Shown one piece after another: positions 1 to 64,000 of a DNA stretch of 64,000 nt. Under the pieces are notes generated by a model. The model saw nothing but the letters and a program-made list of their open reading frames with translations. It was not told where the DNA came from and did no database searches. Source of the DNA: Clostridiales bacterium (GTDB lineage Bacteria > Bacillota > Clostridia > Christensenellales > Aristaeellaceae); assembly GCA_004557125.1 (NCBI GenBank), contig SFET01000007.1, forward strand, positions 31,561 to 95,560. The letters are read 5' to 3'. How positions within the stretch are numbered: the stretch's first letter is position 1; each line of letters starts with the position of its first letter. A program made the translations under genes and the position numbers.

Positions 1-2
1 TG

Positions 3-236
3 ATCCGGGGCGAGGTTTTCAACAAGTACAAGCTGAACGCGTCGCTGTACGCCTTTACGGCGGCGCGCAACGACGGCCTCTGGGCGAGGGTGCTCGCGCG
101 CCTGGGCAGGTACAGCCAGCGGGACGGCGCGGCCATCCGCATCCTCGTGGACGGGGCGTTTGAGAAGCTCTGCGCGTGCAGGGCAAGCATGGAGGAAGCG
201 CAGGCCGTGATCGACAGGCTGGTGCGCGCCTTGTGA
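3..236 (+). CDS. 3' end of an unidentified CDS entering from the left edge (partial)
   Basis: Frame is open from the window edge to TGA at 234-236 (..IRGEVFNKYKLNASLYAF..AVIDRLVRAL*). Third codon positions are G/C-rich like neighbouring genes. No family recognised. Confidence 0.35.
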   Translation: MRGEVFNKYKLNASLYAFTAARNDGLWARVLARLGRYSQRDGAAIRILVDGAFEKLCACRASMEEAQAVIDRLVRAL

Positions 237-503
237 TCATCGGGTGCCCCGGATGAACTTCGGTCACGGGATCATCGTCGGGCCTGCCTTGCGGCAGGCA
301 GGGGGATTCGGGAATGAATTCATAGAAGAAAGTGTGCTGCGGGGACGGAGGTATCCGGCCCTTCGATGCCCGCAGGCGGCCCGGCATTTGCCGGGCCGCC
401 TTTGCAGTTTCGCTCAGGAAAGCTCCGGCGCTCGGCCGGGCGAAGTTGTATTTTGTCGGGATTTGTGCTATCATAAAACTACCTGTGCGAAAGAGGGAGT
501 TTT

Positions 504-1958
504 ATGCCGTTTTGCAGCTTTTCCGAGGGCGCGGCGATGTTCGACGTCACCCCCATTGAGAATATGTTCCTGCTGGAGTACCTGCCGGGCGCGCCGGGCG
601 ATGCCCTGCGGGTGTACCTCTATGCGCGCATGCTCTGTCTGCATCCCGAGCTGGGCGCGGGCATCGGGGACATCGCAAAGGCGCTGAGCATGGAGGAGGA
701 CGACGTTCAGGAGGCCTTCGCCTACTGGGAGCGCAACGGCCTGGTGGAGAAGCTGTCCGACCGGCCGCCGACCTACGCCATGCGCATGCTGCACTCCGAG
801 AGCTTCCACGACCAGCGCAGTCGCGAGGTGATCCGCTACAAGGAGCTGCGCAGCACGGTGAACAAGCTGTTTGAGGAGCGCGGCCTGGTGCACGAGAAGC
901 AGTTTCAGCTGCTGATCGACTGGATCGAGGATCTGCACTACACCGAGGCGGCGGCGCTGAAGCTGCTGGAGTTCGAGCTGAAGCAGCCCGGCGGAAAGAA
1001 GCCGCCGGCGGTGTTCAACCGGGCGGACAAGCGGGCCATCGCGTGGTCGGAGCGGGGCATCAGCACCGTGGAGGACGTGGAGGGCGCCATTCGCTACGAG
1101 GGCCGGATTTCGGAGCTGGCCAGCGTGGTGACGACGCAGCTCTCCCTGTACCGCGCGCCCACGGTGAGCGAGCTGGAGTGCGTGCGCCGCTGGGTCGGGG
1201 AGTGGAACGTGACCGAGCAGGATCTGCTGGACGCCTGCGCGGAGACCACCAAGTCCCGCGCGCCCTCCTTCGCCTATCTGGATTCCATCCTGCAAAAGCG
1301 CAGGCAGCAGGGCGATGGCGAGACATTCCGTCAGGTCAAGCGGGTGCTGGAGGAGCTGGGCAGGACCGGCACGAAGCCCACGCCGGAGCAGATGCGCATG
1401 TATCAGGGCTGGCTGGAGCAGGGCTTCGATGGGCAGACCATCCTGCTGGCGGCGGCCCAGTGCGCGCAAAAGGGCATGAGCACCTTCGAAAAGCTCAGCT
1501 GGATGCTCAGCGAGTGGGGCGGCGCCGGTGCGCGCAGCTACGATCAGGCCCGGGCCTATCTGGCCGAGCGCCAGCAGGTGAAGGCCGAGGCGGCGGAGCT
1601 GCTCAAGCGCGCGGGCCTGGGCGGAGAGCCCGGGCAGAGCACCCTGAGCCACTACGAGAAGTGGAAGGCTCGCTATCCTGCGGAGCTGATCGACTGCGCC
1701 GCGGAGCTGGCCCGGGGCAAGGCCCACGTGCTCAGCTACATGGACAAGCTGCTCGCCGGTTGGGAGCAGGAGGGCATCGCGACGCCGGAGGCGGCGCGGG
1801 CGCGGCACGCGCAGGTGGCGGGCGCAGCGCGGGCGTCGGAGGCGTCGAAGCAGGCCGCATCGGCGAACTTCCAGCAGCGCAGCTATACCCGGGAGGAGTC
1901 CCAAAGCGTGTATTTTGACCTTGCGAAATACTATGCTAAGGAGGATGAGGGCAAATGA
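504..1958 (+). CDS. DnaD-domain replication initiation/primosome protein (Firmicutes DnaB/DnaD-like)
   Basis: 484-aa ORF with AGAGGGAG Shine-Dalgarno 4 nt before the ATG. Repeated DnaD/DnaB_2-like modules (..SFAYLDSILQKRRQQG.., ..FEKLSWMLSEWG.., ..LSYMDKLLAGWEQEGI..). Its stop overlaps the start of the helicase-loader gene, as in dnaB-dnaI operons. Confidence 0.75.
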   Translation: MPFCSFSEGAAMFDVTPIENMFLLEYLPGAPGDALRVYLYARMLCLHPELGAGIGDIAKALSMEEDDVQEAFAYWERNGLVEKLSDRPPTYAMRMLHSESFHDQRSREVIRYKELRSTVNKLFEERGLVHEKQFQLLIDWIEDLHYTEAAALKLLEFELKQPGGKKPPAVFNRADKRAIAWSERGISTVEDVEGAIRYEGRISELASVVTTQLSLYRAPTVSELECVRRWVGEWNVTEQDLLDACAETTKSRAPSFAYLDSILQKRRQQGDGETFRQVKRVLEELGRTGTKPTPEQMRMYQGWLEQGFDGQTILLAAAQCAQKGMSTFEKLSWMLSEWGGAGARSYDQARAYLAERQQVKAEAAELLKRAGLGGEPGQSTLSHYEKWKARYPAELIDCAAELARGKAHVLSYMDKLLAGWEQEGIATPEAARARHAQVAGAARASEASKQAASANFQQRSYTREESQSVYFDLAKYYAKEDEGK

Positions 1959-2929
1959 CGAGGGCGGATTGCATTCGCGAGCTGCTTGCGGAATACGGGA
2001 ACCAGCGCGCGCGCAACGAGCTGGAGCTGGACGAGCGCATCGCCGAGGCCGGCGCAAAGGATCCGGAGATCCTGCGCTTGCGGGAGGAGAACACGCACCT
2101 GGCCTTCGACACCATGAAGCGCATCATGGCCACCGGCGATCCCGAGGCCTGCCGGGCGATGGCGGAGGACATGAAGCGGCGCGGACAGTTCAACAACGCC
2201 GAGATTCGCAGGCGCCTCAGGCAGCTGGGGCTGCCGGAGGACTATCTGGAGCTGCGCTACCGCTGCGGGATCTGCAAGGATACGGGCTATGTGGGGGATG
2301 CGCCGTCGCGCTTCTGCGAATGCTTTGAGCGTGCGCTGCGCGTCAGGCAGTACGAGGACGGCAGCATGGCGGGCACCGACGAGCAGTGCTTCGCCAATTT
2401 CGATCTGGGCCGCTTTCCCGAGGAGGGCGGTCAGCGGGCGCAGATGAAGAACCTTCGCCGCTTCTGCGAGGAGTATGCGGATGCGTTCCCCAATACCGTG
2501 CTGCCCAATCTGATCCTCTGCGGCGGAACCGGCGTGGGCAAGACCTTTCTGCTCAACTGCATCTATGAGCGTGTGGTCAGCCGCGGTCAGAGCGCAATTC
2601 GCGTGACGGCCTTCCGCATGTTCGAGGCCATGCGCCGGCAGCACTTCTCCGACGGTTCGAGCGAGCTGGACTTCGACCAGCTGCTGAGCGTGCCGCTGCT
2701 GCTGATCGACGATCTGGGCTCCGAGCCGATGATGCGCAACATCACCGTGGAGTACCTGTTCACACTGCTCAACGAGCGCATCGCCGCGCGGCGGCACACG
2801 GTGATCGCCACGAACCTCTCGGAGGAGGATCTCAGGCGGGTGTACGGCGAGCGGGTGAGCTCCCGCTTGCTGGATCGGTCCCGCTGCGCGGTGATGAAGC
2901 TCGAGGGAAAGGATCTGAGGCGGCTGTGA
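1955..2929 (+). CDS. DnaI/DnaC-type replicative helicase loader ATPase
   Basis: CGICKDTGYV zinc-type motif, Walker A GGTGVGKTFL, Walker B LLLIDDLG. ATGA overlap with the upstream gene. Confidence 0.85.
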   Translation: MTRADCIRELLAEYGNQRARNELELDERIAEAGAKDPEILRLREENTHLAFDTMKRIMATGDPEACRAMAEDMKRRGQFNNAEIRRRLRQLGLPEDYLELRYRCGICKDTGYVGDAPSRFCECFERALRVRQYEDGSMAGTDEQCFANFDLGRFPEEGGQRAQMKNLRRFCEEYADAFPNTVLPNLILCGGTGVGKTFLLNCIYERVVSRGQSAIRVTAFRMFEAMRRQHFSDGSSELDFDQLLSVPLLLIDDLGSEPMMRNITVEYLFTLLNERIAARRHTVIATNLSEEDLRRVYGERVSSRLLDRSRCAVMKLEGKDLRRL

Positions 2930-3459
2930 GGGGCGTTGCAGAGGAGGTCTGTGCCCGGCTGGATGCGATGGGCATCGACTATGAGATCGTGGAGCACCCG
3001 CCGGTGGAGACCATCGCGGACTGCGCGCCGGTGGAACAGCGGCTGCACGCGGTGGTGGCGAAGAATTACTTCCTGACCACGAAGAATCAGAAGCGCTTCT
3101 TTCTGTGCCTGGTGCGGCCCGACGCCCGCTTTCGCAGCGCGGACATTTCCAGACAGGCGGGTTCCTCCCGGCTGAGCTTCGCGACGGAGGAACAGATGGA
3201 GCGCCTGCTGCGGGTGCATCCGGGCGCGGTGAGTCCCATGGGGCTGCTGTTTGATGCGCAGCGGCAGGTGGAACTGCTGGTGGATGTGGGGCTGCGGGAC
3301 ATTGCGCGCCCGGCCTTCCATCCCTGCGACAATACCCGAACCCTGGCGATGGAAGGTTCCGATTTCTTCGGGCGTTTCCTGAAGGCGCTGGACAGGGAGC
3401 CGAAGTGGGTGGAGATACACGATTTTCAGCCGGTTTGTGCGCTGGATCCGGGAAAATGA
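2926..3459 (+). CDS. YbaK/ProX-type (prolyl-tRNA synthetase-associated) aminoacyl-tRNA deacylase domain protein
   Basis: 177 aa with a GTGA start/stop overlap. Family-typical blocks: ..GIDYEIVEHPPV.., ..KNYFL..KNQKRFFLCLVRPD.., ..HPGAVSPMGLLFD... Confidence 0.7.
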   Translation: MRGVAEEVCARLDAMGIDYEIVEHPPVETIADCAPVEQRLHAVVAKNYFLTTKNQKRFFLCLVRPDARFRSADISRQAGSSRLSFATEEQMERLLRVHPGAVSPMGLLFDAQRQVELLVDVGLRDIARPAFHPCDNTRTLAMEGSDFFGRFLKALDREPKWVEIHDFQPVCALDPGK

Positions 3460-3480
3460 ATTTTCCCGGGCAAGGCGGCC

Positions 3481-3510
3481 TTGACAGCGGCGAAACGAAT
3501 ATGGTATCAT
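3481..3510 (+). promoter_or_regulatory. sigma-A type promoter of the T-box/aminotransferase/tyrS operon
   Basis: TTGACA (3481-3486), 18-nt spacer, TGgTATCAT extended -10 (TATCAT at 3505-3510). Confidence 0.55.
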
Positions 3511-3516
3511 AGATCT

Positions 3517-3765
3517 CAGAATTTCAAATTCGGGCGATGAGGGAGAGAAGTACCCTGCGCCGCGGGCATGCAGAGAGCCTCCGGTTGGTGCGAGGAGGTC
3601 GAGGCGCGCGGGGGAAGTACACTCCGGAGCCGGACGGGCGAAGTGGCAGTAGTCCGTTCCGCATGGCGCACGATACGCGCCTTCAAGGCTGCCTTCGGGC
3701 AGCGAATGGAAGTGGTACAGCGGCAACAACCGCCTTCCCGTGCGCGGGGAGGCGTTTTTATTTTT
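3517..3765 (+). promoter_or_regulatory. T-box leader (tRNA-sensing riboswitch), probable Tyr specifier
   Basis: Stem I elements GAUGA/AGAGA/AGUA (3536-3553). Distal GGUGCGA (3587-3593). Candidate specifier context GAA-G-UAC-A (3614-3621). T-box sequence AAUGGAAGUGGUACAGCGG (3704-3722). Terminator at 3731-3765. tyrS lies downstream. Confidence 0.7.
3731..3765 (+). terminator. Intrinsic terminator of the T-box leader
   Basis: 10-bp stem CGCCUUCCCG/CGGGGAGGCG (one G-U pair), loop UGCG, followed by UUUUUAUUUUU. Confidence 0.75.
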
Positions 3766-3793
3766 CATGGGAACTTTGAGAGGAGGAGAGCCG

Positions 3794-4978
3794 ATGCGCT
3801 TTTCTGAGGAGTACTATGCCGATCAAATGAAGGGGATCAACGGCAGCGTGATCCGCGATATCTTCAAACTGCTGGGAGATCCGGGTATGATTTCCTTTGC
3901 GGGTGGAAATCCGTCCAACAACGCGCTGGAGCCGGAGGTGGTGCGCTGTCTCGTCTGCGAGGCCATCGACCGCTACGGCACGAACGCGCTGCAGTACGGC
4001 GGCACCGAGGGCCTGCCCGGGTTGCGCAAGGGCATTGCGGACTATCTGAGCAGCACCGCGGGCGTGCGCTGCACGGCGGACAACATCCTGCCGGTGCAGG
4101 GCTCCTCCCAGGCCTTCGACCTGCTTCTGAAGGCGCTGATCAATCCCGGCGACGTGATCCTGGTGGAGAGTCCCACCTTCCTGGGTGCGATTCAGGCCAT
4201 GCGCATCTACAAGGCGCAGCTCGTGGCCATGCCCATGGACGAGGGCGGCGTGATCATCGAAGAGGTGGAGAAGCTGGTGCAAAAGCACCATCCCAAGATG
4301 ATGTACATCATCCCCACCTTCCAGAATCCCACCGGACGCACGCTGCTGCTGGAGCGCAGGAAGGCGCTGGCGGAGATGGCGGCGAAGTACGGCTTCGTCA
4401 TCGCTGAGGACGATCCCTACCGCGACCTGCGCTACACCGGCGAGGCGCTGCCCTCCATCTCCTCCTTCGATGAGGAGGGCTGGGTGGTGTACATGTCCAG
4501 CTTCTCCAAGTACATCGCGCCGGGCCTGCGCGTGGGCGCGGCGGCGGTTCCCCATGCGGGCCTCTTGCGCAAGATGGTCATCGGCAAGCAGTCCTCGGAC
4601 GTGCACAGCCCGATCCTGACCCAGGCCATCGTGGAGCTGTATCTGGAGAAGGGCCTGCTGCCGGGGCATCTCGATCGCATCTGCGGCGAGTACCGCGCCC
4701 AGATGGAGGCCATGCTGGAGGGCTTCGCCTGCTTCCCCGAGGGCACGAAGCACACCGTTCCCCAGGGCGGCTTGTTCGTGTGGGCGGAGCTTCCCGAGGG
4801 CATGAACGCCACCGACGCGCTGAACCGGGCGGTTGCGCAGAACGTGGCCTTCGTGCCGGGTACCCACTTCTATCCCGAGGGCGGCCATGAGAATACTCTG
4901 CGGCTGAACTTCTCCATGCAGACGCTGGAGCGCATCCGCGAGGGCATGGAGCGCCTGGGCAGGGCCATCAAGGGATAA
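3794..4978 (+). CDS. PLP-dependent aminotransferase, class I/II (ARO8/2-aminoadipate-type; candidate aromatic aminotransferase)
   Basis: GAGAGGAGGAG RBS before the ATG at 3794. Motifs ..ISFAGGNP.., ..IIPTFQNPTG.., ..SSFSKYIAPGLRVG.. (PLP lysine context). The track ORF start at 3740 lies inside the T-box terminator, so it is rejected. Confidence 0.8.
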   Translation: MRFSEEYYADQMKGINGSVIRDIFKLLGDPGMISFAGGNPSNNALEPEVVRCLVCEAIDRYGTNALQYGGTEGLPGLRKGIADYLSSTAGVRCTADNILPVQGSSQAFDLLLKALINPGDVILVESPTFLGAIQAMRIYKAQLVAMPMDEGGVIIEEVEKLVQKHHPKMMYIIPTFQNPTGRTLLLERRKALAEMAAKYGFVIAEDDPYRDLRYTGEALPSISSFDEEGWVVYMSSFSKYIAPGLRVGAAAVPHAGLLRKMVIGKQSSDVHSPILTQAIVELYLEKGLLPGHLDRICGEYRAQMEAMLEGFACFPEGTKHTVPQGGLFVWAELPEGMNATDALNRAVAQNVAFVPGTHFYPEGGHENTLRLNFSMQTLERIREGMERLGRAIKG

Positions 4979-5017
4979 TTCAACAAAAATCATTTGAAAT
5001 ATGGAGTGAACACAAAA

Positions 5018-6250
5018 ATGAACGCATTGGATCTTTTGAAGGAGCGCGGCTTCGTAAAACAGATTACCTTTGAGGACGACCTCTACAAGGCCTTCGACGA
5101 GGGCATGGTGCCCTTCTACATCGGCTTCGACCCCACGGCGGACTCGCTGCACATCGGCCACTACATTCCGATCATGGCCATGGCCCATTTGCAGAAGGCC
5201 GGTCACAAGCCCTATGCCCTGATGGGCGGCGGCACCGGCATGATCGGCGATCCCTCGGGCAAGAGCGACCTGCGCAAGGTGCTCACCGTGGAGGACATCG
5301 ACAACAACGTCGCCCACATCAAGGAGCAGATGTCCCACTTCCTGGACTTCGACGAGTCCAGGGAGAACTGCGCGGTGATCGTCAACAACGCCGACTGGCT
5401 GCGCAACCTCAACTACATCGACTTCCTGCGGGACGTGGGCGCACTGTTCTCCGTGAACCGCATGCTCACCGCCGAGTGCTACAAGCAGCGCCTGGAGCGG
5501 GGCCTTACGTTCCTGGAGTTCAACTACATGCTGATGCAGAGCTACGACTTCCTGGAGCTGAACCACCGCTACGGCGTGAAGCTCCAGTGCGGCGGCGACG
5601 ATCAGTGGTCGAACATGCTCTCCGGCGCGGATCTGATCCGCCGCAAGGACCACGTGGACGCCTTTGCGCTCACCTTCCAGCTGCTTCTGACCCACGACGG
5701 CCGCAAGATGGGCAAGACCGAGAAGGGCGCGCTGTGGCTCGATCCCAACAAGTGCTCCCCCTACGACTTCTACCAGTACTGGCGCAACGTGGACGACGCG
5801 GACGTGGAGAAGTGCCTGGGACTTTTGACCTTCCTGCCCATGGACGAGGTGCGCCGCCTGGGCGCGCTGGAGGGCAGCGCCATCAACGAGGCCAAGCGCG
5901 TGCTGGCCTTCGAGGTCACCAAGAACGTGCACGGCGAGGAGGAAGCCCGCAAGGCCCAGCAGGCCGCGGAGGCCCTGTTCGGCGGCGGCGCATTGGCCGG
6001 CTCCGTGCCCACCACCGAAGTTTCCGCCGAGGAGCTTCAAGCGGACGCCCGCCTGCTGGCCTGGGTGGCCAAGGTCGGTCTGTGCAAGTCCAACGGCGAG
6101 GCCCGCAAGACCATTCAGGGCGGCGGCCTGTACGTGGGCGAGGACAAGGTCACGGATGTGGACTTCGCCATCACGCCCGAGATGCTGGAGGGCGAGGGCC
6201 TGCTGGTGCGCAAGGGCAAGAAGAGCTACCACAGGTTCGTGAAGAAGTAA
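5018..6250 (+). CDS. tyrS: Tyrosine--tRNA ligase
   Basis: HIGH motif (DSLHIGHY), KMSKS-type motif (KMGKT), C-terminal S4-like domain. The N-terminus [12 protein letters not shown] is typical for TyrS. Confidence 0.9.
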
Positions 6251-6395
6251 ATATGGATGGACCGGGGCTTCGGCTCCGGTCTTTTCATGCCCGATTTGAG
6301 GGGGAAAATCGTGGGATTCCGGCGAAAGCGGCAACATTTTCCGGAGAAAAAACGTCCCATAAATATAGGAAGAATGTACCGAAGGAGGGAAAACC

Positions 6396-8348
6396 ATGTT
6401 CCGAAGGTGGATCTGCATACTGTTGACCGCGCTGCTGATGATGCCCCCGGCCTCGGCGGAACCCGCGTGGAGCACGGCGTGGGACCAGCTGGTGGAGCTG
6501 AAGGGCGAGGAAGCGCGCTATCTCGCCCAGCGGGGAAATCTGTGGTCGCTGGTGGACGGAGAGGGTCGCATTCTGAAGGAGGACTTCATCGCCTACTTCC
6601 CGGGCAGATTTGAAAACGGCGTCTCGTGGGCGCTTGGCGCAAACGAACTGTACGGCTACCTTCTGGATACGGGGGAGTGGCTCGTGAAGCCGTGCTTTGG
6701 CAATGCGTGGAGCTTTCAGAATGGCATTGCGCGCGTGAGCCTGAACGGCAAGTACGGCTATCTGCTGGACACGGGGGAATATCTGGTGGAGCCCTGCTTC
6801 GATGATGCAGAGTGGCAATTCTCCAATGGTGTGGCCCTCGTGCTCCTGGACGGAAAGTACGGCTACCTGCTGGACACGGGGGAGTACCTCGTGGAGCCCT
6901 GCTTTGACGAAGCGTGGGGCTTTGAAAACGGCGTTGCGCGCGTGTGCCTGGATGGGAAGTGGGGCTATCTGCTGGACACGGGGGACTACCTCGTGGAGCC
7001 GCGCTTCGACGATGTCGGTGCGTTTTTCGGCGGCTTTGCGGCGGTGTGCCTGGACGGCAAGTGGGGCTACATCGACGAACAGGGTGCGTTGCGGATTGAA
7101 CCCCGCTTCGAAAGCTGCGGCCACTTTTACAGCGGTAGCGCCGAGGTGGAGCTGGACGGCCTGTGCGGGCTGATCGATGAGAACGGTGCATACCTGATCG
7201 AGCCGAAGTACTATGGCATCAACAGCTTTGAGGGGAACTACGCCACCGTGGCGCGTCAGGGCGCATATGTGGAGGACGACGGCAGCATGGGCGATTATTA
7301 CGAATACATCTGGGGCGTGATCGATCGCACGGGCGCGCTGGTGCTCCCCATGGAGTACGATTCCATCGAGATCGATGTGGACGATTCCGTGGCCGTCGCC
7401 ACGCTGGGCGGCGAGACGCACTACTTCCACCTGAGCGGCAGCACCGCGGAGGAGGTGGCGCAGCTGGGCTCGTCCTTCGATCTTTCGGACTACTATCCCA
7501 ACGAGGGGAGCAAGGTGGCGGTTCTGGACGAGGCGGCGAACGTCCAGTGGTACGCGGACGCGACATTGCCCCGGCTGGACGGCGCGACGGCGCTGTTTCC
7601 GGTGTACTCTGCCATCGTGCAGGCGACCTATCCGCAGGATGTGCGCTACGGCGAAGAGGAGGAGGATCCGCTGGTGACCTGCACCAAGACCAACCGGGCC
7701 TACGAGCGGCTGATCGAGGGCGCTGCGGACGTGATCTTCTGCGCGGGGCCGTCGGAAGAGCAGCTGTGGGCTGCAGCGGCCGCGGGCGTGGAGCTGGAGC
7801 TGACCCCCTTCGGCGCGGAGGCCTTCGTGTTCACCGTGAACGCGGACAACCCGCTGGAGGACATCACTACGCAGCAGCTTCAGGGCGTGTACAGCGGCGC
7901 GATCACAGACTGGAGCGCGCTGGGCGTGGACGGCCTGGGCGGGATCGTGGCCTACCAGCGCCCGAAGAACAGCGGCAGCCAGACCGCGCTGGAAAAGCTG
8001 ATGGGCGATGTGGAGCTGATGACGCCGCCCCAGCAGCTCGTGACGGATGGAATGATGGACATTCTGGAGAACATCGAGTACCGCAACCTGCCCAACGCCA
8101 TCGGATACAGCTTCCGCTTCTACTGCACCGAGATGGTGGGCAGCGGGGTCAGGCTTCTGTCCATTGATGGCGTGGAGCCCACGGTGGAGAACATCCGCAG
8201 CGGGGCCTATCCCCACGTGACCACCCTCTATGCCGTGACCCGCAAGGGCGAGGACAATCCCAACGTGCAGATTCTTCTGGACTGGCTGGTCTCCGATCAG
8301 GGACAAAAGCTGGTGGAGGCGAGCGGCTATGTGGGAAATGCCGACTGA
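6396..8348 (+). CDS. Secreted WG-repeat (KWG-type) protein fused to a PstS/PBP-like substrate-binding domain
   Basis: Signal peptide MFRRWICILLTALLMMPPASA. At least 7 tandem G(K/L)(Y/W/C)G(Y/L)(L/I)D..G..L(V/I)EP.(F/Y) units. C-terminal PstS-like block (..LDGATALFPVYS.., ..QRPKNSGSQTA.., ..SIDGVEPTVENIRSGAYP..). Confidence 0.75.
   Translation: MFRRWICILLTALLMMPPASAEPAWSTAWDQLVELKGEEARYLAQRGNLWSLVDGEGRILKEDFIAYFPGRFENGVSWALGANELYGYLLDTGEWLVKPCFGNAWSFQNGIARVSLNGKYGYLLDTGEYLVEPCFDDAEWQFSNGVALVLLDGKYGYLLDTGEYLVEPCFDEAWGFENGVARVCLDGKWGYLLDTGDYLVEPRFDDVGAFFGGFAAVCLDGKWGYIDEQGALRIEPRFESCGHFYSGSAEVELDGLCGLIDENGAYLIEPKYYGINSFEGNYATVARQGAYVEDDGSMGDYYEYIWGVIDRTGALVLPMEYDSIEIDVDDSVAVATLGGETHYFHLSGSTAEEVAQLGSSFDLSDYYPNEGSKVAVLDEAANVQWYADATLPRLDGATALFPVYSAIVQATYPQDVRYGEEEEDPLVTCTKTNRAYERLIEGAADVIFCAGPSEEQLWAAAAAGVELELTPFGAEAFVFTVNADNPLEDITTQQLQGVYSGAITDWSALGVDGLGGIVAYQRPKNSGSQTALEKLMGDVELMTPPQQLVTDGMMDILENIEYRNLPNAIGYSFRFYCTEMVGSGVRLLSIDGVEPTVENIRSGAYPHVTTLYAVTRKGEDNPNVQILLDWLVSDQGQKLVEASGYVGNAD
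6640..7260 (+). repeat. Intragenic tandem repeats encoding WG units
   Basis: Near-identical about 105-108-nt units are visible, e.g. ggcaagtacggctatctgctggacacgggggaatatctggtggagccctgcttcga versus ggaaagtacggctacctgctggacacgggggagtacctcgtggagccctgctttga. Confidence 0.8.
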
Positions 8349-8360
8349 GGAGGTGTGCAT

Positions 8361-9869
8361 ATGAGAAGGATGCTGTGCGCGGCGCTGGCCGTGCTGCTGC
8401 TCATGTCTGTGGCCTCGGCGGCGGTGAAGCCCGACTGGTGCGCGGACTATGCGCGCGTGTTTCCGCTGGACTGCGAACCGAAGCGCTATCTGGTGAAGGC
8501 GGAGGGCGACGAATGCTGGACGCTGCTGGATGCGGACGGCGGCGTGCTTCTGGAGCGCTATGTGATGGACTTCGATCCGGACTTCCGTGAGGGATTATCG
8601 ATTATGTTCGATCCGGAGGACATATCGCTGTCCGGCTTTATGAACACCGCCGGCGAGCTGGTCACCGGCTTTGACTTCCACAACGGCGGCTGGTATTGCG
8701 ATCATCTGTTTTCCGAGGGCCTGTGCTGCGTGCAGTTTGCGAGCACGGGAAAATACGGCTGCATCAATGCCGACGGCGAGGTGGTGCTTGCGCCGGAGTA
8801 CAAATTTCTGGGCAGCTTTTCCGAGGGCCTGGTGCTCTACCTGTCGGAGGAGGGGGACTACGGCTACCTCAACGCCGCCGGGGAGGAGGTCGTTCCCGCG
8901 CAGTTTCCCTATGCGGGGGACTTCCACGAGGGCCGCGCATGGGTGCGGACGGAGGATCACCTCTACGGCTACATCGACATGGACGGCGAGCTGGTGGTTC
9001 CGGCGCAGTACACCGATGCGGGGGACTTCTGCGAGGGGCTTGCCCACGTGGAGATCGCCGACGGCCACGAGGGCTACATCCGCACCGACGGCAGCTTCGC
9101 CATCGAGCCGGTGTACCTGACGGCCTGGGATTTTGAGAACGGCTATGCCATGGTCGCGCAGGGCAGCGCCAGCGCAAAGGAGCAGGAGCAGGGCTGCTTC
9201 GGGGACGAGGGCGTGCGCTACGGCCTCATCGATGTGGATGGAAGGGAGATTCTGCCGTGCATATACAATGGTGTGGAGAATCAGCGGGGCGTGAACCTCG
9301 CTCCGGAGCAGATTGTGGTGACGGCGTGGCTGGACCATGCGATGCATTTCTTCCGCTTCGAGGATGGCAGGGCCGTGGAGATCGCCGGTCTGGAGACGGC
9401 GGCGGAAATCGAATACACAGAAGGAATCGATCTGGGGCCGGGGGAGGGCGAAAGGAATGCGCTGGTGTTCGTGGTCGCGGAGGAGAATCCCATCGATGGC
9501 CTGACGATGGCGCAGCTCAAGGACATCTATTCCGGCGAAATCACCGACTGGGCCGCGCTGGGTGCGCCGGACTTGGGCAGGATCACCGCGTTTCAGGCGA
9601 TCACGCGCAGCGTGGAGCAGCAGGCGTTCGAGGCCTTCATGGACGATGTATGGCCGATGCAGCCGCCGCAGGAGTACCTGGAAAACGAATACGGCGACTA
9701 CATTTCCAACTGCCGCTTCTGCGCGCTGCCCGGGGCCATCGGCTTCACCCTGAAGTCCGCCTGGGACGCCCAGAGCCACGACGGCATGAAGTTCGTGTCC
9801 ATCGACGGCGTTGCGCCCACGGTGGAGAACATCCGCAGCGGGGCCTACGCCTGCGTCGTCGTGCCGTGA
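8361..9869 (+). CDS. Secreted WG-repeat/PstS-like paralogue
   Basis: GAGGAGG lies 7 nt before the ATG at 8361. Signal peptide. WG-type units (..GKYGCINADGEVVLAPEY.., ..GDYGYLNAAGEEVVPAQF.., ..HLYGYIDMDGELVVPAQY..). Same C-terminal SIDGVAPTVENIRSGAY block as the upstream gene. Confidence 0.75.
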   Translation: MRRMLCAALAVLLLMSVASAAVKPDWCADYARVFPLDCEPKRYLVKAEGDECWTLLDADGGVLLERYVMDFDPDFREGLSIMFDPEDISLSGFMNTAGELVTGFDFHNGGWYCDHLFSEGLCCVQFASTGKYGCINADGEVVLAPEYKFLGSFSEGLVLYLSEEGDYGYLNAAGEEVVPAQFPYAGDFHEGRAWVRTEDHLYGYIDMDGELVVPAQYTDAGDFCEGLAHVEIADGHEGYIRTDGSFAIEPVYLTAWDFENGYAMVAQGSASAKEQEQGCFGDEGVRYGLIDVDGREILPCIYNGVENQRGVNLAPEQIVVTAWLDHAMHFFRFEDGRAVEIAGLETAAEIEYTEGIDLGPGEGERNALVFVVAEENPIDGLTMAQLKDIYSGEITDWAALGAPDLGRITAFQAITRSVEQQAFEAFMDDVWPMQPPQEYLENEYGDYISNCRFCALPGAIGFTLKSAWDAQSHDGMKFVSIDGVAPTVENIRSGAYACVVVP

Positions 9870-9885
9870 GGATTTGCGATCTGTT

Positions 9886-9922
9886 ATCCCGCGTATGCTT
9901 GCGCATGCGCGGATTTTATTTT
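9886..9922 (+). terminator. Intrinsic terminator after the WG/PstS pair
   Basis: About 10-bp GC-rich stem (cccgcgtatgc/gcatgcgcgg, one G-U pair and one bulge) followed by ttttatttt. Confidence 0.6.
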
Positions 9923-10017
9923 ATAATAATAAAGATTAGGCAAGCCGAAGGCTTGGCCGGGTCGCTCACGCCTGCGGGAGCGACAATCATGAGATTCTAT
10001 CGAGGTGGTGCAACGGC

Positions 10018-10662
10018 ATGGCGCTCAGGCCCTACAAGACGCTGATCAAGCGCGCGGACGACAGCTTCATCATCAACAAGTCCCGCTTCATCGGCTACGG
10101 CTGTCCCTGCGAGACCGAGGAGGAGGCGCTTAATTTCCTTCAGGAGATTCGCACGAAGCACAAGGACGCGACCCACAACTGCTACGCCTACATCATCGGC
10201 ACGAACATGGGCGTGATGCGCTACAGCGACGACGGCGAACCCGGCGGCACGGCGGGCATGCCCATCATCGAGGTGATGAAGGCCCGGGGCGTGACGAACT
10301 GCGCCGTGGTGGTCACGCGCTACTTCGGCGGGGTGCTGCTGGGCGCGGGCGGACTGGTGCGCGCCTACTCCCAGGGTGCGGCGGCGGCGCTCAACGCCTG
10401 CGGCGTGGGCGTGATGCACCCCACGGCCCGCTACCTCATGGAGATTCCCTACCCCATGCTCAACCGCATGGACCACTTTCTGAAGGGCGAAAGCGTGATC
10501 GTGGAGGACAAGGACTACACGGACAAAATCAGCTACACGCTGATCGTGCGCTGCGCCGACGAGGAGGGCTTCCTCGCGCGCATCACCGACATGAGCGAGG
10601 GCCGCGTGGAGCCGCTGCGGGTGGAGGAAATGTACCTGCCGTGGCCGGAGGAGGGCGCATGA
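10018..10662 (+). CDS. yigZ: YigZ/IMPACT-family protein
   Basis: ..SRFIGY..TEEEA..FL..KHKDATHNCYAY..RYSDDGEPGGTAG.P..VVVTRYFGG.LLGAGGLVRAY.. are hallmark blocks. Confidence 0.85.
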   Translation: MALRPYKTLIKRADDSFIINKSRFIGYGCPCETEEEALNFLQEIRTKHKDATHNCYAYIIGTNMGVMRYSDDGEPGGTAGMPIIEVMKARGVTNCAVVVTRYFGGVLLGAGGLVRAYSQGAAAALNACGVGVMHPTARYLMEIPYPMLNRMDHFLKGESVIVEDKDYTDKISYTLIVRCADEEGFLARITDMSEGRVEPLRVEEMYLPWPEEGA

Positions 10663-11528
10663 TCCGCCACGAGGTGCCCGCGTCCCTGCGGGAGGAGAAC
10701 CTGCAGCGCTACATCAAGCGCGCATGGCCGCTGCTGCCGGGGCACGTGCTGCGGGAGCTGATGAAGAAGCGGGACGTGCGCGTAAACGGCGTGAAGTGCG
10801 GCAAGGACGATACCGTTCACGGCGGCGATGTGCTGGAGATTTACGCCGACAGCCGTCCCTTTGAAATTCCCGCCGAGGTGATCTACGACGATGGTCACTT
10901 ATTGGCGGCGGTGAAGCCCCAGGGCCTGCCCTCGCTGCCCGATGCGGACGGCGTGGGTGCGGACACCATGGAGGCGCGCATGCGGCGCGTTCACCCGGAG
11001 GCGAGGCTGTGCCACCGCCTGGACGCGGCCACCGGCGGCGTGCTGCTGGCGGCGCTGGACGAGACCACCTACGAACAGGCCTTCGCGGCTTTCCGGGAGC
11101 ACGGCATCCGCAAGACCTACCGGGCGCTGCTGTGCGCGCGGCCGCCGAGGGATGAGATGACGCTGAAGGCGTACCTGACCAAGGATGCAAGGCGCGCCAC
11201 GGTGCGCGTGACGGATCGTCCTGCGACGGGCGCGCGGGAGATCGTGACCCGGCTGTATCTGCGGGGCGCGGTGGGCGACTGCTGGGACGTGGAGCTGGAG
11301 CCGGTCACTGGGCGGACGCATCAGCTGCGCGCCCACATGGCCCACATCGGCTGTCCCATCCTGGGCGACGACAAGTACGGCGACCGCGAGGTCAACCGCA
11401 GGCTGGGATTCATGAACCGGCTCTGCCTGTGGTGCGAGCGAATGGAAATACCTGTGGACAGCCCGCTGAAGGCGCACGTCGGCTGCGTCTTTCAGGCGGA
11501 CTGCCCGGACTGGATGGAGAAGAAATGA
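10659..11528 (+). CDS. RluA-family pseudouridine synthase
   Basis: ATGA overlap with yigZ. S4-like N-terminus. Catalytic HRLDAATGGVLL motif and ..GRTHQLRAH... Confidence 0.85.
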   Translation: MIRHEVPASLREENLQRYIKRAWPLLPGHVLRELMKKRDVRVNGVKCGKDDTVHGGDVLEIYADSRPFEIPAEVIYDDGHLLAAVKPQGLPSLPDADGVGADTMEARMRRVHPEARLCHRLDAATGGVLLAALDETTYEQAFAAFREHGIRKTYRALLCARPPRDEMTLKAYLTKDARRATVRVTDRPATGAREIVTRLYLRGAVGDCWDVELEPVTGRTHQLRAHMAHIGCPILGDDKYGDREVNRRLGFMNRLCLWCERMEIPVDSPLKAHVGCVFQADCPDWMEKK

Positions 11529-12394
11529 CGGAAGAACTGCTTAATGAGATACGGAATGTGCGCCTGATCGCGCTGGACATCGACGGCACGCTGATGGACG
11601 CGGACAAGCGCTTCCCGGAGATCAACTGCCGCGCCCTGCAGGCCTGCGAGGCGCGGGGCGTGAAGCTGGCGCTGGTCAGCGGCCGCAGCTTCGAGCTGAT
11701 GCGTGGCTTTGCCCGGGAGCTGGGGATTCACCCCATCCTCGCGGCCTGCAACGGTGCGCGCATCGAGGCGGGGGAGAACGGCCCCACGCTGTGTGAGCGA
11801 ACCTTCACCCGCGCGGACGCCGAGCGCGTGTGCCGCACGCTGGAGGACAGCGGCATGTACTTCAATTCCTACCGCCGGGGCAAGTGCTACATGGGCAACC
11901 CGGAGGTGCGGCCCTCGCTGGGCCCGCGCTACGCCCACCACATCCCCGGCACCATTGAGGATCCCCTCTATCCCTACGAGACCATCTGCGACCGCGCGCG
12001 GCTGTGGGGCGAGGGCATGGACGGCGTGTACAAGTTCGTGGCGCTGGGTCAGGCCTACGACCCCGGCTTCAACCGGCTCCAGGCGGAGCTTGCGGACATG
12101 CACCTCTCCGTGTCCAGCGCGTCGAAGCGCAACAAGGAGTTCATGCCCAGCGGCGTGGACAAGGGCTTCGCGGTGCGCGCGATCTGCCGGGAGCTGGGCA
12201 TCCCGCAGAGTCAGGTGATGGCCTTCGGCGACATGACCAACGACATTCCCATGCTGGAGGCTTCGGGGATTCCCGTGGCCATGGAGAACGGTGAGGACAG
12301 CGTGAAGGCCGTCGCCCGGCTCATCGCGCCGGATCACAACCTGGGCGGCGTGGGCCTGGTGCTGGAGCGCTATCTGTTACAGAAGGAGAATTGA
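11525..12394 (+). CDS. Cof-type HAD-IIB phosphatase
   Basis: DxD motif IALDIDGTL, ..VSGR.., C-terminal ..AFGDMTNDIPMLE... ATGA coupling to the rluA-like gene. Confidence 0.85.
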   Translation: MTEELLNEIRNVRLIALDIDGTLMDADKRFPEINCRALQACEARGVKLALVSGRSFELMRGFARELGIHPILAACNGARIEAGENGPTLCERTFTRADAERVCRTLEDSGMYFNSYRRGKCYMGNPEVRPSLGPRYAHHIPGTIEDPLYPYETICDRARLWGEGMDGVYKFVALGQAYDPGFNRLQAELADMHLSVSSASKRNKEFMPSGVDKGFAVRAICRELGIPQSQVMAFGDMTNDIPMLEASGIPVAMENGEDSVKAVARLIAPDHNLGGVGLVLERYLLQKEN

Positions 12395-12397
12395 AGC

Positions 12398-13231
12398 ATG
12401 GACATCCAACTGATTGTTTCCGATATCGATCACACCATCCTGCCCGCAAGCCAGATCATCTCCCCGGCGACGTACGCTGCGGTGCGCGACTGCCGCGCGC
12501 GGGGCGTGGAATTCGTCATCGCCAGCGGGCGCTGGTATCCCGCGGCGCGCAAGGTCGCCGTGGATCAGCTGGGCATCGGGGACGGCTACATGATCATCTG
12601 CAACGGCGGCGCGGTGGTGCGCAGCGACGGCACGCCCCTGGCCCAGTGGCGGCTGACGGCTGCGCAGGCGCGTGAGATCTACGAGCTGCTGAAAGCGGAG
12701 AAGGTGATGATGACCGCCTACGCGCCGGATGCGATCTACCGCGTGCGGGGGCGGTACCTGACGGTGTTCCGCCTGCCGGAGACGAGCTACTTCGACGGCT
12801 GCGCCTCCTACCGGGTGGTGGACGACGACTGGCAGGGCTTTGAGGACGGCGTTCTGAACGGTCCCTACAAGATCGAGGCCTACGCCGACGACACCGCGCT
12901 GCTGGCGGAGCTGCGCCGCAGGATCGAGGCGCTGGGCTATGAGGCGAACAGCGCCTTCCCCTTCAATCTGGAGATCATGGCCCCGGGCGCGGGCAAGGGC
13001 ACGGCGGTGCGCTGGATGACCGAGTACATGGGCCTGAAGCGCGAGCAGGTGATGGGCTTCGGCGACTACACCAACGACCTGCCCATGCTGGAGAACGTGG
13101 GCTGGCCGGTGGCCGTGGACAACGCCATCGACGAGGTCAAGCGGGCCTGCCGCATCATCGCACCGAGCTGCGAGGACGACGGCGTGGCCAAGACCATCCG
13201 CAAATACGTGCTGGGAGATGAGGAAGTATGA
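12398..13231 (+). CDS. Cof-type HAD-IIB phosphatase (second copy)
   Basis: ..IVSDIDHTIL.., ..IASGR.., ..GFGDYTNDLPMLE... Confidence 0.85.
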   Translation: MDIQLIVSDIDHTILPASQIISPATYAAVRDCRARGVEFVIASGRWYPAARKVAVDQLGIGDGYMIICNGGAVVRSDGTPLAQWRLTAAQAREIYELLKAEKVMMTAYAPDAIYRVRGRYLTVFRLPETSYFDGCASYRVVDDDWQGFEDGVLNGPYKIEAYADDTALLAELRRRIEALGYEANSAFPFNLEIMAPGAGKGTAVRWMTEYMGLKREQVMGFGDYTNDLPMLENVGWPVAVDNAIDEVKRACRIIAPSCEDDGVAKTIRKYVLGDEEV

Positions 13232-13746
13232 TGCACATCGTGCTGGTGAACCCGGAAATCCCCCAGAATACGGGCAACATCGCCCGCACCTGCGCGGCGA
13301 CCGGGGCGATGCTGCATTTGATCAGGCCGCTGGGCTTCGAGCTCTCCGACAAGTACCTCAAGCGGGCCGGGCTGGACTACTGGCACATGATGACGCTGGA
13401 GGTGCACGAGAGCTGGGAGGACTTCCTTTCAAAGTATCCCGGCGCGCGCCTGCACTACGCCACCACCAAGGCTCCCCGGGACTACTGCGGCGCGCAGTAC
13501 ATGGACGGCGACTTCCTGGTGTTCGGCCGGGAGACGAAGGGCCTGGACGAGGAGCTGCTGGCCCGCAACTATGAAAAGTGCATCCGCATCCCCATGCGCA
13601 GCGACGCGCGCAGCCTGAACCTGTCCAACTCCGTGGCCATCGTGCTCTACGAGGCGCTGCGGCAGCAGGGCTTCCCGAACCTCGAAGGCGCGGGGCATCT
13701 GCACCATACGCAGCCTGAAGGCAGCGAATGGGCGGATTACGTTTAA
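13228..13746 (+). CDS. trmL: tRNA (cytidine/uridine-2'-O-)-methyltransferase TrmL (SpoU family)
   Basis: ..HIVLVNPEIPQNTGNIARTCAATGA.LHLI.PLGF..DK.LKRAGLDYW.. and ..SLNLSNSVAIVLYEALRQ... Confidence 0.85.
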   Translation: MMHIVLVNPEIPQNTGNIARTCAATGAMLHLIRPLGFELSDKYLKRAGLDYWHMMTLEVHESWEDFLSKYPGARLHYATTKAPRDYCGAQYMDGDFLVFGRETKGLDEELLARNYEKCIRIPMRSDARSLNLSNSVAIVLYEALRQQGFPNLEGAGHLHHTQPEGSEWADYV

Positions 13747-13762
13747 TCCGTATGAAAACGGG

Positions 13763-13790
13763 TTGACAGCGGCGCTTCATCCGATATAAT
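13763..13790 (+). promoter_or_regulatory. Consensus sigma-A promoter for metY-metA
   Basis: TTGACA (13763-13768), 16-nt spacer, TATAAT (13785-13790). Confidence 0.6.
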
Positions 13791-13830
13791 GAAAAACAGG
13801 TACCTATGATGAGAATATAGGAGAATGAAT

Positions 13831-15105
13831 ATGCGTATTGAGACCAAGTGCGTTCAGTCCGGCTACACGCCCGGCAACGGCGAACCCCGACAGATTCCCA
13901 TCGTGCAGAGCACGACCTTCAAGTACGCCACCAGCGAGGCCATGGGCCGCCTGTTCGACCTGGAGGACTCCGGCTACTTCTACTCCCGTTTGCAGAATCC
14001 CACCTGCGACGCGGTTGCGGCCAAGATCTGCGATCTGGAGGGCGGCACGGCGGCCATGCTGACCTCGTCCGGCCAGTCCGCCAACTTCTATGCCGTGTTC
14101 AACATCGCCGGCAACGGCGACCACGTGGTTTCCTCCGCGTCCATCTACGGCGGCACCTACAACCTCTTCGCCGTCACCATGAAGCGCATGGGCGTGGACT
14201 TCACCTTCATCTCCCCGGACTGCACCGATGCGGAGCTGGAGGCGGCCTTCCGTCCCAACACCAAGGCGGTGTTCGGCGAGACCATCGCCAATCCGGCGCT
14301 GACGGTGTTCGACATCGAGCGCTTCGCCAACGCGGCCCACGCCCACGGCGTGCCGCTGATCGTGGACAACACCTTCGCCACGCCCATCAACTGCCGCCCC
14401 TTCGAGTGGGGCGCGGACATTGTGACCCACTCCACCACCAAGTACATGGACGGCCACGGCGCAGCGGTGGGCGGCGCGATTGTGGACGCCGGGCGCTTCG
14501 ACTGGATCTCCCACGCGGACAAGTTCCCCGGGATGACCACGCCGGACGAGAGCTACCACGGCGTGACCTACGCGGAGAAGTTCGGCCTGGGCGGCGCATT
14601 CATCACCAAGTGCACCGTGCAGCTGATGCGCGACTTCGGCTCCACGCCCTCGCCCCAGAGCGCCTTCATGCTCAACCTGGGCCTGGAGAGCCTGCACGTG
14701 CGCATGGAGCGCCACTGCGAGAACGCCCTGAAGGTTGCCCAGTACCTGGAACAGCACGAGAAAATCGCCTGGGTGAACTATCCGGGTCTTGCATCCAGCC
14801 CCTATCACGCCCGGGCGCAGAAGTACATGCCCAAGGGCACCTGCGGCGTGGTCTCCTTCGGCGTGAAGGGCGGCCGCGAGGCCGCGTCGAAGTTCATGCA
14901 GAACCTGAAGATCGCCGCCATTGAGACCCACGTGGCCGACGCCCGCACCTGCTGCCTGCACCCCGCCAGCACCACCCATCGCCAGATGAACGACGCCGAG
15001 CTGGTCGCCGCCGGCGTGTCCGGCGATCTGGTGCGCCTGAGCTGCGGCCTGGAGAGCGCCGAGGACCTGATCGAGGACATCGCCCAGGCGCTGGCGCAGA
15101 TCTGA
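13831..15105 (+). CDS. metY: O-acetylhomoserine aminocarboxypropyltransferase/sulfhydrylase (Cys/Met-metabolism PLP enzyme)
   Basis: ..FYSRLQNPT.., ..DNTFATP.., ..[11 protein letters not shown].. (PLP Lys), ..RLSCGLE... TAGGAG RBS lies 7 nt before the ATG at 13831. The ATG at 13825 is an alternative start. Confidence 0.85.
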
Positions 15106-15151
15106 AGGCCGATCCGCAAGATATACGAACCCTCTGGAAGGTGATGAACCC

Positions 15152-16093
15152 ATGCCCATCAAAATCCCCAACAACCTGCCGGCGGCGGAGATCCTGCTGA
15201 AGGAGAACATCTTCGTCATGACGGAGACCCGTGCCATGACCCAGGACATCCGCCCGCTGCGCATGCTGCTGCTCAATCTGATGCCCAAGAAGATCGAAAC
15301 GGAGACCCAGCTGACGCGTCTGCTGGGCAACACGCCGCTGCAGATCGAGCTGGATCTTCTGCGGATGGAGGCGCATCAGTCGCTGAACACCAGCCAGGAG
15401 CACCTGCTGTCCTTCTACAAGACCTTTTCCGAGGTGAAGGACACCTATTACGACGGCATGATCATCACCGGCGCGCCGGTGGAACACCTTCCCTTCGAGG
15501 AGGTGGACTACTGGCCGGAGCTGTGCGGGATCATGGAGTGGTCGCGCAGCCACGTGCACTCCACGATGCACATCTGCTGGGGCGCCCAGGCGGGTTTGTA
15601 CTATCACTACGGCATTCAGAAGCAGCCGCTGGAGAAGAAGCTGTTCGGCGTGTTCCCCCACCGCTCGGAGTACCGGGAGTCCATGCTGCTGCGGGGCTTC
15701 GACGATGTGTTCATGGTGCCCCACTCCCGCCACACCACCGTCAAGCGCGAGGACATCGAGGCCGTGCCGAGTTTGCAGATCCTGGCCTCCTCCGACGAGG
15801 CCGGGGTGTGCATCGTGCGCAATCGCGTGGGCAGGCAGTTTTTCATGATGGGCCACTCGGAGTACGATGCGCGCACGCTGGAGAACGAGTATTTGCGGGA
15901 TGTGAAGGCGGGCAAGCCCATCGAGGTGCCGAAGAACTACTATCCCGGCGACGATCCCACGAAGGATCCCATCGTCAGCTGGCGCGGGCATGCCAACCTG
16001 CTCTACTCCAACTGGCTGAACTACTTTGTCTATCAGACCACGCCCTACGATGTGACGCAGGTGGGCGCCCAGCCCCAGCATTCGGATAGGTAG
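15152..16093 (+). CDS. metA: Homoserine O-acyltransferase (MetA family)
   Basis: [17 protein letters not shown]...[17 protein letters not shown]. The ICWG catalytic Cys context and HSRH are present. Confidence 0.9.
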
Positions 16094-16102
16094 GACGCAG
16101 AA

Positions 16103-16135
16103 TTCCCCACTCCTCAGTGGAGCGGGGAAATTTTG
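16103..16135 (+). terminator. Terminator after metA
   Basis: Stem ttccccactcc/ggagcggggaa (one mismatch) followed by attttg. Confidence 0.55.
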
Positions 16136-16159
16136 ATATGCAGGAGGGAGGATTGCAGC

Positions 16160-16834
16160 ATGCGCATACTGCTTGCGGAAGACGAGGTGGCCATGTCCGA
16201 GGCCGTGGTGGACATCCTCGATTACCACCACTATGCCGTGGACGCGGTGTACAACGGCGCCGACGCGCTGGACTACGCCCGCAGCCAGAATTACGACGGG
16301 ATCATTCTGGACATCATGATGCCCCGCATGGACGGCATCGAGGTGCTGCGGCGGCTGCGCAGCGAGGGCAACCGCACGCCGGTGCTGCTGCTGACGGCCA
16401 AGGGCGAGGTGGAGGACCGCATCCGCGGCCTGGACGCCGGCGCGGACGATTACCTGCCCAAGCCCTTCGCCATGGGTGAGCTGCTGGCGCGGCTGCGGGC
16501 CATGCTGCGCAGGCGGGAGAGCTACGTGCCGGACGTGCTGGAGCTGGGCAACGTGGCGCTGGATCCGGCGCGCTTTGAGCTGCGCTGCGGCGGAAGGGTG
16601 CAGTCGCTGAGCAAGCTGGAGTACCAGATCATGGAGCTGCTGATGCGCAATCCCGGTATGACCTTCTCCGCAGAGACGCTGCTGGAGCGGGTGTGGGGCT
16701 GTGATTCCGACGCGGGCGTGGGCGCGGTGTGGGTGTACATCTCCTACCTGCGCAAGAAGCTGACCGCGCTGGGCGCGGATGTGGAGATCGCTTCGCGCCG
16801 GGGCCTGGGCTATTCGCTGGAGGTCCGGCGATGA
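16160..16834 (+). CDS. OmpR-family response regulator
   Basis: MRILLAEDE.., phospho-acceptor context ..IILDIMMPRMDG.., ..LTAKG.., winged-helix C-terminus ..VWVYISYLRKKL... Confidence 0.9.
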   Translation: MRILLAEDEVAMSEAVVDILDYHHYAVDAVYNGADALDYARSQNYDGIILDIMMPRMDGIEVLRRLRSEGNRTPVLLLTAKGEVEDRIRGLDAGADDYLPKPFAMGELLARLRAMLRRRESYVPDVLELGNVALDPARFELRCGGRVQSLSKLEYQIMELLMRNPGMTFSAETLLERVWGCDSDAGVGAVWVYISYLRKKLTALGADVEIASRRGLGYSLEVRR

Positions 16835-18078
16835 TCCGCGCGCTGCGCAGCAGGTTCATCCTGGGCGCGATGCTGGCGCTGGCGATTCTGCTTCTGCTGC
16901 TGGACTGCGGCATTGTGACGGGGAACTATCTGCGCATGGAGCAGCGCGGTGATCAGGCGCTGGAGCGCCTGCTGGACAGCCCGGAGCAGGGCGGCAGACC
17001 TGCGCCCCAGACGGAAAACCAGAGGGGGCCAAGGGACAAGATTCCGCTGTTCGGCTACGAGATTCCCGCGCATGGTCCGCAGGAGGCATACTATCTGGTG
17101 CACATCGATACGGACGGCAAGCTGGACGTGGACGCACGGGGCATCGTCGAGCCGGATCTGGAGGCGCTGGAGGATGAGGTCCGGCAGATCCTGTCCACCG
17201 GTGCGGAGCGCGGCAAGGCCGGGGCGTACAAGTTTGCCCTGCGCCGCCTCGGGGACGGCACGATCCGGGTGGTGCTGCTGGACAATGCGCTGCAGTTGCA
17301 GTCGCTGATGGATCTGCTGCGCACGGTGCTCATCGCCAGCGCCCTGGGGCTTGCGGCCATGTTCGTGATCCTGCTGCCGGTGTCGAAGCAGATGGTGCGC
17401 TCCTATGCGGTGAATGCGGAAAAGCAGAGGCAGTTCATCACCAACGCCGGCCACGAAATCAAGACGCCGGTGGCGATTATTCGGTCCAACATCGACGCCA
17501 TGGAGCTGATTCAGGGCGAGAACAAATGGAGCCGGAACATACGCGGCCAGGTAGATCGGCTGGGCGTGCTCCTGCAGGAGCTAATGCAGCTGGCGCGGCT
17601 GGACGAGCGCGGTGCGCTGGAGGAGCGCGTGCGGCTGGATCTGAGCGCGCTTGCGGCGGAGGAGGCTGAACAGTATCGGGAGCGCTTTGCCCAGCGGGAT
17701 TTGGCGCTGCGCTGCGAAATTGCGGCCGGCATCTGGATCCGGGGCAGCGCGGCGGGCATGCGGCAGCTGATGCATGCGCTGCTGGACAACGCGGCGCAGT
17801 ACGCAGATGCGGGCGGCTGGGTGGAGCTGAAGCTGGAGCGCAGCGCACGGCGCGTGCAGCTGACGCTGCGCAACAGCGTATCGGCGCTTCCGCCCTGCCC
17901 GCCGGAGCGCCTGTTCGAGCGCTTCTACCGGGGCGACAGCGCCCGCACCCAGGGAGCGGCGGGCTGCGGCGTGGGTCTCTCCGCCGCACAGGCCATCGCG
18001 GAGCAGCATCGCGGCCGCATCTTCGCCGCCTACGAGGAGGGCCCGGCCGTGCGCTTCGTGCTGGAGCTGCCGGGCTGA
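16831..18078 (+). CDS. Sensor histidine kinase (two TM segments, about 150-aa extracytoplasmic loop)
   Basis: ATGA overlap with the response regulator gene. H-box FITNAGHEIKTP. N, G1 and G2 boxes (..LLDNAAQY.., ..GCGVGLS..). Confidence 0.9.
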   Translation: MIRALRSRFILGAMLALAILLLLLDCGIVTGNYLRMEQRGDQALERLLDSPEQGGRPAPQTENQRGPRDKIPLFGYEIPAHGPQEAYYLVHIDTDGKLDVDARGIVEPDLEALEDEVRQILSTGAERGKAGAYKFALRRLGDGTIRVVLLDNALQLQSLMDLLRTVLIASALGLAAMFVILLPVSKQMVRSYAVNAEKQRQFITNAGHEIKTPVAIIRSNIDAMELIQGENKWSRNIRGQVDRLGVLLQELMQLARLDERGALEERVRLDLSALAAEEAEQYRERFAQRDLALRCEIAAGIWIRGSAAGMRQLMHALLDNAAQYADAGGWVELKLERSARRVQLTLRNSVSALPPCPPERLFERFYRGDSARTQGAAGCGVGLSAAQAIAEQHRGRIFAAYEEGPAVRFVLELPG

Positions 18079-18107
18079 GGGGCGATCGCTATCCTTTGCA
18101 AAAGAAG

Positions 18108-18139
18108 GAGCTCCCGTCTGCATGTGCAGGCGGGAGCTC
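18108..18139. terminator. Bidirectional terminator between the convergent HK gene and the efflux operon
   Basis: gagctcccgtctgca/tgcaggcgggagctc hairpin, flanked by aaag on the left and tttg on the right. Confidence 0.65.
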
Positions 18140-18158
18140 TTTGTGCCCTGACGGGGCG

Positions 18159-19157
18159 TCATTCGCCCAGACGCACCGCCACATCCAGGCCCAGGGGGAG
18201 GTTCGAGGGATCGTCCGGCAGGATCGTCACGCGGTAGCTGCCGTCTCCGGCCACGAAGGAGATGTCCCCGATCACCGCGCCCAGCGCAGTCTCGTCGGGG
18301 TCGTCGCTGCGGGTGTAGGTCGCGGCCTGGCCCGGCGCCAGATGGGCGATCGCATCCTCCGAAACGAGGATTTCGATGCACAGATCCTCCGCTCGGGCGA
18401 TCTCCGCTACGGTCTGACCGGCATCGAGCTGCTGGCCCGGTTCCGCGAGAACGGCGGTGACGATGCCCTCCGCAGAGCTGAGGATCTGCGTGGCGGCGGC
18501 GCTTGACCAGGTCAGCAGCAGTTCGCCGCGCTCCACGGCCTCGCCCTCGGTCACGCACAGCTCCTGAAGGATTCCGTCGATCTCGTAGATTTCGGGATCG
18601 GCGCTCACCACGGTGCCGATGCCCACGCGCGCGCTGCTGGTGAAGTCCGCGTCGCGGTAGAGGTACACGGTTTCGCCGATGTACAGCTCGCCGCCGATGA
18701 TCTCCACCCGGTACTCCGCGCCGTCGATGGCTGTGATCACACCCACGGCCCGGTGGGTGCCGTTGGCGGTGCAGCGCAGGTAGAGCTGCTCGCCGCTGTG
18801 CACCAGCTGCGTTTCAGGGGAGGAGTAGGCGCTCTCCACCGTGCAGTACACCGTGTAGCGGCTGGTGGGCGCGATCTCCAGCACCGCGCCGTCCACGGCG
18901 TCGCCCTCCCGGGCGTGGCACAGGGCGACGGTTCCGTCCTGGGTCGCGAACAGCTTCTGTACAGCAGTGGCGCCCAGCACCTCGCCCGCGGCGACCCGCT
19001 GGCCGGGCAGCAGCGAGAGGGTTTCCAGCGCGCCGCCGGACTCCGCAACCACCGGGACGGTCGATCGGGCCACCGTGGTTCCCGGATAGACCTCGGCAAG
19101 CGCCGGGGCTGTGGCGAGGGCCAGGGCCGCCAGCAGGGTCAGGCTTCGTTTCAGCAT
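18159..19157 (-). CDS. Secreted HlyD-like (barrel-sandwich/lipoyl-type) protein, paralogue of 20380-21654
   Basis: Signal peptide MLKRSLTLLAALALATAPALA. It shares ..HSGE.L.L.C...G.H..VGVITAIDG.EY.VEIIGGE.YIGETVYLYR.. with the 20380 gene. AAAGGAG RBS lies 7 nt before the ATG at 19157. Confidence 0.6.
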   Translation of the reverse strand: MLKRSLTLLAALALATAPALAEVYPGTTVARSTVPVVAESGGALETLSLLPGQRVAAGEVLGATAVQKLFATQDGTVALCHAREGDAVDGAVLEIAPTSRYTVYCTVESAYSSPETQLVHSGEQLYLRCTANGTHRAVGVITAIDGAEYRVEIIGGELYIGETVYLYRDADFTSSARVGIGTVVSADPEIYEIDGILQELCVTEGEAVERGELLLTWSSAAATQILSSAEGIVTAVLAEPGQQLDAGQTVAEIARAEDLCIEILVSEDAIAHLAPGQAATYTRSDDPDETALGAVIGDISFVAGDGSYRVTILPDDPSNLPLGLDVAVRLGE

Positions 19158-19169
19158 AGGCATGCTCCT

Positions 19170-20393
19170 TTAATCTGATGCAAGTTCGCCGCTCCCGGTC
19201 AGGCGGTAGCGCGCGCCGTTCACGGCGATGTACAGCTGCCGAGATTCGACCTCCAGCAGGAAGTCCTTGGCGACGCAGCCCTGGGAACGCAGGGAGGCGT
19301 AGACGCCGCCGCACAGCTCCAGCGCGGTGGACAGCTCGATCCGGTCGCCTTCCAGGACGAGCGACAGGGTTTCAATGCCGCTGCGGTTCAGGGTTTCCAG
19401 CGCGGAGAGATTGATCCCCCAGTGTTCGCCCGACGAAACGGGCTGCAGGTAGAGCATGGAGTCGTTCAGGCTTGCGGTGAAGGCTGCGTCGCCGTCCAGG
19501 GTCAGGTTCAATTCGGTTTCACCCAGCGTGAGGCGGGTCATCTCTGCGTCGGAGGCTTCCAGCGCCACCGTGCCGTAGAGCTGCATGTCCCTGCTGCCGG
19601 ACGCGTGGCTGCTGGTGAGCGCCTGACCGGGGGTGACGCGGAAGCCCTGCTCCACTTCGCCCTCCGTGCCCACGCCGCCGGAGCCGCGACTGCCGCCGCC
19701 AAAGCCGCCGCCCGAGGGCCTGCCGCCGCCGGGATTGCCCTGGACGAGGGTGAAGCGAAGCTCCTCGCAGGCCAGAGAGGTCTCGCCGGAGCGCACCTCC
19801 ACCCGAAGGGTGCAGGTGCCCTGGGCATAGTCCTGGGGATTGAGTTCGATGCGGCCTTCGGTTGTGCCCTGGGAGAGCAGCACCTCGCCCTGTTCGTCCG
19901 AGACCGTCACCTGCGCGCCATCGGCCTCTGCGGGCATCGTCCAGACGAAGGTCAGCTTCCCGTCGGGGCTGTTGATGGAAATCTGCCACACGCCGCCCAC
20001 CAGCTGCGCGTCGCCCTCCGGCAGCAGATTCAGGGTAGTTGCCGGCGCGGGTGTGTCGCTGGGTGCGGGTGTGTCGCTGGGCACGGGTGTGTCGCTGGGC
20101 ACGGGGGTGTCGCTGGGTGCGGGCGTGTCGCTGGGTACGGGGGTGTCGCTGGGCACGGGGGTGTCGCTGGGCACGGGGGTGTCGGTGGGTGCGGGTGTGT
20201 CGCTGGGTGCGGGGGTGTCGATCGGTGCGGGGGTATCGTTGGCGCCTGCTTCGGGGCTTTCAGGAGCCTGCGCGGCGGTCGGATTGGCCGACGTGGGGGG
20301 CGCTTCGGAAACCACAGGCTCCTCGGCCAGCGATGCGCCCAGCAGCATCAGCGCCGCCAGCAGGGCGCAGAGCCCGCGCTTATTCCTTGACAT
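19170..20393 (-). CDS. Secreted protein with a (D-T-P-[AV]-P-[STI])n linker and Gly-rich segment, unknown function
   Basis: Start at MSRNKRGLCALLAALMLLGASLA (signal peptide). 11 hexapeptide repeats. GGGRPSGGGFGGGSRGSGG tract. Beta-rich C-terminal region. No family recognised. Confidence 0.6.
   Translation of the reverse strand: MSRNKRGLCALLAALMLLGASLAEEPVVSEAPPTSANPTAAQAPESPEAGANDTPAPIDTPAPSDTPAPTDTPVPSDTPVPSDTPVPSDTPAPSDTPVPSDTPVPSDTPAPSDTPAPATTLNLLPEGDAQLVGGVWQISINSPDGKLTFVWTMPAEADGAQVTVSDEQGEVLLSQGTTEGRIELNPQDYAQGTCTLRVEVRSGETSLACEELRFTLVQGNPGGGRPSGGGFGGGSRGSGGVGTEGEVEQGFRVTPGQALTSSHASGSRDMQLYGTVALEASDAEMTRLTLGETELNLTLDGDAAFTASLNDSMLYLQPVSSGEHWGINLSALETLNRSGIETLSLVLEGDRIELSTALELCGGVYASLRSQGCVAKDFLLEVESRQLYIAVNGARYRLTGSGELASD
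20049..20238 (-). repeat. 18-bp in-frame tandem repeat (about 11 copies) encoding the DTPxPS units
   Basis: Plus-strand unit gtgtcgctggg[tc][ga]cggg[tgc]g is repeated head-to-tail with point variants. Confidence 0.9.
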
Positions 20394-21654
20394 GTCCGCT
20401 GCCTCCGTCCATCGGGCCGCCGAAGGCCGCCAGCGCATCCGGCATGCCCTCGCCGTCGGACGCAAACTCCCGGTCAAAGCCGCCCTTTCCCTCGGGTGCG
20501 GCTTCCTCCCCGGCGAGAGTCTCATCCTCGATTTCTTCCTCCCCGATGATCTCCTCATCCAGCGTGGAGACGATGACGCTCATGCCGTAGCGGGTGTCTG
20601 CGTCGGGGGTGAAGTCCACGTACACGGTGTAGGTGACTTCATCGGAGGACTCCATGCCGTCGCCGGAGCCGCTGCCCGAGCTGCTGTCGGCGATGGCGGA
20701 GATCATGGCGATGGTGCCGGTGTAGCGCACCTCCGCGTCGCTGTTCCAGTTGAGCTCGATCTCCACCGGGTCGCCCACCTGAACAAAGCCCAGGTTGGCC
20801 TCGGAGATCTGCGCCTGAATCTGCATGGCACCCTCGGGGTAGAGCACCGCCGCGACGCTGCCCTTCTCCAGCCTGTCGCCCTGCGTAAGGTTGACCTGGG
20901 CCAGAACGCCGTCGGCGGAGGCGAGGATGTCCGTGCCGCTCATGTACAGGCCGTCGAAGCTGCCCTCCAGGGTCTCGAACAGCAGATCGCCTCTCTGTAC
21001 GGTATCGCCATCCTGCACGGCGAGGGAGACGATGCTGCCGCTGGCGGTGACGGCGGTGGGATTCTTCCGATTCAGGGCGCCGCGGCCGATGCGGGCGGTG
21101 CTGGTCGCGGTCTCGCCGCGGTAGACGTTCACGGTCTCGCCGATCAGGAATTCGCCGGAGATGACCTCCACGGTGTAGTCGGTGCCCTCGATGGCGGTGA
21201 TCACGCCGGTTCCGCTGTGGCTGCCGTCGGAGTAGCAGCTGAGCAGCACCTCCTCGCCCACGTGGACGAACTTGTTTGCGGTGGTGTTGTAGGCGTTGTC
21301 GGTGGAGGCGGAGATGGTGTAGACGCTTTCGCCCTCGATGTACATCACCGCGCCGTAGCGCTCTGCGACGGTCTCGGCACTGTCGCCGATCTGGGCAAAC
21401 AGGCCGGTGATCACGCCGCCCTCCTCGGCGTAGACCTTGGTGGTCGCCAGGGTGGCCAGCACGTCGCCCGCGCGCACCTGCTGGCCCGCCACGACGCTGA
21501 CGCTCCCCACCGTGCCGCCGATGGGCGCGTAGATTTCGCTGGTGGACTTCGCCGCCACGGTTCCCGTGAAGCTGATGGTCTCCGCCAGCGCAGCCGGGGT
21601 CAGCAGCGCGCAGGCCAGCGCGCCGGTGAGGATGCGTTTGCTCAGGTTCTTCAT
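20380..21654 (-). CDS. Secreted HlyD-like protein with an acidic C-terminal tail
   Basis: GAGGAGG RBS 9 nt before the ATG. Signal peptide MKNLSKRILTGALACALLTPAALA. Lipoyl-like ..GDVLATL.., ..RGDLLFE... Tail rich in D/E/G. Confidence 0.65.
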   Translation of the reverse strand: MKNLSKRILTGALACALLTPAALAETISFTGTVAAKSTSEIYAPIGGTVGSVSVVAGQQVRAGDVLATLATTKVYAEEGGVITGLFAQIGDSAETVAERYGAVMYIEGESVYTISASTDNAYNTTANKFVHVGEEVLLSCYSDGSHSGTGVITAIEGTDYTVEVISGEFLIGETVNVYRGETATSTARIGRGALNRKNPTAVTASGSIVSLAVQDGDTVQRGDLLFETLEGSFDGLYMSGTDILASADGVLAQVNLTQGDRLEKGSVAAVLYPEGAMQIQAQISEANLGFVQVGDPVEIELNWNSDAEVRYTGTIAMISAIADSSSGSGSGDGMESSDEVTYTVYVDFTPDADTRYGMSVIVSTLDEEIIGEEEIEDETLAGEEAAPEGKGGFDREFASDGEGMPDALAAFGGPMDGGSGHVKE

Positions 21655-21679
21655 GTATGTGTACCTCCTCATAATATGT

Positions 21680-22883
21680 TTATACGGATCGAAGCGCGTC
21701 GATGGGGTTCAGGCGGCTTGCCTTGCGCGCCGGGGCCCAGCCAAACAGCACGCCCACGGCGGCGGAAAAGCCCACGCCCAGCGCGATCGCGCCCACGGAG
21801 AGCACGAACTGGGCGCTCATCGCCCTGCACATGGCGAAGGACAGGATCAGTCCCAGCGCCACGCCCGCCAGTCCGCCGATCAGCGACAGCAGGAAGGACT
21901 CCATCAGAAATTGCAGCTGAATCTGCCAGGGCAGTGCGCCCAGGGCCTTCTTCAGGCCGATCTCGGTGGTGCGCTCGGTGACGGAGGTGAGCATCATGTT
22001 CATGATGCCGATGCCGCCCACCACCAGCGCGATGGATGCGATGCCCGCCAGCAGCGCGGTCATCATGGAGAGCATCTCCTCCATGGTGTCCTCAATGCCG
22101 GACATGGTGGTCACGGTGAAGCAGTCCTCCTCGTAGCTGAACATGGCGTCCATGCTGGCCTCGATGCTGCTTGCGGCGGCTTCGCTGTCCACGCCGTCGG
22201 CGAGGTAGACGGTGAAGCTGGTCACGTCGCTGGTGTTGTTCATCTTCAGCGCGGTGGAGTAGGGGATGAGGATGTCGGCGCTGCCGGACATCAGGCTGGC
22301 CACGCTGGCGTCGCCGTCCTCGCTGAGCAGCCCCGCCACCAGGAAGGGCACGCCGTTGATGTACAGCGTCTCGCCGATGGGGTCCACGCCGTAGAAGAAG
22401 CTCTCCACCATGTCGGAGCTGATCCAGCAGACGAAGGACATCTGGTTTTCGTCGATGATGTTCAGCGCGCGGCCGCGCTCGAGCAGCGCATCGTTGGTGC
22501 GGAAGTAGTAGGCGTTCTTGCCGGACACGGAGATGTTCGTCTCGTAGCTGCCGCCCCGGGAGACGCGCGCGCTGAGGGAGACGCTGGGGGTCAGGCCGTC
22601 CACCTCGTCCATGGAGGAAAGCTCGGTCAGATCATCGGCGGTCATACCGGACTTCAGATCGCTGCCCGTGATGCTGACCATCAGCGTGCCCGCGCCCATG
22701 GAGCTGAAGGACGAGGTCAGGGAGCCGGACACGCCGGAGACGGTGGTGATCAGCGCGATGACCGCCGTCACGCCGATCAGGATGCCCAGCACCGTCAGGA
22801 ACGAGCGCACGCGGTTGGAGCGGATGTTGCTCAGCGACATGCGCACGCACTCCCGGATCATCACAAAGCTGCTGCGGATGGAT

Positions 22884-22891
<8 letters not shown>
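21680..22891 (-). CDS. ABC transporter permease, FtsX/MacB type
   Basis: N-terminal TM, large extracytoplasmic domain, C-terminal FtsX 3-TM bundle (..EIGLKKALGA....I..QFL.ES..). Confidence 0.85.
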
Positions 22892-23671
<780 letters not shown>

Positions 23672-23675
<4 letters not shown>

Positions 23676-24706
23676 GGATTGCCGCCCCCCGAATCGTTGC
23701 GTTCGGGCTTGGAGCCCATGTCGCCACTGAAGCTGCCGCCGAAGTCACCGGAGCCGCCGCGGCCCATGCCGCCGCCCGCCTGGGGCGCGTTCATCTGCTG
23801 GCTGCCGAAGAGCCCGGAGAGCAGGCCGCTCAGACCGCTGGCCGCTGCCTCGGCCTTGGCCTCCACGTACACCTCGTCGCCCTCGTTAACGCCACTGACG
23901 ATCTCCACGTAGTTGCCGTTGCTCACGCCGACCTCAACGGGTACCTCCTCCAGCTCGCCCGCGTCGTTGTACATGTACACGTAGGCGCTGTTGGTCTCGT
24001 CGAAGCTCAGCGCGTCCATCTTCAGGATGACCACGTTCTCGGCCTCCTCCTGGGGGATGGTCACGGTGGTCTGCATGCCGGGGTACACGCCCTCGTCCAC
24101 GTCCACGTAGGCCACGGCGGTGTAGTAGGCCACCGAGCCGCCGGCGGTGGAGATGTAGTCGATGGAGGCGATCTCGGATTCAAACTTCTGCTCGGTGGCG
24201 GTGACGGTCACGCTGCAGGCCTGGCCCACAGCCACGTCGGCGATGTCGTACTCATCCACCCGGAAGGAAACCTTCAGGTGGGTGAAGTCGGCCACCTGCA
24301 CCAGTGCGTCGCCGCTTGCGACCTCGTCGCCCTCCTTTACGCTCAGGCTGTTGACGCGGCCGTCGAACTCTGCCTTCACGGTGTCGCCGTTGGAGAGGCG
24401 AATCAGATTGTCACCCTCCGAAACGTCCTGACCGGCCTCCACATAGACCTTGCGCACGGTGGTGGACGCGCCGGAGGTGTAGCTGGCGCTGTCGATCAGC
24501 TGCAGGCTGCCGCTGAAGCTCAGCGAATTGGAGATGCTGCCGATGGAGGCGGTGTAGCCGTCGTAGGTCACGCTGTACTCCTGCTTGAGCATGCCGTAGC
24601 CGTACCAGCCGACACCGGCCAGGATCGTCAGGACGACGATGAGCGTCACGATTTTGCGCACGATGCGCCTGCGCCGGCGGTTTTTGCGAATGGGTTTGTC
24701 GTTCAT
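23672..24706 (-). CDS. Membrane-anchored HlyD-family periplasmic-adaptor-like protein
   Basis: N-terminal Arg-rich segment plus TM (IVTLIVVLTILAGVGWYGY). Lipoyl/beta-barrel blocks (..EGDNLIRL.., ..SGDALVQV..). Gly-rich tail. First gene of the operon. Confidence 0.8.
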
Positions 24707-24891
24707 GCGTATTTATCTCCCTGATTTGATACTTCGCATGCCCTGCGATGGAAGAATTATACGTTTCGTAGCTTAGCCGAGGCTTAGAAAACCGATGAAT
24801 GGACTGTGAACAAATGGAAGAATTCGTGAATTCGCGGGCAAAAGAAACAGCCCCGGAGCACATCGCTTCGGGGACGTTCGGGATTGCATTT

Positions 24892-25554
24892 TCAGCCCTC
24901 GTGGGGATAGAGCTTGAACAGAAAGGCGTCCACGGGGCCGGTGAGGAAGCTGTGCCGACCCATGGCGACGGATCGCAGCAGCGGTAGCGTCGCAAGCGTG
25001 CCGAGCATGCACACCAGCATGTCCTGCATGGTGTCGCCCACGCCGGTGTCGATCGCATGCTGCACATCCCGGCCGGTGAGGAGGGAGATCGCATATTCGC
25101 CCAGCTCCCACAGCCCCGCTACCGCCATGGAGCCGAAGAAGGTGAACAGGATTGCCAGAGGGAGATCCTGCTTTTCAATCCTGTGCCCCGGCTTCAGCGC
25201 GCAGTACAGCAGGATGCACAGCAGGCTCACGAACGCGCCGGAGAGCATGTGCACCAGCTTGTCGTAGCCGGGAAAGCGGGCGTAGAAATCCAGGCAGGAG
25301 CCAAGCGGGTACGCCAACAGCGTGAAGGCCAGGACCAGGAAGTCCAGCTGATGGATCCGCGGCAGATGAAACAGGCGGTAGAGCAGCGCCAGGCCCAGGG
25401 GGATGGCCAGCGTGCCCAGGGAGATGCCCAGGTGATAGCCGTCGCGCCGGACGGCGTAGACCGCGATCATGGCGGCGCTCAGCAGGTAATACAGCGCAAA
25501 AAGGATGCGGTTGATGCGCCCGCAGCGCGCTTCGATGCGCTCGATCCGGTTCAT
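24892..25554 (-). CDS. Polytopic membrane protein (possibly YjdF/DUF2238-like)
   Basis: 5-6 hydrophobic helices. ..YDKLVHMLSGAF.. and ..WELGEY.. resemble DUF2238 from memory only. Confidence 0.45.
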   Translation of the reverse strand: MNRIERIEARCGRINRILFALYYLLSAAMIAVYAVRRDGYHLGISLGTLAIPLGLALLYRLFHLPRIHQLDFLVLAFTLLAYPLGSCLDFYARFPGYDKLVHMLSGAFVSLLCILLYCALKPGHRIEKQDLPLAILFTFFGSMAVAGLWELGEYAISLLTGRDVQHAIDTGVGDTMQDMLVCMLGTLATLPLLRSVAMGRHSFLTGPVDAFLFKLYPHEG

Positions 25555-25626
25555 ATGATGCCCCACCTTCCGTCGTGTTCACGGATAAATGTAGCATTTC
25601 CGAATCAAGCCTGTGTCAATTCATCC

Positions 25627-26799
25627 TCAACGATTGTTGATGGAAATTTCCGCGTTGATCTCCTCGGACGAGGAATAGACGGTGAGCGCCCCGTCCGTCA
25701 GCTGCACCCAGGAGACGCTCTCCCCGAAGCAGCTGGGGCAGGGCAGCTTGCCGTCAGCATTGGCGGTGGCGATGCTGTGGGCCGAGGCGTTCTGCATGCC
25801 GGAGCAGTCCTCGGCCAGGTGGTAGTACACACTGCCCGGGGTGTAGTAGACCACGCCGACCCCATCTTCAGCCTCCGTCACGGCAGCGCTCTCGTAGAGG
25901 GTCAGCGGGTTCCAGGCGCAGTCCGAGCAGGCACCGTAGCCCTCCACCAGCGCCTGTTCCATGGTCAGCGCGCGGTCAAGGCTCTGTCCGCCGCAGTCGG
26001 GCACGCTGTGATAGTCGCTGCCCGGCGCGTCGTAACTTGCGTAGACGATGGAGGCCAGCGCCGCCGGCAGGAAGCAGTCGGTGCAGGGGCTCTTGCCCAG
26101 GGAGCGCGCCTCGGCGATGCTCATGAGGTTTGCGTTCTGCATGCCGGAGCAGTCGGACTCCTTGTGGAAGCAGACCCCGCCCTCCGTGCAGAACACCCAA
26201 CTTTCGACGCAGATGGGGCAGGCCTTCTTGCCCAGGGTCGCCGCCTTCTCCCTGGTCATGAGGGATGCGCCCTGCATGCCGGAGCAGTCTGCCTCGTTGT
26301 GATAGTAGTACCCACTCTGCGTGCAGTACACCACGCTTCCGATGCAGGCGGGACAGGCGGTCTTGCCCATGGCCTCGGCCTTCTCGATGGTCATGTGGGT
26401 CGCACCCTCCATGCCAGAGCAGTCGGGCTGACTGTGGTAGTATTTGCCGCCCTCCGTGCAGTAGACGGAGGCCTCGTCGTTCACGGGCGCGGGGGTGTCC
26501 GTGGGCTCAGGCGTGACTGTCGCGGTGGGTTCGGCTGTGACCGTCGCGCTGGGGGCGGGGGTCGGGGTCACGTTGGTTTGGCTCAGGGGGAGCAGGTCGG
26601 GCTTGGGCTGGTTCATGCGGCCCATGGAGAACAGCGCCGCGCCCAGCAGGATCACCAGCGCCGCGGCCACGGACAGCATGCCGGCCACCCTGCGCCGCCG
26701 CGCCGACAGTCGCGCGCCCCGAAGGAAGCCCAGGCGGATGGCCTCGCCCACGCAGTCGGGGGTCTGCGGGAAGGCCCGGTCGAAATCGATCCTGTTCAT
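25627..26799 (-). CDS. Putative anti-sigma factor: short cytoplasmic N-terminus, one TM, Pro/Thr linker, five H-x4-C-x21-C-x2-C modules
   Basis: ATGA-coupled to the ECF sigma gene. TM is MLSVAAALVILLGAALF. Five modules such as YYHSQPDCSGMEGATHMTIEKAEAMGKTACPAC. Confidence 0.6.
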   Translation of the reverse strand: MNRIDFDRAFPQTPDCVGEAIRLGFLRGARLSARRRRVAGMLSVAAALVILLGAALFSMGRMNQPKPDLLPLSQTNVTPTPAPSATVTAEPTATVTPEPTDTPAPVNDEASVYCTEGGKYYHSQPDCSGMEGATHMTIEKAEAMGKTACPACIGSVVYCTQSGYYYHNEADCSGMQGASLMTREKAATLGKKACPICVESWVFCTEGGVCFHKESDCSGMQNANLMSIAEARSLGKSPCTDCFLPAALASIVYASYDAPGSDYHSVPDCGGQSLDRALTMEQALVEGYGACSDCAWNPLTLYESAAVTEAEDGVGVVYYTPGSVYYHLAEDCSGMQNASAHSIATANADGKLPCPSCFGESVSWVQLTDGALTVYSSSEEINAEISINNR

Positions 26800-27278
26800 G
26801 CTTGTTCATCTCCCGCGTTGAGGATTTTGCGCAGGCTGTTTCGGGCCTGGTGCAGCCGGGACTTGACCAGGGAATAGGGGATGTCCAGAATCCGGCCCAC
26901 GTCGCGCAGGTCGTAGCCCTCCAGATAGCGCAGCAGCAGCGGCATGCGGTACTTCTCCGGCATGCTTTCAAGCGCCTCGCGCAGCTGCAGATCCTCGGTC
27001 ATGGAATCCTGCTGCGACGGGCTGACCTGCTCGTCCAGCGGAGACAGCCGCAGCTTCTGCTTCCGCTGCAAATTGCGGCACTCGTTGACCAGGATGCGCG
27101 CAAGCCAGGCCTCGAAACGCGCCTCCTCCTTCAGGGAGCCGCGCTTCATCCAGCCCTTGAACACCGCCTCCTGAATGGCGTCGGCACAGTCGGCGTCATT
27201 CCACAGCACGGCGCGGGCGATGCGGTAGAGCTTGCGCTCCATCGCCTGCACCCGTGCCATGTACTCCTGGTCGCTCAT
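26796..27278 (-). CDS. ECF-type sigma-70 family RNA polymerase sigma factor
   Basis: Region 2 (..DAIQEAVFKGW..) and region 4 (..LPEKYRMPLLLRYLEGYDLRDVGRILDIPYSLVKSRLHQAR..). AGGTG RBS before the ATG at 27278. Confidence 0.88.
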   Translation of the reverse strand: MSDQEYMARVQAMERKLYRIARAVLWNDADCADAIQEAVFKGWMKRGSLKEEARFEAWLARILVNECRNLQRKQKLRLSPLDEQVSPSQQDSMTEDLQLREALESMPEKYRMPLLLRYLEGYDLRDVGRILDIPYSLVKSRLHQARNSLRKILNAGDEQA

Positions 27279-27344
27279 GGTAACACCTGCATTCGTCTTT
27301 GCTGGAGCGCGCACCCTCGCGCGCTCCGCCGGGTTATCGCTGCA

Positions 27345-28100
27345 CTATTGGATGCACACGGGGCAGGCTTCCTTCCCCGCGCGGATTGCGTCCTCGGCGA
27401 ACACGGGAGATGCGTTCTCCATGCCCTGACAGTGGGCGTCGCTGTGATAGTATTTGCCCTTCGCGGTGGCGTAGCAGGTCGCCGCGATGCACACGGGGCA
27501 GGGCTCCTTCCCCGCAAGCACCGCATCCTCCGCGAACACCGGGACAGCGTTCTGCATGCCCTGACAGTGGGAATCGCTGTGGTAGTACCTGCCCTTCTCG
27601 GTGGCGTAGCAGGTCGCCGCGACGCATACCGGGCAGGCCTCCTTGCCCGCGAGGATCGCGTCCTCCGCAGTCACGGGAGAGGCGTTCTGCATGCCGCAGC
27701 AGTCGGAAATGCGGTGGAAGTACTTGCCCCGGGGCGTGGCGTAGTACGCGCCCTCGACGCACACGGGACAGGCAGCCTTTCCCCGTGCGGTCGCCTGCGC
27801 TTCCGTCAGCAGGGAGGCGTTCTGCATGCCCTGACACTGTTTGTCGAGGTGGTAGTATTTGCCCTGCTCGGTGGCGTAGACGCACCCCGCGATGCACAGC
27901 GGGCAGGGGGTCTTGCCGGAGAGCAGCATCTCCTCCTCGGTCATGGGGGATGCGTTCTGCATGCCGGAGCACTGTTTGTCGAGGTGGTAGTAGTTCCCCT
28001 CGGAGGTGGCGTAGAAGGTCTCGGCAGATGCGCATACGGGCAGCAGCATGCACAGAAGCAGCAGGACGCTGCAAGGAACTGCAATGAAAATCCGTTTCAT
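27345..28100 (-). CDS. Secreted protein made only of a signal peptide plus five 45-aa H-x4-C-x21-C-x2-C modules
   Basis: AGGAGGAAAG RBS. Signal peptide MKRIFIAVPCSVLLLLCMLLPVCASA. Five copies of YAT..G.YYH....C.GMQNA......A...GK..CP.C. Confidence 0.8.
   Translation of the reverse strand: MKRIFIAVPCSVLLLLCMLLPVCASAETFYATSEGNYYHLDKQCSGMQNASPMTEEEMLLSGKTPCPLCIAGCVYATEQGKYYHLDKQCQGMQNASLLTEAQATARGKAACPVCVEGAYYATPRGKYFHRISDCCGMQNASPVTAEDAILAGKEACPVCVAATCYATEKGRYYHSDSHCQGMQNAVPVFAEDAVLAGKEPCPVCIAATCYATAKGKYYHSDAHCQGMENASPVFAEDAIRAGKEACPVCIQ
27348..28013 (-). repeat. About 135-bp tandem DNA repeats (5 copies) encoding the Cys/His modules
   Basis: For example, the 27411-27530 and 27541-27660 units align with only scattered substitutions (gttctccatgccctgacagtgggcgtcgctg.. 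versus gttctgcatgccctgacagtgggaatcgctg..). Confidence 0.85.
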
Positions 28101-28153
28101 AAATCTTTCCTCCTGATCGGATGAATCATCTCAAGCATGCTTTCATCTATATA

Positions 28154-28179
28154 GACGAAGGGAAGTGCAGTTTGGTTGA
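28154..28179 (-). promoter_or_regulatory. Candidate ECF-type promoter for the Cys-module/sigma/anti-sigma operon
   Basis: Minus strand reads TCAAC-N17-CGTC (CAAC at 28178-28175, CGTC at 28157-28154), about 55 nt upstream of the start codon at 28100. Confidence 0.4.
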
Positions 28180-28226
28180 ATCTGCGGCAAAAAATATTGT
28201 TTTTTATGGATGCGGAGGAGCACGGC

Positions 28227-28252
28227 TGAACTTTTTCCGATTTCTGACCGTC
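28227..28252 (+). promoter_or_regulatory. Candidate ECF-type promoter for the MotA/MotB-like operon
   Basis: Plus strand reads TGAAC-N17-CGTC (28227-28231 and 28249-28252), about 125 nt upstream of the ATG at 28379. Confidence 0.4.
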
Positions 28253-28378
28253 CAAATGCGGAGAAAGCCGCATTTGTCGATATTTCGTCATGCGGGCATC
28301 CAGATTCCGTCGCATGCCGATGCTATACTGTATGTGTATAGCTATATCGGTGAGAAAGAACAGCAAACGGAGGTACAT

Positions 28379-29950
28379 ATGGGATTTCTTTCTTCCTTAA
28401 AGAGCATCCTGGGCGGCAGCTTTTTCAATCTGCTGATCTATGCAGTCATCCTGTTTGTCTTCATAATGGGCCTGATCAAGTGCGTGTTTCCGGTGCTGCG
28501 CACCCGGGGAACCCTGCGCAGCGCGATCCGCAACATCCGCGCCGGAACCGAGGCGAAGAAGTCCTGGCAGGAGGACGACTTCCTGGGCAAGGGCGTGCTC
28601 AGCGCTCACTGGAGCGAATACTTAAACAACCTGTTCTTCGCGGACGGCGTGTACCACAACGCCTCCAACGTGGAGGACTTCATCAATGAGGAGACCGTGA
28701 TCTACGGCCCCGGACGCGCCGCCTTCAGCGACGCCGTGCCCAGCCTGCTGGTCTCCATCGGCTTCCTGGGCACGCTGATCGGCCTGGCCCAGGGCCTCTC
28801 CGGCTTCAGCATGAGCGACTCCACCGCCGTGATGGACTCCATCGTCACGCTGATCCCCGGCATGCGTTACGCCTTCATGACCTCCATCTTCGGCGTGGTG
28901 GGCTCGGTGGGCTTCACGCTGATCACCCGCGCGGTGCAGGGCTCCACCGAGCACACGCTGCGCGACTTTTACAGCGCCATGAGTCGCCACGCGGGCGTGC
29001 TCTCCGTGGATCCGATGACCCAGGTGGCCATCTACCAGCAGGAGCAGACCGCGCTGATCCGCAAGATGGCAAACGACCTGGACGGCAAGCTGTCCGAGAA
29101 CATCGCCGGCGCGGTGGAGAGGGCCGTGGAGCCGCTGAACCAGAGCCTGAAGAACTTCGTCACCGTCGCCACCCGGGAACAGATGCGCTTCCTCGACGCG
29201 GTGGTGGGCCGGTTCATCGACCGCATGGACGAGATGCTGGGCGGCCAGATGAAGCGGCTGTCCGCGGCGCTGGACGAGACCGCCACGGTGCAGGAGAGCG
29301 CCCTGCGCGCCGTGCACGACAGCCTCGGCGAAACCGGCGAGATGCTGGACGGCATCCGCGAGGTCACGCGCATCGCCAACGACATGGTGCGCTCCAACGC
29401 CAAGTACATAGACGACCTGCGGCAGAACCAGAAGCAGACCGACGATGCCTTCTCCCGCGTGGCATCCAGCGTGGAGCAGATGGATCTGATCAGCCGCCAG
29501 CAGGCGAACTACCTCAAGTCCGTCTCCGCCATGCAGGCCGAGGTCGCCCGCAGCATCGACCAGATGAATTCCTCGCTGAACAACTTCACCAAGCGCGTGA
29601 CCGAGGACAGCGCCAACGCCTCCACCGGCATGCTCAAGGCCGCTGCGGAGCTGCGCGCCACCGGCGAGCACATCAAGGAGATCCACAAGGACTGCACCGA
29701 CGCGATCACTGCGGAGCTGAAGATGACGCTGGATTCCTATCAGGACTACGTCAACCAGTTCACCCAGCGCGTGGATTACCTGGCCGGAAGCATCTCCGAT
29801 TCCTTGAGCCACATGCCCCAGGCGGTGAACGATACCTCCAACCAGTTCCTGGATCAGGTGGACCGCCTCACCGACACCCTGGCCCAGGCCCAGCGCGTGC
29901 TGAACGAGACCGTTGCCCGCCTCTACGGCGACCAGCGGGCCCGGCACTGA
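28379..29950 (+). CDS. MotA/ExbB/TolQ-family proton-channel protein with a roughly 320-aa C-terminal helical tail (ZorA-like architecture)
   Basis: GGAGG lies 5 nt before the ATG. TM1 is FFNLLIYAVILFVFIMGLI. Channel hairpin LLVSIGFLGTLIGLAQG ... YAFMTSIFGVVGSVGFTLI. The remainder is uninterrupted helical/coiled-coil-like sequence. Confidence 0.7.
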   Translation: MGFLSSLKSILGGSFFNLLIYAVILFVFIMGLIKCVFPVLRTRGTLRSAIRNIRAGTEAKKSWQEDDFLGKGVLSAHWSEYLNNLFFADGVYHNASNVEDFINEETVIYGPGRAAFSDAVPSLLVSIGFLGTLIGLAQGLSGFSMSDSTAVMDSIVTLIPGMRYAFMTSIFGVVGSVGFTLITRAVQGSTEHTLRDFYSAMSRHAGVLSVDPMTQVAIYQQEQTALIRKMANDLDGKLSENIAGAVERAVEPLNQSLKNFVTVATREQMRFLDAVVGRFIDRMDEMLGGQMKRLSAALDETATVQESALRAVHDSLGETGEMLDGIREVTRIANDMVRSNAKYIDDLRQNQKQTDDAFSRVASSVEQMDLISRQQANYLKSVSAMQAEVARSIDQMNSSLNNFTKRVTEDSANASTGMLKAAAELRATGEHIKEIHKDCTDAITAELKMTLDSYQDYVNQFTQRVDYLAGSISDSLSHMPQAVNDTSNQFLDQVDRLTDTLAQAQRVLNETVARLYGDQRARH

Positions 29951-29972
29951 TGTGCGCGCCTGAGAAGGGACG

Positions 29973-31001
29973 GTGAAGCGCATGCGATCCAACCGAAGGA
30001 CGCTCGCCCGGCGGTACGGGCGCAACGACGGCAGCTTCTGGCTGAGCTTTTCGGATCTGATGAGCTCGCTGGTGCTGATTATCATTCTGGTGATGTTCTA
30101 CATCATCTATCAATACTTCAACCTGGCGGAGATCAACCAGGCGGAGATCGCCCGCCGCCAGTATCAGCTGGACGAGGCCCAGGCCGAGCTGGAGACCCAG
30201 CAGGGCAAGCTCACCGAGGCGGAGAAGCAGATGATCGCCCAGCAGATTCTGCTGGACGCGAAGCAGGAGGAGCTGGACAGCGCCCAGGCGGTGCTGGAGG
30301 CCCAGAAGACCGAGCTTGCGGATACCCAGGCCCAGCTCAGCGAGAAGGAGGCCGAAATCGCCGCCCAGCAGGCGCAGATGGAGGCCCTGGGCATCCAGCT
30401 GGACGAGCAGCAGGCCCAGATCAACACCCAACAGGCCCAGCTGGACAACCAGCAGGCCCAGATCGAGCAGCTGGTGGGCATGAAGACCCGCATCATCACC
30501 TCGCTCTCCAGCGCGCTGAAGAGCAGCAGCATCTCCGCCACGGTGGATCCCACCACCGGCTCCATCGCCCTGGAATCGGACGTGCTGTTTGAATCCGGCG
30601 AGTACAAGCTCACCGACGCGGGCAAGCGCTTCGTGGACAAGTTCCTGCCGGTGTATCTGGACGTGCTGTTCTCCGAGGAGTACAAGGGCTACGTCTCCGA
30701 GATCATCATCGAGGGCCACACGGACTCCGTGGGCGGGTATCTGACCAACCTGGAACTCTCCCAGCAGCGCGCGCTGGCCGTGGCCAGCTATGTGCTGGGC
30801 GACAGCTGCCGCGCGATCTCGGCGGACGTCAAAAATACGCTCCGACCGGTGGTCACCGTCAACGGCCGCAGTTATAGCGATCGCATCTTCAACGCCGACG
30901 GCACCGAGAACATGGACGCCTCCCGAAGGGTCGTGTTCAAGTTCCGCCTCACCGACGAGCAGATGATCCAGCAGCTGCGCCAGATCTTGGAATCCGAATA
31001 A
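29973..31001 (+). CDS. MotB/OmpA-family peptidoglycan-binding partner with a coiled-coil spacer
   Basis: N-terminal FWLSFSDLMSSLVLIIIL (MotB-type TM with the conserved Asp). About 115-aa Q/E-rich coiled coil. OmpA-like IIIEGHTDSVG..NLELSQQRALAV..SRRVVFKF. GTG at 29973; the ATG at 29982 is an alternative start. Confidence 0.75.
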   Translation: MKRMRSNRRTLARRYGRNDGSFWLSFSDLMSSLVLIIILVMFYIIYQYFNLAEINQAEIARRQYQLDEAQAELETQQGKLTEAEKQMIAQQILLDAKQEELDSAQAVLEAQKTELADTQAQLSEKEAEIAAQQAQMEALGIQLDEQQAQINTQQAQLDNQQAQIEQLVGMKTRIITSLSSALKSSSISATVDPTTGSIALESDVLFESGEYKLTDAGKRFVDKFLPVYLDVLFSEEYKGYVSEIIIEGHTDSVGGYLTNLELSQQRALAVASYVLGDSCRAISADVKNTLRPVVTVNGRSYSDRIFNADGTENMDASRRVVFKFRLTDEQMIQQLRQILESE

Positions 31002-31037
31002 AACAAAGCATCAAAAGACAAAAGGGGAAATGCAAAA

Positions 31038-31592
31038 GTGCTCCACCTTCGCAGGCTGGTCTGGTTCATCGCCTCCCGGCTGATCCTGCTGTGCATCATC
31101 TGCGGCATCCTTGTGTGCGCCTTCTACATGTGCCTGAACACGGCAAACATCTACATCATCCTCACCGACGGCCTGGAGAAGCGCGCCAGCGTGATCCTGA
31201 CCCAGGAGGACGCCGAGGATCTGAACTTCTACTTCCACGCCGACTTCCTCAGCGCCGACCGCGCGCTGGAGGGCGCCTTCGACGGCACCAGCGTGTACGA
31301 CGATTACAGCATCACCGACTTCGAATACGAACTGAAGATCGAAAAGCTCTGGGCCTGGCCCTGGGACAACTACGCCACCTGCACGGTTGTGGAGCGCGTG
31401 CCCTCCATCACCGGCAGCGTGATCTCCAGCCGCAAGAGCGAGGTCTCCGGCAGCGTGCCCTCCTGGCAGGGCGGCCGCTACGACATCACGCTGGTCAAGG
31501 TCAGCGGCGAGTGGAAGATCCTCGGCATGCAGCAGACCACCGTGCTGATGGAGGCCGCCGGAGCCGATGCCACAGTCGGCCCCGAAGCGTAA
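31038..31592 (+). CDS. Single-pass membrane protein with an extracytoplasmic globular domain, unknown function
   Basis: GTG start. N-in TM (LVWFIASRLILLCIICGILVCAFYM) followed by about 150 aa of mixed alpha/beta sequence. No family recognised. Confidence 0.5.
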   Translation: MLHLRRLVWFIASRLILLCIICGILVCAFYMCLNTANIYIILTDGLEKRASVILTQEDAEDLNFYFHADFLSADRALEGAFDGTSVYDDYSITDFEYELKIEKLWAWPWDNYATCTVVERVPSITGSVISSRKSEVSGSVPSWQGGRYDITLVKVSGEWKILGMQQTTVLMEAAGADATVGPEA

Positions 31593-31711
31593 AATTTTCC
31601 AAATCTGTGCCCTTCCGATGGGAAGTTTTTCCCCGGAAGGGCTGTTCAGATGAAGGGACTTATGTTATAATTACATATGTATAATTGCAAAAAGGGTTAG
31701 GAGGCTTATCC

Positions 31712-33295
31712 ATGGATCGAAAGAATAAGGTGTGGCTTGTCGTGCTGGCACTTCTGCTGGTGCTGGCAATCGCGGCAGTGATCGTCATCAACGGCAGGCT
31801 GTCCACGTCCAAGACGGCGCTGGAGGCGATGAGCACGCAGCTGGCCACGGAGCAGGAGAATTCCGAGGCGCTGAACGCGCAGCTGGAAGCGCTCCAGCAG
31901 AGCAGCGAAGATCTGCAGAGCGAGCTTGCACAGGCCAATGAAGAGAAAGCCTCCCTTGAAACGCAGCTGACCGAGGCGGAAGCAAAGACCACCGAGGCCG
32001 AAGCGCGCGCCACCGAGGCGGAGACGAAGGTCGCAGAGCTGGAGAATCGCGCTACTGTGGCCGAGACGAAGGCTGCCGATCTGGAGGCGCAGCTGGGCGT
32101 GGCTGCTGACAGCAACGCCGCCCTGACGGGACAGCTGAGCGCTGCGCAGACCCAGGCGGAGCAGCTGGCCAGCGATCAGCAGGCCGCGCAGTACACCATC
32201 GCCACCATGGAGACTGCCGCACAGGAATATCAGAAGCGCATCGAGGAGCTGGAGACCTGCGCCGTGGATGCCCAGAACAGGATCGACGAGCTCAACGCCG
32301 CCATCCGCACCGCTGAGGAGCGCATCGTGGAGCTGGGCGGCGAGGTGACGCCCACCGCGCAGGAGGGCGACGTCGTGCCCGCCGCACAGACGGCCGGTGC
32401 ACAGCCGGTGGAGGGTGATCCGACTGCAGCGGCTCAGGCGCCCCTGCTGGCGGTGCCCGAGGTGCAGACCCCCGAAATCCTGGCAAATGCCGACAAGGTG
32501 AATGTGGAAGAGATCTATGCGGACATCGATTCCATCGTCAATGGCGGCGAGGGCGCCATGACCGACGAGGAGAAGGTCGCCGCGCTGGATGAGCTGAAGG
32601 CGGAGCTTGCCGGCTACGTCAGCGAGCTGAACGCAGCGCTGGAGGAGATCGCCGCACAGGAGAGCGCGCTGGCCGCTTCCGTGGACAGCATCGAGTCCCT
32701 GGAGGCCAATCTCGCCGCCGCACAGGCCCAGGTGGATGAGCTGGCCGCAGCCATCGCCCAGAGCGAGGAGACCATCGCCAGCCTCGAAACCCAGCTTTCC
32801 GAGCTCACCGCCCAGAGCGAGAGCGACATCGCCCTCGCTGCCTCCCAGATCGAGACCCTCAACGGACAGATCGCCGAGGAGCAGACCAGGGTCGCCGAGC
32901 TCAGCTCCCAGCTGGAGATCGCCAACGCCGAGCTGGCCGCGCGCATCGCCGAGCTGGAGGCCTACAAGCTCAACCGCGAGCTGGTGGAGGGTGACGCCTA
33001 CACCGCATCCACGCTGGGCGACGTCCTGGCGGTTGCCGCCGACGGCGTGACCGTGGAGTGGACCTACACCAATGACACCATCAGCGGCAACGCAGTGGTG
33101 CTCAGCATTGAACTGGACGGCGAGGAGCTCTACCGCTCTGAGCTGCTCAATCCGGGTGAGAGCCTGGAGGGCATCGTGCTGAACCGCGCCCTGGAGGCCG
33201 GCAGCTACGAGGCCGTGGCCGTGGCGGGCGTGTACGGCGCCGACGGCGAAGCCATTTCCTCCACGCACGTGCCGGTGACCATCCAGGTCGGCTGA
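31712..33295 (+). CDS. Single-pass membrane protein with a roughly 400-aa extracytoplasmic coiled coil and a beta-rich C-terminal domain
   Basis: AGGAGG lies 7 nt before the ATG at 31712. TM is VWLVVLALLLVLAIAAVIVI. Long A/E/Q/L heptad-like sequence. C-terminal ..VTVEWTYTNDTISGNAVVLSIELDGEELY... Confidence 0.65.
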   Translation: MDRKNKVWLVVLALLLVLAIAAVIVINGRLSTSKTALEAMSTQLATEQENSEALNAQLEALQQSSEDLQSELAQANEEKASLETQLTEAEAKTTEAEARATEAETKVAELENRATVAETKAADLEAQLGVAADSNAALTGQLSAAQTQAEQLASDQQAAQYTIATMETAAQEYQKRIEELETCAVDAQNRIDELNAAIRTAEERIVELGGEVTPTAQEGDVVPAAQTAGAQPVEGDPTAAAQAPLLAVPEVQTPEILANADKVNVEEIYADIDSIVNGGEGAMTDEEKVAALDELKAELAGYVSELNAALEEIAAQESALAASVDSIESLEANLAAAQAQVDELAAAIAQSEETIASLETQLSELTAQSESDIALAASQIETLNGQIAEEQTRVAELSSQLEIANAELAARIAELEAYKLNRELVEGDAYTASTLGDVLAVAADGVTVEWTYTNDTISGNAVVLSIELDGEELYRSELLNPGESLEGIVLNRALEAGSYEAVAVAGVYGADGEAISSTHVPVTIQVG

Positions 33296-33322
33296 GCCGC
33301 GAGCGGACATTTCAGACGTGCG

Positions 33323-33354
33323 ACAGGGCGAAGCAAAGGCTTCGCCCTGTTTTT
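33323..33354 (+). terminator. Intrinsic terminator closing the MotAB-like operon
   Basis: acagggcgaagc/gcttcgccctgt stem followed by ttttt. Confidence 0.8.
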
Positions 33355-33370
33355 GCGTGGCGACGCAGCA

Positions 33371-33409
33371 AAAAGGGACCTGTGAAACAGAACTTCACAG
33401 GTCCCTTTT
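33371..33409. terminator. Bidirectional terminator (serves the minus-strand epimerase operon)
   Basis: 16-bp stem aaaagggacctgtgaa/ttcacaggtccctttt with A and T runs on both sides. Confidence 0.8.
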
Positions 33410-33450
33410 AAAGATACGAATCGCGTGAGAAGGGCCGGTAGCTTTGCGCC

Positions 33451-34479
33451 TCAGCGGCTGATCTCCAGCGTGTGGGCAAGGCCCGTGCGCAGGTCGTACG
33501 CGGCGCGCCAGCCCAGGTTCATCAGCTTTCTGGGGTCAAGCACCGCCCGCGTCACGGCGGAGTAGCCCGCGCGCTCTGCCTCCGGGGGCAGGTCGAATTT
33601 GAGCTGCACGCCCGCAAGATCGGCCAGCGTTCCGGCGTATTCCCGGATGGACGGGCTGCAGTCCGGGTTGGCGACGTTGTAGGCCTCGCCGGTTGCGCCC
33701 TTCAGCAGCAGCGTGATGAGTGCCGAGGCGGTGTCGGCGGCGTAGCAGTAGGAACGAATCTGCGTTCCGGGGCTCTTGAGTACGATGTCCCGCTTCTCCA
33801 GCGCGCAGCGCAAAAACTGCGCGTCGGCGCGGCTGTTCTCTTTGGTGATCGTCGGCCCGTAGGTGTAGGTGAGCCGGGCGACCAGCGCGTCCACGCCGTA
33901 CTGATGGGCGTAGCTGGCGCACAGCGTCTCCGCGGCGCGCTTGCTCTCCGGGTAGCAGGATCGGAAGCGCATGGGATCGACGCTGCCGAAGCTGTGCTCA
34001 TCGAAGCTCGGAAGATTCGGGTTCTCGCCGTAGATCTCGCCGGTGGAGAGGAACAGCAGGCGACCGGACGTGTTGCGCAGCCGCTCCAGCAGCTGCATCG
34101 TGCCCAGCAGGTTGGCCTGCATGGTGCCCACGGGATCGCTGGAGAAGGCCAGCGGATGGGCGTTGGATGCGGCGTGCACGACGTAGTCCGCGCGGAAGTC
34201 GGCGTCCAGCGGCGCGCAGGCGTCGTAGGGCAGGAAGGTCAGGCAATCCATGCCGGACAGGCGCTCCTTTGCGGTCTCCGGCTTCCGGCACAGCGCGGTC
34301 AGGCGCAGATGCAGGCCGTGCGCCCGATTGACCGCGTCCAGCGCGCGCAGCAGGTAGCTGCCCACCAGCCCGGTCGCGCCGGTGACGGCCACGGTCTTGC
34401 CCGCCAGATCATCCCAGAGCAGGTTCAGCGCGGCGATGTTGTTCAGTTCCTCCGCCAGCAGCGGGTGATGGATGTTCAC
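33451..34479 (-). CDS. NAD-dependent epimerase/dehydratase (extended SDR) family protein
   Basis: GAGGAGG lies 6 nt before the GTG at 34479. Rossmann VAVTGATGLVGSYL. Catalytic YPESK. The 528-aa track ORF is over-extended. Confidence 0.8.
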   Translation of the reverse strand: MNIHHPLLAEELNNIAALNLLWDDLAGKTVAVTGATGLVGSYLLRALDAVNRAHGLHLRLTALCRKPETAKERLSGMDCLTFLPYDACAPLDADFRADYVVHAASNAHPLAFSSDPVGTMQANLLGTMQLLERLRNTSGRLLFLSTGEIYGENPNLPSFDEHSFGSVDPMRFRSCYPESKRAAETLCASYAHQYGVDALVARLTYTYGPTITKENSRADAQFLRCALEKRDIVLKSPGTQIRSYCYAADTASALITLLLKGATGEAYNVANPDCSPSIREYAGTLADLAGVQLKFDLPPEAERAGYSAVTRAVLDPRKLMNLGWRAAYDLRTGLAHTLEISR

Positions 34480-34490
34480 AGTTAACCTCC

Positions 34491-35189
34491 TCAGCGCCCG
34501 TTCAGGCTCAGCAGCGCCCGGAAGATGTCGATGTCCTCCGGCGTGGTGAGCTTGATGTTCTTTTCGGAGCCGTGGGAGAAGTAGATCGTGCGCCCCAGCT
34601 CCACCATCAGCGTGCAGGACGCGATGGAGTTGGTGATGCCCCTCTCCAGAGCCTCGCGATGCGCGTCGGCCAGCACCCCGATGGGGAAGGCCTGGGGGGT
34701 CTGGGTGCGCTTCAGGTTCTGCCGGGGGTAGCTTGCGCAGGTGGAAACCTGGTCGGTGGTCTCCAGCATGGCCTCCTGACAGGGCACCACGGCGATGGCC
34801 GAGCCGTACTGGGTGGCGGTGGCGATGCAGTCGGAGATGATGTCCGCCGAGAGCATGGGCCGGATCGCGTCGTGCACCAGCACCAGATCGTCCCGGCTGT
34901 AGTGCTTCTCCAGCTCCAGCACGCCGTTGCGGATGGAATCCTGGCCGTTTTCGCCGCCGGGGATGATGTGCCTGAGCTTCGTGATGCCGTACTGCCGCGC
35001 GTAGGCGGAGAGGATGTTCTCCCAGCCCGCGATGCACACCACCGCGATGGCGTCGATGTCGGCGTGCTTCTGGAACGCCTCCATGGTGTAGACGATGACC
35101 GGCTTTTCGTTCACGGTCAAAAACTGCTTGGGGATCTCCTGATGCATGCGCATGCCCTTGCCGCCCGCGATGATCAGCGCGATGTTCAT
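34491..35189 (-). CDS. IspD/TarI-family cytidylyltransferase (CDP-alditol synthesis)
   Basis: MNIALIIAGGKGMRM....PKQFL..N.KP.IVYT. An alternative start at 35213 adds 8 aa. Confidence 0.8.
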   Translation of the reverse strand: MNIALIIAGGKGMRMHQEIPKQFLTVNEKPVIVYTMEAFQKHADIDAIAVVCIAGWENILSAYARQYGITKLRHIIPGGENGQDSIRNGVLELEKHYSRDDLVLVHDAIRPMLSADIISDCIATATQYGSAIAVVPCQEAMLETTDQVSTCASYPRQNLKRTQTPQAFPIGVLADAHREALERGITNSIASCTLMVELGRTIYFSHGSEKNIKLTTPEDIDIFRALLSLNGR

Positions 35190-35209
35190 ATGATGCACCT
35201 TCCTTTGGT

Positions 35210-36352
35210 TCACTTGCGCTCCAGGGCCTCGCGCAGCTGGGTGCTGCTGGTGCCCTGGGTGTAGGGGAAGTAGATGATCTTAACGCCCAGCGGAGTCAGC
35301 TCGCGCTCGTAGCGATTGAAGCGCTCCGTGCCCTTGTAGTCGCTGCCCACGAAGAGGTAGTCGTAGGGGTAGAGATTGTACATCTCGTCGTCCTCGTCCA
35401 GCGTGACGACCACCTTGTCCACATATTTGATGCTGCCGACGATCTCCATGCGCTCCTCCAGCGGGATGAAGGTCGGCTTGTTCTTGTGGGAGGATCCCGG
35501 CGGGTGTACGCCCACGATCAGATAGTCGCAGTACTGCTTCGCCCGGCGCAAGAGGTTCAGATGGCCGATGTGGAAGAGGTCGAAGGTGCCGCTCAGGAAG
35601 CCGATCTTCCCCCGGGGCTTGTCCGACGCGCGGCCGCTCTGCTGCTTGTACTGCCAGCTCTCCACGCCGAAGCGAACCGGGTCGGCATGATAGCGCTCCA
35701 GCACCTCGCGGTAGGTCTCCTCATATTTGGGAATCCACAGCGTCTCGCGGTGCAGCATGCGGGAAACGATCTCCTCCGCCAGCGCGCGGGTCTTGTCGGG
35801 TTCGTCTGCACCGCCGTAGAAGCAGGTGCCAGCGATGGCTCCGGGGGACACGTTCAGCACCCGGTTGGGACTTCCCTGGGCGATCAGCTCGGCGTTTACG
35901 GACTCGCAGAGGCTGGCCACGGCGGCCTTGCTGGCTCCGTAGCCGGCGAACATGGGCGAGGACATCAGCCCTGCGATGGAACCGAGCACCGCGCAGTAGA
36001 AGGGCCTGTCCGTGAGCAAGCGGGGCATGAACATGCGCAGCACCCGCGCGAAGCCCTCCGCGTTGGTGCGGAACAGCGCCGTGATCTCCATGTCAGTCAG
36101 CTGCTCGTAGGGGGCGATGCGCCCCAGACCCGCCGCATAGATCAGCGCGTCTGCATCCCTGTGGGCTTCGAGGGCGGCGAAGTCGTCGCAGAGCAGGTTG
36201 AAGCGCCGGTATTCGATGTTTTCTTCGGGCGAATCGGGCAGGCTGCGGCCGTAGACCGTCACCTGCGCGCCCCCGGCGGCGAGTACACGGGCGATGGCTC
36301 GCCCCACGCCGCTGGTTCCGCCGATCACCACGGCGGTGCGAATCTCGTTCAT
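35210..36352 (-). CDS. Fusion protein: N-terminal classical SDR oxidoreductase plus C-terminal TagD-like (HxGH) cytidylyltransferase
   Basis: VVIGGTSGVGRAIA and YGASKAA (SDR) in the first roughly 245 aa. Then GFLSGTFDLFHIGHLNLLRRAKQYCDYLIVGV (glycerol-3-phosphate cytidylyltransferase-type). Confidence 0.8.
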   Translation of the reverse strand: MNEIRTAVVIGGTSGVGRAIARVLAAGGAQVTVYGRSLPDSPEENIEYRRFNLLCDDFAALEAHRDADALIYAAGLGRIAPYEQLTDMEITALFRTNAEGFARVLRMFMPRLLTDRPFYCAVLGSIAGLMSSPMFAGYGASKAAVASLCESVNAELIAQGSPNRVLNVSPGAIAGTCFYGGADEPDKTRALAEEIVSRMLHRETLWIPKYEETYREVLERYHADPVRFGVESWQYKQQSGRASDKPRGKIGFLSGTFDLFHIGHLNLLRRAKQYCDYLIVGVHPPGSSHKNKPTFIPLEERMEIVGSIKYVDKVVVTLDEDDEMYNLYPYDYLFVGSDYKGTERFNRYERELTPLGVKIIYFPYTQGTSSTQLREALERK

Positions 36353-37578
36353 TGGTCTCCCTTTCCGATGGGTTCCAGCTTGGATATGATGTATTCGGCC
36401 ACGGACTGCGCCGCGTGGCCGGTCTCCGCCTCGCCGTAGAAGCGCAGGATCGCGTCGCAGTTCTCCCGGGCGCGCTCCGGCGTGGTGGCGCGAATCAGCG
36501 CGTCCATTTCCTCCGGCGTGGCGGCCACCCAGTAGGGGGAGTCCTTCATGTCGAAGTACAGCGCGCGGTTGTTGGTCTGGTAGTCCTCCAGATCGTCCTG
36601 ATACAGCCAGATGGGCCTGCGGGTCAGGGCGAAGTCCCCGGCGCAGGAGGAGTAGTCCGTGATCAGCGCATCGGAGATCTTGAGCAGCTCCGCCATTTCA
36701 GGGTGGGCGCTGGCGGCGATCAAGCGTCCGCTGCCGTCGTCGAAGGGGATGCCCCGAGTCATGTAGTGGGCGCGCACCAGGCACTGCCACTTCTCGCCGG
36801 TGGTCTCCTCCAGCACGTCAAGGACATGATTCAGATCCAGCCGCACCTTCTGCACCTCGTGGTTCTTCTGCTCGGTGTCGCGGAAGGTGGGGGCGTAGAG
36901 CAGGAGCTTTACATCCTGGGAAAGGCCCAGCTTCTCCCGGATCGCCTGTCCCTCGGCGGGGTCGTCCCGGAGCAGAATGTCGTTTCTCGGATAGCCCACC
37001 TTCAACAGCTCGCCCTTGTAGTGGAAGGCCGAGCGGAACTGCATGTCGCCGTAGTCGGAGCCGGTCACGCCCAGCGTGCACTTCTCCTCCAGCATGCGGT
37101 TGAAGCGGGTGTACTGGTGGGGGTTGTCGTAGCCCACCTTCTTGAAGGCGCGGTCGCCGTGCCAGGTCTGGATGTAGATCTGGCCCCCGGCAGGAAACTT
37201 TAAGTAGAAGCGCTTGTTGAAGTTGTCCACCGTGACCCGGGCGCAGGCCTGGGCCTCCACGCCGTCGCGGTCGATGGAGTTCAGCGCGCGCACGTAGGGC
37301 GGGATATCGAACTTCTTCCTCGCAGCCGCGCTGTCCCGGAACAGCCACACGATGTCGGTCTCCGGGCGCAGCTCGTGCAGCTTCTCGGAAATGTAGCGGG
37401 GGTTGTCGTTGTAGGAGCGGAAGTCGAAGGAGCTGAACACCACCAGGTTGCCGTCGATGCCTCGTTTGCGGCGGGCGCGGGCCATGATGTGGTTGCGGTA
37501 GGTGCCGAACAGGGGCGCGACGAACAGGTAGAACATCCGGTTCTGCTTGAAGTAGCCCTTGATTGCCTCAAATCCCAT
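36349..37578 (-). CDS. CDP-glycerol glycerophosphotransferase (TagB/TagF) family protein
   Basis: ..YIQTWHG.., ..LLYAPTFRD.., ..LITDYSS.. are family blocks. Confidence 0.8.
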   Translation of the reverse strand: MGFEAIKGYFKQNRMFYLFVAPLFGTYRNHIMARARRKRGIDGNLVVFSSFDFRSYNDNPRYISEKLHELRPETDIVWLFRDSAAARKKFDIPPYVRALNSIDRDGVEAQACARVTVDNFNKRFYLKFPAGGQIYIQTWHGDRAFKKVGYDNPHQYTRFNRMLEEKCTLGVTGSDYGDMQFRSAFHYKGELLKVGYPRNDILLRDDPAEGQAIREKLGLSQDVKLLLYAPTFRDTEQKNHEVQKVRLDLNHVLDVLEETTGEKWQCLVRAHYMTRGIPFDDGSGRLIAASAHPEMAELLKISDALITDYSSCAGDFALTRRPIWLYQDDLEDYQTNNRALYFDMKDSPYWVAATPEEMDALIRATTPERARENCDAILRFYGEAETGHAAQSVAEYIISKLEPIGKGDQ

Positions 37579-37610
37579 GTGATGAAACGCCTCGCTGTCG
37601 GTTTTTCTTC

Positions 37611-37639
37611 AGTATAACATTCCGCGCGGAGCTTGTCAA
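37611..37639 (-). promoter_or_regulatory. Consensus sigma-A promoter for the tagF-like operon
   Basis: Minus strand reads TTGACA-N17-TATACT (37639-37634 and 37616-37611), immediately after the divIC-like stop. Confidence 0.55.
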
Positions 37640-37981
37640 TCAGCGGGCCACATAGCGAATTTCGCCGGGGTAGAGCAGGTTCAATTCCTCCCGGGCGATC
37701 CGCTCGGTATAGGCGTCGGTCTGGACCTCCGCAAGGCGATCGTTGAGCGCCGCCACGCGCTGTGCGGCCGCGTCGCGCGCGCGCTCCACCTCCGCTAGAT
37801 GGGCGCAGCAGCGGCGGTACTTCAGCTCCGACGCACCTGCGCACGCGCCGAAGATCAGCGCCAGCAGCAGGATCACGAAGCGCCAGAAGCGGGGCAGAAT
37901 GCGGATGTGGCGCGGGCGCACGATCGGGCTTTCGCGCAGCTGTGCAGCCCGGGTATGGCGTGGGATGCGGATACGGCGCAT
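37640..37981 (-). CDS. divIC: Septum formation initiator (FtsB/DivIC) family protein
   Basis: Single TM plus coiled coil. C-terminal ..YTERIAREELNLLYPGEIRYV.. is typical. Follows yabP-yabQ as in endospore formers. Confidence 0.75.
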   Translation of the reverse strand: MRRIRIPRHTRAAQLRESPIVRPRHIRILPRFWRFVILLLALIFGACAGASELKYRRCCAHLAEVERARDAAAQRVAALNDRLAEVQTDAYTERIAREELNLLYPGEIRYVAR

Positions 37982-37993
37982 GGATGTTCCTTT

Positions 37994-38362
37994 CTACTTG
38001 AAGATGATTTGCAGTACGCGGATCCTTCGCAGGCGGGCAGAGGCGGCCCTGTACAGGCGCGAAAGCCACCGGCCCAGAGATCGCAGCGGCGCCGCCATGG
38101 CAAACAGAAACAGAAGCGCCCCGCAGGCAGCGCCCAGCAGCTCGAAGGGCCGCAGCGCGCCGTAGTTGCCCGCGATCAGGAAGGCGCACAGGATCACCGC
38201 GCAGCCCACGCCGAAGAGCAGGTCGCAGGCCAGCGTCAGCCAGAAGCCCGCCTGAATCAGCCGCCGCAGCCCCAGCGTGAGGCCGTACCACGCGCCGATC
38301 AGCACCCCTGCGACCATCATCCACAGAAACAGCAGGCCCTGTTGGATCGTGGAAAACAGCAT
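37994..38362 (-). CDS. yabQ: Spore cortex biosynthesis protein YabQ
   Basis: 122-aa polytopic protein (MLFSTIQQGLLFLWMMVAGVLIG..). It lies between yabP and divIC. Confidence 0.7.
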   Translation of the reverse strand: MLFSTIQQGLLFLWMMVAGVLIGAWYGLTLGLRRLIQAGFWLTLACDLLFGVGCAVILCAFLIAGNYGALRPFELLGAACGALLFLFAMAAPLRSLGRWLSRLYRAASARLRRIRVLQIIFK

Positions 38363-38364
38363 CT

Positions 38365-38640
38365 CTAGCGCAGGATGCGGCCCAGGAAGCTGCCCTTGGC
38401 GGCGCGGGTCTTGCCGGAGTATTCGATGGCGTCGAACTCGCCGTCCACCACCAGCCGGCCCTCCTCCTGATTCAGATGGGAGATGTTCAGGCCGCTGCCG
38501 CTGATGGTCATGGTGCCCAGCGTGGTACTCAGCACCACCACCTGTTCGTTGAAGCAATCCACATCGGTCACTCCGGTGATCTCCGCGTGGCTGCGGTTGA
38601 TCAGCGTGAGGCCGTGATTTCCCTGTTCGCCCGCCTGCAT
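38365..38640 (-). CDS. yabP: Sporulation protein YabP
   Basis: GGGGAGGGAG lies 5 nt before the ATG at 38640. ..HGLTLINRSHAEITGVTDVDCFNEQVVVLSTTLGTMTISGSGLNISHLNQEEGRLVVDG.. is the YabP signature. Confidence 0.85.
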   Translation of the reverse strand: MQAGEQGNHGLTLINRSHAEITGVTDVDCFNEQVVVLSTTLGTMTISGSGLNISHLNQEEGRLVVDGEFDAIEYSGKTRAAKGSFLGRILR

Positions 38641-38747
38641 GGCGCTCCCTCCCCGTTCCATACTGCTGCATTGTATGCGGGGGATGCGCCGGACTATGCA
38701 GGGAGCGGGAATCATGGTATAATTGAAGGAACGGAAGGAGGCAGGGT

Positions 38748-39608
38748 ATGCGGTACTTTACGCGGGAGTGGTACGATGGCATTCAGGAGGACGCGATGAT
38801 TTCCGCGGTGCGCGGAGACCATCGCGCGGCGGCGTTCTCGGAGGCGTTCTTCCAGAGCCTGTATGCCCAGAAGCAGCGGGAGTGGCTGGCATCTGCACAG
38901 GAAATGGTAATGGAAACCTTCGGTGAGGAGTGGCCGGAGGAATTTCAGGCATCGCCGGAAATGTACAGAAGTCCGAAGGCGTACAAGAAGGCGCGACAGG
39001 AATATCTGCGGGTTCGCAATGAGGTGCTGAAAGGAATTCAGAAGGATGTCAACGAGGCGACGCTGAAGGCGGGGTTTGCGGACTGGTATCAGGATGAACT
39101 GCATCACATAAGGGAGGATTATCCGAAGGAGATTCTGGACGGGGTCGCGGACGTGCGGGTTCTGGCGCTGGGCGTGGCCTCGCCGGAGATCAAGAAGCGG
39201 ATTGACAGATTTGTCCAGGAGATGGAGGAGCGGAATCAGGCTCCGTTTCGCAGCTATGCCCGCCATAAAAAGGAGCTGCTGAGAAAATACCCCGGCTCCT
39301 TCATTGAGGCGTTTGGCTTTCACGATGCCGTCGTCGAGCGGATGGAGCAGCGCGGACGGGAGCTGGTTCTCGACCTGATGCGCGATTACGAGGATGCGGA
39401 ACGGGTTCGCCTGCGCTTCCTCGACTGCGAGATCGTGCGCATGGACGGGGGTCTGGAGGGCGCGGACTGGCTCTATGAGGAAATTTATGAGGGTGCGTCC
39501 GGCGGCTGGGAGATTCATGTGCTGTTCTTCGACTGCGATGCTTGCGAGGACGATCCCCTGGGAGAGCTGATCCTGCGCGCGGCGGACGTCGTCATCGAAT
39601 CGGAATGA
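38748..39608 (+). CDS. Hypothetical protein (N-terminus MRYFTREWYDG resembles DUF4085, from memory)
   Basis: 286-aa ORF with an RBS. Codon third positions are visibly less G/C-biased than in neighbours. Confidence 0.55.
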   Translation: MRYFTREWYDGIQEDAMISAVRGDHRAAAFSEAFFQSLYAQKQREWLASAQEMVMETFGEEWPEEFQASPEMYRSPKAYKKARQEYLRVRNEVLKGIQKDVNEATLKAGFADWYQDELHHIREDYPKEILDGVADVRVLALGVASPEIKKRIDRFVQEMEERNQAPFRSYARHKKELLRKYPGSFIEAFGFHDAVVERMEQRGRELVLDLMRDYEDAERVRLRFLDCEIVRMDGGLEGADWLYEEIYEGASGGWEIHVLFFDCDACEDDPLGELILRAADVVIESE

Positions 39609-39612
39609 AAAA

Positions 39613-39636
39613 ATCCCGGTGCATTTGCACCGGGAT
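39613..39636. terminator. Bidirectional terminator between convergent genes
   Basis: atcccggtgca/tgcaccgggat hairpin, with an A-run upstream and tttt downstream. Confidence 0.75.
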
Positions 39637-39652
39637 CATCTTTTGGATCGTC

Positions 39653-40921
39653 TTACTTCCGCATGGCCTGGCCGAACTGGGAGAAGGCGGCGATGCGGTC
39701 GTTGAGCTCGGGCCACTTCTCGATGCTCTTGGCGGAGAAGAAGCCGTCGTCGGGATTTTCGGTGGCGCGCCACTCGTGGGCGATCAGCGCCCAGGTCGCG
39801 TCGTAGAGGTTGTTGAACTCCGGATCGCGCTGGGCCTCGCAGACGAAGCTCTGGCGGGGCTGGTTGATGTCCTCGCCACTGATCTGGAAGAGCTTGTACT
39901 TCTCGCACAGCGCGCGCAGGCGGTGCAGCTGGGCCTTGGTGTTGCGGCTGGGCATGTAGGTGATGGCCTTGTAGCCGAGCTTGGCTACGTACTCCACCAG
40001 CTCGTCCAGGAAGTCGTCCTCGAACTTCTGGGCGCGCTTGTCGCCGGTCACGCTGTCGCCGACGTCGCCCAGGTAGGCGTAGGCCGAGATCGCGCCCACG
40101 CGGTCGGACAGCGCCAGCACGTCGCGCACGTCGGGGCACTCGTCGGTGGCGTCGATGTAGAACTTGGAGATCAGCTGGCTCTTGATCCAGCCCAGCAGGT
40201 CGTACATCATGTGGGGGTTGCTCTCGTCGGTGAGGTAGCCCTCGATCTTGCCGGACAGGGGAAGCTGCAGTTCCTCATGGATGAACTTCACCAGCTTGTC
40301 GCCCCTGCCGATGACCTCCAGCATCTTGTAGGCCAGGGCGCTGGAGAGGTGGCGCTCGGTGACGGAGCCGCCCTTGGCGAAGTTGGACAGCGGCAGCACG
40401 TCCTTCTCAAAGTCGATGGTCACGCCGTACTTGCCCATCATCTCGTTGATGGCGGCGACCATCTTCCTGTTGCGCTCGTTGCGCTTGGCGCGGTAGGGTG
40501 CGAAGAAGGCGTTGATCTCGGCGGCCTTGTTGTGGGGCACGCCGTGCAGGGCCATGTAGACCACGCCCTTCTGGTCGGGGTTGTTGAGCTTCCTGTCGGC
40601 AAAGGGGGTGTTTGCGAAGCTCACGCGGCACTCGATGCCGATGGTGGCGCTCATGTGGGCGGCCTCGGCGGCGGCGAGGAACTCCTCCGCGCCGGCGATG
40701 GAGTCGTGGTCCATCAGGCCGCAGGTGCACAGGCCCGCCGCGCGGGCAAACCACACCGCTGCGGTGGGGGAGTAGGGCGAGAAGGAGTAGGTGGTGTGAA
40801 TGTGGTTGTTCACATCCCGGCCGGTCTCCGGCTGGGGCTCGGTCTTGATCAGTTCCTTGAGGTTCTCCAGCCCTTCGGGGCAGTTGAGCAGCTTGAGCAG
40901 CTCTTCGCGGGTCTTTGCCAT
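39653..40921 (-). CDS. PHP (polymerase/histidinol phosphatase) domain metal-dependent phosphoesterase
   Basis: ..NNHIHTTYSFSPYSP.., ..GLMDHDSIAG.. are metal-ligand blocks. Confidence 0.75.
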   Translation of the reverse strand: MAKTREELLKLLNCPEGLENLKELIKTEPQPETGRDVNNHIHTTYSFSPYSPTAAVWFARAAGLCTCGLMDHDSIAGAEEFLAAAEAAHMSATIGIECRVSFANTPFADRKLNNPDQKGVVYMALHGVPHNKAAEINAFFAPYRAKRNERNRKMVAAINEMMGKYGVTIDFEKDVLPLSNFAKGGSVTERHLSSALAYKMLEVIGRGDKLVKFIHEELQLPLSGKIEGYLTDESNPHMMYDLLGWIKSQLISKFYIDATDECPDVRDVLALSDRVGAISAYAYLGDVGDSVTGDKRAQKFEDDFLDELVEYVAKLGYKAITYMPSRNTKAQLHRLRALCEKYKLFQISGEDINQPRQSFVCEAQRDPEFNNLYDATWALIAHEWRATENPDDGFFSAKSIEKWPELNDRIAAFSQFGQAMRK

Positions 40922-40991
40922 GGTGCTTCATCCTTTCGGGAAAATTTACTGGAATGTACTGTTTGTATTTTACCATGCGGCAGTCGGTGTT

Positions 40992-42179
40992 TCAAGTGCC
41001 TTTGCGCCTTGAGAAGCGCCTTTTTATCCACCGGGCGCAGGGCTTTTCCACCAGATAGGTGATCGCCACCGCCGTCAGCAGCGCTGCCGCCCAGCAGCAC
41101 AGGGTGTAGTTGTTCTGCCAGGGCTGAAGTCCCGCCCGATTGGGGTTTTCGCCCTCGTAATAAGGGATGCGCCACTTCTTCAGCTGCACCGCCAGCACCT
41201 GGTGCCAGATGTAGAAGTTGAAGCTGATGCCGGAGAGAAAGCGGATGACGCGGTTGGTAAGCAGCGCGCGCATCAGGCAGATTGAGCGGCTGCCGCAGAT
41301 CAGGAAGATGCCGCCCAGCAGCGACAGCGGGTAGCGCCACAGCATCTGCCCCAGCCGCACGTTTTCCCCGCCGCTGCGGCCCAGCTGGAGGCGCAGAATG
41401 TGATACACGCCCACCGCCGCGGCGAGGGTGAGCGCAGTGCTCAGCCAGGCGCGCCAGGCACTGCGGGGCGACCTGCAGAGCCTGCGGTAGATCCAGGCGG
41501 CCAGCATGCCGTTGGCGTACACATCCAGCATGGCGGGCAGGCAGTTGACGTAAATCGTGGTATCCGAAACGAAGGTGGCGATCAGGCCGCGGCAGAACAG
41601 CCCCAGCGCCGCCATGGCGCAGTAGGTGCAGCCGGGTCGCCGCTCGAAGGCGCGGGCCAGCAGCGGGAAGATCAGGTAGAACTGCACCTCCACCGCCATG
41701 GTCCACAGCGCGCCGTTGAGTTTGGTGAAGCTGTAGGACGAGGGAAAGAGGTTGTGGGTGAACGTGAGGTGGGAGAGGACGTCGGTCCACATTTCCCGCG
41801 CGCTCCCGTAGCCGCCGCCGGGCGCCAGCAGCGCCAGTGCCAGCATCACCGCCATGCACAGCCAGTAGCTGGGCAGGATGCGCGCGGCGCGCGCCGCATA
41901 GAAGTCGCGCAGGTCGCGTCCACGGCCGCTCAAAAAGCTCAGCATCAGCAGAGAGCCGCTGAGCAGCAGCATCAGATCCACAAACATGTAGCCGCAGGCC
42001 ACCGCGGGATACAGGCGGAAGCTGCGCCCGAACAGCTGCAGATCCGGATTCAGCCAGGACTGCTGCCAGATGTGGTACCAGCCGATCATGCCCACGCAGA
42101 TCACGCGCAGGAAATCGCCGGCGTCGGCGTAGGTGGAGTTGGATTTGCCGGGCAGAAACAGGGATTTGAGTCGTTTCAT
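40992..42179 (-). CDS. Acyltransferase family 3 (OafA-like) membrane protein
   Basis: GGAGGAAAG RBS before the ATG at 42179. ..FLRVICVGMIGWYHIWQQSW.. and about 10 TM helices. The 799-aa track ORF is over-extended into the upstream gene. Confidence 0.8.
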   Translation of the reverse strand: MKRLKSLFLPGKSNSTYADAGDFLRVICVGMIGWYHIWQQSWLNPDLQLFGRSFRLYPAVACGYMFVDLMLLLSGSLLMLSFLSGRGRDLRDFYAARAARILPSYWLCMAVMLALALLAPGGGYGSAREMWTDVLSHLTFTHNLFPSSYSFTKLNGALWTMAVEVQFYLIFPLLARAFERRPGCTYCAMAALGLFCRGLIATFVSDTTIYVNCLPAMLDVYANGMLAAWIYRRLCRSPRSAWRAWLSTALTLAAAVGVYHILRLQLGRSGGENVRLGQMLWRYPLSLLGGIFLICGSRSICLMRALLTNRVIRFLSGISFNFYIWHQVLAVQLKKWRIPYYEGENPNRAGLQPWQNNYTLCCWAAALLTAVAITYLVEKPCARWIKRRFSRRKGT

Positions 42180-42193
42180 CGCTTTCCTCCGGG

Positions 42194-43411
42194 TCATACG
42201 TGAACGGCGATGCCGCCCAGCAGGTTGAAGGCCAGTCCGAGGCCCAACAGTGCGCTCTCCCAGCGGGTCAGGGCGCGGCGATCGGGGCTGATCAGCAGCC
42301 AGACAAGGCTCAGCGGCACCAGCTCCAGCGCGTAGCGCAGGCCGAACTGCAGGCCGCCCAGCGTGCGGTGCGCCAGCAGCAGCACCACGTTCAGCGCACC
42401 CATTGCAAGGATCGTCCACTTGGTGCGATTCATGCGGCGCAGGCACAGATCCTTGCACAGCCACACCAGGTTGCAGAGCAGGATCGGACAGCTGAGAAAC
42501 ATGGAGAAGCCGAACTGCTCGAAGATCAGGCCCCCCTCCGTCAGGTGGAAGGGCGCGCCGAAGAACAGCGTGCGCCAGTTGTCGGCGATGTACGACAGGG
42601 AGAACTGGCCCTGTTCGCTGCGGATGAACTCGGGCAGATAGTTGTGGCCGAACTCGAAGATGTTGCCGAAGCGTGCGTAGTTGTAGGCTCCGTAGCAGGC
42701 CGCCACGCCCAGACCCAGCACCAGACCGGGCAGCAGGCGCTTCAGCCACCGCCGGGGACGCAGATGCATGCGCCGCGCATCCTCCAGATACAGCATCAGC
42801 AGCACCGGGCCCAGACAGGCGGTGAAGGGTCGGCAGCCCACCGACAGCGCGTAGCACAGACAGGACAGCGTGGGATGCCGACGGCGCATGGCCACGATGG
42901 CGGAGACGGAGAAGAGAAACGCCAGGATCTGCGCCTCGTACCACACGCCGCCCACCAGCGCCACCGGAAGCATGGCGCCGGCCAGGCAGATCAGCAGCGC
43001 CCAGAACACGCAGTCGGTGTTCTTCATGCGCCCGGTGCGCAGCAGCTCCGAGAGGATCACCAGCGCAGCAATGGCCACGTAGAGCTTCTGAAACAGCCCG
43101 TCGGGCACGTTGTCGCCGAAGAGCAGCGCATAGAGCACCATTGGTATGGAGGGCACCGGCGGAAAGCTGACGTAGTAGTTGCCGTTGTAGACGGCCAGCT
43201 CCAGATATTCGTAGTTCTGATCCAGCTGCGCCTCGCCCCGCAACCAGGCCTGGGCCTGCAGAAGGTAGCTGGGGTAGGGGTAGGCGCAGGGATCCACGCC
43301 TGCGCCGATGCACATCGCGGCGAAGATCAGAACGATCAGCGCCAGCAGCAAAAGCGCGCAGCGCACGGAGCCGCGCCGGCCGGAAAAGCATGGATCGGAG
43401 ATTCTTTGCAT
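42194..43411 (-). CDS. Polytopic GT-C-like membrane glycosyltransferase (GT39/ArnT-like)
   Basis: About 11 TM helices. An N-terminal extracytoplasmic loop follows TM1 (..YPYPSYLLQAQAWLRGEAQLD..YYVSFPPVPS..). Family call is tentative. Confidence 0.5.
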   Translation of the reverse strand: MQRISDPCFSGRRGSVRCALLLLALIVLIFAAMCIGAGVDPCAYPYPSYLLQAQAWLRGEAQLDQNYEYLELAVYNGNYYVSFPPVPSIPMVLYALLFGDNVPDGLFQKLYVAIAALVILSELLRTGRMKNTDCVFWALLICLAGAMLPVALVGGVWYEAQILAFLFSVSAIVAMRRRHPTLSCLCYALSVGCRPFTACLGPVLLMLYLEDARRMHLRPRRWLKRLLPGLVLGLGVAACYGAYNYARFGNIFEFGHNYLPEFIRSEQGQFSLSYIADNWRTLFFGAPFHLTEGGLIFEQFGFSMFLSCPILLCNLVWLCKDLCLRRMNRTKWTILAMGALNVVLLLAHRTLGGLQFGLRYALELVPLSLVWLLISPDRRALTRWESALLGLGLAFNLLGGIAVHV

Positions 43412-43548
43412 GGTCTGACTTCCGCTTTCTCAGGGATTTCTTCGCTTCCTATTGTAAAACATCCGGGGAAAAATGTAAAGCGGATCGGATTTTTGCGACA
43501 TTGCTGTGAAAAATTGGAAAAGCAAAATTCGATTTCACATGGATTTAC

Positions 43549-43577
43549 TTGACATGATCCGGAGAAAAAAGTATAAT
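43549..43577 (+). promoter_or_regulatory. Consensus sigma-A promoter of the rpmH operon
   Basis: TTGACA (43549-43554), 17-nt spacer, TATAAT (43572-43577). Confidence 0.65.
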
Positions 43578-43656
43578 AATAAGGCTGTATGTTTGGGAAG
43601 TTTTACTCAAACAGAGTAAATGCCTCATATGATTACGATTGAAGGAGTTGTTCACA

Positions 43657-43791
43657 ATGTTCCGTACTTACCAGCCCAAGAAGCGCCAGCGTTCCAAGGT
43701 TCACGGCTTCCGTGCCCGCATGAAGACCAAGGCAGGTCGCAACGTTCTCAAGGCCCGTCGCGCACGCGGCCGCAAGGTCCTGACCGTCTGA
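43657..43791 (+). CDS. rpmH: 50S ribosomal protein L34
   Basis: Not in the ORF track (44 aa). Translated by eye: [54 protein letters not shown] upstream. Confidence 0.95.
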
Positions 43792-43805
43792 TTTCGGAAT
43801 CGGAC

Positions 43806-44180
43806 ATGGAGGGGCAGGAGAAGCATGCGCGCGCACCCCAGGGGTTCGCGCGCAAATACAGACTCGGCGATAACAAAAACTATCGCTATGTCTATCGGAG
43901 AGGCAAATCATACCCCTCGCGGAATCTCGTGTTGATCTACCTGAAGGGTCGGGAGCAGAAGTTCGGCTTCTCGATCTCCTCCAAGGTGGGCAACGCAGTC
44001 ACGCGCAACCGCATCCGGCGGTGCATGCGTGAGGATGTGCGCAGAATGCGCACGCGACTCAAATGCGGAAAGTACATCTTCATTGCGCGTCCGGCGCTGA
44101 AATCGGTTCCGCATGCCGAGCTGACCCGGGAAATGCAGGCCCTGCTGTCCCGCGCCAGACTCATCAAAGAGGATATGTAA
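43806..44180 (+). CDS. rnpA: Ribonuclease P protein component
   Basis: ..YRYVYRRGKSYPSRNLVLIYL...FGFSISSKVGNAVTRNRIRRCMRE... It follows rpmH. The exact start is uncertain. Confidence 0.85.
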   Translation: MEGQEKHARAPQGFARKYRLGDNKNYRYVYRRGKSYPSRNLVLIYLKGREQKFGFSISSKVGNAVTRNRIRRCMREDVRRMRTRLKCGKYIFIARPALKSVPHAELTREMQALLSRARLIKEDM

Positions 44181-44411
44181 ATGCGGTGGATCAAGTCGCT
44201 GCCCAAGCGCATACTGCTTTGGCTGATCACGTTTTATCGCGTGGGCATATCGCCGTTGCATCGGCCGTGCTGCAGGTACATTCCGACCTGCTCGCAGTAT
44301 GCAATGGAGGCAATTCAGAAATACGGCGCAATCAAGGGCGGGTATCTGGCGGTGCGCCGGATCCTGCGCTGTAATCCGTTCAGCAAGGGCGGATATGACC
44401 CTGTTCCCTGA
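44181..44411 (+). CDS. yidD: Membrane protein insertion efficiency factor YidD
   Basis: ..[61 protein letters not shown]. Confidence 0.92.
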
Positions 44412-44603
44412 CCGCATGAAGGCTGCGGGCAGCTGTCGCCGAGACTGCGCCCGCATTGGGGCGTGGAACCGAATGGAGACGGGCGTCGTCCCGAGGCTCC
44501 CCCGGGGAGGAGAATGTCCCGCTGATCTGGGCGCCGGGCATTCTTTTGATGTGCCGGAGCCGCGGTCGCTGCAAGGACAATTCAATTCCGTGGAGGATAT
44601 TCA

Positions 44604-45602
44604 ATGAGCGGACTTTTTCAAAGCATCCTGGAATGGATTTACAGATGGGTCGGCAACTACGGCTGGTCCGTCGTTGTGTTCACGCTGCTCATTCGCATGA
44701 TCATGCTGCCCCTTGACATCAAGAGCAAGAAGAGCATGCGGGCAATGAACAAGATTCAGCCGAAGGTCGCCCTGCTGCAAAAGAAATATGCAAACGACAA
44801 GGACAAGCTGAACCAGAAGCTCAACGAGCTCTACCGCAAGGAGCACGTCAGCCCCATGGCCAGCTGTCTGCCGATGCTGATTACGCTGCCCATCCTCTGG
44901 TTCATGTTCGCAGCCATGCGCAACATGGCCAACGAGCACACCATCCAGATGATTCTCAACATCGCCGAGACCGGCGAGGTGCCCGCCATGCAGAGCTGGC
45001 TGTGGATCAAGAACGTCTTCCAGCCGGATTCCTTCATGGCCACCATCCTGCCCAAGGTGAGCGACGCGCTCAAGACCATCGTGCCGGTGAGCGGCTCCTC
45101 GATCCTGACGGAGGCCAACATCACCGCTGCGCGGGAATTCCTGGCAACGGAGCAGTACGCCGCCATCGCAGCCCAGTACGGCGCCAACGCGTTTACCACG
45201 ATTCCCCTGAATCTGGTGTTCTTCAAGCCCGTGCTCACCCTGCCCACGTCCTTTGCAAACCTGTTCCAGTATGCCAACGGCCTGTTCATCCTGCCGGTGT
45301 TGGCGGCGGTCAGCCAGTTCCTGATGACCAAGTTCACCAACGGCAACAACATCAAGAAGAGCGAGGACATCCCCGAGGAACAGCAGGCTGCGGCAAACGC
45401 CATGAACAGCGGCTTCATGAAGTGGTTCTTCCCGCTGTTCTCCCTGTGGATCTGTGCCGGCTACAACGCGGCTTTCGCCATCTACTGGATGGCCGCCAAC
45501 GTGATCCAGGTGGTGCAGCAGATCATCGTGAACTGGTACTTTGATCGCCAGGATCGCAAGGCCGCCCTGGAAGAGGAAGGCGCGGACGCAAGCATCAAGT
45601 AA
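44604..45602 (+). CDS. yidC: YidC/Oxa1-family membrane insertase
   Basis: ..GWSVVVFTLLIRMIMLPLDIKSKKSMRAMNKIQPK...LQKKY..DK.KL..ELYRKE.VSPM..CLPMLITLPI... Confidence 0.9.
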   Translation: MSGLFQSILEWIYRWVGNYGWSVVVFTLLIRMIMLPLDIKSKKSMRAMNKIQPKVALLQKKYANDKDKLNQKLNELYRKEHVSPMASCLPMLITLPILWFMFAAMRNMANEHTIQMILNIAETGEVPAMQSWLWIKNVFQPDSFMATILPKVSDALKTIVPVSGSSILTEANITAAREFLATEQYAAIAAQYGANAFTTIPLNLVFFKPVLTLPTSFANLFQYANGLFILPVLAAVSQFLMTKFTNGNNIKKSEDIPEEQQAAANAMNSGFMKWFFPLFSLWICAGYNAAFAIYWMAANVIQVVQQIIVNWYFDRQDRKAALEEEGADASIK

Positions 45603-45638
45603 GGTTCTTTTGAGTAGTAGATAAGGAGGCATCCTGCC

Positions 45639-46613
45639 TTGAGCAGATTTATTGAAGCAAGCGGAAAGACCGTGAAGGACGCGATCCAGAACGGCCTGAA
45701 GGAGCTTGGTTGCACGAATGACGAGGTCGAAACCACAGTAATTGACATGGGCAGCCCCGGACTGTTCGGCATGTTCGGCAAGCCTGCCAAGGTTCGTCTG
45801 ACCGTCAAGGAGGACGATCATTCCTTCGACATTGAAATGCCCGTGTTCACCCTGGACCAGCCCGCGCAGGGCCGCAAGCGCGAAAAGAAGCGCGAGAGCA
45901 AGCCCGCGAAGGCCGAGCAGAGCGCCCCCAAGGCGGCGCCGGCGAAGAAGGCTGAGAAGGTCGAGGAGCCCGTGGCCGAAGTCAAGGACGAGCCCGTCCA
46001 GGAGGAAAGTGCCGCCGAGGCGAAGCCTGAAAAGAGCGAAAAGCGCAGATCGCGCAATCGCAAGGAGCGCAGCAAGGAAAACCGCGAGCCCAGGCCCGAG
46101 CCTGTGACCGTGGCGGCGCCTGCCGAGCCCGCGGAACCCTTTGTGGCCACCGCTGAGGAGGAGCTGAGCGACACCGCCAAGGGCGCGCGCGACTTCCTGA
46201 AGGGCCTGACGGACCGCATGGGCGTGCCCACCGACATTGAGGTGAGTGATTCTCCCGAGCAGTTGAAGATGCAGCTCTCCGGCGAGAACATGAGCATTCT
46301 GATCGGCCGCCGGGGCGAAACCCTGGATGCGCTGCAGTATCTCACCAGCCTGAACGTCAATCGGGGCCGCGAGGAGTACCTGCGCGTGTCCCTGGATACC
46401 GAGAACTATCGGGCCAAGCGCGAGGAGGCGCTGCGCAAGCTGGCCGTTCGCATGGCCAACCGCGCAAAGAAGAGCGGCCGCCGCGTCGCCCTGGAGCCCA
46501 TGAACCCCAACGAGCGCCGCATTCTGCACTCTGCGCTGCAGAACGATCCGGAGGTCACCACGCACTCTGAGGGTGAGGAACCCTACCGCCGCGTGATCAT
46601 CACGCTGAAGTGA
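45639..46613 (+). CDS. jag: Jag/KhpB (SpoIIIJ-associated) RNA-binding protein with a K/E/P/A-rich insertion
   Basis: TTG start. Jag_N (..FIEASGKTVKDAIQNGLKELG..), KH-like region, and R3H (..ERRILHSALQNDPEVTTHSEGEEPYRRVII..). Confidence 0.88.
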   Translation: MSRFIEASGKTVKDAIQNGLKELGCTNDEVETTVIDMGSPGLFGMFGKPAKVRLTVKEDDHSFDIEMPVFTLDQPAQGRKREKKRESKPAKAEQSAPKAAPAKKAEKVEEPVAEVKDEPVQEESAAEAKPEKSEKRRSRNRKERSKENREPRPEPVTVAAPAEPAEPFVATAEEELSDTAKGARDFLKGLTDRMGVPTDIEVSDSPEQLKMQLSGENMSILIGRRGETLDALQYLTSLNVNRGREEYLRVSLDTENYRAKREEALRKLAVRMANRAKKSGRRVALEPMNPNERRILHSALQNDPEVTTHSEGEEPYRRVIITLK

Positions 46614-46627
46614 TCGAAGGGCTGCGA

Positions 46628-46660
46628 AAGTCCATCCTGCTTGCAGGATGGACTTTTGTT
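46628..46660 (+). terminator. Intrinsic terminator after jag
   Basis: 13-bp stem aagtccatcctgc/gcaggatggactt followed by ttttgttg. Confidence 0.85.
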
Positions 46661-46905
46661 GTCTGGAGGGGACGTCGATGGATGGGCATGGGGTATCGGC
46701 TGTACGTTCGGGCGCCGTCTGAATCCGGTTGCAGGAAGCACGGACAGCAATACCGCGCAGTCAGGAGAAGCGCCGGTTGCGTGTGTTTGCTGGGATTGCT
46801 CGGATTGAGGATTGTCATGAAAGGGTGGGATCGGATGTGTCTGCGCACCCGGTGCTGAACGGTCTGAGCGCGGGTTGCATGGCTGTGGGTTCAATCTATG
46901 GACAG

Positions 46906-46935
46906 AAAACCCCCGCTCCATACGGAACGGGGGTG
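46906..46935 (-). terminator. Terminator of the sugar ABC operon
   Basis: ccccc g.../...cggggg hairpin, with a T-run on the minus strand (aaaa at 46906-46909). Confidence 0.5.
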
Positions 46936-46954
46936 CAATTGTATCTGTGGGAGA

Positions 46955-47812
46955 TCAGCCCTTGACCGCGCCTGCAACCATGCCCTTGATGATGTACTTC
47001 TGAAGGAAGAGGTAGAGCACGATGATGGGCAGGATCGAGAGCACCAGCATGGCCATCATTGCGCCCATGTCCACCGAGCCGTAGCCGCCCTTCAGATACT
47101 GAATGGCGATCGGGATGGTCTTGTACTTCTTCAGGTTCAGCACAAGGTAGGGCAGCAGGTAGTCGTTCCAGATCCACATGGTCTCCAGAATCGCGGTGGT
47201 CACGTAGGTGGGCTGCAGGATGGGCATCACGATGGAGAAGAAGGTGCGCACCGGCGTGCAGCCGTCTACCATGGCGCTCTCTTCGATTTCAATCGGGCAG
47301 GACTTCATATATCCGCAGAACATGAACACCGCAAGGCCTGCGCCGAAGCCCAGATACACGATCGGGATCGTGAAGGGCGTGTTCAGCTTGAGGTAGTCGG
47401 CCGTCTTGGAGAGGGTGAACATCACCATCTGGAAGGGCACGACCATCGAGAACAGGCAGAGGTAGTACACGCTGCGGGTGAGCTTCGTGCGCACGCGGCA
47501 GATGAACCAGGCGCACATGGAGGTGCACAGCAGGATCAGAATCACGGAAAGGATCGTGATGATCAGGCTGTTGACAAAGGAATCAAAGAAATTGATCTTC
47601 GTGAGGCCGTTGGTATAGTTCTCCCAGCCGACGAAGGTCTTTGCATTCGGCAGGGCGAAGGGCAGGCGGCTGATGAAGGCTTTCTTCTTGAAGGAATTGA
47701 ACAGCACCAGCAGCAGCGGGTAGATATAGGCGATGGAGATCACGGAGAAGATGAGCGTCAGGATCCAGCTGCCCTTCTTCTGCGGAACTTTCACTTTCTT
47801 TGCGCGGGCCAT
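46955..47812 (-). CDS. Carbohydrate ABC transporter permease (MalG/CUT1-type)
   Basis: 6 TM helices. EAA-loop ..IEESAMVDGC.PVRTFF.IV.P... Confidence 0.88.
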   Translation of the reverse strand: MARAKKVKVPQKKGSWILTLIFSVISIAYIYPLLLVLFNSFKKKAFISRLPFALPNAKTFVGWENYTNGLTKINFFDSFVNSLIITILSVILILLCTSMCAWFICRVRTKLTRSVYYLCLFSMVVPFQMVMFTLSKTADYLKLNTPFTIPIVYLGFGAGLAVFMFCGYMKSCPIEIEESAMVDGCTPVRTFFSIVMPILQPTYVTTAILETMWIWNDYLLPYLVLNLKKYKTIPIAIQYLKGGYGSVDMGAMMAMLVLSILPIIVLYLFLQKYIIKGMVAGAVKG

Positions 47813-48661
47813 TTACTGCTGCACCTCCTTGCGATTGGTGAGACGCATCTGCACCATGGCAATCATGGCCACGATGATCGTAAAGACCACGGCCTTCGCC
47901 TGACCAGCGCCCTCCCAGCCGTTGCGGCCGTAGAAGGTCTCGTAGATGTCCAGCGCCAGCAGCTTGAGCTTGCCGCTGGACTCCGCGCTCAGCAGCGCCA
48001 GGTTCTGGTCGAAGAGCTTGAAGGAGTTGGTCAGCGTCAGGAAGGTGCAGATGGTGATGGAGGGCATGACCATCGGAATCTTGATCTTGAACAGCGTCTG
48101 CAGCGGCGTTGCGCCGTCGATGGACGCGGCCTCGATCAGATCATCCGGGATGCTCTGCAGGCCGGCGATGTAGATGATCATCATGTAGCCCGCCTGTTGC
48201 CACAGCATCAGCACCGTCAGGCCCCAGAAGCCGTAGGCCTCGGAGTAGACCAGCGTGCGCCCGAATTTGTCCAGAATGCCGGTGAGCAGCAGGTTCCAGA
48301 TCCAGCCCAGCACGATGCCGCCGATCAGGTTCGGCATGAAGAACACCGTGCGGAACAGGTTGGTGCCCCGGAAGCCGCGCACCAGCAGCAGCGCCAGCAC
48401 AAAGCCGAACACGTTGATCAGGATGACGTTGACCACCGTGAACAGCGAGGTGAGCCACAGCGAATGCAGGAAATTGGAGCTGGGATCGGTGAAGACCCTG
48501 ATATAGTTTGCCAGTCCGACAAACTGCGCATCCGTGACCGTTGTAAAATTGCAGAACGAGAGATAGATGCCCATGATAAAGGGAATCAAAAACCCGATCA
48601 GAAAGGCAAGCATGGTTGGCAACACGAAAATCGGCCAATACTTGCGCATGGATTTCTCCAT
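47813..48661 (-). CDS. Carbohydrate ABC transporter permease (MalF/UgpA-type)
   Basis: CAGGAGG RBS before the ATG at 48661. EAA-loop ..LIEAASIDGATPLQTLFKIKIP... Confidence 0.88.
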   Translation of the reverse strand: MEKSMRKYWPIFVLPTMLAFLIGFLIPFIMGIYLSFCNFTTVTDAQFVGLANYIRVFTDPSSNFLHSLWLTSLFTVVNVILINVFGFVLALLLVRGFRGTNLFRTVFFMPNLIGGIVLGWIWNLLLTGILDKFGRTLVYSEAYGFWGLTVLMLWQQAGYMMIIYIAGLQSIPDDLIEAASIDGATPLQTLFKIKIPMVMPSITICTFLTLTNSFKLFDQNLALLSAESSGKLKLLALDIYETFYGRNGWEGAGQAKAVVFTIIVAMIAMVQMRLTNRKEVQQ

Positions 48662-48869
48662 AGAACCAACCTCCTGTTTGGCATTCTGCACTTGTCCGGC
48701 AGGCCATATCCGCTTCCGATATATCCGGGAGCGCATATCGCATGCCGCCCTGAACGCCTTCCTGCTCCACAGTTTCGCTCGCTCAAAATCAGCAGAGCAG
48801 GATGCGGCGCGGTTTACGCCGCATCCTGCTGCCGGTCAATCCCGCATGGGATCACCGTTCCTGTGCGGA

Positions 48870-50135
48870 TCAGGAATTTGCAGCCGCGTACTCGGTGGCC
48901 CAGCCGTCAACGAAGGCGGTGACGACCGCGTCCCAATCACCGGTGCCCTGAGCATAGTCGGTCAGAGCAGCGCCAACGCCGTTCTTCCAGGTCTCAGAGG
49001 GCATGGTGGTGAAGTTCCAGGTCACGGGAGTCTTGCCGGAGGCGACGGACTCGGCGGCAACCTGCTTGAAGTAGTTGGTGGACGGCTTGGCAGCCTTGAA
49101 GGGGATGTCGAAGCCCATGGTGTCCGCCAGGGTGGTGGTGCCGGTCTCGGAGGTCACGAGCCAGTACAGGAAGTCCAGGGTGGCCTGGATGTCGGCCTCG
49201 GAAGCCTGGGCGTTGACGCACAGGAAGTTCTCGGTGCCGGTGCACAGGCCCTGATTCTCTTCGCCCTCAACGCCGATGTAGATGGGCAGCATGGTCAGGT
49301 TCTCGTCCGGGATGTACTCGGAGATCGCGCCGTACTCCCAGTCGCCATTCTGGAAGAACACGGCCTCTTCGAGCTGGAACTCAGCCTCGGCGTCGGAACC
49401 GGTCTTGGCAGCCAGCGCGGTGGGCTCGCAGGTGGCGTTGTTGATATACAGATCCCAGATGGCCTTGTAGTTGTCCAGATAGGTGCCCTTGATGGCATCG
49501 GTGGAGGTGATGCCGTCCGCCAGATACTCGTAGTAGATGGGCATGTTGGCCAGGTGGGTCTTGAAGCGCCAGTCAGAGGAGGAATCCATGCCGGCGGAGG
49601 TGAAGGCGGAGAAGCCCAGCTCGTCCTTGCGGGCGGTGATGTCCTCGGCGACGGCCTTCAGGGTCTCGAAGTTGGTGATGTCAGCCACGGTGTAGCCGGC
49701 CTTCTCCAGCAGAGCGGTGTTGGTGATGAGGCCGTAGGTCTCGGTCAGGTAGGCAATGCCCAGAACTGCGTCGCCGTCCTTCAGCGCGAAGGCGTCGCTG
49801 GTCAGCTCGCCGTAGAAGGCGGAGCCGGACATGTCATAGCAGTAGTCCTTCCAGGTGTTCAGACCCACGGGGCCGTTGACCTGGAACAGGGTGGGGGCTT
49901 CGGTCTTGGCGATCTCGGACTTCAGGGTGTCCTCGTAGGTGCCGGAAGCGGCGGTGATGACGGTCATCTCAACGCCGGTCTCCTCGGTGTAGGCAGCGGC
50001 CAGGGCTTCCCACGCCTCAGCGACTTCGGGCTTGAAGTTGAGGTAGTAGATGGAACCGGTTTCCTCTGCGCCGGCGACGGATGCCAGAGACAGAACCAGC
50101 GCCAGGGTCAGAACCAGAGCAGCAAGTTTCTTCAT
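48870..50135 (-). CDS. Extracellular solute-binding protein (family 1) of the sugar ABC importer
   Basis: Signal peptide MKKLAALVLTLALVLSLASVAGA, then a typical SBP_bac_1-like sequence. Confidence 0.85.
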   Translation of the reverse strand: MKKLAALVLTLALVLSLASVAGAEETGSIYYLNFKPEVAEAWEALAAAYTEETGVEMTVITAASGTYEDTLKSEIAKTEAPTLFQVNGPVGLNTWKDYCYDMSGSAFYGELTSDAFALKDGDAVLGIAYLTETYGLITNTALLEKAGYTVADITNFETLKAVAEDITARKDELGFSAFTSAGMDSSSDWRFKTHLANMPIYYEYLADGITSTDAIKGTYLDNYKAIWDLYINNATCEPTALAAKTGSDAEAEFQLEEAVFFQNGDWEYGAISEYIPDENLTMLPIYIGVEGEENQGLCTGTENFLCVNAQASEADIQATLDFLYWLVTSETGTTTLADTMGFDIPFKAAKPSTNYFKQVAAESVASGKTPVTWNFTTMPSETWKNGVGAALTDYAQGTGDWDAVVTAFVDGWATEYAAANS

Positions 50136-50268
50136 GTTGTTTCTCCTTTCAGGATTGCCATTGCACTTGGGAATGACGAAATTCCCATAACGTAATTTTA
50201 GCGCAATCTGCCCAATTTGTCAACGGGAAATCGTCAGTTTTTTGAAATATGTGCACAGGTTTTATCTG

Positions 50269-51708
50269 TCAATCAACGTTATCGTAATCCTGCACCGTCG
50301 ACTGGATCGTTCCCGTGGCCTCCTTTTTGTGCCGGTCCAGCTGGGCCAGCGCCCGGGGATTGTGCGTGAGGCTCGCCGGACCGCCCACGCAGCCGTTCTT
50401 GCAGGCCATGCCCTCGATGAAATTCTGCTTGAGCTTGCCGGAGCGGGTGATGGTCAGCAGCTTTCTGCATTCCGCAAGGCCGTCGCCGATGGCGGGATCG
50501 AGGTTGAACTGCTCTGCCGCCACGCCCTGCTCGTTCAGGGCTTCGCGCACGGCCTCCGCCAGACCGCCGCAGCGGGCAAAGCCGCGGCCGAAGGGAGACA
50601 CGCTGCGCATGTCGGCATTCTCGCACGCGGCGGGATCCACATTGCGCGCACCGAACATGGCCTGCATCTCCTCGAAGGTCAGGCTGTAATCCACATATTC
50701 GCTGGCGCGGGTGTTCATGGCCTCGCTCTTCTTGGCGATGCAGGGGCCGATGAACACCACCTTGGCGGTGGGATCCTTCTCCTTCAGGCGGCGGGCAATG
50801 GCGGCCATGGGGGAGAGGGTGTGGGAGACGTAGTTCTTCAGATTCGGGAACTCCTGCTCCACGAAGCTGACGAAGGCGGGGCAGCAGCTGGAAGTGAGGA
50901 AGCCCTTTTCGGCAAGCTCACCGGCCTCCTCCCAGGCGGTGAGATCGGCGCCCTCGGCGGCCTCGGCAACAAAGTAGAAGCCCAGCTTCACCAGGGCCGT
51001 GACCAGCTGGCCCACCTGCAGCTTGGGGTACTGGGTGGCGATGGAGGGCGCGATGACGGCGTAGACGTGGTACTTGCGGTTCTCATCGGACTGACGGATC
51101 AGGCGGATGACGTCCGTGATGTAGGATTCATCGGTGATTGCGCCGAAGGGGCAGCGGTACACGCACGCGCCGCAGGAGACGCACTTCTCCTCGTTGATGC
51201 GGGCCTTGCGGGAGTCGGGATCGATCTCGATGGCGCGGGTCTTGCAGGCCTCCACGCAGGGGCGCACCACGCGCACGATGGCGGAGTAGGAGCAGGCGTT
51301 GAGGCACTGGCCGCACTCCACGCACTTGGTCTTGTCGATCTGGGCGCGCAGGTTGACGATGGAGATGGCGCCCTTGGGACAGGTGTTGGCGCAGTAGCGG
51401 GCGATGCAGCCGTGGCAGGAGTGGGTCACCTGGATGCCCTCGATGGGACATTCGTCGCAGGCGATGGGCAGCACGCGCACGTTGCGCCGGCTGTGGCCGC
51501 CCGCACCGATGGCTGCCGCCACGCGCTGGTTGATGATGGCGCGCTCCTTGTAGATGCAGCAGCGCATGGTGGGCTTGCCCTCGGGAATGATCTCCTCGGG
51601 AATGCTGAGCATGTTCTCCGGCAGCAGCTGGTCCGCGTAGGCCAGCTCGGCCACCTTCTTGAGCACCTTGTACTTGATTTCCTGTACGGAAGTTTCAAAG
51701 AACGGCAT
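50269..51708 (-). CDS. [FeFe]-hydrogenase catalytic-domain protein with N-terminal 4Fe-4S ferredoxin-like clusters
   Basis: H-cluster motifs L1 TSSCCPAF, L2 GPCIAKKSE, L3 EGMACKNGCVGGP. Several CxxCxxCxxxCP ferredoxin motifs. Confidence 0.85.
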   Translation of the reverse strand: MPFFETSVQEIKYKVLKKVAELAYADQLLPENMLSIPEEIIPEGKPTMRCCIYKERAIINQRVAAAIGAGGHSRRNVRVLPIACDECPIEGIQVTHSCHGCIARYCANTCPKGAISIVNLRAQIDKTKCVECGQCLNACSYSAIVRVVRPCVEACKTRAIEIDPDSRKARINEEKCVSCGACVYRCPFGAITDESYITDVIRLIRQSDENRKYHVYAVIAPSIATQYPKLQVGQLVTALVKLGFYFVAEAAEGADLTAWEEAGELAEKGFLTSSCCPAFVSFVEQEFPNLKNYVSHTLSPMAAIARRLKEKDPTAKVVFIGPCIAKKSEAMNTRASEYVDYSLTFEEMQAMFGARNVDPAACENADMRSVSPFGRGFARCGGLAEAVREALNEQGVAAEQFNLDPAIGDGLAECRKLLTITRSGKLKQNFIEGMACKNGCVGGPASLTHNPRALAQLDRHKKEATGTIQSTVQDYDNVD

Positions 51709-51852
51709 GATGGAATTCCTCCTTCACCGTGAAAACCCCATGTGGCTGCACATGGGGGTCGTCGGATTGTAAGCTGTACGGTTTAAAATTCGGGCCGGGA
51801 GGCTTGAATTCCTTCCCGGCCCATAGGATTCTGAAGATTTAATTTGTGGAAA

Positions 51853-54800
51853 TCACGGATTGAGATTCAACTCCTGATACAGGAGGTAGTTGAGCGTTGC
51901 CTCGTCGATGGAGCTGTCCATCGCGGGATCGATCACCGTCAGATTCGCGCCGTAGAGCTCGTTGACCTTCATCTGGAAGGCGGCGACGGCCTCCAGCGTG
52001 GCGGCGTCCAGCACGCCGGGCTCGGCGTTGTCGGCATTGATCAGGCCGTACTTGTACAGCGCCCACTGCACGCTCTGAATGTCGTTCGGATCGCTGGCGG
52101 CGTCGATGTAGGTGAGCTGTTCGCTGCCGGAATCCGCCGGGACGTCCGGCTCCACGGGTGCTTCGGGTTCGGCCGCGCCGGGCACACCGAAGACCAGCTG
52201 ATTCCACACTGCGTCGGCTTCGCTGCCGCCCAAGGGAACCGCGCCCACCGTGAGACGCCACAGGCCCGGACCCTTCAGGGAGAGCAGGTAGTCCGTCTCG
52301 ACGGTCTTGCCGGTGTCGTTGGTGGAGCCGAGGGAATAATCGGTGCCGTCCTCGTAGCTCAGCGTGGCGATGTAGTGATCCACGTCGCCCTCGGCCATCC
52401 AGCTGAAGATGATGCTGGAGCCGCTGATGTAGGTCACGCCGTTCTCCTGGTAGACCGAGGAGCCGATGTTGATGACGGGCGCGTTGACGCTGGGCGCGCG
52501 GGTGGGCTCGGGCGTGGGCTCCTGGGTGGGCTCCGCGGTGGCTGCGGCCGGTCGGGCCAGCTGAATCGTCTGCCAGACGATGTCAGCTTCGCCGCCGTTT
52601 TCCGGCAGCGCACCCACGCGCAGGGTGTAGGTCTTGCCGGGGGACATGTCCTTGCTGTTGACGGTCATCTCCGTCTTTGTGGTGGCGTCCGTGCTGTTGA
52701 TGAGGTTGTTGTCCTCGTCGTAGAGGTAGATGGAGTAGCCCGCTGCGCCGGAGGCGCCCCAGGTGATGCTGAACTTGCCGCTGTCGGGCACTTCGATGAT
52801 GCTGCCGTCGCTGCTCATGCCATTCACCTGCACGCGGAAGTCCTCCACGGTGCCGACGGCCGGCTGCTCGGGCTCCGGCGCGGATGTTTCAACGGGCGCA
52901 TCGGTGGCAGAAGCGCCGCCGATGGTCCATTCGTTGCTGTAACAGTACTCCAGGTACTGCAGCGTCAGCGCGTCGCACACGCCGGTGACCTCCAGCACCT
53001 GTTCGCCCTTCTCCTGGTTGACCCACTGCTGGAAGGCGACGACGGCGCTGACGGTTCCGTTGCCATAGCTGCCGTCCACATCGGCGGGGGTCAGCAGGCC
53101 CACGGCGGAGAGCATCTCCTGCACGTAGCGGATGGATTCCTTCGGAGAGGAGCCGTCCACGACGATGTTGCCGCCCTCGCTGTAATCGGGATCCTCCTCG
53201 GGCGCCACGGTGGGTTCCTCGGTGGGAACCGGCGTGGGCTCGGGCGTGGGCGCCTCGGTGGGCGCCTGGGTGGCGTACGCCGCGCCGATGTTCCAGCCGT
53301 TGTCGGAGCAGTACTCCAGGTACTGCAGCGTCAGCGCGTCGCAGATGCCGGTGACCTCCAGCACCCCGCTGCCCTTCTCCTGGTTGACCCACTGCTGGAA
53401 GAGCACGACGGCGTTGATGGTCCGGTTGCCGTAGTTGCCGTCCACGTCGGAGGACTTCAGCAGGCCCACGGTGGAGAGCATCTCCTGCACGTAGCGGATG
53501 GACTCCTTCGGCGAGGAGGCGTCCACGAGGTTGTTGTCCTCGGTGTAATCGGGATCCTCCACGGGGGCCACGGTGGGCTCCTCGGTGGGAACCTGCGTGG
53601 GAACCTGCGTGGGCGCTTGCGTGGGAACCTGCGTCGGCGCCTGGGTTGCGGTGGATACCTTCATGCCGTTTTCCACACAGTAGCGCAGGTACTGCTGGGT
53701 CAGCAGATCGCACTCGCCGGTGACGGCCAGGGTCTCCACGCCGCGGTTTTCGTTGACGTACTGCTGGAAGGCCTTCACGGCGGCGGTGGTTCCCTTGCCG
53801 TACTTGCCGTCCACGTCGCTGGACTTGAGCAGACCCACGGCCTCCAGCAGCTCCTGCATCTGGGTGATCTCCGCCCTGGAGGAGGAGCTGTTGATGGTGC
53901 CGCTGCCCTGCGGGGTGTTCATGGGCTTGGGGGTGGCCGTCGCGGTGGGTGCGGGCGTGGGCGTGGCCGCCTGCTGCTCCAGCCACCAGTCGACGTAGTA
54001 GTCCAGATAGGTCTGGGTCAGCTCGTCCACCACGCCGTCCACGTTCAGCGCGTTGTAGCCCTGCAGCTGGTTGACGCGGATCTGGAAGTTCTTCACCGCG
54101 GTGGTGGTGCTGGAGCCGAACACGCCGTCGGCGCTGCCCTCGGGCAGCAGGCCCAGCGCGATGAGCTGCTGCTGGAGGCCGCGGATGGCCGACTTGGAGG
54201 AGCCGGCGTTGATCACGCCCTTGTCGGGCGCGGCGGTCACCAGCGGCTTCGGCGTGGGCGTGGGCTTGGTGAGGGACACGGAGGAGTTGTACAGCCACTG
54301 CAGGGTCTTCTGGCCCGCAATGCCGTCCACGGCGAGCTTCTTCGCCGGGGAGCAGTTCTCGTTGACGTAGGTCTGGAAGTCCTTCACCGCCTGCTTGGTG
54401 GCGGCGTCGTACTTGCCGGTCACGTTGGAGCTGCTCAGCCAGCCCAGCTTCACCAGGGTTTTCTGCAGAGAGGTGACGTCGGTGGTGCTGGAGGAGTTGT
54501 TGACGGTGTCATACTTTTCCTCGGTGATGATGGTGGGCTTCTTCGTGGGCGTGGCAGCCTGTTGCTGCTGCTGGTTGTATTCCTTCTCAACGTCGCCGTT
54601 GTAGGTGTAGTCCATCCACGAGAGCTCCGGATCCACCAGCGCCGCGAAGGTGGCGGTGGCATAGGGCGTGGGCGTGGGCGTCGAGAGCGGCATCCAGGTG
54701 GTGTCGGTCGCCACGGTGGCCAGGGGATTTTCGATGGTCACGTCGTCCGGGTCGCTCATGGAGTTGAGGAACAGCACCAGGCCCAGGGCGATCACCAGCA

Positions 54801-55317
54801 CCACGGCGGCCGCGATGCAGATGTAGAGCACGATCTTCTTGCGATGATCGGCCTCGTCCAGATCGTCGTCGACTTCGTCCTCGTGGGAGGGGGCTGCGCC
54901 GTTCTTGCGCTGGGCGATGTAAGCCGTGCCGTTCTCCTCGAAGTAGAAGTGGCGCTTCTTGGGATCCTCCACGCTCTCCACGCTGGCGCGCAGCTTCTGC
55001 ATGCCGGCCTCGAAGGCGTCCTCCATGCCGGCGATGGGCACGACGCTGCCGTCGTTGAGGCGCTCGGCGCAGTTGCGGGGCAGGTATTCGCGGATGCGGA
55101 TGATGCCGCCGCGCTTGGTGTCCAGCGCGGTGTACACGATGCCGCCCGAATCCTGGCCCAGGGCGCGACCCACCAGGAAGCGGTCGCGGTACACCAGGGT
55201 GCCCGGCAGCATCTGAATTTGCGGAACCGCGGCGCGCGCGTCCTTGCCGCAGTGCGGGCAGATGCTCTCGCCGTTCAGGTCCTGAAAGCAGTACATGCAC
55301 AGATTTTCGTATGCCAT
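51853..55317 (-). CDS. Large membrane protein: zinc-ribbon plus kinase-N-lobe-like cytoplasmic head, one TM, six PG_binding_1-like repeats, two Ig/FN3-like modules
   Basis: AAAGGAG lies 8 nt before the ATG at 55317. CMYC..CPHC zinc ribbon. TM is IVLYICIAAAVVLVIALGLVLFL. Six units of the type ..S..I..(L/V)Q..L...G(L/W)L......G.(Y/F)...T..AV..FQ... Confidence 0.8.
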   Translation of the reverse strand: MAYENLCMYCFQDLNGESICPHCGKDARAAVPQIQMLPGTLVYRDRFLVGRALGQDSGGIVYTALDTKRGGIIRIREYLPRNCAERLNDGSVVPIAGMEDAFEAGMQKLRASVESVEDPKKRHFYFEENGTAYIAQRKNGAAPSHEDEVDDDLDEADHRKKIVLYICIAAAVVLVIALGLVLFLNSMSDPDDVTIENPLATVATDTTWMPLSTPTPTPYATATFAALVDPELSWMDYTYNGDVEKEYNQQQQQAATPTKKPTIITEEKYDTVNNSSSTTDVTSLQKTLVKLGWLSSSNVTGKYDAATKQAVKDFQTYVNENCSPAKKLAVDGIAGQKTLQWLYNSSVSLTKPTPTPKPLVTAAPDKGVINAGSSKSAIRGLQQQLIALGLLPEGSADGVFGSSTTTAVKNFQIRVNQLQGYNALNVDGVVDELTQTYLDYYVDWWLEQQAATPTPAPTATATPKPMNTPQGSGTINSSSSRAEITQMQELLEAVGLLKSSDVDGKYGKGTTAAVKAFQQYVNENRGVETLAVTGECDLLTQQYLRYCVENGMKVSTATQAPTQVPTQAPTQVPTQVPTEEPTVAPVEDPDYTEDNNLVDASSPKESIRYVQEMLSTVGLLKSSDVDGNYGNRTINAVVLFQQWVNQEKGSGVLEVTGICDALTLQYLEYCSDNGWNIGAAYATQAPTEAPTPEPTPVPTEEPTVAPEEDPDYSEGGNIVVDGSSPKESIRYVQEMLSAVGLLTPADVDGSYGNGTVSAVVAFQQWVNQEKGEQVLEVTGVCDALTLQYLEYCYSNEWTIGGASATDAPVETSAPEPEQPAVGTVEDFRVQVNGMSSDGSIIEVPDSGKFSITWGASGAAGYSIYLYDEDNNLINSTDATTKTEMTVNSKDMSPGKTYTLRVGALPENGGEADIVWQTIQLARPAAATAEPTQEPTPEPTRAPSVNAPVINIGSSVYQENGVTYISGSSIIFSWMAEGDVDHYIATLSYEDGTDYSLGSTNDTGKTVETDYLLSLKGPGLWRLTVGAVPLGGSEADAVWNQLVFGVPGAAEPEAPVEPDVPADSGSEQLTYIDAASDPNDIQSVQWALYKYGLINADNAEPGVLDAATLEAVAAFQMKVNELYGANLTVIDPAMDSSIDEATLNYLLYQELNLNP

Positions 55318-55354
55318 ATTTTCCACTCCTTTGGCGGGGAATTCGGGGGTAGAA

Positions 55355-56626
55355 TCAGCCGATCAGATCGGCCAGGTCGGCGCACACATCCGCAAAGATC
55401 TCCTCGATCGTGCGGTTGGAATCGATGATGTGCACGCGCTCCGGCTCGGCGGCGTGGATCTCCGCGTAGGCCTCGTAGACCCGGCGGACGAAGCTGTCGC
55501 CCTCCACCTCGATGCGGTCCAGCTGCGTTCCCGCGCGCAGGCGCCGGGACACGGCCTCCCGATCTCCCACGAACAGCAGCGTGCGGTCGGGGGTGATCGC
55601 CCTTGCCGGTGCGTTTATTTGACGTATAAAATCGTCTCCAAGTTCACGCCCACGGGCCTGATAGGCAAAACTTGAATCCAAAAATCGATCGCAGAGCACA
55701 ATTTTGCCATTTTTTACCGCAGGAAGGATCACCTGGCGGACGTGCTCCGCGCGGGATGCGGCGTAGAGCAGGGCCTCGCATTCGGAGGACATGCCCTTGT
55801 AGCGGATGTCCAGCACCAGTTCGCGGATGCGCTCGGAGATCTCGCAGCCGCCGGGCTCGCGGGTGCAGAGCACGTCGTAGCCGCGCTCGCGCAGGTATTC
55901 AGCCAGCATGTTCATCTGGGTGCTCTTGCCGCAGCCGTCCGCGCCCTCGAAGCTGATGAAGCGCCCCGGGGCCACAGTCTCGCCCGGCAGCAGGATCTCC
56001 CGCAGCGCAGAGACGCTGTCGGCGATCTCGTCCGCGCCGGATTCTTCGAGCTCCGCGTGGGAGCCGTAGCCGTAGCTCACGCCGATGGCGCGCAGGCCCA
56101 TGTCCCGTGCGGCGGCCATGTCGAACTTCCGGTCGCCCACCATGGCGGCGCCCTCGACGCTGCGGCCGTTGAGGGCGGCGGAGATCAGTTCGTGCTTGTC
56201 GGCGTGGGTGGTCTCCATGTGGATGCCCACGATGGCGTCAAAGTACTGCGCGAAGCCGAAGTGGTCGGCGATGCGGCGCACGAAGACCTCCGGCTTGCCG
56301 CTGGCGATGCCCAGATAGCAGCCCTGCGCCTTCAATTCCTTCAGAAGCGGCGCGATGCCGGTGTAGAGCCGGTTCTCCCGCCAGCCGATCTCGGAGAAGC
56401 GCTCGCGATAGACGTCGGCGGCGTGGCGCGCATCTTGTTCGCTCAGCCCGGTGTACTCCATGAACGCTGCCACCAGCGGAGGCCCCACGAAGCGATCCAG
56501 GATCGCCTGTTCGGGCACGGGCAGCCCCAGTTTTTCGCAGGCGTAGGCCACGCTGCGGGTGATGCCGATGCCGGATTCCGTGAGGGTGCCGTCCAGGTCA
56601 AAGAGGATCGTACTGTATTTCAACAA
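55355..56626 (-). CDS. tmk: Fusion protein: HAD-superfamily phosphatase (PGP-like) plus dTMP kinase
   Basis: N-terminal ILFDLDGTLTES...GDRKFD. C-terminal FISFEGADGCGKSTQ, ..TREPGG.., ..LCDRFLDSSFAYQ.. (thymidylate kinase). Confidence 0.85.
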   Translation of the reverse strand: MLKYSTILFDLDGTLTESGIGITRSVAYACEKLGLPVPEQAILDRFVGPPLVAAFMEYTGLSEQDARHAADVYRERFSEIGWRENRLYTGIAPLLKELKAQGCYLGIASGKPEVFVRRIADHFGFAQYFDAIVGIHMETTHADKHELISAALNGRSVEGAAMVGDRKFDMAAARDMGLRAIGVSYGYGSHAELEESGADEIADSVSALREILLPGETVAPGRFISFEGADGCGKSTQMNMLAEYLRERGYDVLCTREPGGCEISERIRELVLDIRYKGMSSECEALLYAASRAEHVRQVILPAVKNGKIVLCDRFLDSSFAYQARGRELGDDFIRQINAPARAITPDRTLLFVGDREAVSRRLRAGTQLDRIEVEGDSFVRRVYEAYAEIHAAEPERVHIIDSNRTIEEIFADVCADLADLIG

Positions 56627-56804
56627 TTATATCAGTCCCATCTTATTCGATCGTGTAGAATTCCATGATCCATTGTAACAATCAAATATGACTTTTCAAG
56701 CAAACTGTCATGAAATCGACAGGGTTTTGCAATCCGGCGGTTGATTCATGAACCGGGGTATGATAAGATAAAATAGAAGAAAAATGCGAATTCGGAGGTT
56801 CGAT

Positions 56805-57389
56805 ATGCGGAACTGGCTTTCCCTGGGCGGTGCGCGGCTGTTGACGGTCGCCGCAAACGACTTTGTGTGGGCGGAGAATCTGGGCAAGGTGATCGGCACG
56901 GCGCTGTTGAGCATGGTGCCCACCTATGAGGGCAGATACGCGGTGCCGGTGATGCTGAAGCTGGGCATGCCGCCGCTCTTTACCTACCTGCTGGCGGCGG
57001 TGTGCTCCACGATTCCCATGCCCTTCATCCTGCTGCTGCTGCGGCCGGTGCTGGACTGGTTCTACACCCTGCCCATCAAGCCGGTGCGCAAATTCGCCGC
57101 CTGGCTGGAGAGGCGCAGCGCGCGCAAGCGGGAGAAGATGCACGCCAAGAAGGGCAGCGGCATTCGCGGCTGGCTCCAGGGCCGGGTCTCCCAGGACACC
57201 ATCGAGCTGATCGGCCTGTACATCTTCGTGGCGCTTCCGCTGCCGGGCACCGGCTGCTGGACGGGTAGCGCCATCGCAACGCTGTTTGAGATGCCCCGCT
57301 TCAAGTCGGCCATCGTCATTCTGCTGGGCAACTTCACCGCCTGCGCCATCACGCTGGCGATGAGCCTGGGCGCGTTTTCGCTGTTCTGA
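56805..57389 (+). CDS. Small multidrug-export-like membrane protein (COG2426-like)
   Basis: GGAGG lies 6 nt before the ATG at 56805. ..ALLSMVPTYEGRYAVPVM.. and ..VALPLPGTGCWTGS.. are typical blocks. Confidence 0.65.
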   Translation: MRNWLSLGGARLLTVAANDFVWAENLGKVIGTALLSMVPTYEGRYAVPVMLKLGMPPLFTYLLAAVCSTIPMPFILLLLRPVLDWFYTLPIKPVRKFAAWLERRSARKREKMHAKKGSGIRGWLQGRVSQDTIELIGLYIFVALPLPGTGCWTGSAIATLFEMPRFKSAIVILLGNFTACAITLAMSLGAFSLF

Positions 57390-57498
57390 GCGTACCGGCG
57401 TCGCGACTGCGGGCGAGGGCGTGCGGTTTCTGACACAACATTCTGAATGATTCGCAGGGGGAGCGCGCTCCCACTGTCTGCAATGGAGGTGCTTTGGC

Positions 57499-60400
57499 AT
57501 GCTGCGGGTGCATACGGGGGAAAACTGTCTGCTGTCCGGCGCGGTGGTGGAGAAGGTCGGCGCGGCGCTGGCGGCGGAGGATGAAACCCAGTACATCGTG
57601 GTGCCGAAGCAGCTGACGCTGCTGACCGAGCGGCTGCTGCTGGACGGTTTGCAGCTGCCCGGCTCCTTCCGGCTGCGGGTGCTCAGCCCTGCGAGGCTGT
57701 GCGCGCTGATCTTTGATGCTGCCGGTCAGCCCGAGGGTGTGCGCGTGGACGAGCGCGGGCGCGTGATGCTGGTGCGCCGGGCGATCCGCAGCGCCGGGGA
57801 GCTGACGGTCTACCGCAACGCCGACCGCCGCCGGGGCTTCGCCGACCGCTGCGCGCGGCAGCTGGAGATCTTCGTGCAGGGCGGGGTCACGCCGGAGATG
57901 CTGCGGGACTGCGCCGCGGAGAGCGCGGGCATGTCGCGCATGAAGCTCAATGATCTGGCGGCGATCTACGACGCCTTCCTGGAGCTGACTGCGGGGCGGT
58001 ATCAGGACGGCGAGAGCGAGCTGATCGAGGCGGCAGCGCGCCTGGAGGGCGCGGCGTTTTTGCGCGGGGCGCACTTCTGGTTCTTCGGCTTCGACCTGAT
58101 TCCGCCCACGCTGATGGAGCTCATCGCGGGTGTGGCGGCGCAGTCTGCGGGTGCGGAGCTGTTCTATCCCATCGCAGACGATCCTGCGGCCCGGGATGCA
58201 GACTGCTACCGCCCACTGGAGGGCGCGCTTGCGCGCATGGGCGACGCCTGCCTGGAGCGCGGCGTGGAGCTTTCCTGCTGCGCGCTGGACAATCGTACGG
58301 CTGCGGCGCAGGGGGAGATCGCCTGGCTGGCCCGGGAGATGTACGCCTATCCCATCGAGCCCCGGCATGGCGCGCCGGCGCACGTGCATCTGACCCTCGC
58401 CCGGGATGTGCGGGAGGAGTGCATGCTGGCTGCGGCCACGGCGCGCACCCTCGCCATGGGCGGTATGCGCTACGGGGACATCCAGCTGCTCTGCGCTGAT
58501 CTGGACGCCTACCGGCCGATGCTCATCGAAGCCTTTCAGCTCTACGGCGTGCCGCTGTTTCTGGACAACAGCCGGCCGGTGTCGCGCATGGCCACGGCGG
58601 AGTGTCTGCTGACGGCGCTGCGGATGATCGAGAAGAACTTTCGCCGGGAGGACGTGTTCACGCTGCTGCGCACCGGCTACACCGATCTCAGCCGGGACGA
58701 GGCCGATCGACTGGCGAACTATGCCGTGCGGTGGGGCGTGGACGGCGGGCGCTGGCTGCGGCCCTTCAACCGCGGCACCGAGGCGGAGATTGCGGAGCTG
58801 GAGCCGCTGCGCAAGCGGTTGATGGAGCCGGTGGCCAAGCTGAAGGCCGCGCTGAAGGCGGCGAAGGATTTGAAGGGCCAGCTTGCGGCGCTGTTCGATT
58901 ATCTGACGGACATCCGCGCCTACGAGAGGAGCCTGGAGCTTCAGCAGCAGCTCAATGCCGGCGGCATGCGCGAGGCGGCGGGCGCGCTCTCCCAGGCATG
59001 GAACCGCATCATTGGCGCGCTGGATCAGATGGCGGCGCTGATGGGCGGTGACAGGCTGAGCCTGCGGGAGCTGCATCAGACGCTCAGCGAGTCGCTGGAG
59101 GCCGCCGTGGTGAAGCCGCTGCCCCAGTCCGGCGACGCGGTGTACGCCCAGGGTACGGGCCGCATCCTGATGCAGCGCGCCCGGGCGCTGCTGGTGCTGG
59201 GACTGTCCGACGGCCGGATTTCTGCCGAGGACGGCCTGCTCACCGACGCGCAGCGCCAGGCGGTGGCGAAGCGCACGAAGGCATATCTGGGCCCGGATGC
59301 TTGCGACGCCGCCCGGCTGCGCCGCTTCTATCTGAAGGCCGCACTGGGCATGACTTCGGAGGAGGTCTGCTTCTCCTGCGCGCTGCGGGGCAGCGACAAT
59401 TCCGCCCAGCGCCCCGGCACGGCGGTGGAGCTGCTGCGGGAGATCTTTCCCGATCTCCAGGTGCGCGGTGGCGTGGGGGAGGATGCACAGCTGGATCGCC
59501 TGCTCGCCTGTGCGCCCCGGGCAGCCACGGCCTGCGCCGCGCGCGCGGTGGCCGAGAGTCGGGACGGCGCTGCGGTGCGCGCGGGGGATCAATCCGCCGT
59601 GGCGGCGCTGCGCGAGGCCGGACGGACGCTTCCCGAGCTCCGGGATCGCCTGGAGCGCCTGGAGGGCATGCTGGGGGATGACGAGGGCCGGGAGGCCGTG
59701 GATCCTGCGGCGGCCCGCGCGCTCTACGGACGCCTGCAGGCGCAGAGCATCACCCGCCTGGAGAGATTCGCGAACTGTCCCTTTGCCTACTTCGCGGCCT
59801 ACGGGCTGCGTCCGGAGCGCGTGGAGCCCTTCGAGCTGGACAGGCGACAGACCGGCACCTTTCTGCACGATGCGGTGCATGAATTCCTGCGCGCCTGCGG
59901 GGCCGAATTGAACGACATGGACGCTGCGCAGGCGGAACGGCGCATGGGGGCCATCGCCGATTCCATGCTGGAGGGCATGCGCATGGGCACGCCCATGGAG
60001 GACAGCGCCAGTGCCCGTGCGGAGTCCCGCGCGCTGCGCGCAACGGCCTGTCGCTGCGCACGGGTGCTGGCGGAGCAGATGCGGGGCAGCAGCTTCCATG
60101 CGGCGCAGCTGGAGCGCAGCTTCGGCCGGGAGGACGGTTCCGCGCGCCTGCGGGTGGGCGACACCGTGCTGGAGGGCCGCATCGACCGCGTGGACGCCTG
60201 GCCGGAGGGCAACAGCCTGCGGGTGATCGACTTCAAGCTGGGCGGCAAGCCGCTGAATCTGGCAGGCGCTTACCACGGATTGCAGCTGCAGCTGCCGGTG
60301 TATCTGGGCGCGGCGCTGAAGCAGAAGCGGGCCCGCAGCGCAGGCGTGTACTATTTCGCTCTGGACGAGGGCGTGGTGAACACCCAGAGCACCGATCCCC

Positions 60401-60819
60401 AACAGGTGGAGGCGGAGCGGGCGAAGGCCTTCCGCATGAGCGGCCTGCTGCCGGAGGATCCGGAGCTGATCCGCGCCCAGACGCCGGAGCCGGAGAAGGT
60501 GTTTCAGGCGCGCATGACCGGCGAGGGCAAGCTCTACGCCAGCGTGCCCTGCGCCGACGACAAGAACTTCGAGCGCCTGATCCGGCACGTGCTGCGCAAG
60601 GCAGAGGAGGAGATTTCGTCCATCCGCAGCGGCGAGGCCCGGGTGAGTCCCGCCAGCTTCGACGGCCGGGAGCCCTGCGCTTACTGCGACTACCGCGCCG
60701 CCTGCCTGTTCGACGCACGCATCGACGCGGGCAGGGTGCGCCGCATGAAGAACATCAAGTGGAACGAGGTGTTCGACCGCATCGCCGTGGAGGATGACGG
60801 CACGGAAGAGCAGGGATAA
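57499..60819 (+). CDS. addB: AddB/RexB-type helicase-nuclease subunit (PD-(D/E)XK nuclease with Fe-S cluster)
   Basis: 1106 aa. Nuclease motif GRIDRVD...VIDFKLG. Fe-S Cys ligands FANCPF...CAYCDYRAAC (C-x2-C-x5-C). Confidence 0.85.
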   Translation: MLRVHTGENCLLSGAVVEKVGAALAAEDETQYIVVPKQLTLLTERLLLDGLQLPGSFRLRVLSPARLCALIFDAAGQPEGVRVDERGRVMLVRRAIRSAGELTVYRNADRRRGFADRCARQLEIFVQGGVTPEMLRDCAAESAGMSRMKLNDLAAIYDAFLELTAGRYQDGESELIEAAARLEGAAFLRGAHFWFFGFDLIPPTLMELIAGVAAQSAGAELFYPIADDPAARDADCYRPLEGALARMGDACLERGVELSCCALDNRTAAAQGEIAWLAREMYAYPIEPRHGAPAHVHLTLARDVREECMLAAATARTLAMGGMRYGDIQLLCADLDAYRPMLIEAFQLYGVPLFLDNSRPVSRMATAECLLTALRMIEKNFRREDVFTLLRTGYTDLSRDEADRLANYAVRWGVDGGRWLRPFNRGTEAEIAELEPLRKRLMEPVAKLKAALKAAKDLKGQLAALFDYLTDIRAYERSLELQQQLNAGGMREAAGALSQAWNRIIGALDQMAALMGGDRLSLRELHQTLSESLEAAVVKPLPQSGDAVYAQGTGRILMQRARALLVLGLSDGRISAEDGLLTDAQRQAVAKRTKAYLGPDACDAARLRRFYLKAALGMTSEEVCFSCALRGSDNSAQRPGTAVELLREIFPDLQVRGGVGEDAQLDRLLACAPRAATACAARAVAESRDGAAVRAGDQSAVAALREAGRTLPELRDRLERLEGMLGDDEGREAVDPAAARALYGRLQAQSITRLERFANCPFAYFAAYGLRPERVEPFELDRRQTGTFLHDAVHEFLRACGAELNDMDAAQAERRMGAIADSMLEGMRMGTPMEDSASARAESRALRATACRCARVLAEQMRGSSFHAAQLERSFGREDGSARLRVGDTVLEGRIDRVDAWPEGNSLRVIDFKLGGKPLNLAGAYHGLQLQLPVYLGAALKQKRARSAGVYYFALDEGVVNTQSTDPQQVEAERAKAFRMSGLLPEDPELIRAQTPEPEKVFQARMTGEGKLYASVPCADDKNFERLIRHVLRKAEEEISSIRSGEARVSPASFDGREPCAYCDYRAACLFDARIDAGRVRRMKNIKWNEVFDRIAVEDDGTEEQG

Positions 60820-60834
60820 ATCATTATATATATG

Positions 60835-60875
60835 AAAGGAACTGTCCGCAGAATTGCTGTGGACAGTTCCTTTTT
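60835..60875 (+). terminator. Intrinsic terminator directly after addB
   Basis: 13-bp stem aaaggaactgtcc/ggacagttccttt followed by tttttg. Confidence 0.85.
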
Positions 60876-60904
60876 GAATTGCGGTCCCTTGCCCGGAGGT
60901 GCGG

Positions 60905-61597
60905 CTAGTGTTCGCGCCAGGCCATCAGCAGCATCTCCTGCGTCAGCTCCAGGCCCAGCTTGCGCTGAAGGTTCATGGAGATGCGGTTGTCCTCCTCCAC
61001 CTGACAGTAGGGCAGGCGGCCGGTCTCCATGCAGAAGCGCAGGATGAAATTCTCCAGCGCCGCGCCGTAGCCTTGCCCGCGCTGCTCCGGGAACACCTCC
61101 AGCATGCCGAAGTCGCCCTCGGGATGGATGCCGACAAAGCCCACGTCCGCGCCCTGCGCATCGGTGGCGAAGAACAGCTCGCCCCGGCGCGCCTGACTGC
61201 GCAGCGATTCCGGGCTGTTCAGGTGGTAGACCTGAAGGATGTGCTCCAGGGCGCGCGCATCGGGAACGGCGATGTGCAGCCGGGGATCGATTGGCGGCAG
61301 CTCCGGCTTCCGATAGGCCGCCTGGAAGCAGCGCATGCGGCCGTCGAGGTCAAAGCGATCGATCAGCGGCGCAAAGTCCGCGTTGCAGAGCATGATGAAG
61401 TCGATGCCGTCGACGCCCCGCAGCAGCTCCTCCGCATCCGGCGTGCTGTCTGCGGCCAGAACGTACATGCCGGCGGCGTCCTCGCGCACCAGCGCGCCGT
61501 GCGGCGTCTCCCGCAGGATCTGCGCCCGGCCCAGCCGCAGCGGCTCCGTGGCGCAGCAGTGCAAAAGCGGATTGTTTTTCTCCTCAAAATAGGACAT
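60905..61597 (-). CDS. GNAT-family N-acetyltransferase
   Basis: C-terminal acetyl-CoA-binding block ..VFPEQRGQGYGAALE... The first ATG abuts the RBS, so the start is taken at MSYFEEK. Confidence 0.75.
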   Translation of the reverse strand: MSYFEEKNNPLLHCCATEPLRLGRAQILRETPHGALVREDAAGMYVLAADSTPDAEELLRGVDGIDFIMLCNADFAPLIDRFDLDGRMRCFQAAYRKPELPPIDPRLHIAVPDARALEHILQVYHLNSPESLRSQARRGELFFATDAQGADVGFVGIHPEGDFGMLEVFPEQRGQGYGAALENFILRFCMETGRLPYCQVEEDNRISMNLQRKLGLELTQEMLLMAWREH

Positions 61598-61612
61598 GTC
61601 TCCCATCCTCCC

Positions 61613-62239
61613 TCACAGCTGACTCTGAAAACCCACGGCCTTGCCCAGAATGCGGATGCTGTCGCACTCGTCCAGCGTGAAGATCATCGGGGCGTAGCGC
61701 GGATTTTCCGAGAGCAGCTGCAGGCCGTTCTTGATGTGGTAGACCCGCTTGAGGGTTGCCTCGTCGTTGAGCACCACCGCGGCGATTTCCCCGTCGTCCA
61801 CGTCGTCCTGACAGCGGATGAACACCAGGTCGCCGTCGTGGATCCGCGCGCCGATCATGCTGTCGCCCCGCACCCGCAGCGCAAAGTCGCACTTGAGGGA
61901 ATCGTCGCAGAGGATCAGCTCCGTGTCCTCGTCGGCGTAGATGGGCACGCCGGCAGCGATCTCCCCCAGCACCGGCACGGCGCGTCGGTGGATGGGCAGT
62001 ACGTCCCCGGCGTTGCGCAGGGAATCCGAAATCCTGCCGTCGCGGGGATACAGCAGTTCCACCGGACAGTTCAGCGCGTCGGCGATTTTCTTCAGCGTGC
62101 CGCCGGTGGGATTGCGGGTCTCGCCGTTGAGCAGCTTGTTCAGCGTCCCCTTCGGAACGCCCGACTTCTGGGAGAGCTGATCGGTGGTCAAACCGTTTTC
62201 GATCTTGAGTTTGGACAGTACCTCGCGCAGCTCCATCAT
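61613..62239 (-). CDS. Phage CI-like repressor: XRE-type HTH plus S24 (LexA-like) self-cleaving peptidase domain
   Basis: HTH ..LSQKSGVPKGTLNKLLNGE... S24 motifs ..VRGDSMIGARI.. (Ser) and ..TLKRV.. (Lys). Confidence 0.85.
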   Translation of the reverse strand: MMELREVLSKLKIENGLTTDQLSQKSGVPKGTLNKLLNGETRNPTGGTLKKIADALNCPVELLYPRDGRISDSLRNAGDVLPIHRRAVPVLGEIAAGVPIYADEDTELILCDDSLKCDFALRVRGDSMIGARIHDGDLVFIRCQDDVDDGEIAAVVLNDEATLKRVYHIKNGLQLLSENPRYAPMIFTLDECDSIRILGKAVGFQSQL

Positions 62240-62342
62240 CCTGGAACCCTCCTTCGCGTTCTTGTGCTACCAGTATAGAACAAATCTCCCGGAAATGCAA
62301 GACGAAAATAACCGAATTCGGGAAAAATATGCAAAAAATCTA

Positions 62343-62371
62343 TTGACAATACCCGGATATGGGAGTATACT
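62343..62371 (+). promoter_or_regulatory. sigma-A promoter facing the terminase-small gene
   Basis: TTGACA (62343-62348), 17-nt spacer, TATACT (62366-62371). Confidence 0.55.
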
Positions 62372-62424
62372 TCGCTCATAACCGAATACGGTTAATTCAT
62401 TCGATTGCGACGGGAGGTAAGATT

Positions 62425-62832
62425 ATGCAGAATCGTGCGGGAAGGTTGACGGATCGCCAGCGGCGCTTTGCGGATTTGTATCTGGAACTGGGAAATGCAT
62501 CGGAGGCGGCGGAGCAGGCGGGCTTCAAGCGCAGCTACGCCCAGGGGGCAAAGCGCCAGCCGGCGGTGCAGGCTTACATGCAGGAGCGGCTGCGCCAGGT
62601 GCAGCAGAGAAACATCGCTTCGGCGGACGAGGTGCTGGAGTTCCTCACGGAGGTGATGCGCGGCGAGATTGCGGGCGAGCGGCCGGAGAAGAATTCCTCG
62701 CCGCGGATGCGTGCGGCGGAGCTGCTGGGCAAGCGGCTGGGCGTGTTCACGGATGTTGGCAGCGTGCTGCGGGGCGCGCAGGCGGTTCCGGAGATCGTGG
62801 ACGACATCCCCGAGGAGGATGCGGCCGGCTGA
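62425..62832 (+). CDS. Phage terminase small subunit (Terminase_2-like)
   Basis: GGGAGG RBS. ..LTDRQRRFADLYLELGNASEAAEQAGF..SYAQGAKRQPAVQAYMQERL... Confidence 0.75.
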   Translation: MQNRAGRLTDRQRRFADLYLELGNASEAAEQAGFKRSYAQGAKRQPAVQAYMQERLRQVQQRNIASADEVLEFLTEVMRGEIAGERPEKNSSPRMRAAELLGKRLGVFTDVGSVLRGAQAVPEIVDDIPEEDAAG

Positions 62833-62921
62833 GGAAATTTAATCTGTCCGCCGCTGGCAAGTTGTGCGCTGCGGCGGCATTGAATGAAGGGAAGGATGCA
62901 GGGAAGGGAGGAAGCGAAACG

Positions 62922-63221
62922 ATGGAGTTTTTCGATTGGAGTCTGTTGGGAAGCTATGCGGGCGCGGCGCTGGCCGTGGCGGTGCTGACCCAGATCACCA
63001 AGGGAATTCCGGGCATTGTCAGGATCCCCACGCAGCTGTGGAGCTATGTGCTGGCGCTGGTCACGCTGCTGCTGGCGCTGATCTTCGGGCCGGGCTTCAG
63101 TGCCTCCGGCGCGGTGCTGGCGCTGTTCAACGCGGCGCTGGTGTCGCTGGCGGCCAACGGCGGCTACGCCGCAGTGGAGCGGGTGAAGGCGGGGCTGGAA
63201 TCCGGGAAAGAGCAGGATTGA
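62922..63221 (+). CDS. Small two/three-TM membrane protein, holin-like
   Basis: GGGAGGAAG RBS. 99 aa with hydrophobic helices and a charged C-terminus (..VKAGLESGKEQD). Phage context. Family not verified. Confidence 0.45.
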   Translation: MEFFDWSLLGSYAGAALAVAVLTQITKGIPGIVRIPTQLWSYVLALVTLLLALIFGPGFSASGAVLALFNAALVSLAANGGYAAVERVKAGLESGKEQD

Positions 63222-63642
63222 ACACATAGCAAAGGGGATCGGGCGCAAACTACACCCGGTCCCCTTTCCCTGTCAAAACCATAAAACATTCCACAGGACA
63301 GCCAGTAGAATCGTGGGCGGCATAGCAGTCGCGCCTGCCTAAAGCAGTCGCGACCAGCCCGGGCGAATCCTTCGGATTCCAGCCCGGCGCTGCCGAAACC
63401 TGCGTGCAAGCGCTGCGGTTTCGGTGCGTAAGCGTGTACGTCGCCCACGGATACTGATTTTTCGATATGCACCGGCCGCACTGAAATGTATTTCAGCGGC
63501 CGACCGCACGCCGTAGGGAATTGAAAATTCCCCGGCGGCTGCTATGGAAAAATCGCTTCCTTGCAGTATTTCATTGTGCCGTTTGCGGCGCGATGAAATA
63601 CTGAGGGGGTGGTAGTGGCGGGGGACGTGTTCCCCGTCCATC

Positions 63643-64000
63643 TTAGTCCAGATCGCCCACGAAGCAGGCGATGCGCTTGCAGCCCTCCACGATGTTCTGG
63701 CGGCTGGTGGCGTAGCTCAGGCGGGCGAAGTTGTCATCGCCGAAGGCCAGCGCCGGCACCACGGCCACGCGCTTTTCGTTGAGCAGCAGCTCGGCGAAGC
63801 GGCTGGAGCCGTCGATCACCGTGCCCTTGTAGCTGCGGCCGATCACGTTCTGCAAATTCAGCATGATGTAGAACGCGCCCTTGGGCAGGCGGCAGCTCAG
63901 GCCGTCGATCTCGTTGAGCATGCGGTGCATCAGCTTGCGGCGCACGTCGTACTCGGTGATCATGGACTTGATGTAGGTGTCGCCGCAGGAGAGGGCGGTG
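63643..64000 (-). CDS. Class I/II PLP-dependent aminotransferase, C-terminal part (gene continues beyond the right edge)
   Basis: ..LPKGAFYIMLNL......FAELLLNEKRVAVVPALAFGDDNFARLSYATSRQNIVEG.. is a typical AspC-like C-terminus. The frame stays open to the window end. Confidence 0.8.
   Translation of the reverse strand, partial: TALSCGDTYIKSMITEYDVRRKLMHRMLNEIDGLSCRLPKGAFYIMLNLQNVIGRSYKGTVIDGSSRFAELLLNEKRVAVVPALAFGDDNFARLSYATSRQNIVEGCKRIACFVGDLD

Follow-up and report, generated by a model that had tools for sequence, protein, structure and literature searches.

Pairs of an ECF sigma factor and an anti-sigma factor are the main way in which bacteria report envelope stress, and for most of these pairs, especially those of uncultured gut anaerobes, the sensed signal is to our knowledge unknown. 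In the ZAS factors RsrA, RslA and RsiW, an H-x3-C-x2-C motif lies in the cytoplasmic sigma-binding domain, and oxidation of the zinc-thiolate site of RsrA releases the sigma factor. The clostridial RsgI proteins, which are paired with sigma-I, have carbohydrate-sensing ectodomains. RsiV, the partner of sigma-V, is a receptor for lysozyme (PMC4183432). RsiV and RsgI are both anti-sigma factors of Firmicutes that cross the membrane once and carry a modular ectodomain; the state of this ectodomain controls stepwise proteolysis and the release of the sigma factor, and neither system is known to have a secreted paralogue of its sensor that is transcribed together with it. A four-ligand zinc site is found in the N-terminal zinc domain of Ada (PF02805; Cys38, Cys42, Cys69 and Cys72 in E. 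coli), which is cytoplasmic, binds DNA and is present as a single copy followed by an AraC-type HTH. In 2025, Pei, Schaeffer, Cong and Grishin published the ECOD X-group 'ADA_N-like', whose members include the C-terminal domains of C. difficile Cwp27, ComEC/Rec2 and M. tuberculosis ArfC (PMC12353581). These small Ada-type zinc fingers are found on secreted and membrane proteins of Gram-positives, among them CW_binding_2, LGFP and ComEC proteins, and the published examples are single copies, mostly C-terminal, with no tandem arrays or anti-sigma fusions described (PMC12353581).

Here we analysed a locus in a 64-kb window, the whole stretch of DNA under study; its host, an uncultured gut Clostridium, is close to Aristaeellaceae/Christensenellales MAGs. 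The locus consists of three genes that all run along the minus strand and code for a secreted five-module protein (gene 1), an ECF sigma factor and a single-pass five-module membrane protein (gene 3). The original prediction had drawn these three open reading frames from the sequence, and its outline was confirmed: gene 1 begins with a signal peptide that is followed by five modules, gene 3 consists of a short N-terminus, one transmembrane helix, a Pro/Thr linker and five modules, and the start of gene 3 overlaps the stop codon of the sigma gene in an ATGA (Table 1). It is very likely that the locus encodes an ECF pair with a new tandem metal-knuckle ectodomain and a co-transcribed paralogue of that ectodomain. 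Gene 3 resembles RsiV and RsgI in being a single-pass protein with a modular ectodomain, although the ectodomain folds and sigma families of those systems differ from the ones found here, and control by stepwise proteolysis is for gene 3 a proposal. As in the ZAS factors, the anti-sigma state of gene 3 may depend on a zinc-thiolate site. However, its cytoplasmic segment of ~37 aa lacks the ZAS motif, and the candidate zinc sites are extracellular and present in five copies.

Table 1. Positions in the window of the genes and elements of the sigma/anti-sigma locus.
Feature	Position	Strand	Basis or remark
Promoter-like motif of ECF type, CAACC-N16-CGTCTA	28152..28178	-	~50 nt upstream of gene 1 start
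Gene 1, secreted protein, 251 aa	27345..28100	-	signal peptide + five modules
Gene 1 signal peptide, aa 1-26, ending ASA	28023-28100	-	
Gene 1 modules, five of 43 aa each, 45-aa period	27348-28019	-	
Gene 1 module 4, partner of a recent duplication	27486..27614	-	
Gene 1 module 5	27351-27479	-	
Hairpin, 9-bp GC stem + 6-nt loop	27304..27327	-	within the 66 nt that separate gene 1 from the sigma gene
ECF sigma factor, 160 aa from ATG at 27278	26796..27278	-	Pfam/NCBIfam domains; ATG also chosen by gene callers
Gene 3, putative single-pass anti-sigma factor, 390 aa	25627..26799	-	ATGA overlap with sigma stop
Gene 3 cytoplasmic segment, aa 1-37, presumed sigma-binding part	26689..26799	-	conserved-motif alignment
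Gene 3 transmembrane helix, aa 38-60	26620..26688	-	hydrophobic stretch, shared in position by all class-A relatives
Gene 3 Pro/Thr-rich linker, aa 61-110	26470..26619	-	24-nt tandem repeat at 26501-26553
Gene 3 ectodomain, five modules	25726..26469	-	modules 1-3 on 45-aa period
Gene 3 module 4, divergent, H/C/C/C kept	25915-26043	-	
Gene 3 module 5	25726-25854	-	
Gene 3 C-terminal tail, aa 359-390 (32 aa)	25630..25725	-	conserved among orthologues

The assignment of the middle gene as an ECF sigma factor was borne out by domain searches, in which the protein matched Sigma70_r4_2 (E = 4e-15), Sigma70_r2 (E = 1e-10) and Sigma70_ECF and passed TIGR02937 with 79.3 bits against a cut-off of 42.9. 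ECF (group 4) factors are about 160-200 aa long and contain regions 2 and 4 without regions 1.1 or 3, and the 160-aa protein had this composition. Gene 3 had been proposed as the corresponding anti-sigma factor. Its position, coupling and topology fit the proposal, with the gene directly downstream of the sigma gene and an N-in, single-pass protein, as in the layout of membrane anti-sigma factors. An alignment of 26 sequences showed that the N-terminal segment carries a conserved D-[FL]-D-R-A-F-x2-T-P, followed further on by G-F-x-[KR]-G. Relatives that share this N-terminus of ~35 residues were grouped as class A; of more than 12 loci of other species, every complete one (L005, L039, L042, L068, L074, L079, L094, L096, L097, L114 and L119) encodes the class-A protein directly downstream of an ECF sigma gene. 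In many class-A relatives the modules are followed by a further C-terminal domain of 170-380 aa, and the orthologues of gene 3 are 382, 390 or 400 aa long with a linker that varies in length. Neither the 37-aa segment nor its 26-sequence alignment matched a family in Pfam, NCBIfam or the PDB, no recognisable anti-sigma domain (ASD, zf-HC2, RskA and the like) was found in the N-terminus, and the H-x3-C-x2-C motif is absent from residues 1-37, which contain one Cys. Judged from its sequence, gene 3 is a putative membrane anti-sigma factor whose short cytoplasmic N-terminus would hold the sigma factor, and the recurrent joining of the module to this new short N-terminus is a predicted anti-sigma fusion.

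The spacing H-x4-C-x21-C-x2-C, which had been read from all ten modules of genes 1 and 3, was exact in 10 of 10 and was also found in 114 of 131 modules of relatives. No credible family emerged when genes 1 and 3, as well as 43 single modules, were scanned against Pfam, NCBIfam and PADLOC; gene 1 had no match at all, and the HMM search with the module that had been suggested together with the original prediction likewise matched no known repeat family in Pfam or NCBIfam. In contrast to this lack of an entry in Pfam or NCBIfam, the newly defined sensor module belongs to thousands of protein clusters. Matches to the module profile reached E = 5e-233, which places the family far beyond chance, and an exhaustive search returned 4,924 cluster representatives, almost all from uncultured gut and rumen Clostridia. 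The hosts found with a degenerate DNA pattern scan for the module are strict anaerobes of the gut and rumen. The number of copies per protein goes up to 17, and arrays of 2-17 modules occur in many unrelated architectures, including proteins with the envelope domains LytR_cpsA_psr, BspA-type LRR and WG repeats. Fusion of the module to the presumed anti-sigma N-terminus is recurrent in class A. Most module proteins have no sigma gene nearby, and the module is a general building block of many surface proteins. For the class-B module proteins, which are common, the neighbouring genes (GalT-like, PGA_cap and MutY) gave no functional clue. Net charge per module varies widely, with -1.5 in the anti-sigma class and +4.9 in class B; binding of a polyanion such as DNA or teichoic acid was rejected for the present system, in which the modules are acidic, and charge is not conserved across classes. 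A phage origin of the modules was considered unlikely, with the module pattern absent from viral contigs. In the literature we found no earlier account of tandem arrays of this module or of its presence in an anti-sigma factor, and only PMC12353581 was related.

The four-ligand motif behaved like a metal site, in agreement with the original prediction. In 43 diverse modules the only invariant columns were H, C, C and C, and the four residues were kept in 97.7% of 984 modules defined with an HMM that was itself built from HCCC modules and is thus biased toward intact sites. At ligand 2 the exceptions among the 984 modules were His (11), Asp (4), Thr (4) and Ser (2). Within the bias of this HMM, these are the invariant ligands and the exchanges for other metal ligands expected of a structural HisCys3 site, and the retention of HCCC together with replacements that are mostly His or Asp fits a metal site rather than a disulfide. 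Disulfides cannot account for three Cys and one His per module. In each knuckle, His12, Cys17, Cys39 and Cys42 most likely coordinate a single Zn(II). Other conserved positions are Y3, T5, G8, Y10, Y11, S18, G19, M20, A23, A31, G35, K36 and P40, and a fifth Cys is present at column 4 in 15% of the modules.

To obtain a fold for the module, AF2 models were made of one module (pLDDT 91.7) and of two modules (pLDDT 85.4, pTM 0.59). As had been suggested with the original prediction, a structure could be predicted, a beta-beta-beta-alpha knuckle of ~43 residues with ligand 1 at the end of strand 2, ligand 2 in the next loop and ligands 3 and 4 after the helix, and this ligand topology matches a zinc knuckle. 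Ada had been named only as an example of a four-ligand spacing, and it has turned out to be the strongest candidate for a true, remote relative. When the module was aligned with a profile of 25 Ada sequences, hhalign gave a probability of 69% (P = 4.4e-5) over only 17 columns, covering the helix and the CxxC, and the global alignment was poor. A greedy alignment placed three of the four ligands in register, and reciprocal HMM matches between the module and Ada were weak. A Foldseek search of 350,542 PDB chains with the two-module model returned E. coli Ada (1zgw) as the top match, at E = 2. The single 43-residue model gave no Foldseek matches and was probably too short as a query, since the two-module model did return Ada. 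Like the module, the Ada domain has a beta-hairpin before ligand 1, and the two have in common a C-terminal A-x3-G-x3-C-x2-C element that aligns in register. However, the ligands are HisCys3 in the module and Cys4 in Ada, the Ada spacing C-x3-C-x26-C-x2-C is not found in the modules, and the Pfam model PF02805 (Ada_Zn_binding) did not match them, either in whole proteins at E <= 1 or in 43 single modules at E <= 10. The ADA_N-like domains arrange their ligands similarly, one pair following strand 2 and the other pair at a short helix or beyond it, but in the module ligand 1 is His instead of Cys and the spacing is x4/x21 instead of x3/x26; the comparison with the Cwp27 and ComEC domains is made from their published description. 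In PDB sequence searches the module profiles gave only sub-threshold matches, to the zinc-ribbon CxxC of ribosomal protein eL43, and these were rejected as generic CxxC similarity. Three weak but concordant tests thus make it fairly probable that the module has the fold of the Ada N-terminal zinc finger (ECOD 'ADA_N-like') and is a distant member of that group, and the link to Ada is kept as a tentative one.

Upstream of gene 1, the motif CAACC-N16-CGTCTA, a candidate for the AAC ... CGT type of promoter expected of an autoregulated ECF factor, is the sole match in the window (1 found against 0.02 expected). It is located within a block that is conserved among close relatives, and it recurs upstream of the sigma gene in the distant family operons L096, L080 and L119. 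This position puts the secreted paralogue inside a putatively autoregulated operon, and it is quite possible that promoter, secreted paralogue, sigma factor and anti-sigma factor form such a unit in this order. A place in the regulon for the downstream MacAB/YknXYZ-like efflux genes was not supported; they have no ECF motif upstream and have their own TATAAT box.

The explanation that we tentatively prefer for the whole is an ECF operon with a zinc-knuckle anti-sigma factor that would work as a fuse and with a secreted decoy. In the reducing gut, zinc-thiolate sites would keep the ectodomain of gene 3 folded and resistant to proteases. Stripping or modification of the zinc sites, for which oxidants, electrophiles, thiophilic metals and zinc withdrawal are candidate causes, would unfold the modules and expose the ectodomain to cleavage at site 1; intramembrane proteolysis would come next and free the sigma factor. 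The freed sigma factor would then transcribe its own operon from the CAACC-N16-CGTCTA promoter. The first product would be the secreted five-module paralogue which, because it carries the same sites, could soak up the same insult or compete for the same protease and so damp the response. Taken alone, this metal or redox fuse with a decoy paralogue is a possible but doubtful mechanism, and we only infer the role of the paralogue as decoy or co-sensor. The paralogue is confined to one narrow lineage and is therefore not essential to the system. It is unlikely, although conceivable, that the ectodomain is an extracellular analogue of the ZAS switch, a sacrificial zinc-thiolate fuse whose loss destroys the anti-sigma factor while the secreted copy buffers the insult and resets the system. 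Close orthologues have four or five modules in gene 1 and five or six in gene 3, and a variable copy number fits interchangeable units such as those of a buffer or a fuse. Should the modules bind zinc through extracellular thiolates, they would be natural candidates for sensing O2, oxidants or metal stress at the surface of an anaerobe, and in the secreted paralogue a sensor domain would, as seldom happens, also serve as an induced effector. Building sensor and effector from the same module would, if the modules do act as a fuse, be a new input principle for ECF signalling, and the thousands of multi-module surface proteins of gut Clostridia might then form an extracellular thiol/zinc buffer layer.

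The modules may instead be passive zinc-stabilised beads that form a rigid or semi-rigid stalk and carry the real sensor through the thick Gram-positive wall, and in gene 3 the candidates for this sensor are module 4, which is divergent, and the C-terminal tail, which is conserved; elsewhere the beads would act as spacers, and gene 1 would encode one more wall protein, present in the regulon by chance. Since module proteins mostly lack a nearby sigma gene, the module is not intrinsically a signalling device and may be only a stable spacer, and the many unrelated arrays, the freely varying linker lengths and copy numbers, the extra C-terminal domain of many class-A relatives, and a module 4 and tail that stand apart from the other modules but are retained across orthologues all speak for beads. 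We nevertheless consider this rather unlikely, as the ectodomain of gene 3 is almost entirely modules with only the 32-aa tail besides, the pTM of two modules does not predict a rigid rod, and modules with no function related to the signal would leave it puzzling that the operon begins with a paralogue made of modules alone. It is also unlikely that the modules are lectin-like or wall-polymer-binding units, in which binding of a macromolecule would trigger cleavage as in RsgI or RsiV and the secreted paralogue would compete for, or scout for, the same ligand. Strongly conserved non-ligand positions, including an aromatic pair beside the metal site, and the company of the envelope domains listed above are consistent with ligand binding, as is the presence of ADA_N-like domains on CW_binding_2, LGFP and ComEC proteins (PMC12353581). 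Nevertheless, nothing in the results indicated a ligand, the span of module charges argues against a common polyanionic one, and all the conserved residues may be there for the structure of such a small domain.

Two further readings concern the chemistry of the cysteines. It is very unlikely that the modules carry out Ada-like reactions outside the cell, binding DNA or accepting an alkyl group or electrophile on a zinc-activated Cys, so that the operon would sense extracellular DNA or alkylating or electrophilic agents. The resemblance to DNA-bound Ada (1zgw) and the retained equivalent of Ada Cys69 favour such chemistry, but kinship with Ada is itself not proven, and the acidity of the mature gene 1 protein (net charge -7) and of the gene 3 ectodomain (-24) disfavours DNA binding. 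Moreover, the modules have His at the position of Ada Cys38, which is reportedly the phosphotriester methyl acceptor according to He et al. in 2005. The authors of the ADA_N-like group, who speculated that such domains could sense alkylated DNA and pointed to the ComEC fusion, named Cys69 and not Cys38 as the methyl-acceptor residue of Ada (PMC12353581). That the cysteines form disulfides, or are free redox-active thiols, and bind no metal at all appears highly improbable: the proteins are Cys-rich and extracytoplasmic, and some modules have the fifth Cys, but three invariant Cys beside an invariant His is an odd number for disulfides, His or Asp replaces ligand 2, the ligand topology is that of a zinc knuckle, and extracellular disulfides are unlikely to be stable in strict anaerobes of the gut and rumen.

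The repeats were also compared at the nucleotide level. Identity among modules was 64-84% in gene 1, 43-74% in gene 3 and 46-65% between the two genes, so the earlier description of the DNA repeats as highly similar did not hold overall (43-84%) and applied only to modules 4 and 5 of gene 1, which are 84% identical in nucleotides and 81% in amino acids. Recent expansion or homogenisation, which had been suggested for the repeats in general, can likewise be upheld for this one pair and not for the other modules; one copy of the pair is missing from the orthologues at L026, L036 and L068, which have four modules each. The 9-bp GC hairpin between gene 1 and the sigma gene was real, as described before, and in L036 its stem is kept with a different loop. 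A T-tract was looked for at the hairpin and was absent, and the stability was unexceptional for the GC content here (z = -1.3). For these reasons a canonical intrinsic terminator was rejected, and the hairpin may be an RNA-stability or partial-attenuation element. A GTG at 27314, which lies inside the hairpin, is an unlikely start for the sigma gene, and translation most likely starts at the ATG at 27278, which has an AGGTG ribosome-binding site and is the one that gene callers use.

Three co-oriented minus-strand ORFs were found precisely where the original prediction had placed them, and the middle gene was confirmed as an ECF sigma factor, with Sigma70_r2 and Sigma70_r4_2 domains and a TIGR02937 score of 79 bits against a cut-off of 43. 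Its start is almost certainly, as read from the sequence, the ATG with an AGGTG ribosome-binding site that gene callers chose in four public contigs; the alternative GTG at 27314 sits within the predicted 9-bp GC hairpin. This hairpin was present, lacked a T-tract and had a stability (z = -1.3) that was unremarkable for the local GC content. The H-x4-C-x21-C-x2-C spacing was exact in 10 of the 10 repeats of genes 1 and 3. The DNA repeats had been called highly similar and recent, which held for the module 4/5 pair of gene 1; overall the similarity was only moderate, with nucleotide identities of 64-84% within gene 1, 43-74% within gene 3 and 46-65% between the two genes. The linker of gene 3 contains a short tandem repeat, and linker length varies among orthologues by 8-aa TATVTPEP-type units.

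Features of the operon and its surroundings, with positions counted within the window
Feature	Position	Strand	Description
Promoter motif CAACC-N16-CGTCTA	28152-28178		ECF-type sequence motif, ~50 nt upstream of gene 1
Gene 1	27345-28100	minus	251 aa; hydrophobic signal peptide ending ASA, then five repeats
GC hairpin	27304-27327		9 bp
ECF sigma gene	start ATG 27278	minus	between gene 1 and gene 3
Gene 3	25627-26799	minus	390 aa; ATGA overlap with the sigma stop codon
Gene 3 parts			37-aa N-terminus, single hydrophobic helix (aa 38-60), Pro/Thr linker, five repeats
Gene 3 linker repeat	26501-26553	minus	24-nt tandem repeat, 2.2 copies
DUF2238 and efflux set	20380-25566	minus	downstream of gene 3
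ZorA-like gene	28121 (likelier ATG near 28379)-29950	plus	PADLOC ZorA E = 3e-26; divergent from the operon
ZorB-like gene	29973-31001	plus	PADLOC ZorB E = 3e-69; divergent from the operon

The module was not recognised by Pfam-A or NCBIfam, either in whole proteins or in 43 single modules (E <= 10), and a sequence search of the PDB gave no credible match. A word-indexed search with gene 1 returned only 26 relatives, mainly gene 3 orthologues. An exhaustive module-profile search of 1.84 billion cluster representatives matched 4,924 proteins at E <= 1e-3, 547 at E <= 1e-10 and 197 at E <= 1e-30, with up to 17 modules per protein. When species-representative genomes were scanned with the degenerate DNA pattern YYH-x4-CSGM-x-NA, at least 118 contigs matched; no viral contig did. 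Among the matches listed, essentially all contigs came from uncultured gut, rumen or digester Clostridia, and many were labelled Christensenellales, Aristaeellaceae, Pullichristensenella or Oscillospiraceae. By sequence comparison, the module is thus a frequent and hitherto uncatalogued building block of one bacterial clade. The short contig L067 (JAGBDZ010000054.1, 4,607 bp), assigned to Akkermansia by binning, carried one 13-module ORF; since all other matches listed come from Clostridia, the assignment probably reflects misbinning, not horizontal transfer. Occasionally, the module was fused to cell-envelope domains, such as LytR_cpsA_psr (protein P0086) or WG repeats with BspA-type leucine-rich repeats (P0132; L046:738-3833).

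The four-ligand motif had been proposed to be a metal-type site, and the pattern of substitutions supported this. His12, Cys17, Cys39 and Cys42 were the only invariant columns in 43 diverse modules, and H-C-C-C was kept in 97.7% of 984 modules delimited without a regular expression by an HMM that had itself been trained on intact modules. The exceptions all differed at ligand 2, Cys17 (His in 11, Asp in 4, Thr in 4, Ser in 2 and a gap in 2). The cysteines could instead act through disulfide chemistry, but the replacements are mainly metal ligands and each module has an odd number of cysteines, so the pattern in the 984 modules speaks against disulfides and argues for a HisCys3 site. AlphaFold2 with the module alignment gave a confident model (pLDDT 91.7 for one module and 85.4 for two) with a strand-strand-strand-helix topology. 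In the model, ligand 1 ends strand 2, ligand 2 lies in the following loop, and the helix is followed directly by ligands 3 and 4, the ligand geometry being read from topology alone.

Ada, which the original prediction had cited merely for its similar spacing, was tested as a homologue, and weak matches converged on it. Reciprocal HMM searches gave weak matches in both directions. With an Ada family profile of 25 non-redundant PF02805 domains, greedy hhalign placed three of the four ligands in register, and local hhalign matched the module helix and CPxC to Ada 'ASEALAAGFRPCKRC' (69% probability, P = 4.4e-5). Foldseek gave no match with the single-module model; with the two-module model, the top of 350,542 chains was E. 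coli Ada bound to DNA (1zgw; 53 columns, 23% identity, E = 2). The three tests on sequence and predicted structure are individually weak but agree on a family that was named beforehand. Independently, an 'ADA_N-like' group of remote Ada-type zinc fingers was defined in 2025 by ECOD curation; in Gram-positive bacteria they occupy the termini of secreted or membrane proteins, with C. difficile Cwp27, a ComEC/Rec2 protein and M. tuberculosis ArfC as examples (PMC12353581). The copies described there are single and mainly C-terminal, and tandem arrays and anti-sigma fusions are not described (PMC12353581). Profile and model comparisons make it somewhat probable that the module is a divergent, tandemly amplified branch of this group. 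However, the Pfam Ada model does not match the module, the ligand spacings are unlike, and ligand 1 is His in the module and Cys in Ada. Later structural work by He et al. (2005) reportedly assigned the phosphotriester methyl acceptor of Ada to Cys38. The choice of acceptor bears on the module, in which the counterpart of Cys38 is His but that of Cys69, the residue given as acceptor in the curation paper (PMC12353581, section 2.2), is retained.

Architectures were sorted for 173 retrieved proteins and the ORFs of 122 loci. Proteins with an N-terminus like that of gene 3 (class A) share the consensus D-[FL]-D-R-A-F-x2-T-P ... G-F-x-[KR]-G; after it come a helix at about aa 38-60, 2-12 modules and, in some, a further C-terminal domain. 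In all complete cases, across many species, the class A gene came immediately after an ECF sigma gene, with which it typically had a -3 overlap; the comparative context for gene 3 as a putative anti-sigma factor is therefore solid. Its 37-aa N-terminal segment matched no known anti-sigma domain in Pfam or the PDB. A second N-terminal type, MKNxxxxELxxVxVS..., was likewise linked to an ECF sigma gene in locus L075. The commonest architectures combine large acidic cytoplasmic regions with 5-16 modules and have no sigma gene nearby; secreted arrays of other lineages sit among housekeeping genes. The commonest carrier (L008, L029, L045, L101 and many more loci; e.g. L029:1916-5077) is a large membrane protein rather than an anti-sigma factor. 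Its N-terminus is conserved (MATHxIGKLKFNLSKxGLAYRWGDGEIHRLF) and its cytoplasmic region is long and acidic; there is a single TM helix, and the 8-16 modules are strongly basic, with a net charge of +4.9 each. The gene is often divergent from a PGA_cap-family gene, with MutY adjoining.

The ECF-type promoter motif matched once in the 64-kb window against 0.02 expected. It precedes the sigma gene in the distant class A operons L096, L080 and L119, with a variant in L097, and precedes gene 1 in the window's own lineage, which implies insertion of the secreted paralogue between an autoregulated promoter and the sigma gene, so that it would be co-induced with sigma. Outside the window, the complete trio was seen in just three close relatives, namely L026 (from an Aristaeellaceae MAG), L036 and L068. 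Their gene 1 has four modules versus five in the window; from its 84% nucleotide identity, the additional module is apparently a recent module 4/5 duplication. In gene 3 orthologues, the module count is five or six and the linker differs in length.

Sequence and comparison thus define an ECF sigma factor together with its coupled single-pass partner, which has an ectodomain of five putative metal-knuckle modules, and, behind an ECF-type promoter, a secreted paralogue with five modules in the same orientation. In anti-sigma factors of Firmicutes (RsiW, RsiV and RsgI, for example), the state of the ectodomain governs stepwise proteolysis and sigma release, and by analogy the gene 3 ectodomain would do the same. 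Our leading candidate for the input, at low confidence, is loss or modification of the zinc-thiolate sites, which would unfold the modules and expose the protein to site-1 cleavage; candidate triggers would be oxidants, electrophiles, thiophilic metals or zinc withdrawal. The induced paralogue could then serve as a sacrificial buffer or protease decoy and provide negative feedback. Additive, interchangeable units would fit the free variation of module number. Alternatively, the modules may form a passive stalk with sensing elsewhere, or bind a macromolecular ligand as in RsgI and RsiV. Ada-like binding of DNA or acceptance of alkyl groups is disfavoured because the modules here are acidic. A confirmed extracellular zinc-thiolate 'fuse' would make the system considerably more interesting.

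ECF sigma/anti-sigma pairs are ordinary. What appears to be new is a tandem HisCys3 module family that has no Pfam or NCBIfam entry but is very common in gut Clostridia, the repeated use of this module for the ectodomain of a very short, putative new anti-sigma type, and the probably co-transcribed secreted paralogue in the window's lineage. Extracellular Ada-type zinc fingers have one earlier mention in the literature (PMC12353581).

In Pfam, the divergent ZorA/ZorB-like pair gave weak MotA_ExbB and OmpA matches. No large plus-strand ORF fit for ZorC or ZorD followed 31001, where the next genes lie on the minus strand. The pair may represent a partial or unusual Zorya anti-phage system, or else be MotAB-like and serve a different purpose. 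The region downstream of gene 3 encodes a DUF2238 membrane protein, an HlyD/YknX-type adaptor, an ABC ATPase and, in two ORFs of ~400 aa, likely permeases, together a MacAB/YknXYZ-like efflux set. These genes were not counted as part of the system, since the efflux set has its own -10 box (TATAAT) and the ECF motif was not found at the DUF2238 and MacAB/YknXYZ-like genes. Synteny around them was kept in the public contig L001.

What the first reader, a model, noticed from the sequence alone, without database searches (positions are those of the whole stretch)
28101..28378. Two outward-facing ECF-type promoter motifs (TnAAC-N17-CGTC) in one intergenic region link the ECF sigma operon to the stator-like operon
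Seen in the sequence: the plus strand has TGAAC(28227-28231)-N17-CGTC(28249-28252), pointing at the MotA-like gene. The minus strand has TCAAC(28179-28175)-N17-CGTC(28157-28154), pointing at the Cys-module/sigma/anti-sigma operon. Established knowledge: many ECF sigma factors recognise an AAC-containing -35 element and a CGT-containing -10 element 16-17 nt apart. They also autoregulate their own operon. Inference: the sigma factor at 26796-27278 may drive both divergent operons, which would make 25627-33354 a single seven-gene stress-responsive regulon. Finding two correctly oriented copies of a 7-nt specified motif in 278 bp looks unlikely by chance, but I have not computed a statistic.
Basis: partly seen in the sequence, partly recalled or inferred. 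Interest (0 to 1): 0.65.

Follow-up and report, generated by a model that had tools for sequence, protein, structure and literature searches.

The report
ECF promoter pair flanking ZorAB-like operon
Two back-to-back stress-sigma (ECF) promoter motifs are really there and are conserved in related bacteria: one sits in front of the sigma factor's own operon, the other in front of a membrane-motor operon related to the ZorAB phage-defence motor, which suggests this motor is switched on by cell-envelope stress.

Summary
TGAAC-N17-CGTC lies at 28227-28252 (+) and TCAAC-N17-CGTC at 28179-28154 (-). 0.0045 matches are expected in this 278-bp spacer, and no match on both strands occurred in 20,000 shuffles.

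Both motifs are conserved where it matters. All 15 orthologous sigma operons examined carry TTCAAC-N17-CGTCTAAT 64-80 nt (153 in one) before their first gene. AAC-N17-CGTC lies within 300 nt upstream of the "MotA-like" gene in 38 of 75 species, against 2.1 expected. The enrichment is specific to that strand and that spacing. Flanking bases not used in the search are also conserved (consensus aTGGAACc-N16-gCGTCnaA).

The "stator-like" genes are ZorA/ZorB-like. They lack known Zorya effectors and are inherited vertically across Christensenellales-type Clostridia.

- The ZorA-like operon also has a more strongly conserved sigma-A-type extended -10 promoter (28321-28329), so control is probably dual.
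- The coiled-coil gene has a promoter-like element of its own.
- Sigma adjacency is confined to one clade.
- The two motif classes differ consistently (TTCAAC versus GGAAC), so another ECF sigma could read the Zor-side promoter.

No transcription data exist. As regulation this is ordinary. The ECF link to a ZorAB-like motor appears to be new.

The parts
28227..28252 (+). ECF-type promoter motif facing the ZorA-like operon. The -35 is TGAAC (28227-28231). A T5 tract follows at 28232-28236. The -10 is CGTC (28249-28252), followed by CAA. The inferred transcription start is about 28258-28262.
   Evidence: Searches give the position. It is the top-scoring matrix (PWM) hit in the whole 64-kb window. 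The same motif lies upstream of the orthologous gene in 38 of 75 species against 2.1 expected, and is specific for strand and N17 spacing. 48 of 76 loci have a PWM hit at p<0.01.
28154..28179 (-). ECF-type, probably autoregulatory, promoter motif facing the Cys-module/sigma/anti-sigma operon. The -35 is TCAAC (28179-28175). The -10 is CGTC (28157-28154), followed by TATA. The inferred transcription start is about 28148-28144.
   Evidence: TTCAAC-N17-CGTCTA(AT) is present 64-80 nt (153 in one locus) upstream of the first gene in all 15 orthologous sigma operons examined, with unconserved spacers.
27345..28100 (-). Secreted protein made of a signal peptide plus five Cys/His modules of about 45 aa. 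It is the first gene behind the minus-strand promoter in this lineage only.
   Evidence: One search gives the translation. No Pfam, NCBIfam or PADLOC family matches. It is 37-45% identical to the extracellular part of the anti-sigma. H13, C18, C40 and C43 are invariant in the module alignment. The AlphaFold2 module model has pLDDT 92.8 and no PDB fold match. The gene is absent between promoter and sigma in L004 and L161-L168.
26796..27278 (-). ECF sigma factor of 160 aa, with regions 2 and 4 only.
   Evidence: Pfam Sigma70_r2 and Sigma70_r4_2 score above their cut-offs. TIGR02937 sigma70-ECF scores above its cut-off, and no specific equivalog does. The closest solved relatives are SigH, SigW and RpoE.
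25627..26799 (-). Putative membrane anti-sigma factor. It has a short N-terminal cytoplasmic segment, one transmembrane helix, a Pro/Thr linker and five Cys/His modules outside the cell. Its start overlaps the sigma stop codon by 4 nt.
   Evidence: One search gives the translation and coordinates. One search shows the modules it shares with 27345-28100. A large Pfam-less protein follows the sigma gene in every orthologous locus.
28379..29950 (+). ZorA-like MotA/ExbB-family channel protein of 523 aa with a C-terminal coiled-coil tail of about 290 aa.
   Evidence: PF28082 'ZorA-like_t1' is recorded on orthologues. PADLOC ZorA models reach E=1.6e-26. The best PDB sequence hits are ZorA chains 8vvn and 8qyd. 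NCBIfam ZorA models score below their cut-offs. Pfam MotA_ExbB scores 20.7, below its cut-off of 22.9.
29973..31001 (+). ZorB/MotB-like protein. It has a transmembrane helix with a conserved Asp (FSDLMS), a coiled-coil linker and an OmpA-type peptidoglycan-binding domain.
   Evidence: Pfam OmpA scores 39.1, above its cut-off of 27.2. PADLOC ZorB1 reaches E=3.3e-69. NCBIfam ZorB1 scores 73.6, below its cut-off of 400.
31038..31592 (+). Membrane-anchored protein of 184 aa: an N-terminal transmembrane helix plus a domain with weak NTF2-like fold resemblance. It is the third conserved gene of the cluster and is highly conserved.
   Evidence: tblastn synteny is. Homologues are 66-91% identical and carry no Pfam family. 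The AlphaFold2 model has pLDDT 76.9. Foldseek finds weak NTF2-like hits, with E about 3e-3.
31712..33295 (+). Membrane-anchored coiled-coil protein. The mechanical ORF starts at TTG 31685. ATG 31712, behind GGAGG, is the likelier start. An extended -10-like element, TGTTATAAT, lies at 31663-31671.
   Evidence: In other species it lies a median of about 1.5 kb from the third gene.
28321..28343 (+). Sigma-A-type extended -10 (TGcTATACT, 28321-28329) overlapping the palindrome GCTATAC-N7-GTATAGC (28322-28342).
   Evidence: It is conserved in the 11 aligned close loci. TGnTATA(C/A)T lies upstream of the ZorA-like gene in 14 of 16 more distant loci inspected.
28274..28291 (+). Conserved direct-repeat-like block TTGTCG-N6-CGTCAT (consensus TTGTCAnnATTTCGTCA), 30-45 nt upstream of the extended -10. 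It may be a regulator binding site.
   Evidence: Alignment; the same block is visible in most of the loci shown.
33324..33354 (+). Intrinsic-terminator-like hairpin (CAGGGCGAAGC-AAAG-GCTTCGCCCTG followed by TTTTT) ending the + strand gene set.
   Evidence: Read directly from the sequence. The automatic scan did not list it.

Best explanation
The 278-bp spacer holds two divergent ECF-sigma-dependent promoters.

The minus-strand one (TCAAC-N17-CGTCTA) is the positively autoregulated promoter of the ECF sigma operon. In this lineage that operon is a Cys-module secreted protein, the sigma, and a membrane anti-sigma whose extracellular part is built from the same Cys/His modules.

The plus-strand one (TGAAC-TTTTT-N12-CGTCCAA) is an ECF-dependent, inducible promoter of a ZorA-like/ZorB-like/NTF2-like-membrane-protein operon. 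It lies about 70 nt upstream of that operon's own sigma-A-type extended -10 promoter, so the operon has a basal or separately regulated input plus a stress input.

Proposed sequence of events: an extracellular signal acts on the Cys/His modules and the anti-sigma releases the sigma. The sigma then raises its own expression and, most likely, that of the neighbouring ZorAB-like proton-channel and peptidoglycan-binding complex.

Shown here: the motifs, their statistical rarity, their strand- and spacing-specific conservation in front of both gene sets, and the gene identities.

Inferred: that the motifs initiate transcription, that the adjacent sigma reads both, the nature of the signal, and what the ZorAB-like complex does.
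For: 1. The motifs exist and are rare. 0.0045 are expected in the spacer, and no both-strand occurrence appeared in 20,000 shuffles.
2. They fit the ECF hallmarks: AAC at -35, CGT at -10, a co-transcribed anti-sigma and positive autoregulation (PMC8103513).
3. Sigma side: all 15 orthologous or related sigma operons (57-100% identity) have TTCAAC-N17-CGTCTAAT 64-80 nt (153 in one) upstream, with unrelated spacers.
4. Zor side: AAC-N17-CGTC is present in 38 of 75 species within 300 nt upstream, against 2.1 expected from the rest of the loci.
5. With spacings N12-N22, and on the opposite strand, only 0-6 loci match.
6. Bases not used in the search are conserved: G before AAC in 36 of 39 instances, and A three bases after CGTC in 38 of 39.
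7. 48 of 76 loci have a matrix (PWM) hit at p<0.01, including the deepest branches at 35-45% protein identity.
8. The motif lies upstream of the sigma-A promoter in the window's clade and downstream of it in another clade. In six loci an ECF-type motif scores well in front of the third gene; five of these (L040, L043, L048, L053, L054) have no significant motif before the ZorA-like gene within 300 nt (L048's contig is cut inside that gene). This positional turnover with retained -35/-10 is what an independent promoter would show.
9. Sigma and ZorA-like operons are divergent neighbours, with both motifs present, in nine loci of one clade: the window, L001-L004, L161, L164, L166 and L168.
10. 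The window's + motif has a T5 tract directly after the -35, as described for ECF target promoters in B. subtilis (PMC5758882).
11. It is the best matrix hit in the 64-kb window.
Against: - There are no transcript or transcription-start data.
- The two motif classes differ consistently. The sigma side is TTCAAC...CGTCTAAT in 13 of 15 loci. The Zor side has G before AAC in 36 of 39 instances and a variable base after CGTC.
- In B. subtilis, CGTC promoters with a T-tract are read by several ECF sigmas.
- Sigma adjacency is confined to one clade, so it counts as about one evolutionary event rather than repeated independent association.
- 28 of 76 loci have no significant motif within 300 nt upstream of the ZorA-like gene. 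This includes L007, whose MAG does encode the sigma orthologue on another contig (L167).
- The sigma-A-type promoter is more widely conserved than the ECF motif.
- Counts across related genomes are not independent, and the matrix was trained on 39 of the loci it then scores.
Confidence: 0.6

Rival explanations
1. Both motifs are real ECF promoters, but the plus-strand (Zor-side) one is read by a different ECF sigma, or by several, encoded elsewhere in the genome. The neighbouring sigma controls only its own operon, and the adjacency reflects a shared envelope theme or chance.
For: - The consensus differs consistently between sigma-side and Zor-side promoters.
- The Zor-side motif is ancestral and found in clades where no sigma lies within 7 kb.
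- Adjacency arose in one clade only.
- B. subtilis ECF sigmas overlap on CGTC/T-tract promoters, while autoregulatory promoters are selective (PMC5758882).
- L007 lacks the motif although its MAG has the sigma.
Against: - In the window the two motifs differ by a single specified base (TGAAC against TCAAC) and share N17 spacing and CGTC.
- In all nine adjacent loci both motifs are kept back to back, even after a 400-bp insertion in L168.
- No other ECF sigma gene is detectable in the window or within 7 kb of any of the 80 ZorA-like loci.
Confidence: 0.25
2. The plus-strand motif is not a working promoter in this organism. The ZorA-like operon is transcribed only from the conserved sigma-A-type extended -10 promoter at 28321-28329, perhaps under a regulator that binds the TTGTCA/CGTCA repeats. 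The ECF-like motif would be a relic or a chance match.
For: - The extended -10, palindrome and upstream block are more widely and more strongly conserved than the ECF motif.
- 28 of 76 loci lack a significant ECF motif upstream of the ZorA-like gene.
Against: - The enrichment is 18-fold and specific for strand and spacing.
- Flanking bases not used in the search are conserved.
- The motif persists in the closest relatives L001-L005 while neighbouring bases change.
- Chance probability in this spacer is about 0.003 for one strand.
Confidence: 0.08
3. The two motifs are the half-sites of one long inverted-repeat operator for a DNA-binding regulator, not two promoters.
For: Being on opposite strands, they form an imperfect inverted repeat (GACG...GTTGA / TGAAC...CGTC).
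Against: - The distance between the two -35 elements ranges from about 8 to 47 bp among orthologous loci, while each motif's internal 17-nt spacing is fixed.
- Each motif occurs alone in most genomes.
- The repeat search found no extended symmetry.
Confidence: 0.03

Closest known systems
Bacillus subtilis envelope-stress ECF sigma promoters (sigma-V/M/X/W; tgaAACnTTTt-N-CGTC)
   Same: AAC at -35 and CGTC at -10 with a 16-17 nt spacer. A T-tract sits directly after the -35 in the target promoter (28232-28236). The autoregulatory promoter lacks the T-tract. The sigma is co-transcribed with a membrane anti-sigma. Some targets carry an additional sigma-A promoter (PMC5758882; PMC8103513).
   Different: The sigma matches no B. 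subtilis equivalog above its cut-off: SigV 88 bits against 190, SigW 85 against 209. The anti-sigma's sensor is a repeated Cys/His module with no described family. The target is a ZorAB-like operon, not cell-wall modification genes.
Zorya anti-phage defence (ZorAB motor with ZorC/D, ZorE or ZorF/G effectors)
   Same: A MotA-family subunit with a long C-terminal coiled-coil tail, and a MotB-family subunit with a transmembrane Asp and an OmpA-type peptidoglycan-binding domain. PADLOC ZorA reaches 1.6e-26 and ZorB1 3.3e-69. The best solved relatives are ZorA chains. In the published model ZorAB senses envelope perturbation (PMC11946911), which fits control by an envelope-stress sigma.
   Different: No ZorC, D, E, F or G is present. 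The partners are an NTF2-like membrane protein and a coiled-coil membrane protein. NCBIfam Zor models score below their cut-offs. The cluster is inherited vertically across an order of Clostridia, and the few inspected loci sit beside housekeeping genes. [quoted passage not shown] Nothing here tests phage defence.
Myxococcus xanthus DdvS/DdvA, an ECF sigma/anti-sigma pair controlling a CRISPR-Cas system (PMC6061681)
   Same: A precedent for an ECF sigma/anti-sigma pair switching on a defence-related gene set. This rests on the title and abstract listed; the paper was not read.
   Different: The target, the phylum and the sensor are all different. It is relevant only if the ZorAB-like cluster turns out to be defensive.

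Membership tests
ECF-sigma-dependent promoter | AAC-containing -35 element and CGT-containing -10 element | tested here: met
   TGAAC/CGTC on the + strand and TCAAC/CGTC on the - strand. The hallmark is as stated in PMC8103513.
ECF-sigma-dependent promoter | Fixed spacer of 16-17 nt, kept while the spacer sequence varies | tested here: met
   N17 in both window motifs. Across 75 species, N17 gives 38 loci with a match and every other spacing from N12 to N22 gives 0-6. Spacers are unrelated among the sigma-side promoters.
ECF-sigma-dependent promoter | Located upstream of the sigma's own operon (positive autoregulation) | tested here: met
   By position only. The motif lies 64-80 nt (153 in one) upstream of the first gene of 15 of 15 sigma operons. 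Autoregulation itself was not measured.
ECF-sigma-dependent promoter | Transcription starts a few nt downstream of the -10 and depends on the sigma | not testable with these tools
   No transcriptome or biochemical data are available.
ECF sigma/anti-sigma pair | Sigma with regions 2 and 4 only | tested here: met
   160 aa. Pfam Sigma70_r2 and Sigma70_r4_2 score above their cut-offs, as does TIGR02937.
ECF sigma/anti-sigma pair | Co-transcribed transmembrane anti-sigma with a recognisable anti-sigma domain | tested here: inconclusive
   The downstream gene overlaps the sigma stop codon by 4 nt and has one hydrophobic helix after about 38 N-terminal residues. No Pfam or NCBIfam anti-sigma domain matches.
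Zorya anti-phage system (types I-III) | ZorA: MotA-family channel with a long cytoplasmic coiled-coil tail | tested here: inconclusive
   PADLOC ZorA models reach 1.6e-26. PF28082 'ZorA-like_t1' is recorded on orthologues. PDB ZorA hits reach 1e-10. All NCBIfam ZorA models score below their curated cut-offs, for example 81.8 against 100.
Zorya anti-phage system (types I-III) | ZorB: MotB-family subunit with a peptidoglycan-binding domain | tested here: inconclusive
   PADLOC ZorB1 reaches 3.3e-69 and Pfam OmpA scores above its cut-off. NCBIfam ZorB1 scores 73.6 against a cut-off of 400.
Zorya anti-phage system (types I-III) | Type-specific soluble effectors (ZorC/ZorD, ZorE, or ZorF/ZorG) encoded alongside | tested here: not met
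   Neither downstream protein hits a Zor effector model. One has no PADLOC hit at all, and the other hits only coiled-coil regions of JetC and LmuB models. The third gene's model gives only weak NTF2-like fold matches.
Flagellar stator MotAB | Membership of the MotA_ExbB family at Pfam's threshold, with MotB-type equivalogs | tested here: not met
   Pfam MotA_ExbB scores 20.7, below its cut-off of 22.9. MotD and MotS equivalogs score far below their cut-offs. ZorA models match better.

The most novel reading that the evidence does not exclude
A ZorAB-type proton-driven motor, so far known only as the sensor of the Zorya phage-defence system, has in Christensenellales-type Clostridia become a vertically inherited core envelope module. 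It lacks nuclease effectors and is partnered with a membrane-anchored protein of weakly NTF2-like fold and a coiled-coil protein. It is wired as an ancestral target of an ECF envelope-stress sigma whose anti-sigma senses through a previously undescribed repeated Cys/His (probably metal-binding or redox-sensitive) module. ZorAB-like motors would then have a stress-response role beyond phage defence, or be a stress-induced defence of a new type.
Probability: 0.3. Interest if true: 0.7.

Novelty: new member of a known kind. Interest (0 to 1): 0.5.

Why it matters
As regulation this is a textbook ECF arrangement: an autoregulated sigma/anti-sigma operon next to a divergent target. What is less ordinary is the target. 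It is a ZorA/ZorB-like motor that is conserved across a whole order of Clostridia, a group with single-membrane envelopes according to the phylum-level survey in PMC11946911. It lacks the known Zorya effectors. An ECF-type promoter precedes its ZorA-like gene in about two thirds of 76 species, including the deepest branches.

If the link is real, it offers a handle on what ZorAB-like motors do outside classical defence islands. It also offers a simple way to induce them experimentally, by sigma overexpression or anti-sigma deletion. The conserved motif (aTGGAACc-N16-gCGTCnaA) can be used at once to predict the regulon in these mostly uncultured gut and rumen bacteria.

Tried and rejected
- Structured leader RNA: an Rfam scan of 27900-28600 at E<=1 gave only sub-threshold eukaryotic noise, so no known leader or riboswitch is present.
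- Hairpin at 28253-28277 (CAAATGCGG/CCGCATTTG): the left arm is not conserved even in the 93%-identical relatives L001-L003, so it is treated as fortuitous.
- One palindromic operator: rejected because the distance between the two motifs varies among loci.
- Standard sigma-70 scan of the spacer: no hits. The extended -10 promoter only emerged from the cross-species alignment.
- The palindrome as an RNA hairpin: the two variant loci (L006, L008) break the pairing rather than compensate for it. This is weak evidence for a DNA-level element.
- Second-best matrix hit in the window (55648-55618, - strand): it lies inside a thymidylate-kinase-like coding region. I did not accept it as a regulon member.
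- Metagenome scan with the sigma alignment: it returned mostly 40-45% paralogues without the motif. Closer orthologues had to be fetched one at a time.
- Sequence and fold searches for the Cys/His module: nothing found.
- Literature search for 'ZorA-like', 'ZorAB-like' or 'ZorB-like': no papers. A search for Zorya, ZorA and ECF sigma listed only one paper holding all three terms, with a single mention of ECF sigma; I did not open it.
- Another ECF sigma in the window or near other ZorA-like loci: none detected by tblastn at E<=0.1 (loci) or E<1 (window).
Full report
**1. The observation**

The sequence and an exact pattern search confirm both motifs.
- TGAAC (28227-28231), 17 nt, CGTC (28249-28252) on the + strand.
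- TCAAC (28179-28175), 17 nt, CGTC (28157-28154) on the - strand.

They lie in the 278-bp spacer between the Cys-module gene (start 28100, - strand) and the MotA-like gene (ATG at 28379, + strand). The motif specifies 8 bases, not 7.

Under the spacer's own composition the exact pattern is expected 0.0029 times on the + strand and 0.0044 times on the - strand. None of 20,000 dinucleotide-preserving shuffles had it on both strands. A loose textbook pattern (AAC-N16-18-CGT on both strands, pointing outward) occurred in 0.24% of shuffles. The window as a whole holds 7 exact matches against 1.15 expected. The two others I examined lie inside coding sequence: 29136 sits in a conserved LNQSLKNFV codon run of the ZorA-like gene, and 55621 sits in a thymidylate-kinase-like gene. 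The sites at 254, 39842 and 48907 were not examined.

**2. The genes**

Minus strand:
- 27345-28100 encodes a secreted protein of five Cys/His modules of about 45 aa.
- 26796-27278 encodes a 160-aa ECF sigma. Pfam r2 and r4_2 and TIGR02937 score above their cut-offs, and no specific equivalog does. The nearest solved relatives are SigH, SigW and RpoE.
- 25627-26799 encodes a single-pass membrane protein. Its start overlaps the sigma stop codon, and its outer part carries five more copies of the same module.

Plus strand:
- 28379-29950 encodes a MotA-family protein with a coiled-coil tail of about 290 aa.
- 29973-31001 encodes a MotB-family protein with a transmembrane Asp and an OmpA domain.
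- 31038-31592 encodes a membrane-anchored protein whose model gives only weak NTF2-like fold matches (pLDDT 77).
- A membrane-anchored coiled-coil protein ends at 33295 and is followed by a terminator hairpin at 33324-33354.

The first two plus-strand proteins are ZorA/ZorB-like rather than flagellar stators.
- Orthologues carry PF28082 'ZorA-like_t1'.
- PADLOC gives ZorA 1.6e-26 and ZorB1 3.3e-69.
- The best solved relatives are ZorA chains.
- Pfam MotA_ExbB falls below its threshold.
- NCBIfam's curated Zor models are also below their cut-offs, and no ZorC, D, E, F or G is present.

I therefore describe the pair as ZorAB-like, not as a Zorya system.

**3. Comparative test, Zor side**

A scan of one genome per species returned 80 loci. 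They are Clostridia MAGs labelled Clostridiales, Christensenellales or Aristaeellaceae. The closest are 93-94% identical in the ZorA-like protein.

The ZorA-like, ZorB-like and third genes are syntenic in nearly all loci. The sigma operon is adjacent only in L001-L004.

Even so, AAC-N17-CGTC lies within 300 nt upstream of the ZorA-like gene, on the coding strand, in 38 of 75 usable loci. The rest of the same loci predict 2.1. As a control, spacings from N12 to N22 and the opposite strand give 0-6 loci. Four of the six opposite-strand N17 hits are the sigma-side motifs of L001-L004.

Positions not used in the search are also conserved. G precedes AAC in 36 of 39 instances, and A lies three bases after CGTC in 38 of 39. 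The spacer carries little information. The consensus is aTGGAACc-N16-gCGTCnaA.

A two-block matrix finds a hit with p<0.01 in 48 of 76 loci, including -10 variants (TGTC). The deepest branches, at 35-45% protein identity, are among them. The matrix was trained on 39 of these loci, and the genomes are related, so these counts overstate independence. The spacing and strand control and the divergent spacers are the stronger arguments.

The motif also moves relative to other elements. It is upstream of the sigma-A-type promoter in the window's clade and downstream of it in the L022-L050 clade. In L040, L043, L048, L053 and L054 there is no significant motif before the ZorA-like gene within 300 nt (L048's contig is cut inside that gene), and an ECF-type motif lies in front of the third gene instead; L061 has one in both places.

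**4. Comparative test, sigma side**

Sigma orthologues of 57-69% identity were fetched individually (L161-L168). Together with the window, L001-L004, L081 and L087, all 15 have (c)TTCAAC(c)-N17-CGTCTA(at). The motif lies 64-80 nt upstream of the first gene of the operon, or 153 nt in L167, and the spacers are unrelated.

In L004 and L161-L168 the motif directly precedes the sigma gene. In the window and L001-L003 the Cys-module gene has been inserted between promoter and sigma.

Four of these eight loci (L161, L164, L166, L168) again have the ZorA-like operon as the divergent neighbour, with both motifs back to back. In L168 a 400-bp repeat insertion separates the Zor-side ECF motif from the rest of the leader, but not from the sigma-side motif.

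A tree of ZorA-like proteins shows that all nine adjacent loci form one clade. Two members of that clade are non-adjacent: L005 keeps the motif, and L007 has lost it. The ECF motif is therefore ancestral to the cluster, and the sigma adjacency is a later, single-clade event.

**5. What else is in the spacer**

Aligning the leaders and inspecting distant loci reveals a block that is more strongly conserved than the ECF motif.
- An extended -10, TGcTATACT (28321-28329), overlaps the palindrome GCTATAC-N7-GTATAGC (28322-28342).
- It is preceded by ATCCnnATTCCGCC and by a direct-repeat-like TTGTCAnnATTTCGTCA (28274-28291).

This looks like a sigma-A promoter with regulator sites. The ZorA-like operon therefore most likely has two promoters, as many ECF targets do.

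The coiled-coil gene has its own TGTTATAAT (31663-31671) and a likelier start at ATG 31712. In other species it lies a median of about 1.5 kb from the third gene.

**6. Mechanism**

The most likely reading is as follows (confidence about 0.6).
1. The anti-sigma holds the sigma at the membrane.
2. A signal perceived by the extracellular Cys/His modules releases it.
3. The sigma then transcribes its own operon from the minus-strand promoter and the ZorAB-like operon from the plus-strand promoter, on top of a sigma-A-driven basal level.

The plus-strand promoter carries a T5 tract immediately after the -35. In B. subtilis this feature stimulates ECF target promoters and broadens the set of sigmas that read them, while autoregulatory promoters tend to lack it and be selective (PMC5758882). 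The same contrast is seen here.

That parallel also feeds the main rival (about 0.25). The Zor-side and sigma-side consensus sequences differ consistently (GGAAC against TTCAAC; CGTCnaA against CGTCTAAT), so a second ECF sigma may read the Zor-side promoter. I could not inventory whole genomes to settle this.

Two further rivals are unlikely: a non-functional relic motif (about 0.08) and a single palindromic operator (about 0.03).

**7. Comparison with what is known, and novelty**

The regulatory layout is a standard ECF design (PMC8103513). On that score the finding is a new member of a known kind.

The target is the less ordinary part. [quoted passage not shown] Here a ZorAB-like pair without nuclease effectors is inherited vertically across a clostridial order. 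In the few loci whose neighbours were inspected it sits beside housekeeping genes. An ECF-type promoter precedes it.

My searches found no paper describing this link. This is an absence of hits in an open-access library, not proof that none exists.

The Cys/His module has invariant H, C and CxxC residues and a confident small beta-beta-beta-alpha model (pLDDT 92.8). It has no Pfam, PDB sequence or PDB fold relative. It appears to be an undescribed sensor domain.

**8. Verdict**

Interest is moderate at 0.5. The promoters themselves are ordinary. The conserved link between an ECF promoter and a ZorAB-like motor is worth an experiment.

Noticed in passing
window 28274-28343 (+): There is a strongly conserved non-coding block upstream of the ZorA-like gene. 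It holds the direct-repeat-like TTGTCG-N6-CGTCAT, then ATCCagATTCCG, then the extended -10 TGcTATACT overlapping the palindrome GCTATAC-N7-GTATAGC. The extended -10 recurs in most of the loci inspected, even at about 40% protein identity. It is probably a sigma-A promoter with binding sites for an unidentified regulator.
   Followed up: partly
window 27345-28100 (-) and 25627-26799 (-): Ten copies of a module of about 45 aa (Y-x-T-x2-G-x-YYH-x4-C-x-GM-x-NA...GK-x2-C-x2-C) with invariant H, C and CxxC. Five make up a secreted protein, and five make up the outer part of the anti-sigma. The AlphaFold2 model has pLDDT 92.8. No Pfam family, PDB sequence match or PDB fold match was found. It may be a metal- or redox-sensing domain. 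The secreted copy could act as a decoy or co-sensor.
   Followed up: partly
window 31038-31592 (+): The third gene of the cluster is its most conserved protein (66-91% identity among the listed homologues) and has no family assignment. The predicted fold is one transmembrane helix plus a domain with weak NTF2-like resemblance.
   Followed up: partly
window 55618-55648 (-): The second-best ECF-motif match in the window (CGTGAAC-N17-CGTCAAA) lies inside a HAD/thymidylate-kinase-like coding region. It is about 290 nt upstream of a 1157-aa membrane protein with repeated domains (51853-55326, - strand). It could be an internal promoter or chance.
   Followed up: no
window 31663-31714 (+): A consensus extended -10 (TGTTATAAT) and GGAGG-N7-ATG (31712) precede the coiled-coil gene. 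A weak hairpin with a T-run lies at 31612-31634, after the third gene. The coiled-coil gene is probably also transcribed on its own, and its listed TTG start at 31685 is probably wrong.
   Followed up: partly
window 27304-27327 (-): A GC-rich hairpin (GGAGCGCGC-GAGGGT-GCGCGCTCC) without a T-run lies in the 66-nt gap between the Cys-module gene and the sigma gene. It may be a processing or attenuation element within the operon.
   Followed up: no
L168 4440-4880; L167 4640-4730: Tandem direct repeats of about 125 bp are inserted between the Zor-side ECF motif and the ZorA-like leader in L168. A duplicated 44-bp unit lies upstream of the sigma promoter in L167. These look like small repeat or mobile insertions in the regulatory regions.
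   Followed up: no
L010 11988 and 12075 (-); L053 14295 (+); L054 9919 (+); L067 2451 (+): Further good ECF-motif matches in the flanks of other loci sit upstream of predicted secreted or membrane proteins. One is duplicated 87 bp apart in L010. They are candidate additional regulon members.
   Followed up: partly
sigma-operon leaders, e.g. L163 4955-4990, L165 4960-4995; window 28118-28150 (-): Downstream of the sigma-side -10, the leaders share conserved elements of unknown role: (G/A)TGCTTAAGCA and TTGTACAACG. The first is kept in the window as ATGCTTGAG. The second was lost where the Cys-module gene was inserted.
   Followed up: no

Follow-up and report, generated by a model that had tools for sequence, protein, structure and literature searches.

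The question raised by this locus is what a ZorAB-type motor does in a chromosome that places no known Zorya effector gene beside it. Among the 5:2 ion-driven motors, ZorAB is to our knowledge the one that is least understood, and no other has a long rotating cytoplasmic tail; we know of ZorAB so far only as an anti-phage sensor in double-membrane bacteria. In the window, by which we mean the whole 64,000-nt stretch analyzed here, a sequence-only reading had described four neighboring genes (g1 to g4) as one unit built around an orphan stator pair, and had proposed either a Zorya-like defense variant or a machine of the envelope. We put at roughly 0.55 the probability that g1 and g2 form a ZorAB-clade ion-driven rotary motor which is fixed in the chromosome of a lineage of gut Clostridia and serves constitutively as a transducer from the envelope to the cytoplasm rather than in canonical Zorya defense, a function that we infer from the context.

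All four ORFs were confirmed in coordinates and strand (forward): g1 (28379–29950) encodes a ZorA-like motor subunit of 523 aa, g2 (29973–31001) a ZorB-like stator subunit of 342 aa, g3 (31038–31592, GTG start) a single-pass membrane protein of 184 aa and g4 (31712–33295) an N-anchored coiled-coil protein of 527 aa. The gaps of 22, 36 and 119 nt between them were as described before, and the motifs quoted from their products (LLVSIGFLGTLIGLAQG, YAFMTSIFGVVGSVGF, FWLSFSDLMSSL and EGHTDSVG..SQQRA..RRVVFKF) were all found. The ORFs are real genes, as seen from their coding GC3 pattern, from homologues numbering in the hundreds and, for g1–g3, from dN/dS values of 0.04–0.35. The 278-bp AT-rich region reported upstream of the unit (28101–28378, forward strand; 44% GC compared to 64% in the window) was also recovered; it contains a −10-like box (TATACT) and, ahead of the ATG at 28379, the ribosome-binding site GGAGG, and it is the likely promoter region of g1–g2–g3, although this promoter can only be inferred since a consensus scan of the region gave no strong sigma-70 site. 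Within the g3–g4 gap (40% GC) the hairpin described at 31609–31642 (forward strand) does fold (−25.7 kcal/mol, z = −4.3) and two TATAAT boxes do follow it, but no T-run comes after the full stem; T5 follows just the inner 5-bp hairpin. At the end of a g1–g3 unit, this hairpin may terminate transcription in part or serve in RNA processing. As read from the sequence, the promoter-like stretch at 31655–31711 (forward strand) combines the two TATAAT boxes with an AGGAGG ribosome-binding site before the ATG at 31712. A separate promoter is probable for g4, in agreement with the earlier caution that it may have its own transcription. Downstream of g4, the strong terminator claimed before proved to be an intrinsic one (33322–33355, forward strand): its hairpin at 33322–33351 has a 4-nt loop on a G+C-rich stem of 13 bp and, together with the T5 that follows, folds with −28.5 kcal/mol (z = −6.0).

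The layout of g1 was largely as proposed, with TM1 at residues ~17–38, TM2/TM3 at ~120–185 and a helical cytoplasmic tail of ~320 aa. What had been called a loop of about 95 aa between TM1 and TM2, however, is by homology to EcZorA a cytoplasmic membrane-proximal domain (~45–115; PMC11946911), and it is the most conserved stretch of the protein. The tip of the tail (residues 446–495) is strongly conserved, too. PADLOC ZorA1 matched g1 with E = 1.6e-26, and several PADLOC ZorA HMMs span residues 20–515; against NCBIfam, g1 scored below the cut-offs of both the ZorA_2 subfamily (81.8 bits, cut-off 100) and ZorA1 (40.5 bits, cut-off 750). The MotA/ExbB assignment made earlier for g1 held in part: the generic Pfam profile MotA_ExbB (PF01618) stayed just below its cut-off (20.7 compared to 22.9 bits), so that the identification rests on the ZorA-specific profiles, which do match. 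Membership in Pfam PF28082 (ZorA-like_t1) is given by proxy, through precomputed matches in 119 of the 120 best g1 homologues, one of them 93% identical. A search of the g1 profile against the PDB returned ZorA structures (8vvn_C, 2e-16; 8qyk_A, 5e-16). The AF2 model is all-helical and of low confidence (pLDDT 61), so the predicted tail could be either a single 48-nm helix or a folded-back bundle. Using this model, Foldseek placed ZorA on top (8qyh, 8qyk and 8qyd, E ~3e-7), followed by ExbB and TolQ, including the TolQRA and TonB-ExbBD complexes, with flagellar PomA far lower. T132 and S169 of g1 align to T147 and S184 of EcZorA, which together with ZorB Asp26 have been assigned to the ion path (PMC11946911), and both are invariant across 51 homologues.

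In g2, an N-terminal TM helix with Asp28 is followed by a Q/E/A-rich helical stalk (~50–175) and an OmpA-like peptidoglycan-binding domain (~175–340). The match to PADLOC ZorB1 (PDLC00609, E = 3.3e-69) is split into two stretches, the TM and then residues 153–340 on profile positions 44–230. Pfam OmpA (PF00691) was matched above its cut-off (39.1 bits, cut-off 27.2), as expected from the earlier reading. Scores for NCBIfam ZorB1 (73.6 bits) and ZorB2 (55.8 bits) were below the cut-off of 400 in both cases, and those for the MotS and MotD models (27–30 bits) below cut-offs of 264–283. ZorB was the best match in the PDB (8qyd_F, 2.5e-12); FWLSFSDLM of g2 is aligned to FWISYADLM of ZorB, which makes Asp28 the equivalent of Asp26. 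At the positions of the peptidoglycan-binding residues Tyr151, Asn152, Leu155 and Arg159 of ZorB we observed Thr, Asn, Leu and Arg, so three of four are kept. Compared to ZorB, g2 has an insert of ~105–125 Q/E/A-rich helical residues between the TM and the binding domain, and its homologues range in length from 328 to 501 aa. Taken together, HMMs, PDB matches and Foldseek bear out the claim of a ZorAB-like pair that is long-tailed and anchored to the wall by an OmpA-type domain.

The genomic setting was analyzed in Christensenellales-type Clostridia, a lineage that includes abundant rumen and gut 'R-7 group' relatives; the 83 non-redundant loci represent at least 93 species. We observed g1, g2 and g3 in 83, 79 and 75 of these loci, respectively, in a common orientation and a median of 25 nt apart, and no further gene accompanied g1–g3 in more than 31 loci. 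As the loci were collected by a scan with two peptide patterns, and the 80 listed include neither of the named type genera (Aristaeella, Christensenella minuta), 'fixed' refers to sub-lineages; for the order it is not proven. One species showed the same locus in four metagenome samples. The flanks in the window are core chromosome (DnaD/DnaI, TyrRS, YidC-Jag, AddB and wall teichoic acid genes), and in the relatives the trio sits among recA, gyrAB, groEL, mnmA and metabolic genes; a defense island, the setting considered for this locus before, was thus found in neither. In deep lineages the trio abuts or overlaps dus, and the synteny around it shifts with phylogenetic depth. Pairwise identities of the trio track those of mnmA (r ~0.6), and g3 is nearly as conserved as mnmA (70.6 compared to 76.1%). 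Plasmid and phage collections held just proteobacterial ZorA sequences that are 22–28% identical, and no close copies. No ZorC–G or other PADLOC match was obtained on g3 or on ten flanking ORFs (24.9–44.2 kb of the window), g4 giving coiled-coil noise only, and Pfam found no Zorya accessory genes (ZorC with ZorD, ZorE, ZorF with ZorG) in ~40 ORFs of the window. Pfam scans of most ORFs of the 64 kb likewise gave no flagellar, Tol-Pal or TonB genes; on both points the sequence-only reading was correct within the ORFs scanned. With no Zorya effector, no defense island and vertical inheritance, it is probable that motors of this type also serve in a second role.

The third gene shares the inheritance of the pair. 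It is predicted to consist of an N-in anchor with a long helix (residues 2–55) and an NTF2-like alpha+beta cone outside the membrane (AF2 pLDDT 81), and this model fits the single-pass protein with an outer domain described earlier. The top Foldseek matches were all NTF2-like (Tim44-C, ARC6/PARC6, the PBP2a N-domain, RsgI9 and TcpC), with probabilities of ~1 yet weak E-values (≥1.5e-3), and no match was found in Pfam, PADLOC, NCBIfam or PHROG. Directly after g2, g3 is present in 75 of 79 loci, three species have g1–g2 without an adjacent g3, and in other Clostridia members of the wider g3 family lie upstream of dus with no motor genes nearby. These homologues without a neighboring motor weaken the claim that g3 is a dedicated motor partner; synteny may have kept it there as a bystander. 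When tested, its membrane helix showed no added conservation in motor-linked compared to stand-alone copies.

By analogy with its homologues, the motor would be formed by five g1 subunits around two g2 subunits in the membrane. The g2 dimer would be held on peptidoglycan by the OmpA-like domain atop the ~105–125-residue helical stalk; both domain and insert are present in g2, and the stalk could bridge the membrane-to-wall gap of a single-membrane envelope. Protons passing Asp28 of g2 and the conserved Thr132/Ser169 of g1 would turn the g1 ring, which would bear the ~320-residue tail, and the conserved tip at 446–495 would engage a partner in the cytoplasm for which the neighborhood has no gene. 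The closely linked g3 would be co-transcribed and is probably a wall-side accessory or regulator, and g4 would stay outside the machine. In a more specific form, to which we give a little less than even odds, the motor would have become core equipment of the cell in a gut lineage with a single membrane, and the wall-anchored, stalked stator would drive a spinning tail that acts on a conserved target (for example the division, nucleoid or envelope-synthesis machinery), with g3 as the wall-side partner. If true, this would take the motor class beyond defense for the first time, and it may also point to a role of ZorAB that preceded its recruitment to immunity.

Of the rival explanations, the one that survives best is a Zorya-like anti-phage system adapted to a single membrane, in which the motor senses phage wall damage, the tail activates unlinked effectors or effectors of a novel kind, and g3 takes the place of ZorC–G. 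We consider it unlikely, even though defense is the sole known function of ZorAB-clade motors (PMC11946911, PMC11890865) and every experimentally studied ZorAB is a defense component. The profiles point the same way in that g1 and g2 match defense HMMs best, but both remain below the NCBIfam Zorya cut-offs. Effector recruitment in Zorya works via a long tail with a conserved tip, and in type III Zorya, domains of unknown function stand in for the accessory genes (PMC8565338); the operon studied here, however, has no enzymatic or DNA-binding partner, and g3 lies outside the membrane while the g1 tail is cytoplasmic. Effectors could sit elsewhere in the genome, although PADLOC gave no defense genes in the scanned flanks, and Zorya has been reported to be under-represented among single-membrane bacteria. 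Between the two readings offered earlier, the evidence of vertical inheritance, of flanks with housekeeping genes, of close linkage to dus and of no close plasmid or phage copies leads us to favor the envelope machine of a monoderm, powered by the PMF, over the defense variant.

It seems quite improbable that the trio is a Tol/Ton-like outward force transducer, with g3 as the counterpart of TolA or TonB on the motor rim, a task in wall remodeling, division or surface-protein handling, and a tail with a regulatory part only. The gene order (A, B, single-pass protein) is that of tolQ-tolR-tolA and exbB-exbD-tonB, the next-best fold matches of g1 are ExbB and TolQ with their complexes, and g3 has the right topology of an N-in anchor with an outer domain; moreover, NTF2-like outer domains of ARC6/PARC6, PBP2a and RsgI9 mediate contacts between envelope proteins. 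Still, g3 has neither homology to TolA or TonB nor their long spanning linker, its membrane helix is not specially conserved next to a motor, and its homologues occur without an adjacent motor gene. The long conserved cytoplasmic tail would also be left unexplained.

A single operon and a single machine of all four genes, with g4 as an integral coiled-coil partner, appear more doubtful still. The protein is a very acidic coiled coil with an N-terminal anchor and a conserved beta-rich end domain of ~100 aa; the Pfam, PADLOC, NCBIfam and PHROG profile libraries gave coiled-coil noise only, and the C-terminal domain matched no family in the PDB or Pfam. Its position on the same strand, 119 nt past g3 and with the strong terminator just behind it, would suit a common unit, as would the Q/E/A-rich acidic composition common to the g2 stalk and the g4 coil. 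Downstream of the trio it was found in 31 of 83 loci, which span a wide range of divergence, usually after mnmA. However, g4 is missing within the flank in deep lineages and in many others, mnmA lies between g3 and g4 in middle lineages and a toxin-antitoxin pair does so in one locus (L016), and the promoter-like boxes and ribosome-binding site downstream of the hairpin are its own. With a dN of 0.197 compared to 0.037 for g1, it evolves ~5 times faster than g1–g3, and its homologues are between 332 and 769 aa long. The four-gene unit proposed before therefore reduces to the co-conserved g1–g2–g3, and g4 is a syntenic neighbor outside the motor module, probably in a separate transcription unit.

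There is next to no chance that g1 and g2 are a divergent flagellar or other motility stator of the MotAB/MotPS kind, an identity that would fit the MotA/MotB-type membrane core with its OmpA anchor and the flagellated carrier Anaerozeibacter quisquiliarum but is largely refuted by best profiles that are ZorA/ZorB with Pfam MotA_ExbB below its cut-off, by a fold search in which ZorA, ExbB and TolQ rank far above PomA, by flagellar genes that are neither in the window nor co-conserved, by a 320-residue tail that flagellar stators lack, and by cultured relatives of the window's family that are non-motile (PMC12694931).

An effector-free, strongly conserved and vertically inherited ZorAB pair in a single-membrane lineage leaves two possibilities: the motor class also works in the cell outside immunity, or Zorya-like sensing can feed unlinked outputs. 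Either outcome would change the reading of 'orphan' ZorAB matches in defense-system censuses. With the stalked g2, the published idea that the ZorB–wall distance gates activation can be tested directly. The question is experimentally approachable since the carrier Anaerozeibacter quisquiliarum meth-B3 is in culture.

Comparison with known systems places the locus as follows. The PRK09039-type proteobacterial 'peptidoglycan-binding protein' (NCBIfam NF006542/NF006543) combines, like g2, a MotB-like TM, a coiled coil and an OmpA-like domain; residues 11–179 of g2 match these models with E ~1e-15, at 57 bits far below cut-offs of 305–388, and the likeness may be largely one of coiled-coil composition. 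Like MotAB/MotPS of Bacillota, the pair would serve a single-membrane envelope as an ion-driven stator unit that is wall-anchored and has an OmpA-like domain. Flagellar MotA, however, has four TMs and a rotor-contacting cytoplasmic domain and is tail-less, MotB has a plug and linker, and these stators are encoded with or dependent on flagellar genes and are matched far more weakly. With TolQ-TolR-TolA and ExbB-ExbD-TonB the locus shares the 5:2 motor superfamily, the second-best g1 fold matches and the gene order. In contrast to these systems, g3 is unrelated to TolA/TonB, g2 is OmpA-type instead of TolR/ExbD-type, g1 is long-tailed, and an outer membrane target, Pal and a TonB-dependent receptor are all missing. 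The closest likeness in sequence and fold is to Zorya I/II (EcZorI, PDB 8QYD; Shewanella ANA-3, PDB 8VVN), whose ZorA resembles g1 in the three TMs, the membrane-proximal domain, the long helical tail and the Thr/Ser pair, and whose ZorB resembles g2 in the single TM with the essential Asp and the OmpA-like peptidoglycan-binding domain. Unlike in Zorya, ZorC/ZorD, ZorE or ZorF/ZorG genes are absent from the locus, the tail of g1 is shorter (~320 compared to ~500 residues), and g2 has a helical stalk of ~105–125 residues where EcZorB joins the TM to the binding domain linker-free. The host is a member of the Clostridia, the inheritance is vertical in a housekeeping context, and the third gene encodes an NTF2-like protein of the outer face.

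The four genes of the locus lie on the + strand as ORFs of 523 aa (g1, the ZorA-like motor subunit, 28379-29950), 342 aa (g2, the ZorB-like stator subunit with an OmpA-like domain, 29973-31001), 184 aa (g3, a single-pass NTF2-like protein, 31038-31592) and 527 aa (g4, an N-anchored acidic coiled-coil neighbour, 31712-33295). They are separated by 22, 36 and 119 nt, and all four show a coding GC3 pattern; the window has 64% G+C and the 278 bp 5' of g1 have 44%. An ORF listing and direct reading bore out the sequence-only reading with regard to the four same-strand ORFs, their gaps and the motifs it quoted, as well as the strong terminator after g4 (hairpin 33322-33351 followed by T5; -28.5 kcal/mol, z = -6.0) and the hairpin and two TATAAT boxes in the g3-g4 gap. 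The latter hairpin (31609-31642; -25.7 kcal/mol, z = -4.3) has a full stem with no T-run behind it and is followed by the TATAAT boxes, an AGGAGG and the g4 ATG at 31712. A second strong hairpin (33371-33409; A5, 16-bp stem, T4; -26.1 kcal/mol, z = -7.7) between g4 and a convergent epimerase gene looks like a bidirectional terminator.

Several other features of the window were recorded. An ECF sigma gene (26796-27314) overlaps the gene of a 390-aa anti-sigma-like protein (25627-26799, - strand), and immediately upstream of the sigma gene lies the gene of a 251-aa secreted protein (27345-28100, - strand). The anti-sigma-like and the secreted protein carry five and about six copies, respectively, of a 46-aa Cys-rich repeat (G.YYH....C.GM.NA......A...GK..CP.C); neither protein has a match in Pfam or PADLOC, and the repeat may be an undescribed extracellular domain. 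Overlapping long ORFs of 799 and 405 aa in different frames at 40992-43411 (- strand), either of which may be the real gene, likewise match nothing in Pfam or PADLOC, and in two adjacent proteins at 6369-9866 (+ strand) WG-containing beta repeats occur together with a phosphate-binding-protein-like domain.

The sequence-only reading had taken g1 and g2 for a core like ZorAB, the 5:2 ion-driven motor of the Zorya anti-phage system, and profiles specific to ZorA and ZorB upheld this unambiguously. The Pfam MotA_ExbB profile proposed for g1 fell short of its cut-off (20.7 against 22.9 bits), whereas the PADLOC search was positive (ZorA1, E=1.6e-26), several ZorA models spanning nearly the whole protein. 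In NCBIfam the ZorA and ZorB models rank first for g1 and g2, yet under the curated cut-offs. A profile of g1 homologues retrieved ZorA chains as the top PDB matches (8vvn_C, 2e-16; 8qyk_A, 5e-16), and the AlphaFold2 model of g1, all-helical and of low confidence (pLDDT 61), matches the fold of ZorA best (E about 3e-7), ahead of ExbB and TolQ and far ahead of the flagellar PomA. Databases already recognise the ZorA homology of this family: homologues bear Pfam PF28082 ‘ZorA-like_t1’, while NCBI labels them ‘MotA/TolQ/ExbB’ or, wrongly, ‘methyl-accepting chemotaxis protein’. According to the E. coli structure paper, ZorB Asp26 and ZorA Thr147 and Ser184 are essential to the mechanism (PMC11946911). 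Their counterparts are Asp28 of g2, by alignment, and Thr132 and Ser169 of g1, which are invariant across 51 homologues. The stretch of roughly 95 residues between TM1 and TM2 of g1 had been described as a loop; the length was right, but ZorA homology and the positive-inside rule identify it as a predicted cytoplasmic membrane-proximal domain and not an outer loop. Conservation of g1 peaks in this domain, in TM2/TM3, in the initial 25 tail residues and at the tail tip (446-495). The monomer model breaks at residues 209-211, 261-266 and 382-388, and both a one-helix and a folded-back tail are compatible with it.

For g2, Pfam found the OmpA domain (39 bits) and PADLOC returned ZorB1 (E=3.3e-69), so both profile checks that had been suggested were positive; a profile search of the PDB gave ZorB first (8qyd_F, 2.5e-12), and three of the four peptidoglycan-contact residues of ZorB are retained. 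In E. coli ZorB no linker separates the TM helix from the binding domain (PMC11946911), whereas g2 has about 105-125 Q/E/A-rich helical residues between the two; homologues of g2 are 328 to 501 aa long. Since the hydrophobic periodicity of this stalk gave no clear 3.5-residue signal, we term it helical and coiled-coil-like and not a proven coiled coil.

A scan of one genome per species with two peptide patterns detected g1 relatives in 93 species, from which 80 loci were retrieved. The carriers are all Clostridia from gut, rumen or digesters and include Aristaeellaceae (93-94% identity), Christensenellales, Candidatus Pullichristensenella, Faecivicinus and others, among them one cultured isolate, ‘Bacillota bacterium Meth-B3’ (Anaerozeibacter quisquiliarum meth-B3), with the order g1-g2-g3-dus (locus L074; L numbers denote trio or g3 loci in relatives, dus the tRNA dihydrouridine synthase gene). 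Among 83 non-redundant loci, g1 is present in 83, g2 in 79 and g3 in 75, with a median gap of 25 nt at both junctions. The missing cases are truncated contigs, except for a small clade (L064, L065 and L070; Candidatus Alectryocaccomicrobium, Candidatus Ornithocaccomicrobium and MAG SIG374) that keeps g1-g2 and has an 869-875-aa rhamnosidase-like gene in the position of g3. The next commonest neighbours are mnmA and g4 (31 loci each), and no further co-conserved gene was found among the 83 loci. The deepest relatives (35-45% identity) have the order g1-g2-g3-dus, in which stop and start codons often overlap, a middle group has g1-g2-g3-mnmA-g4 and the window's group g1-g2-g3-g4; in one genome a nucleotidyltransferase/HEPN-like toxin-antitoxin pair (L016, 11296-11944) lies between g3 and g4. 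The co-conservation that had been expected of four genes thus holds for g1, g2 and g3, but not for g4, which mnmA or the toxin-antitoxin pair can separate from g3. The functional module is g1-g2-g3. One MAG, RGIG5017, has two distinct g1 copies on separate contigs (L030 and L067; 58% and 68% identical to the g1 of the window), which represent either a paralogue or bin contamination.

We give a probability of roughly 0.55 to the motor being a cellular envelope-to-cytoplasm transducer. Five g1 and two g2 subunits would form the complex, the g2 dimer being fixed to peptidoglycan and its stalk spanning the membrane-wall space of a single-membrane envelope; a fully helical stalk would reach roughly 15-18 nm. 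Proton flow would rotate the g1 ring together with its cytoplasmic tail, up to about 48 nm long if a single helix, whose tip would engage a cytoplasmic partner, and an accessory or regulatory role on the wall side is proposed for g3. Immediately downstream of the module lies a wall teichoic acid-type set (33451-37608, - strand) with genes for an epimerase, a TarI-like cytidylyltransferase, a TarJ-like reductase fused to a cytidylyltransferase and a TagF-like glycerophosphotransferase. Such genes are in keeping with a single-membrane envelope, although cultured relatives stain Gram-negative (PMC12694931).

A defence role of this Zorya-type pair, exerted with unlinked effectors, is possible but rather unlikely. 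No Zorya accessory protein (ZorC-G) or other PADLOC family was detected on g3, g4 and ten flanking ORFs (24.9-44.2 kb), in agreement with the earlier statement that no known effector lies nearby. At 51.8-60.8 kb, two large ORFs (about 1,100 aa) that were considered as ZorC/ZorD candidates proved to be AddB and a wall protein (1169 aa, 51856-55362, - strand) with five PG_binding_1 repeats and an fn3 domain. Instead of a defence island, housekeeping genes flank the trio: in the window these are core chromosomal (DnaD/DnaI-like, TyrRS, the ECF sigma/anti-sigma pair, MacAB-like exporters, YidC-Jag, Fe-hydrogenase and AddB), and in relatives the neighbours are recA, gyrAB, groEL, mnmA or metabolic genes. 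The trio locus is identical in four samples of one species. In pairwise comparisons among 31 species, the identity of g1, g2 and g3 tracks that of mnmA (r about 0.6; means of 64%, 66% and 71% against 76%), and dN/dS is 0.04-0.35 for the trio genes. Plasmid and phage collections contain only proteobacterial ZorA relatives, 22-28% identical, and an origin of the trio from phages or plasmids was rejected. Given the core flanks, the tracking of mnmA, the low dN/dS and the absence of close copies from these collections, the trio has the marks of a vertically inherited, constrained cellular gene set and not those of a mobile defence island. Zorya has been published as under-represented in single-membrane bacteria, so that finding a conserved pair of ZorAB type in this lineage is all the more notable.

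We further analyzed g3, through which a Tol/Ton-like outward transducer would have to work. It has no match in Pfam, NCBIfam, PADLOC or PHROGs above threshold, and names returned for g3 and g4 by Pfam and NCBIfam (SnoaL_4, 0.025; PqiC, 0.016; SMC/JetC) were discarded as sub-threshold or coiled-coil noise. The AlphaFold2 model of g3 (pLDDT 81; two of five models were good) has a long N-terminal helix (2-55) with the membrane anchor and then an alpha+beta cone, for which the top Foldseek matches are all NTF2-like (Tim44 C-domain, ARC6/PARC6 intermembrane domains, PBP2a N-domain, RsgI9 and TcpC), with probabilities near 1 but weak E-values of at least 1.5e-3. An exhaustive profile search showed that the family exceeds the motor-linked set (394 representatives at E<=1e-3, 37 at E<=1e-30); at 50% identity this uncharacterised family of single-pass NTF2-like proteins from Clostridia falls into about 290 clusters. 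We looked up seven of its distant members (27-36% identical): none of the five with a visible upstream gene has a ZorAB-like gene there, and dus lies directly downstream in four of the seven, with greA next in two cases and lysS after that in one. Across loci L088, L091, L093 and L097 (and L066-L087) the g3-like gene usually directly precedes dus, which makes this a conserved pairing. In a neighbour-joining tree the motor-linked g3 proteins group in a single clade, which excludes five of the six stand-alone members sampled. Because stand-alone g3 lies mostly outside this clade, often before dus and without ZorAB upstream, the pairing of g3 with dus is the older one, and only in this lineage does the motor pair precede g3. 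About 60 loci keep g3 beside g1-g2 where dus no longer adjoins, which argues for selection on the g3-motor linkage. However, the family also exists independently, three loci have no g3, and the ratio of membrane-helix to outer-domain conservation, taken as a docking sign, is equal in linked and stand-alone g3 (0.86 vs 0.89), which calls for caution on the tie. As the membrane helix is no more conserved when motor-linked, a Tol/Ton-like transducer appears improbable.

A machine of all four genes, as first proposed, is a minor alternative: g4 adjoins the trio in the window's group, but its synteny shifts with depth, it evolves about fivefold faster (dN 0.197 vs 0.037 against the nearest relative) and it is anywhere between 332 and 769 aa long in relatives (loci L008-L063), for which reasons we place it outside the module. 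We regard g4 as a syntenic neighbour that has a putative promoter of its own. It is N-anchored, has a net charge of about -60 over 400 residues and ends in a conserved 100-aa beta-rich domain, for which a homologue search gave nine fragments and no family, and PDB profile and Pfam searches no match; this acidic coiled-coil protein, whose end domain is unclassified, is probably exposed at the surface, and its fast evolution matches what surface exposure might give. A motility stator is likewise minor and is at odds with the cultured relatives of the window's family, which are non-motile (PMC12694931).

We found no description of the trio in the literature on ‘ZorA-like’, ‘ZorAB-like’ and ‘Zorya-like’ systems, nor in reviews covering 5:2 motors and the evolution of MotAB, Tol and Ton; the cultured carrier A. 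quisquiliarum meth-B3 makes an experimental test feasible. Among known systems, the ZorAB core of type I and type II Zorya comes nearest. Zorya differs from the trio in its accessory genes, in scores above the curated cut-offs, in a linker-less ZorB and in its defence-island context, whereas g1 and g2 share the motor features of ZorAB.
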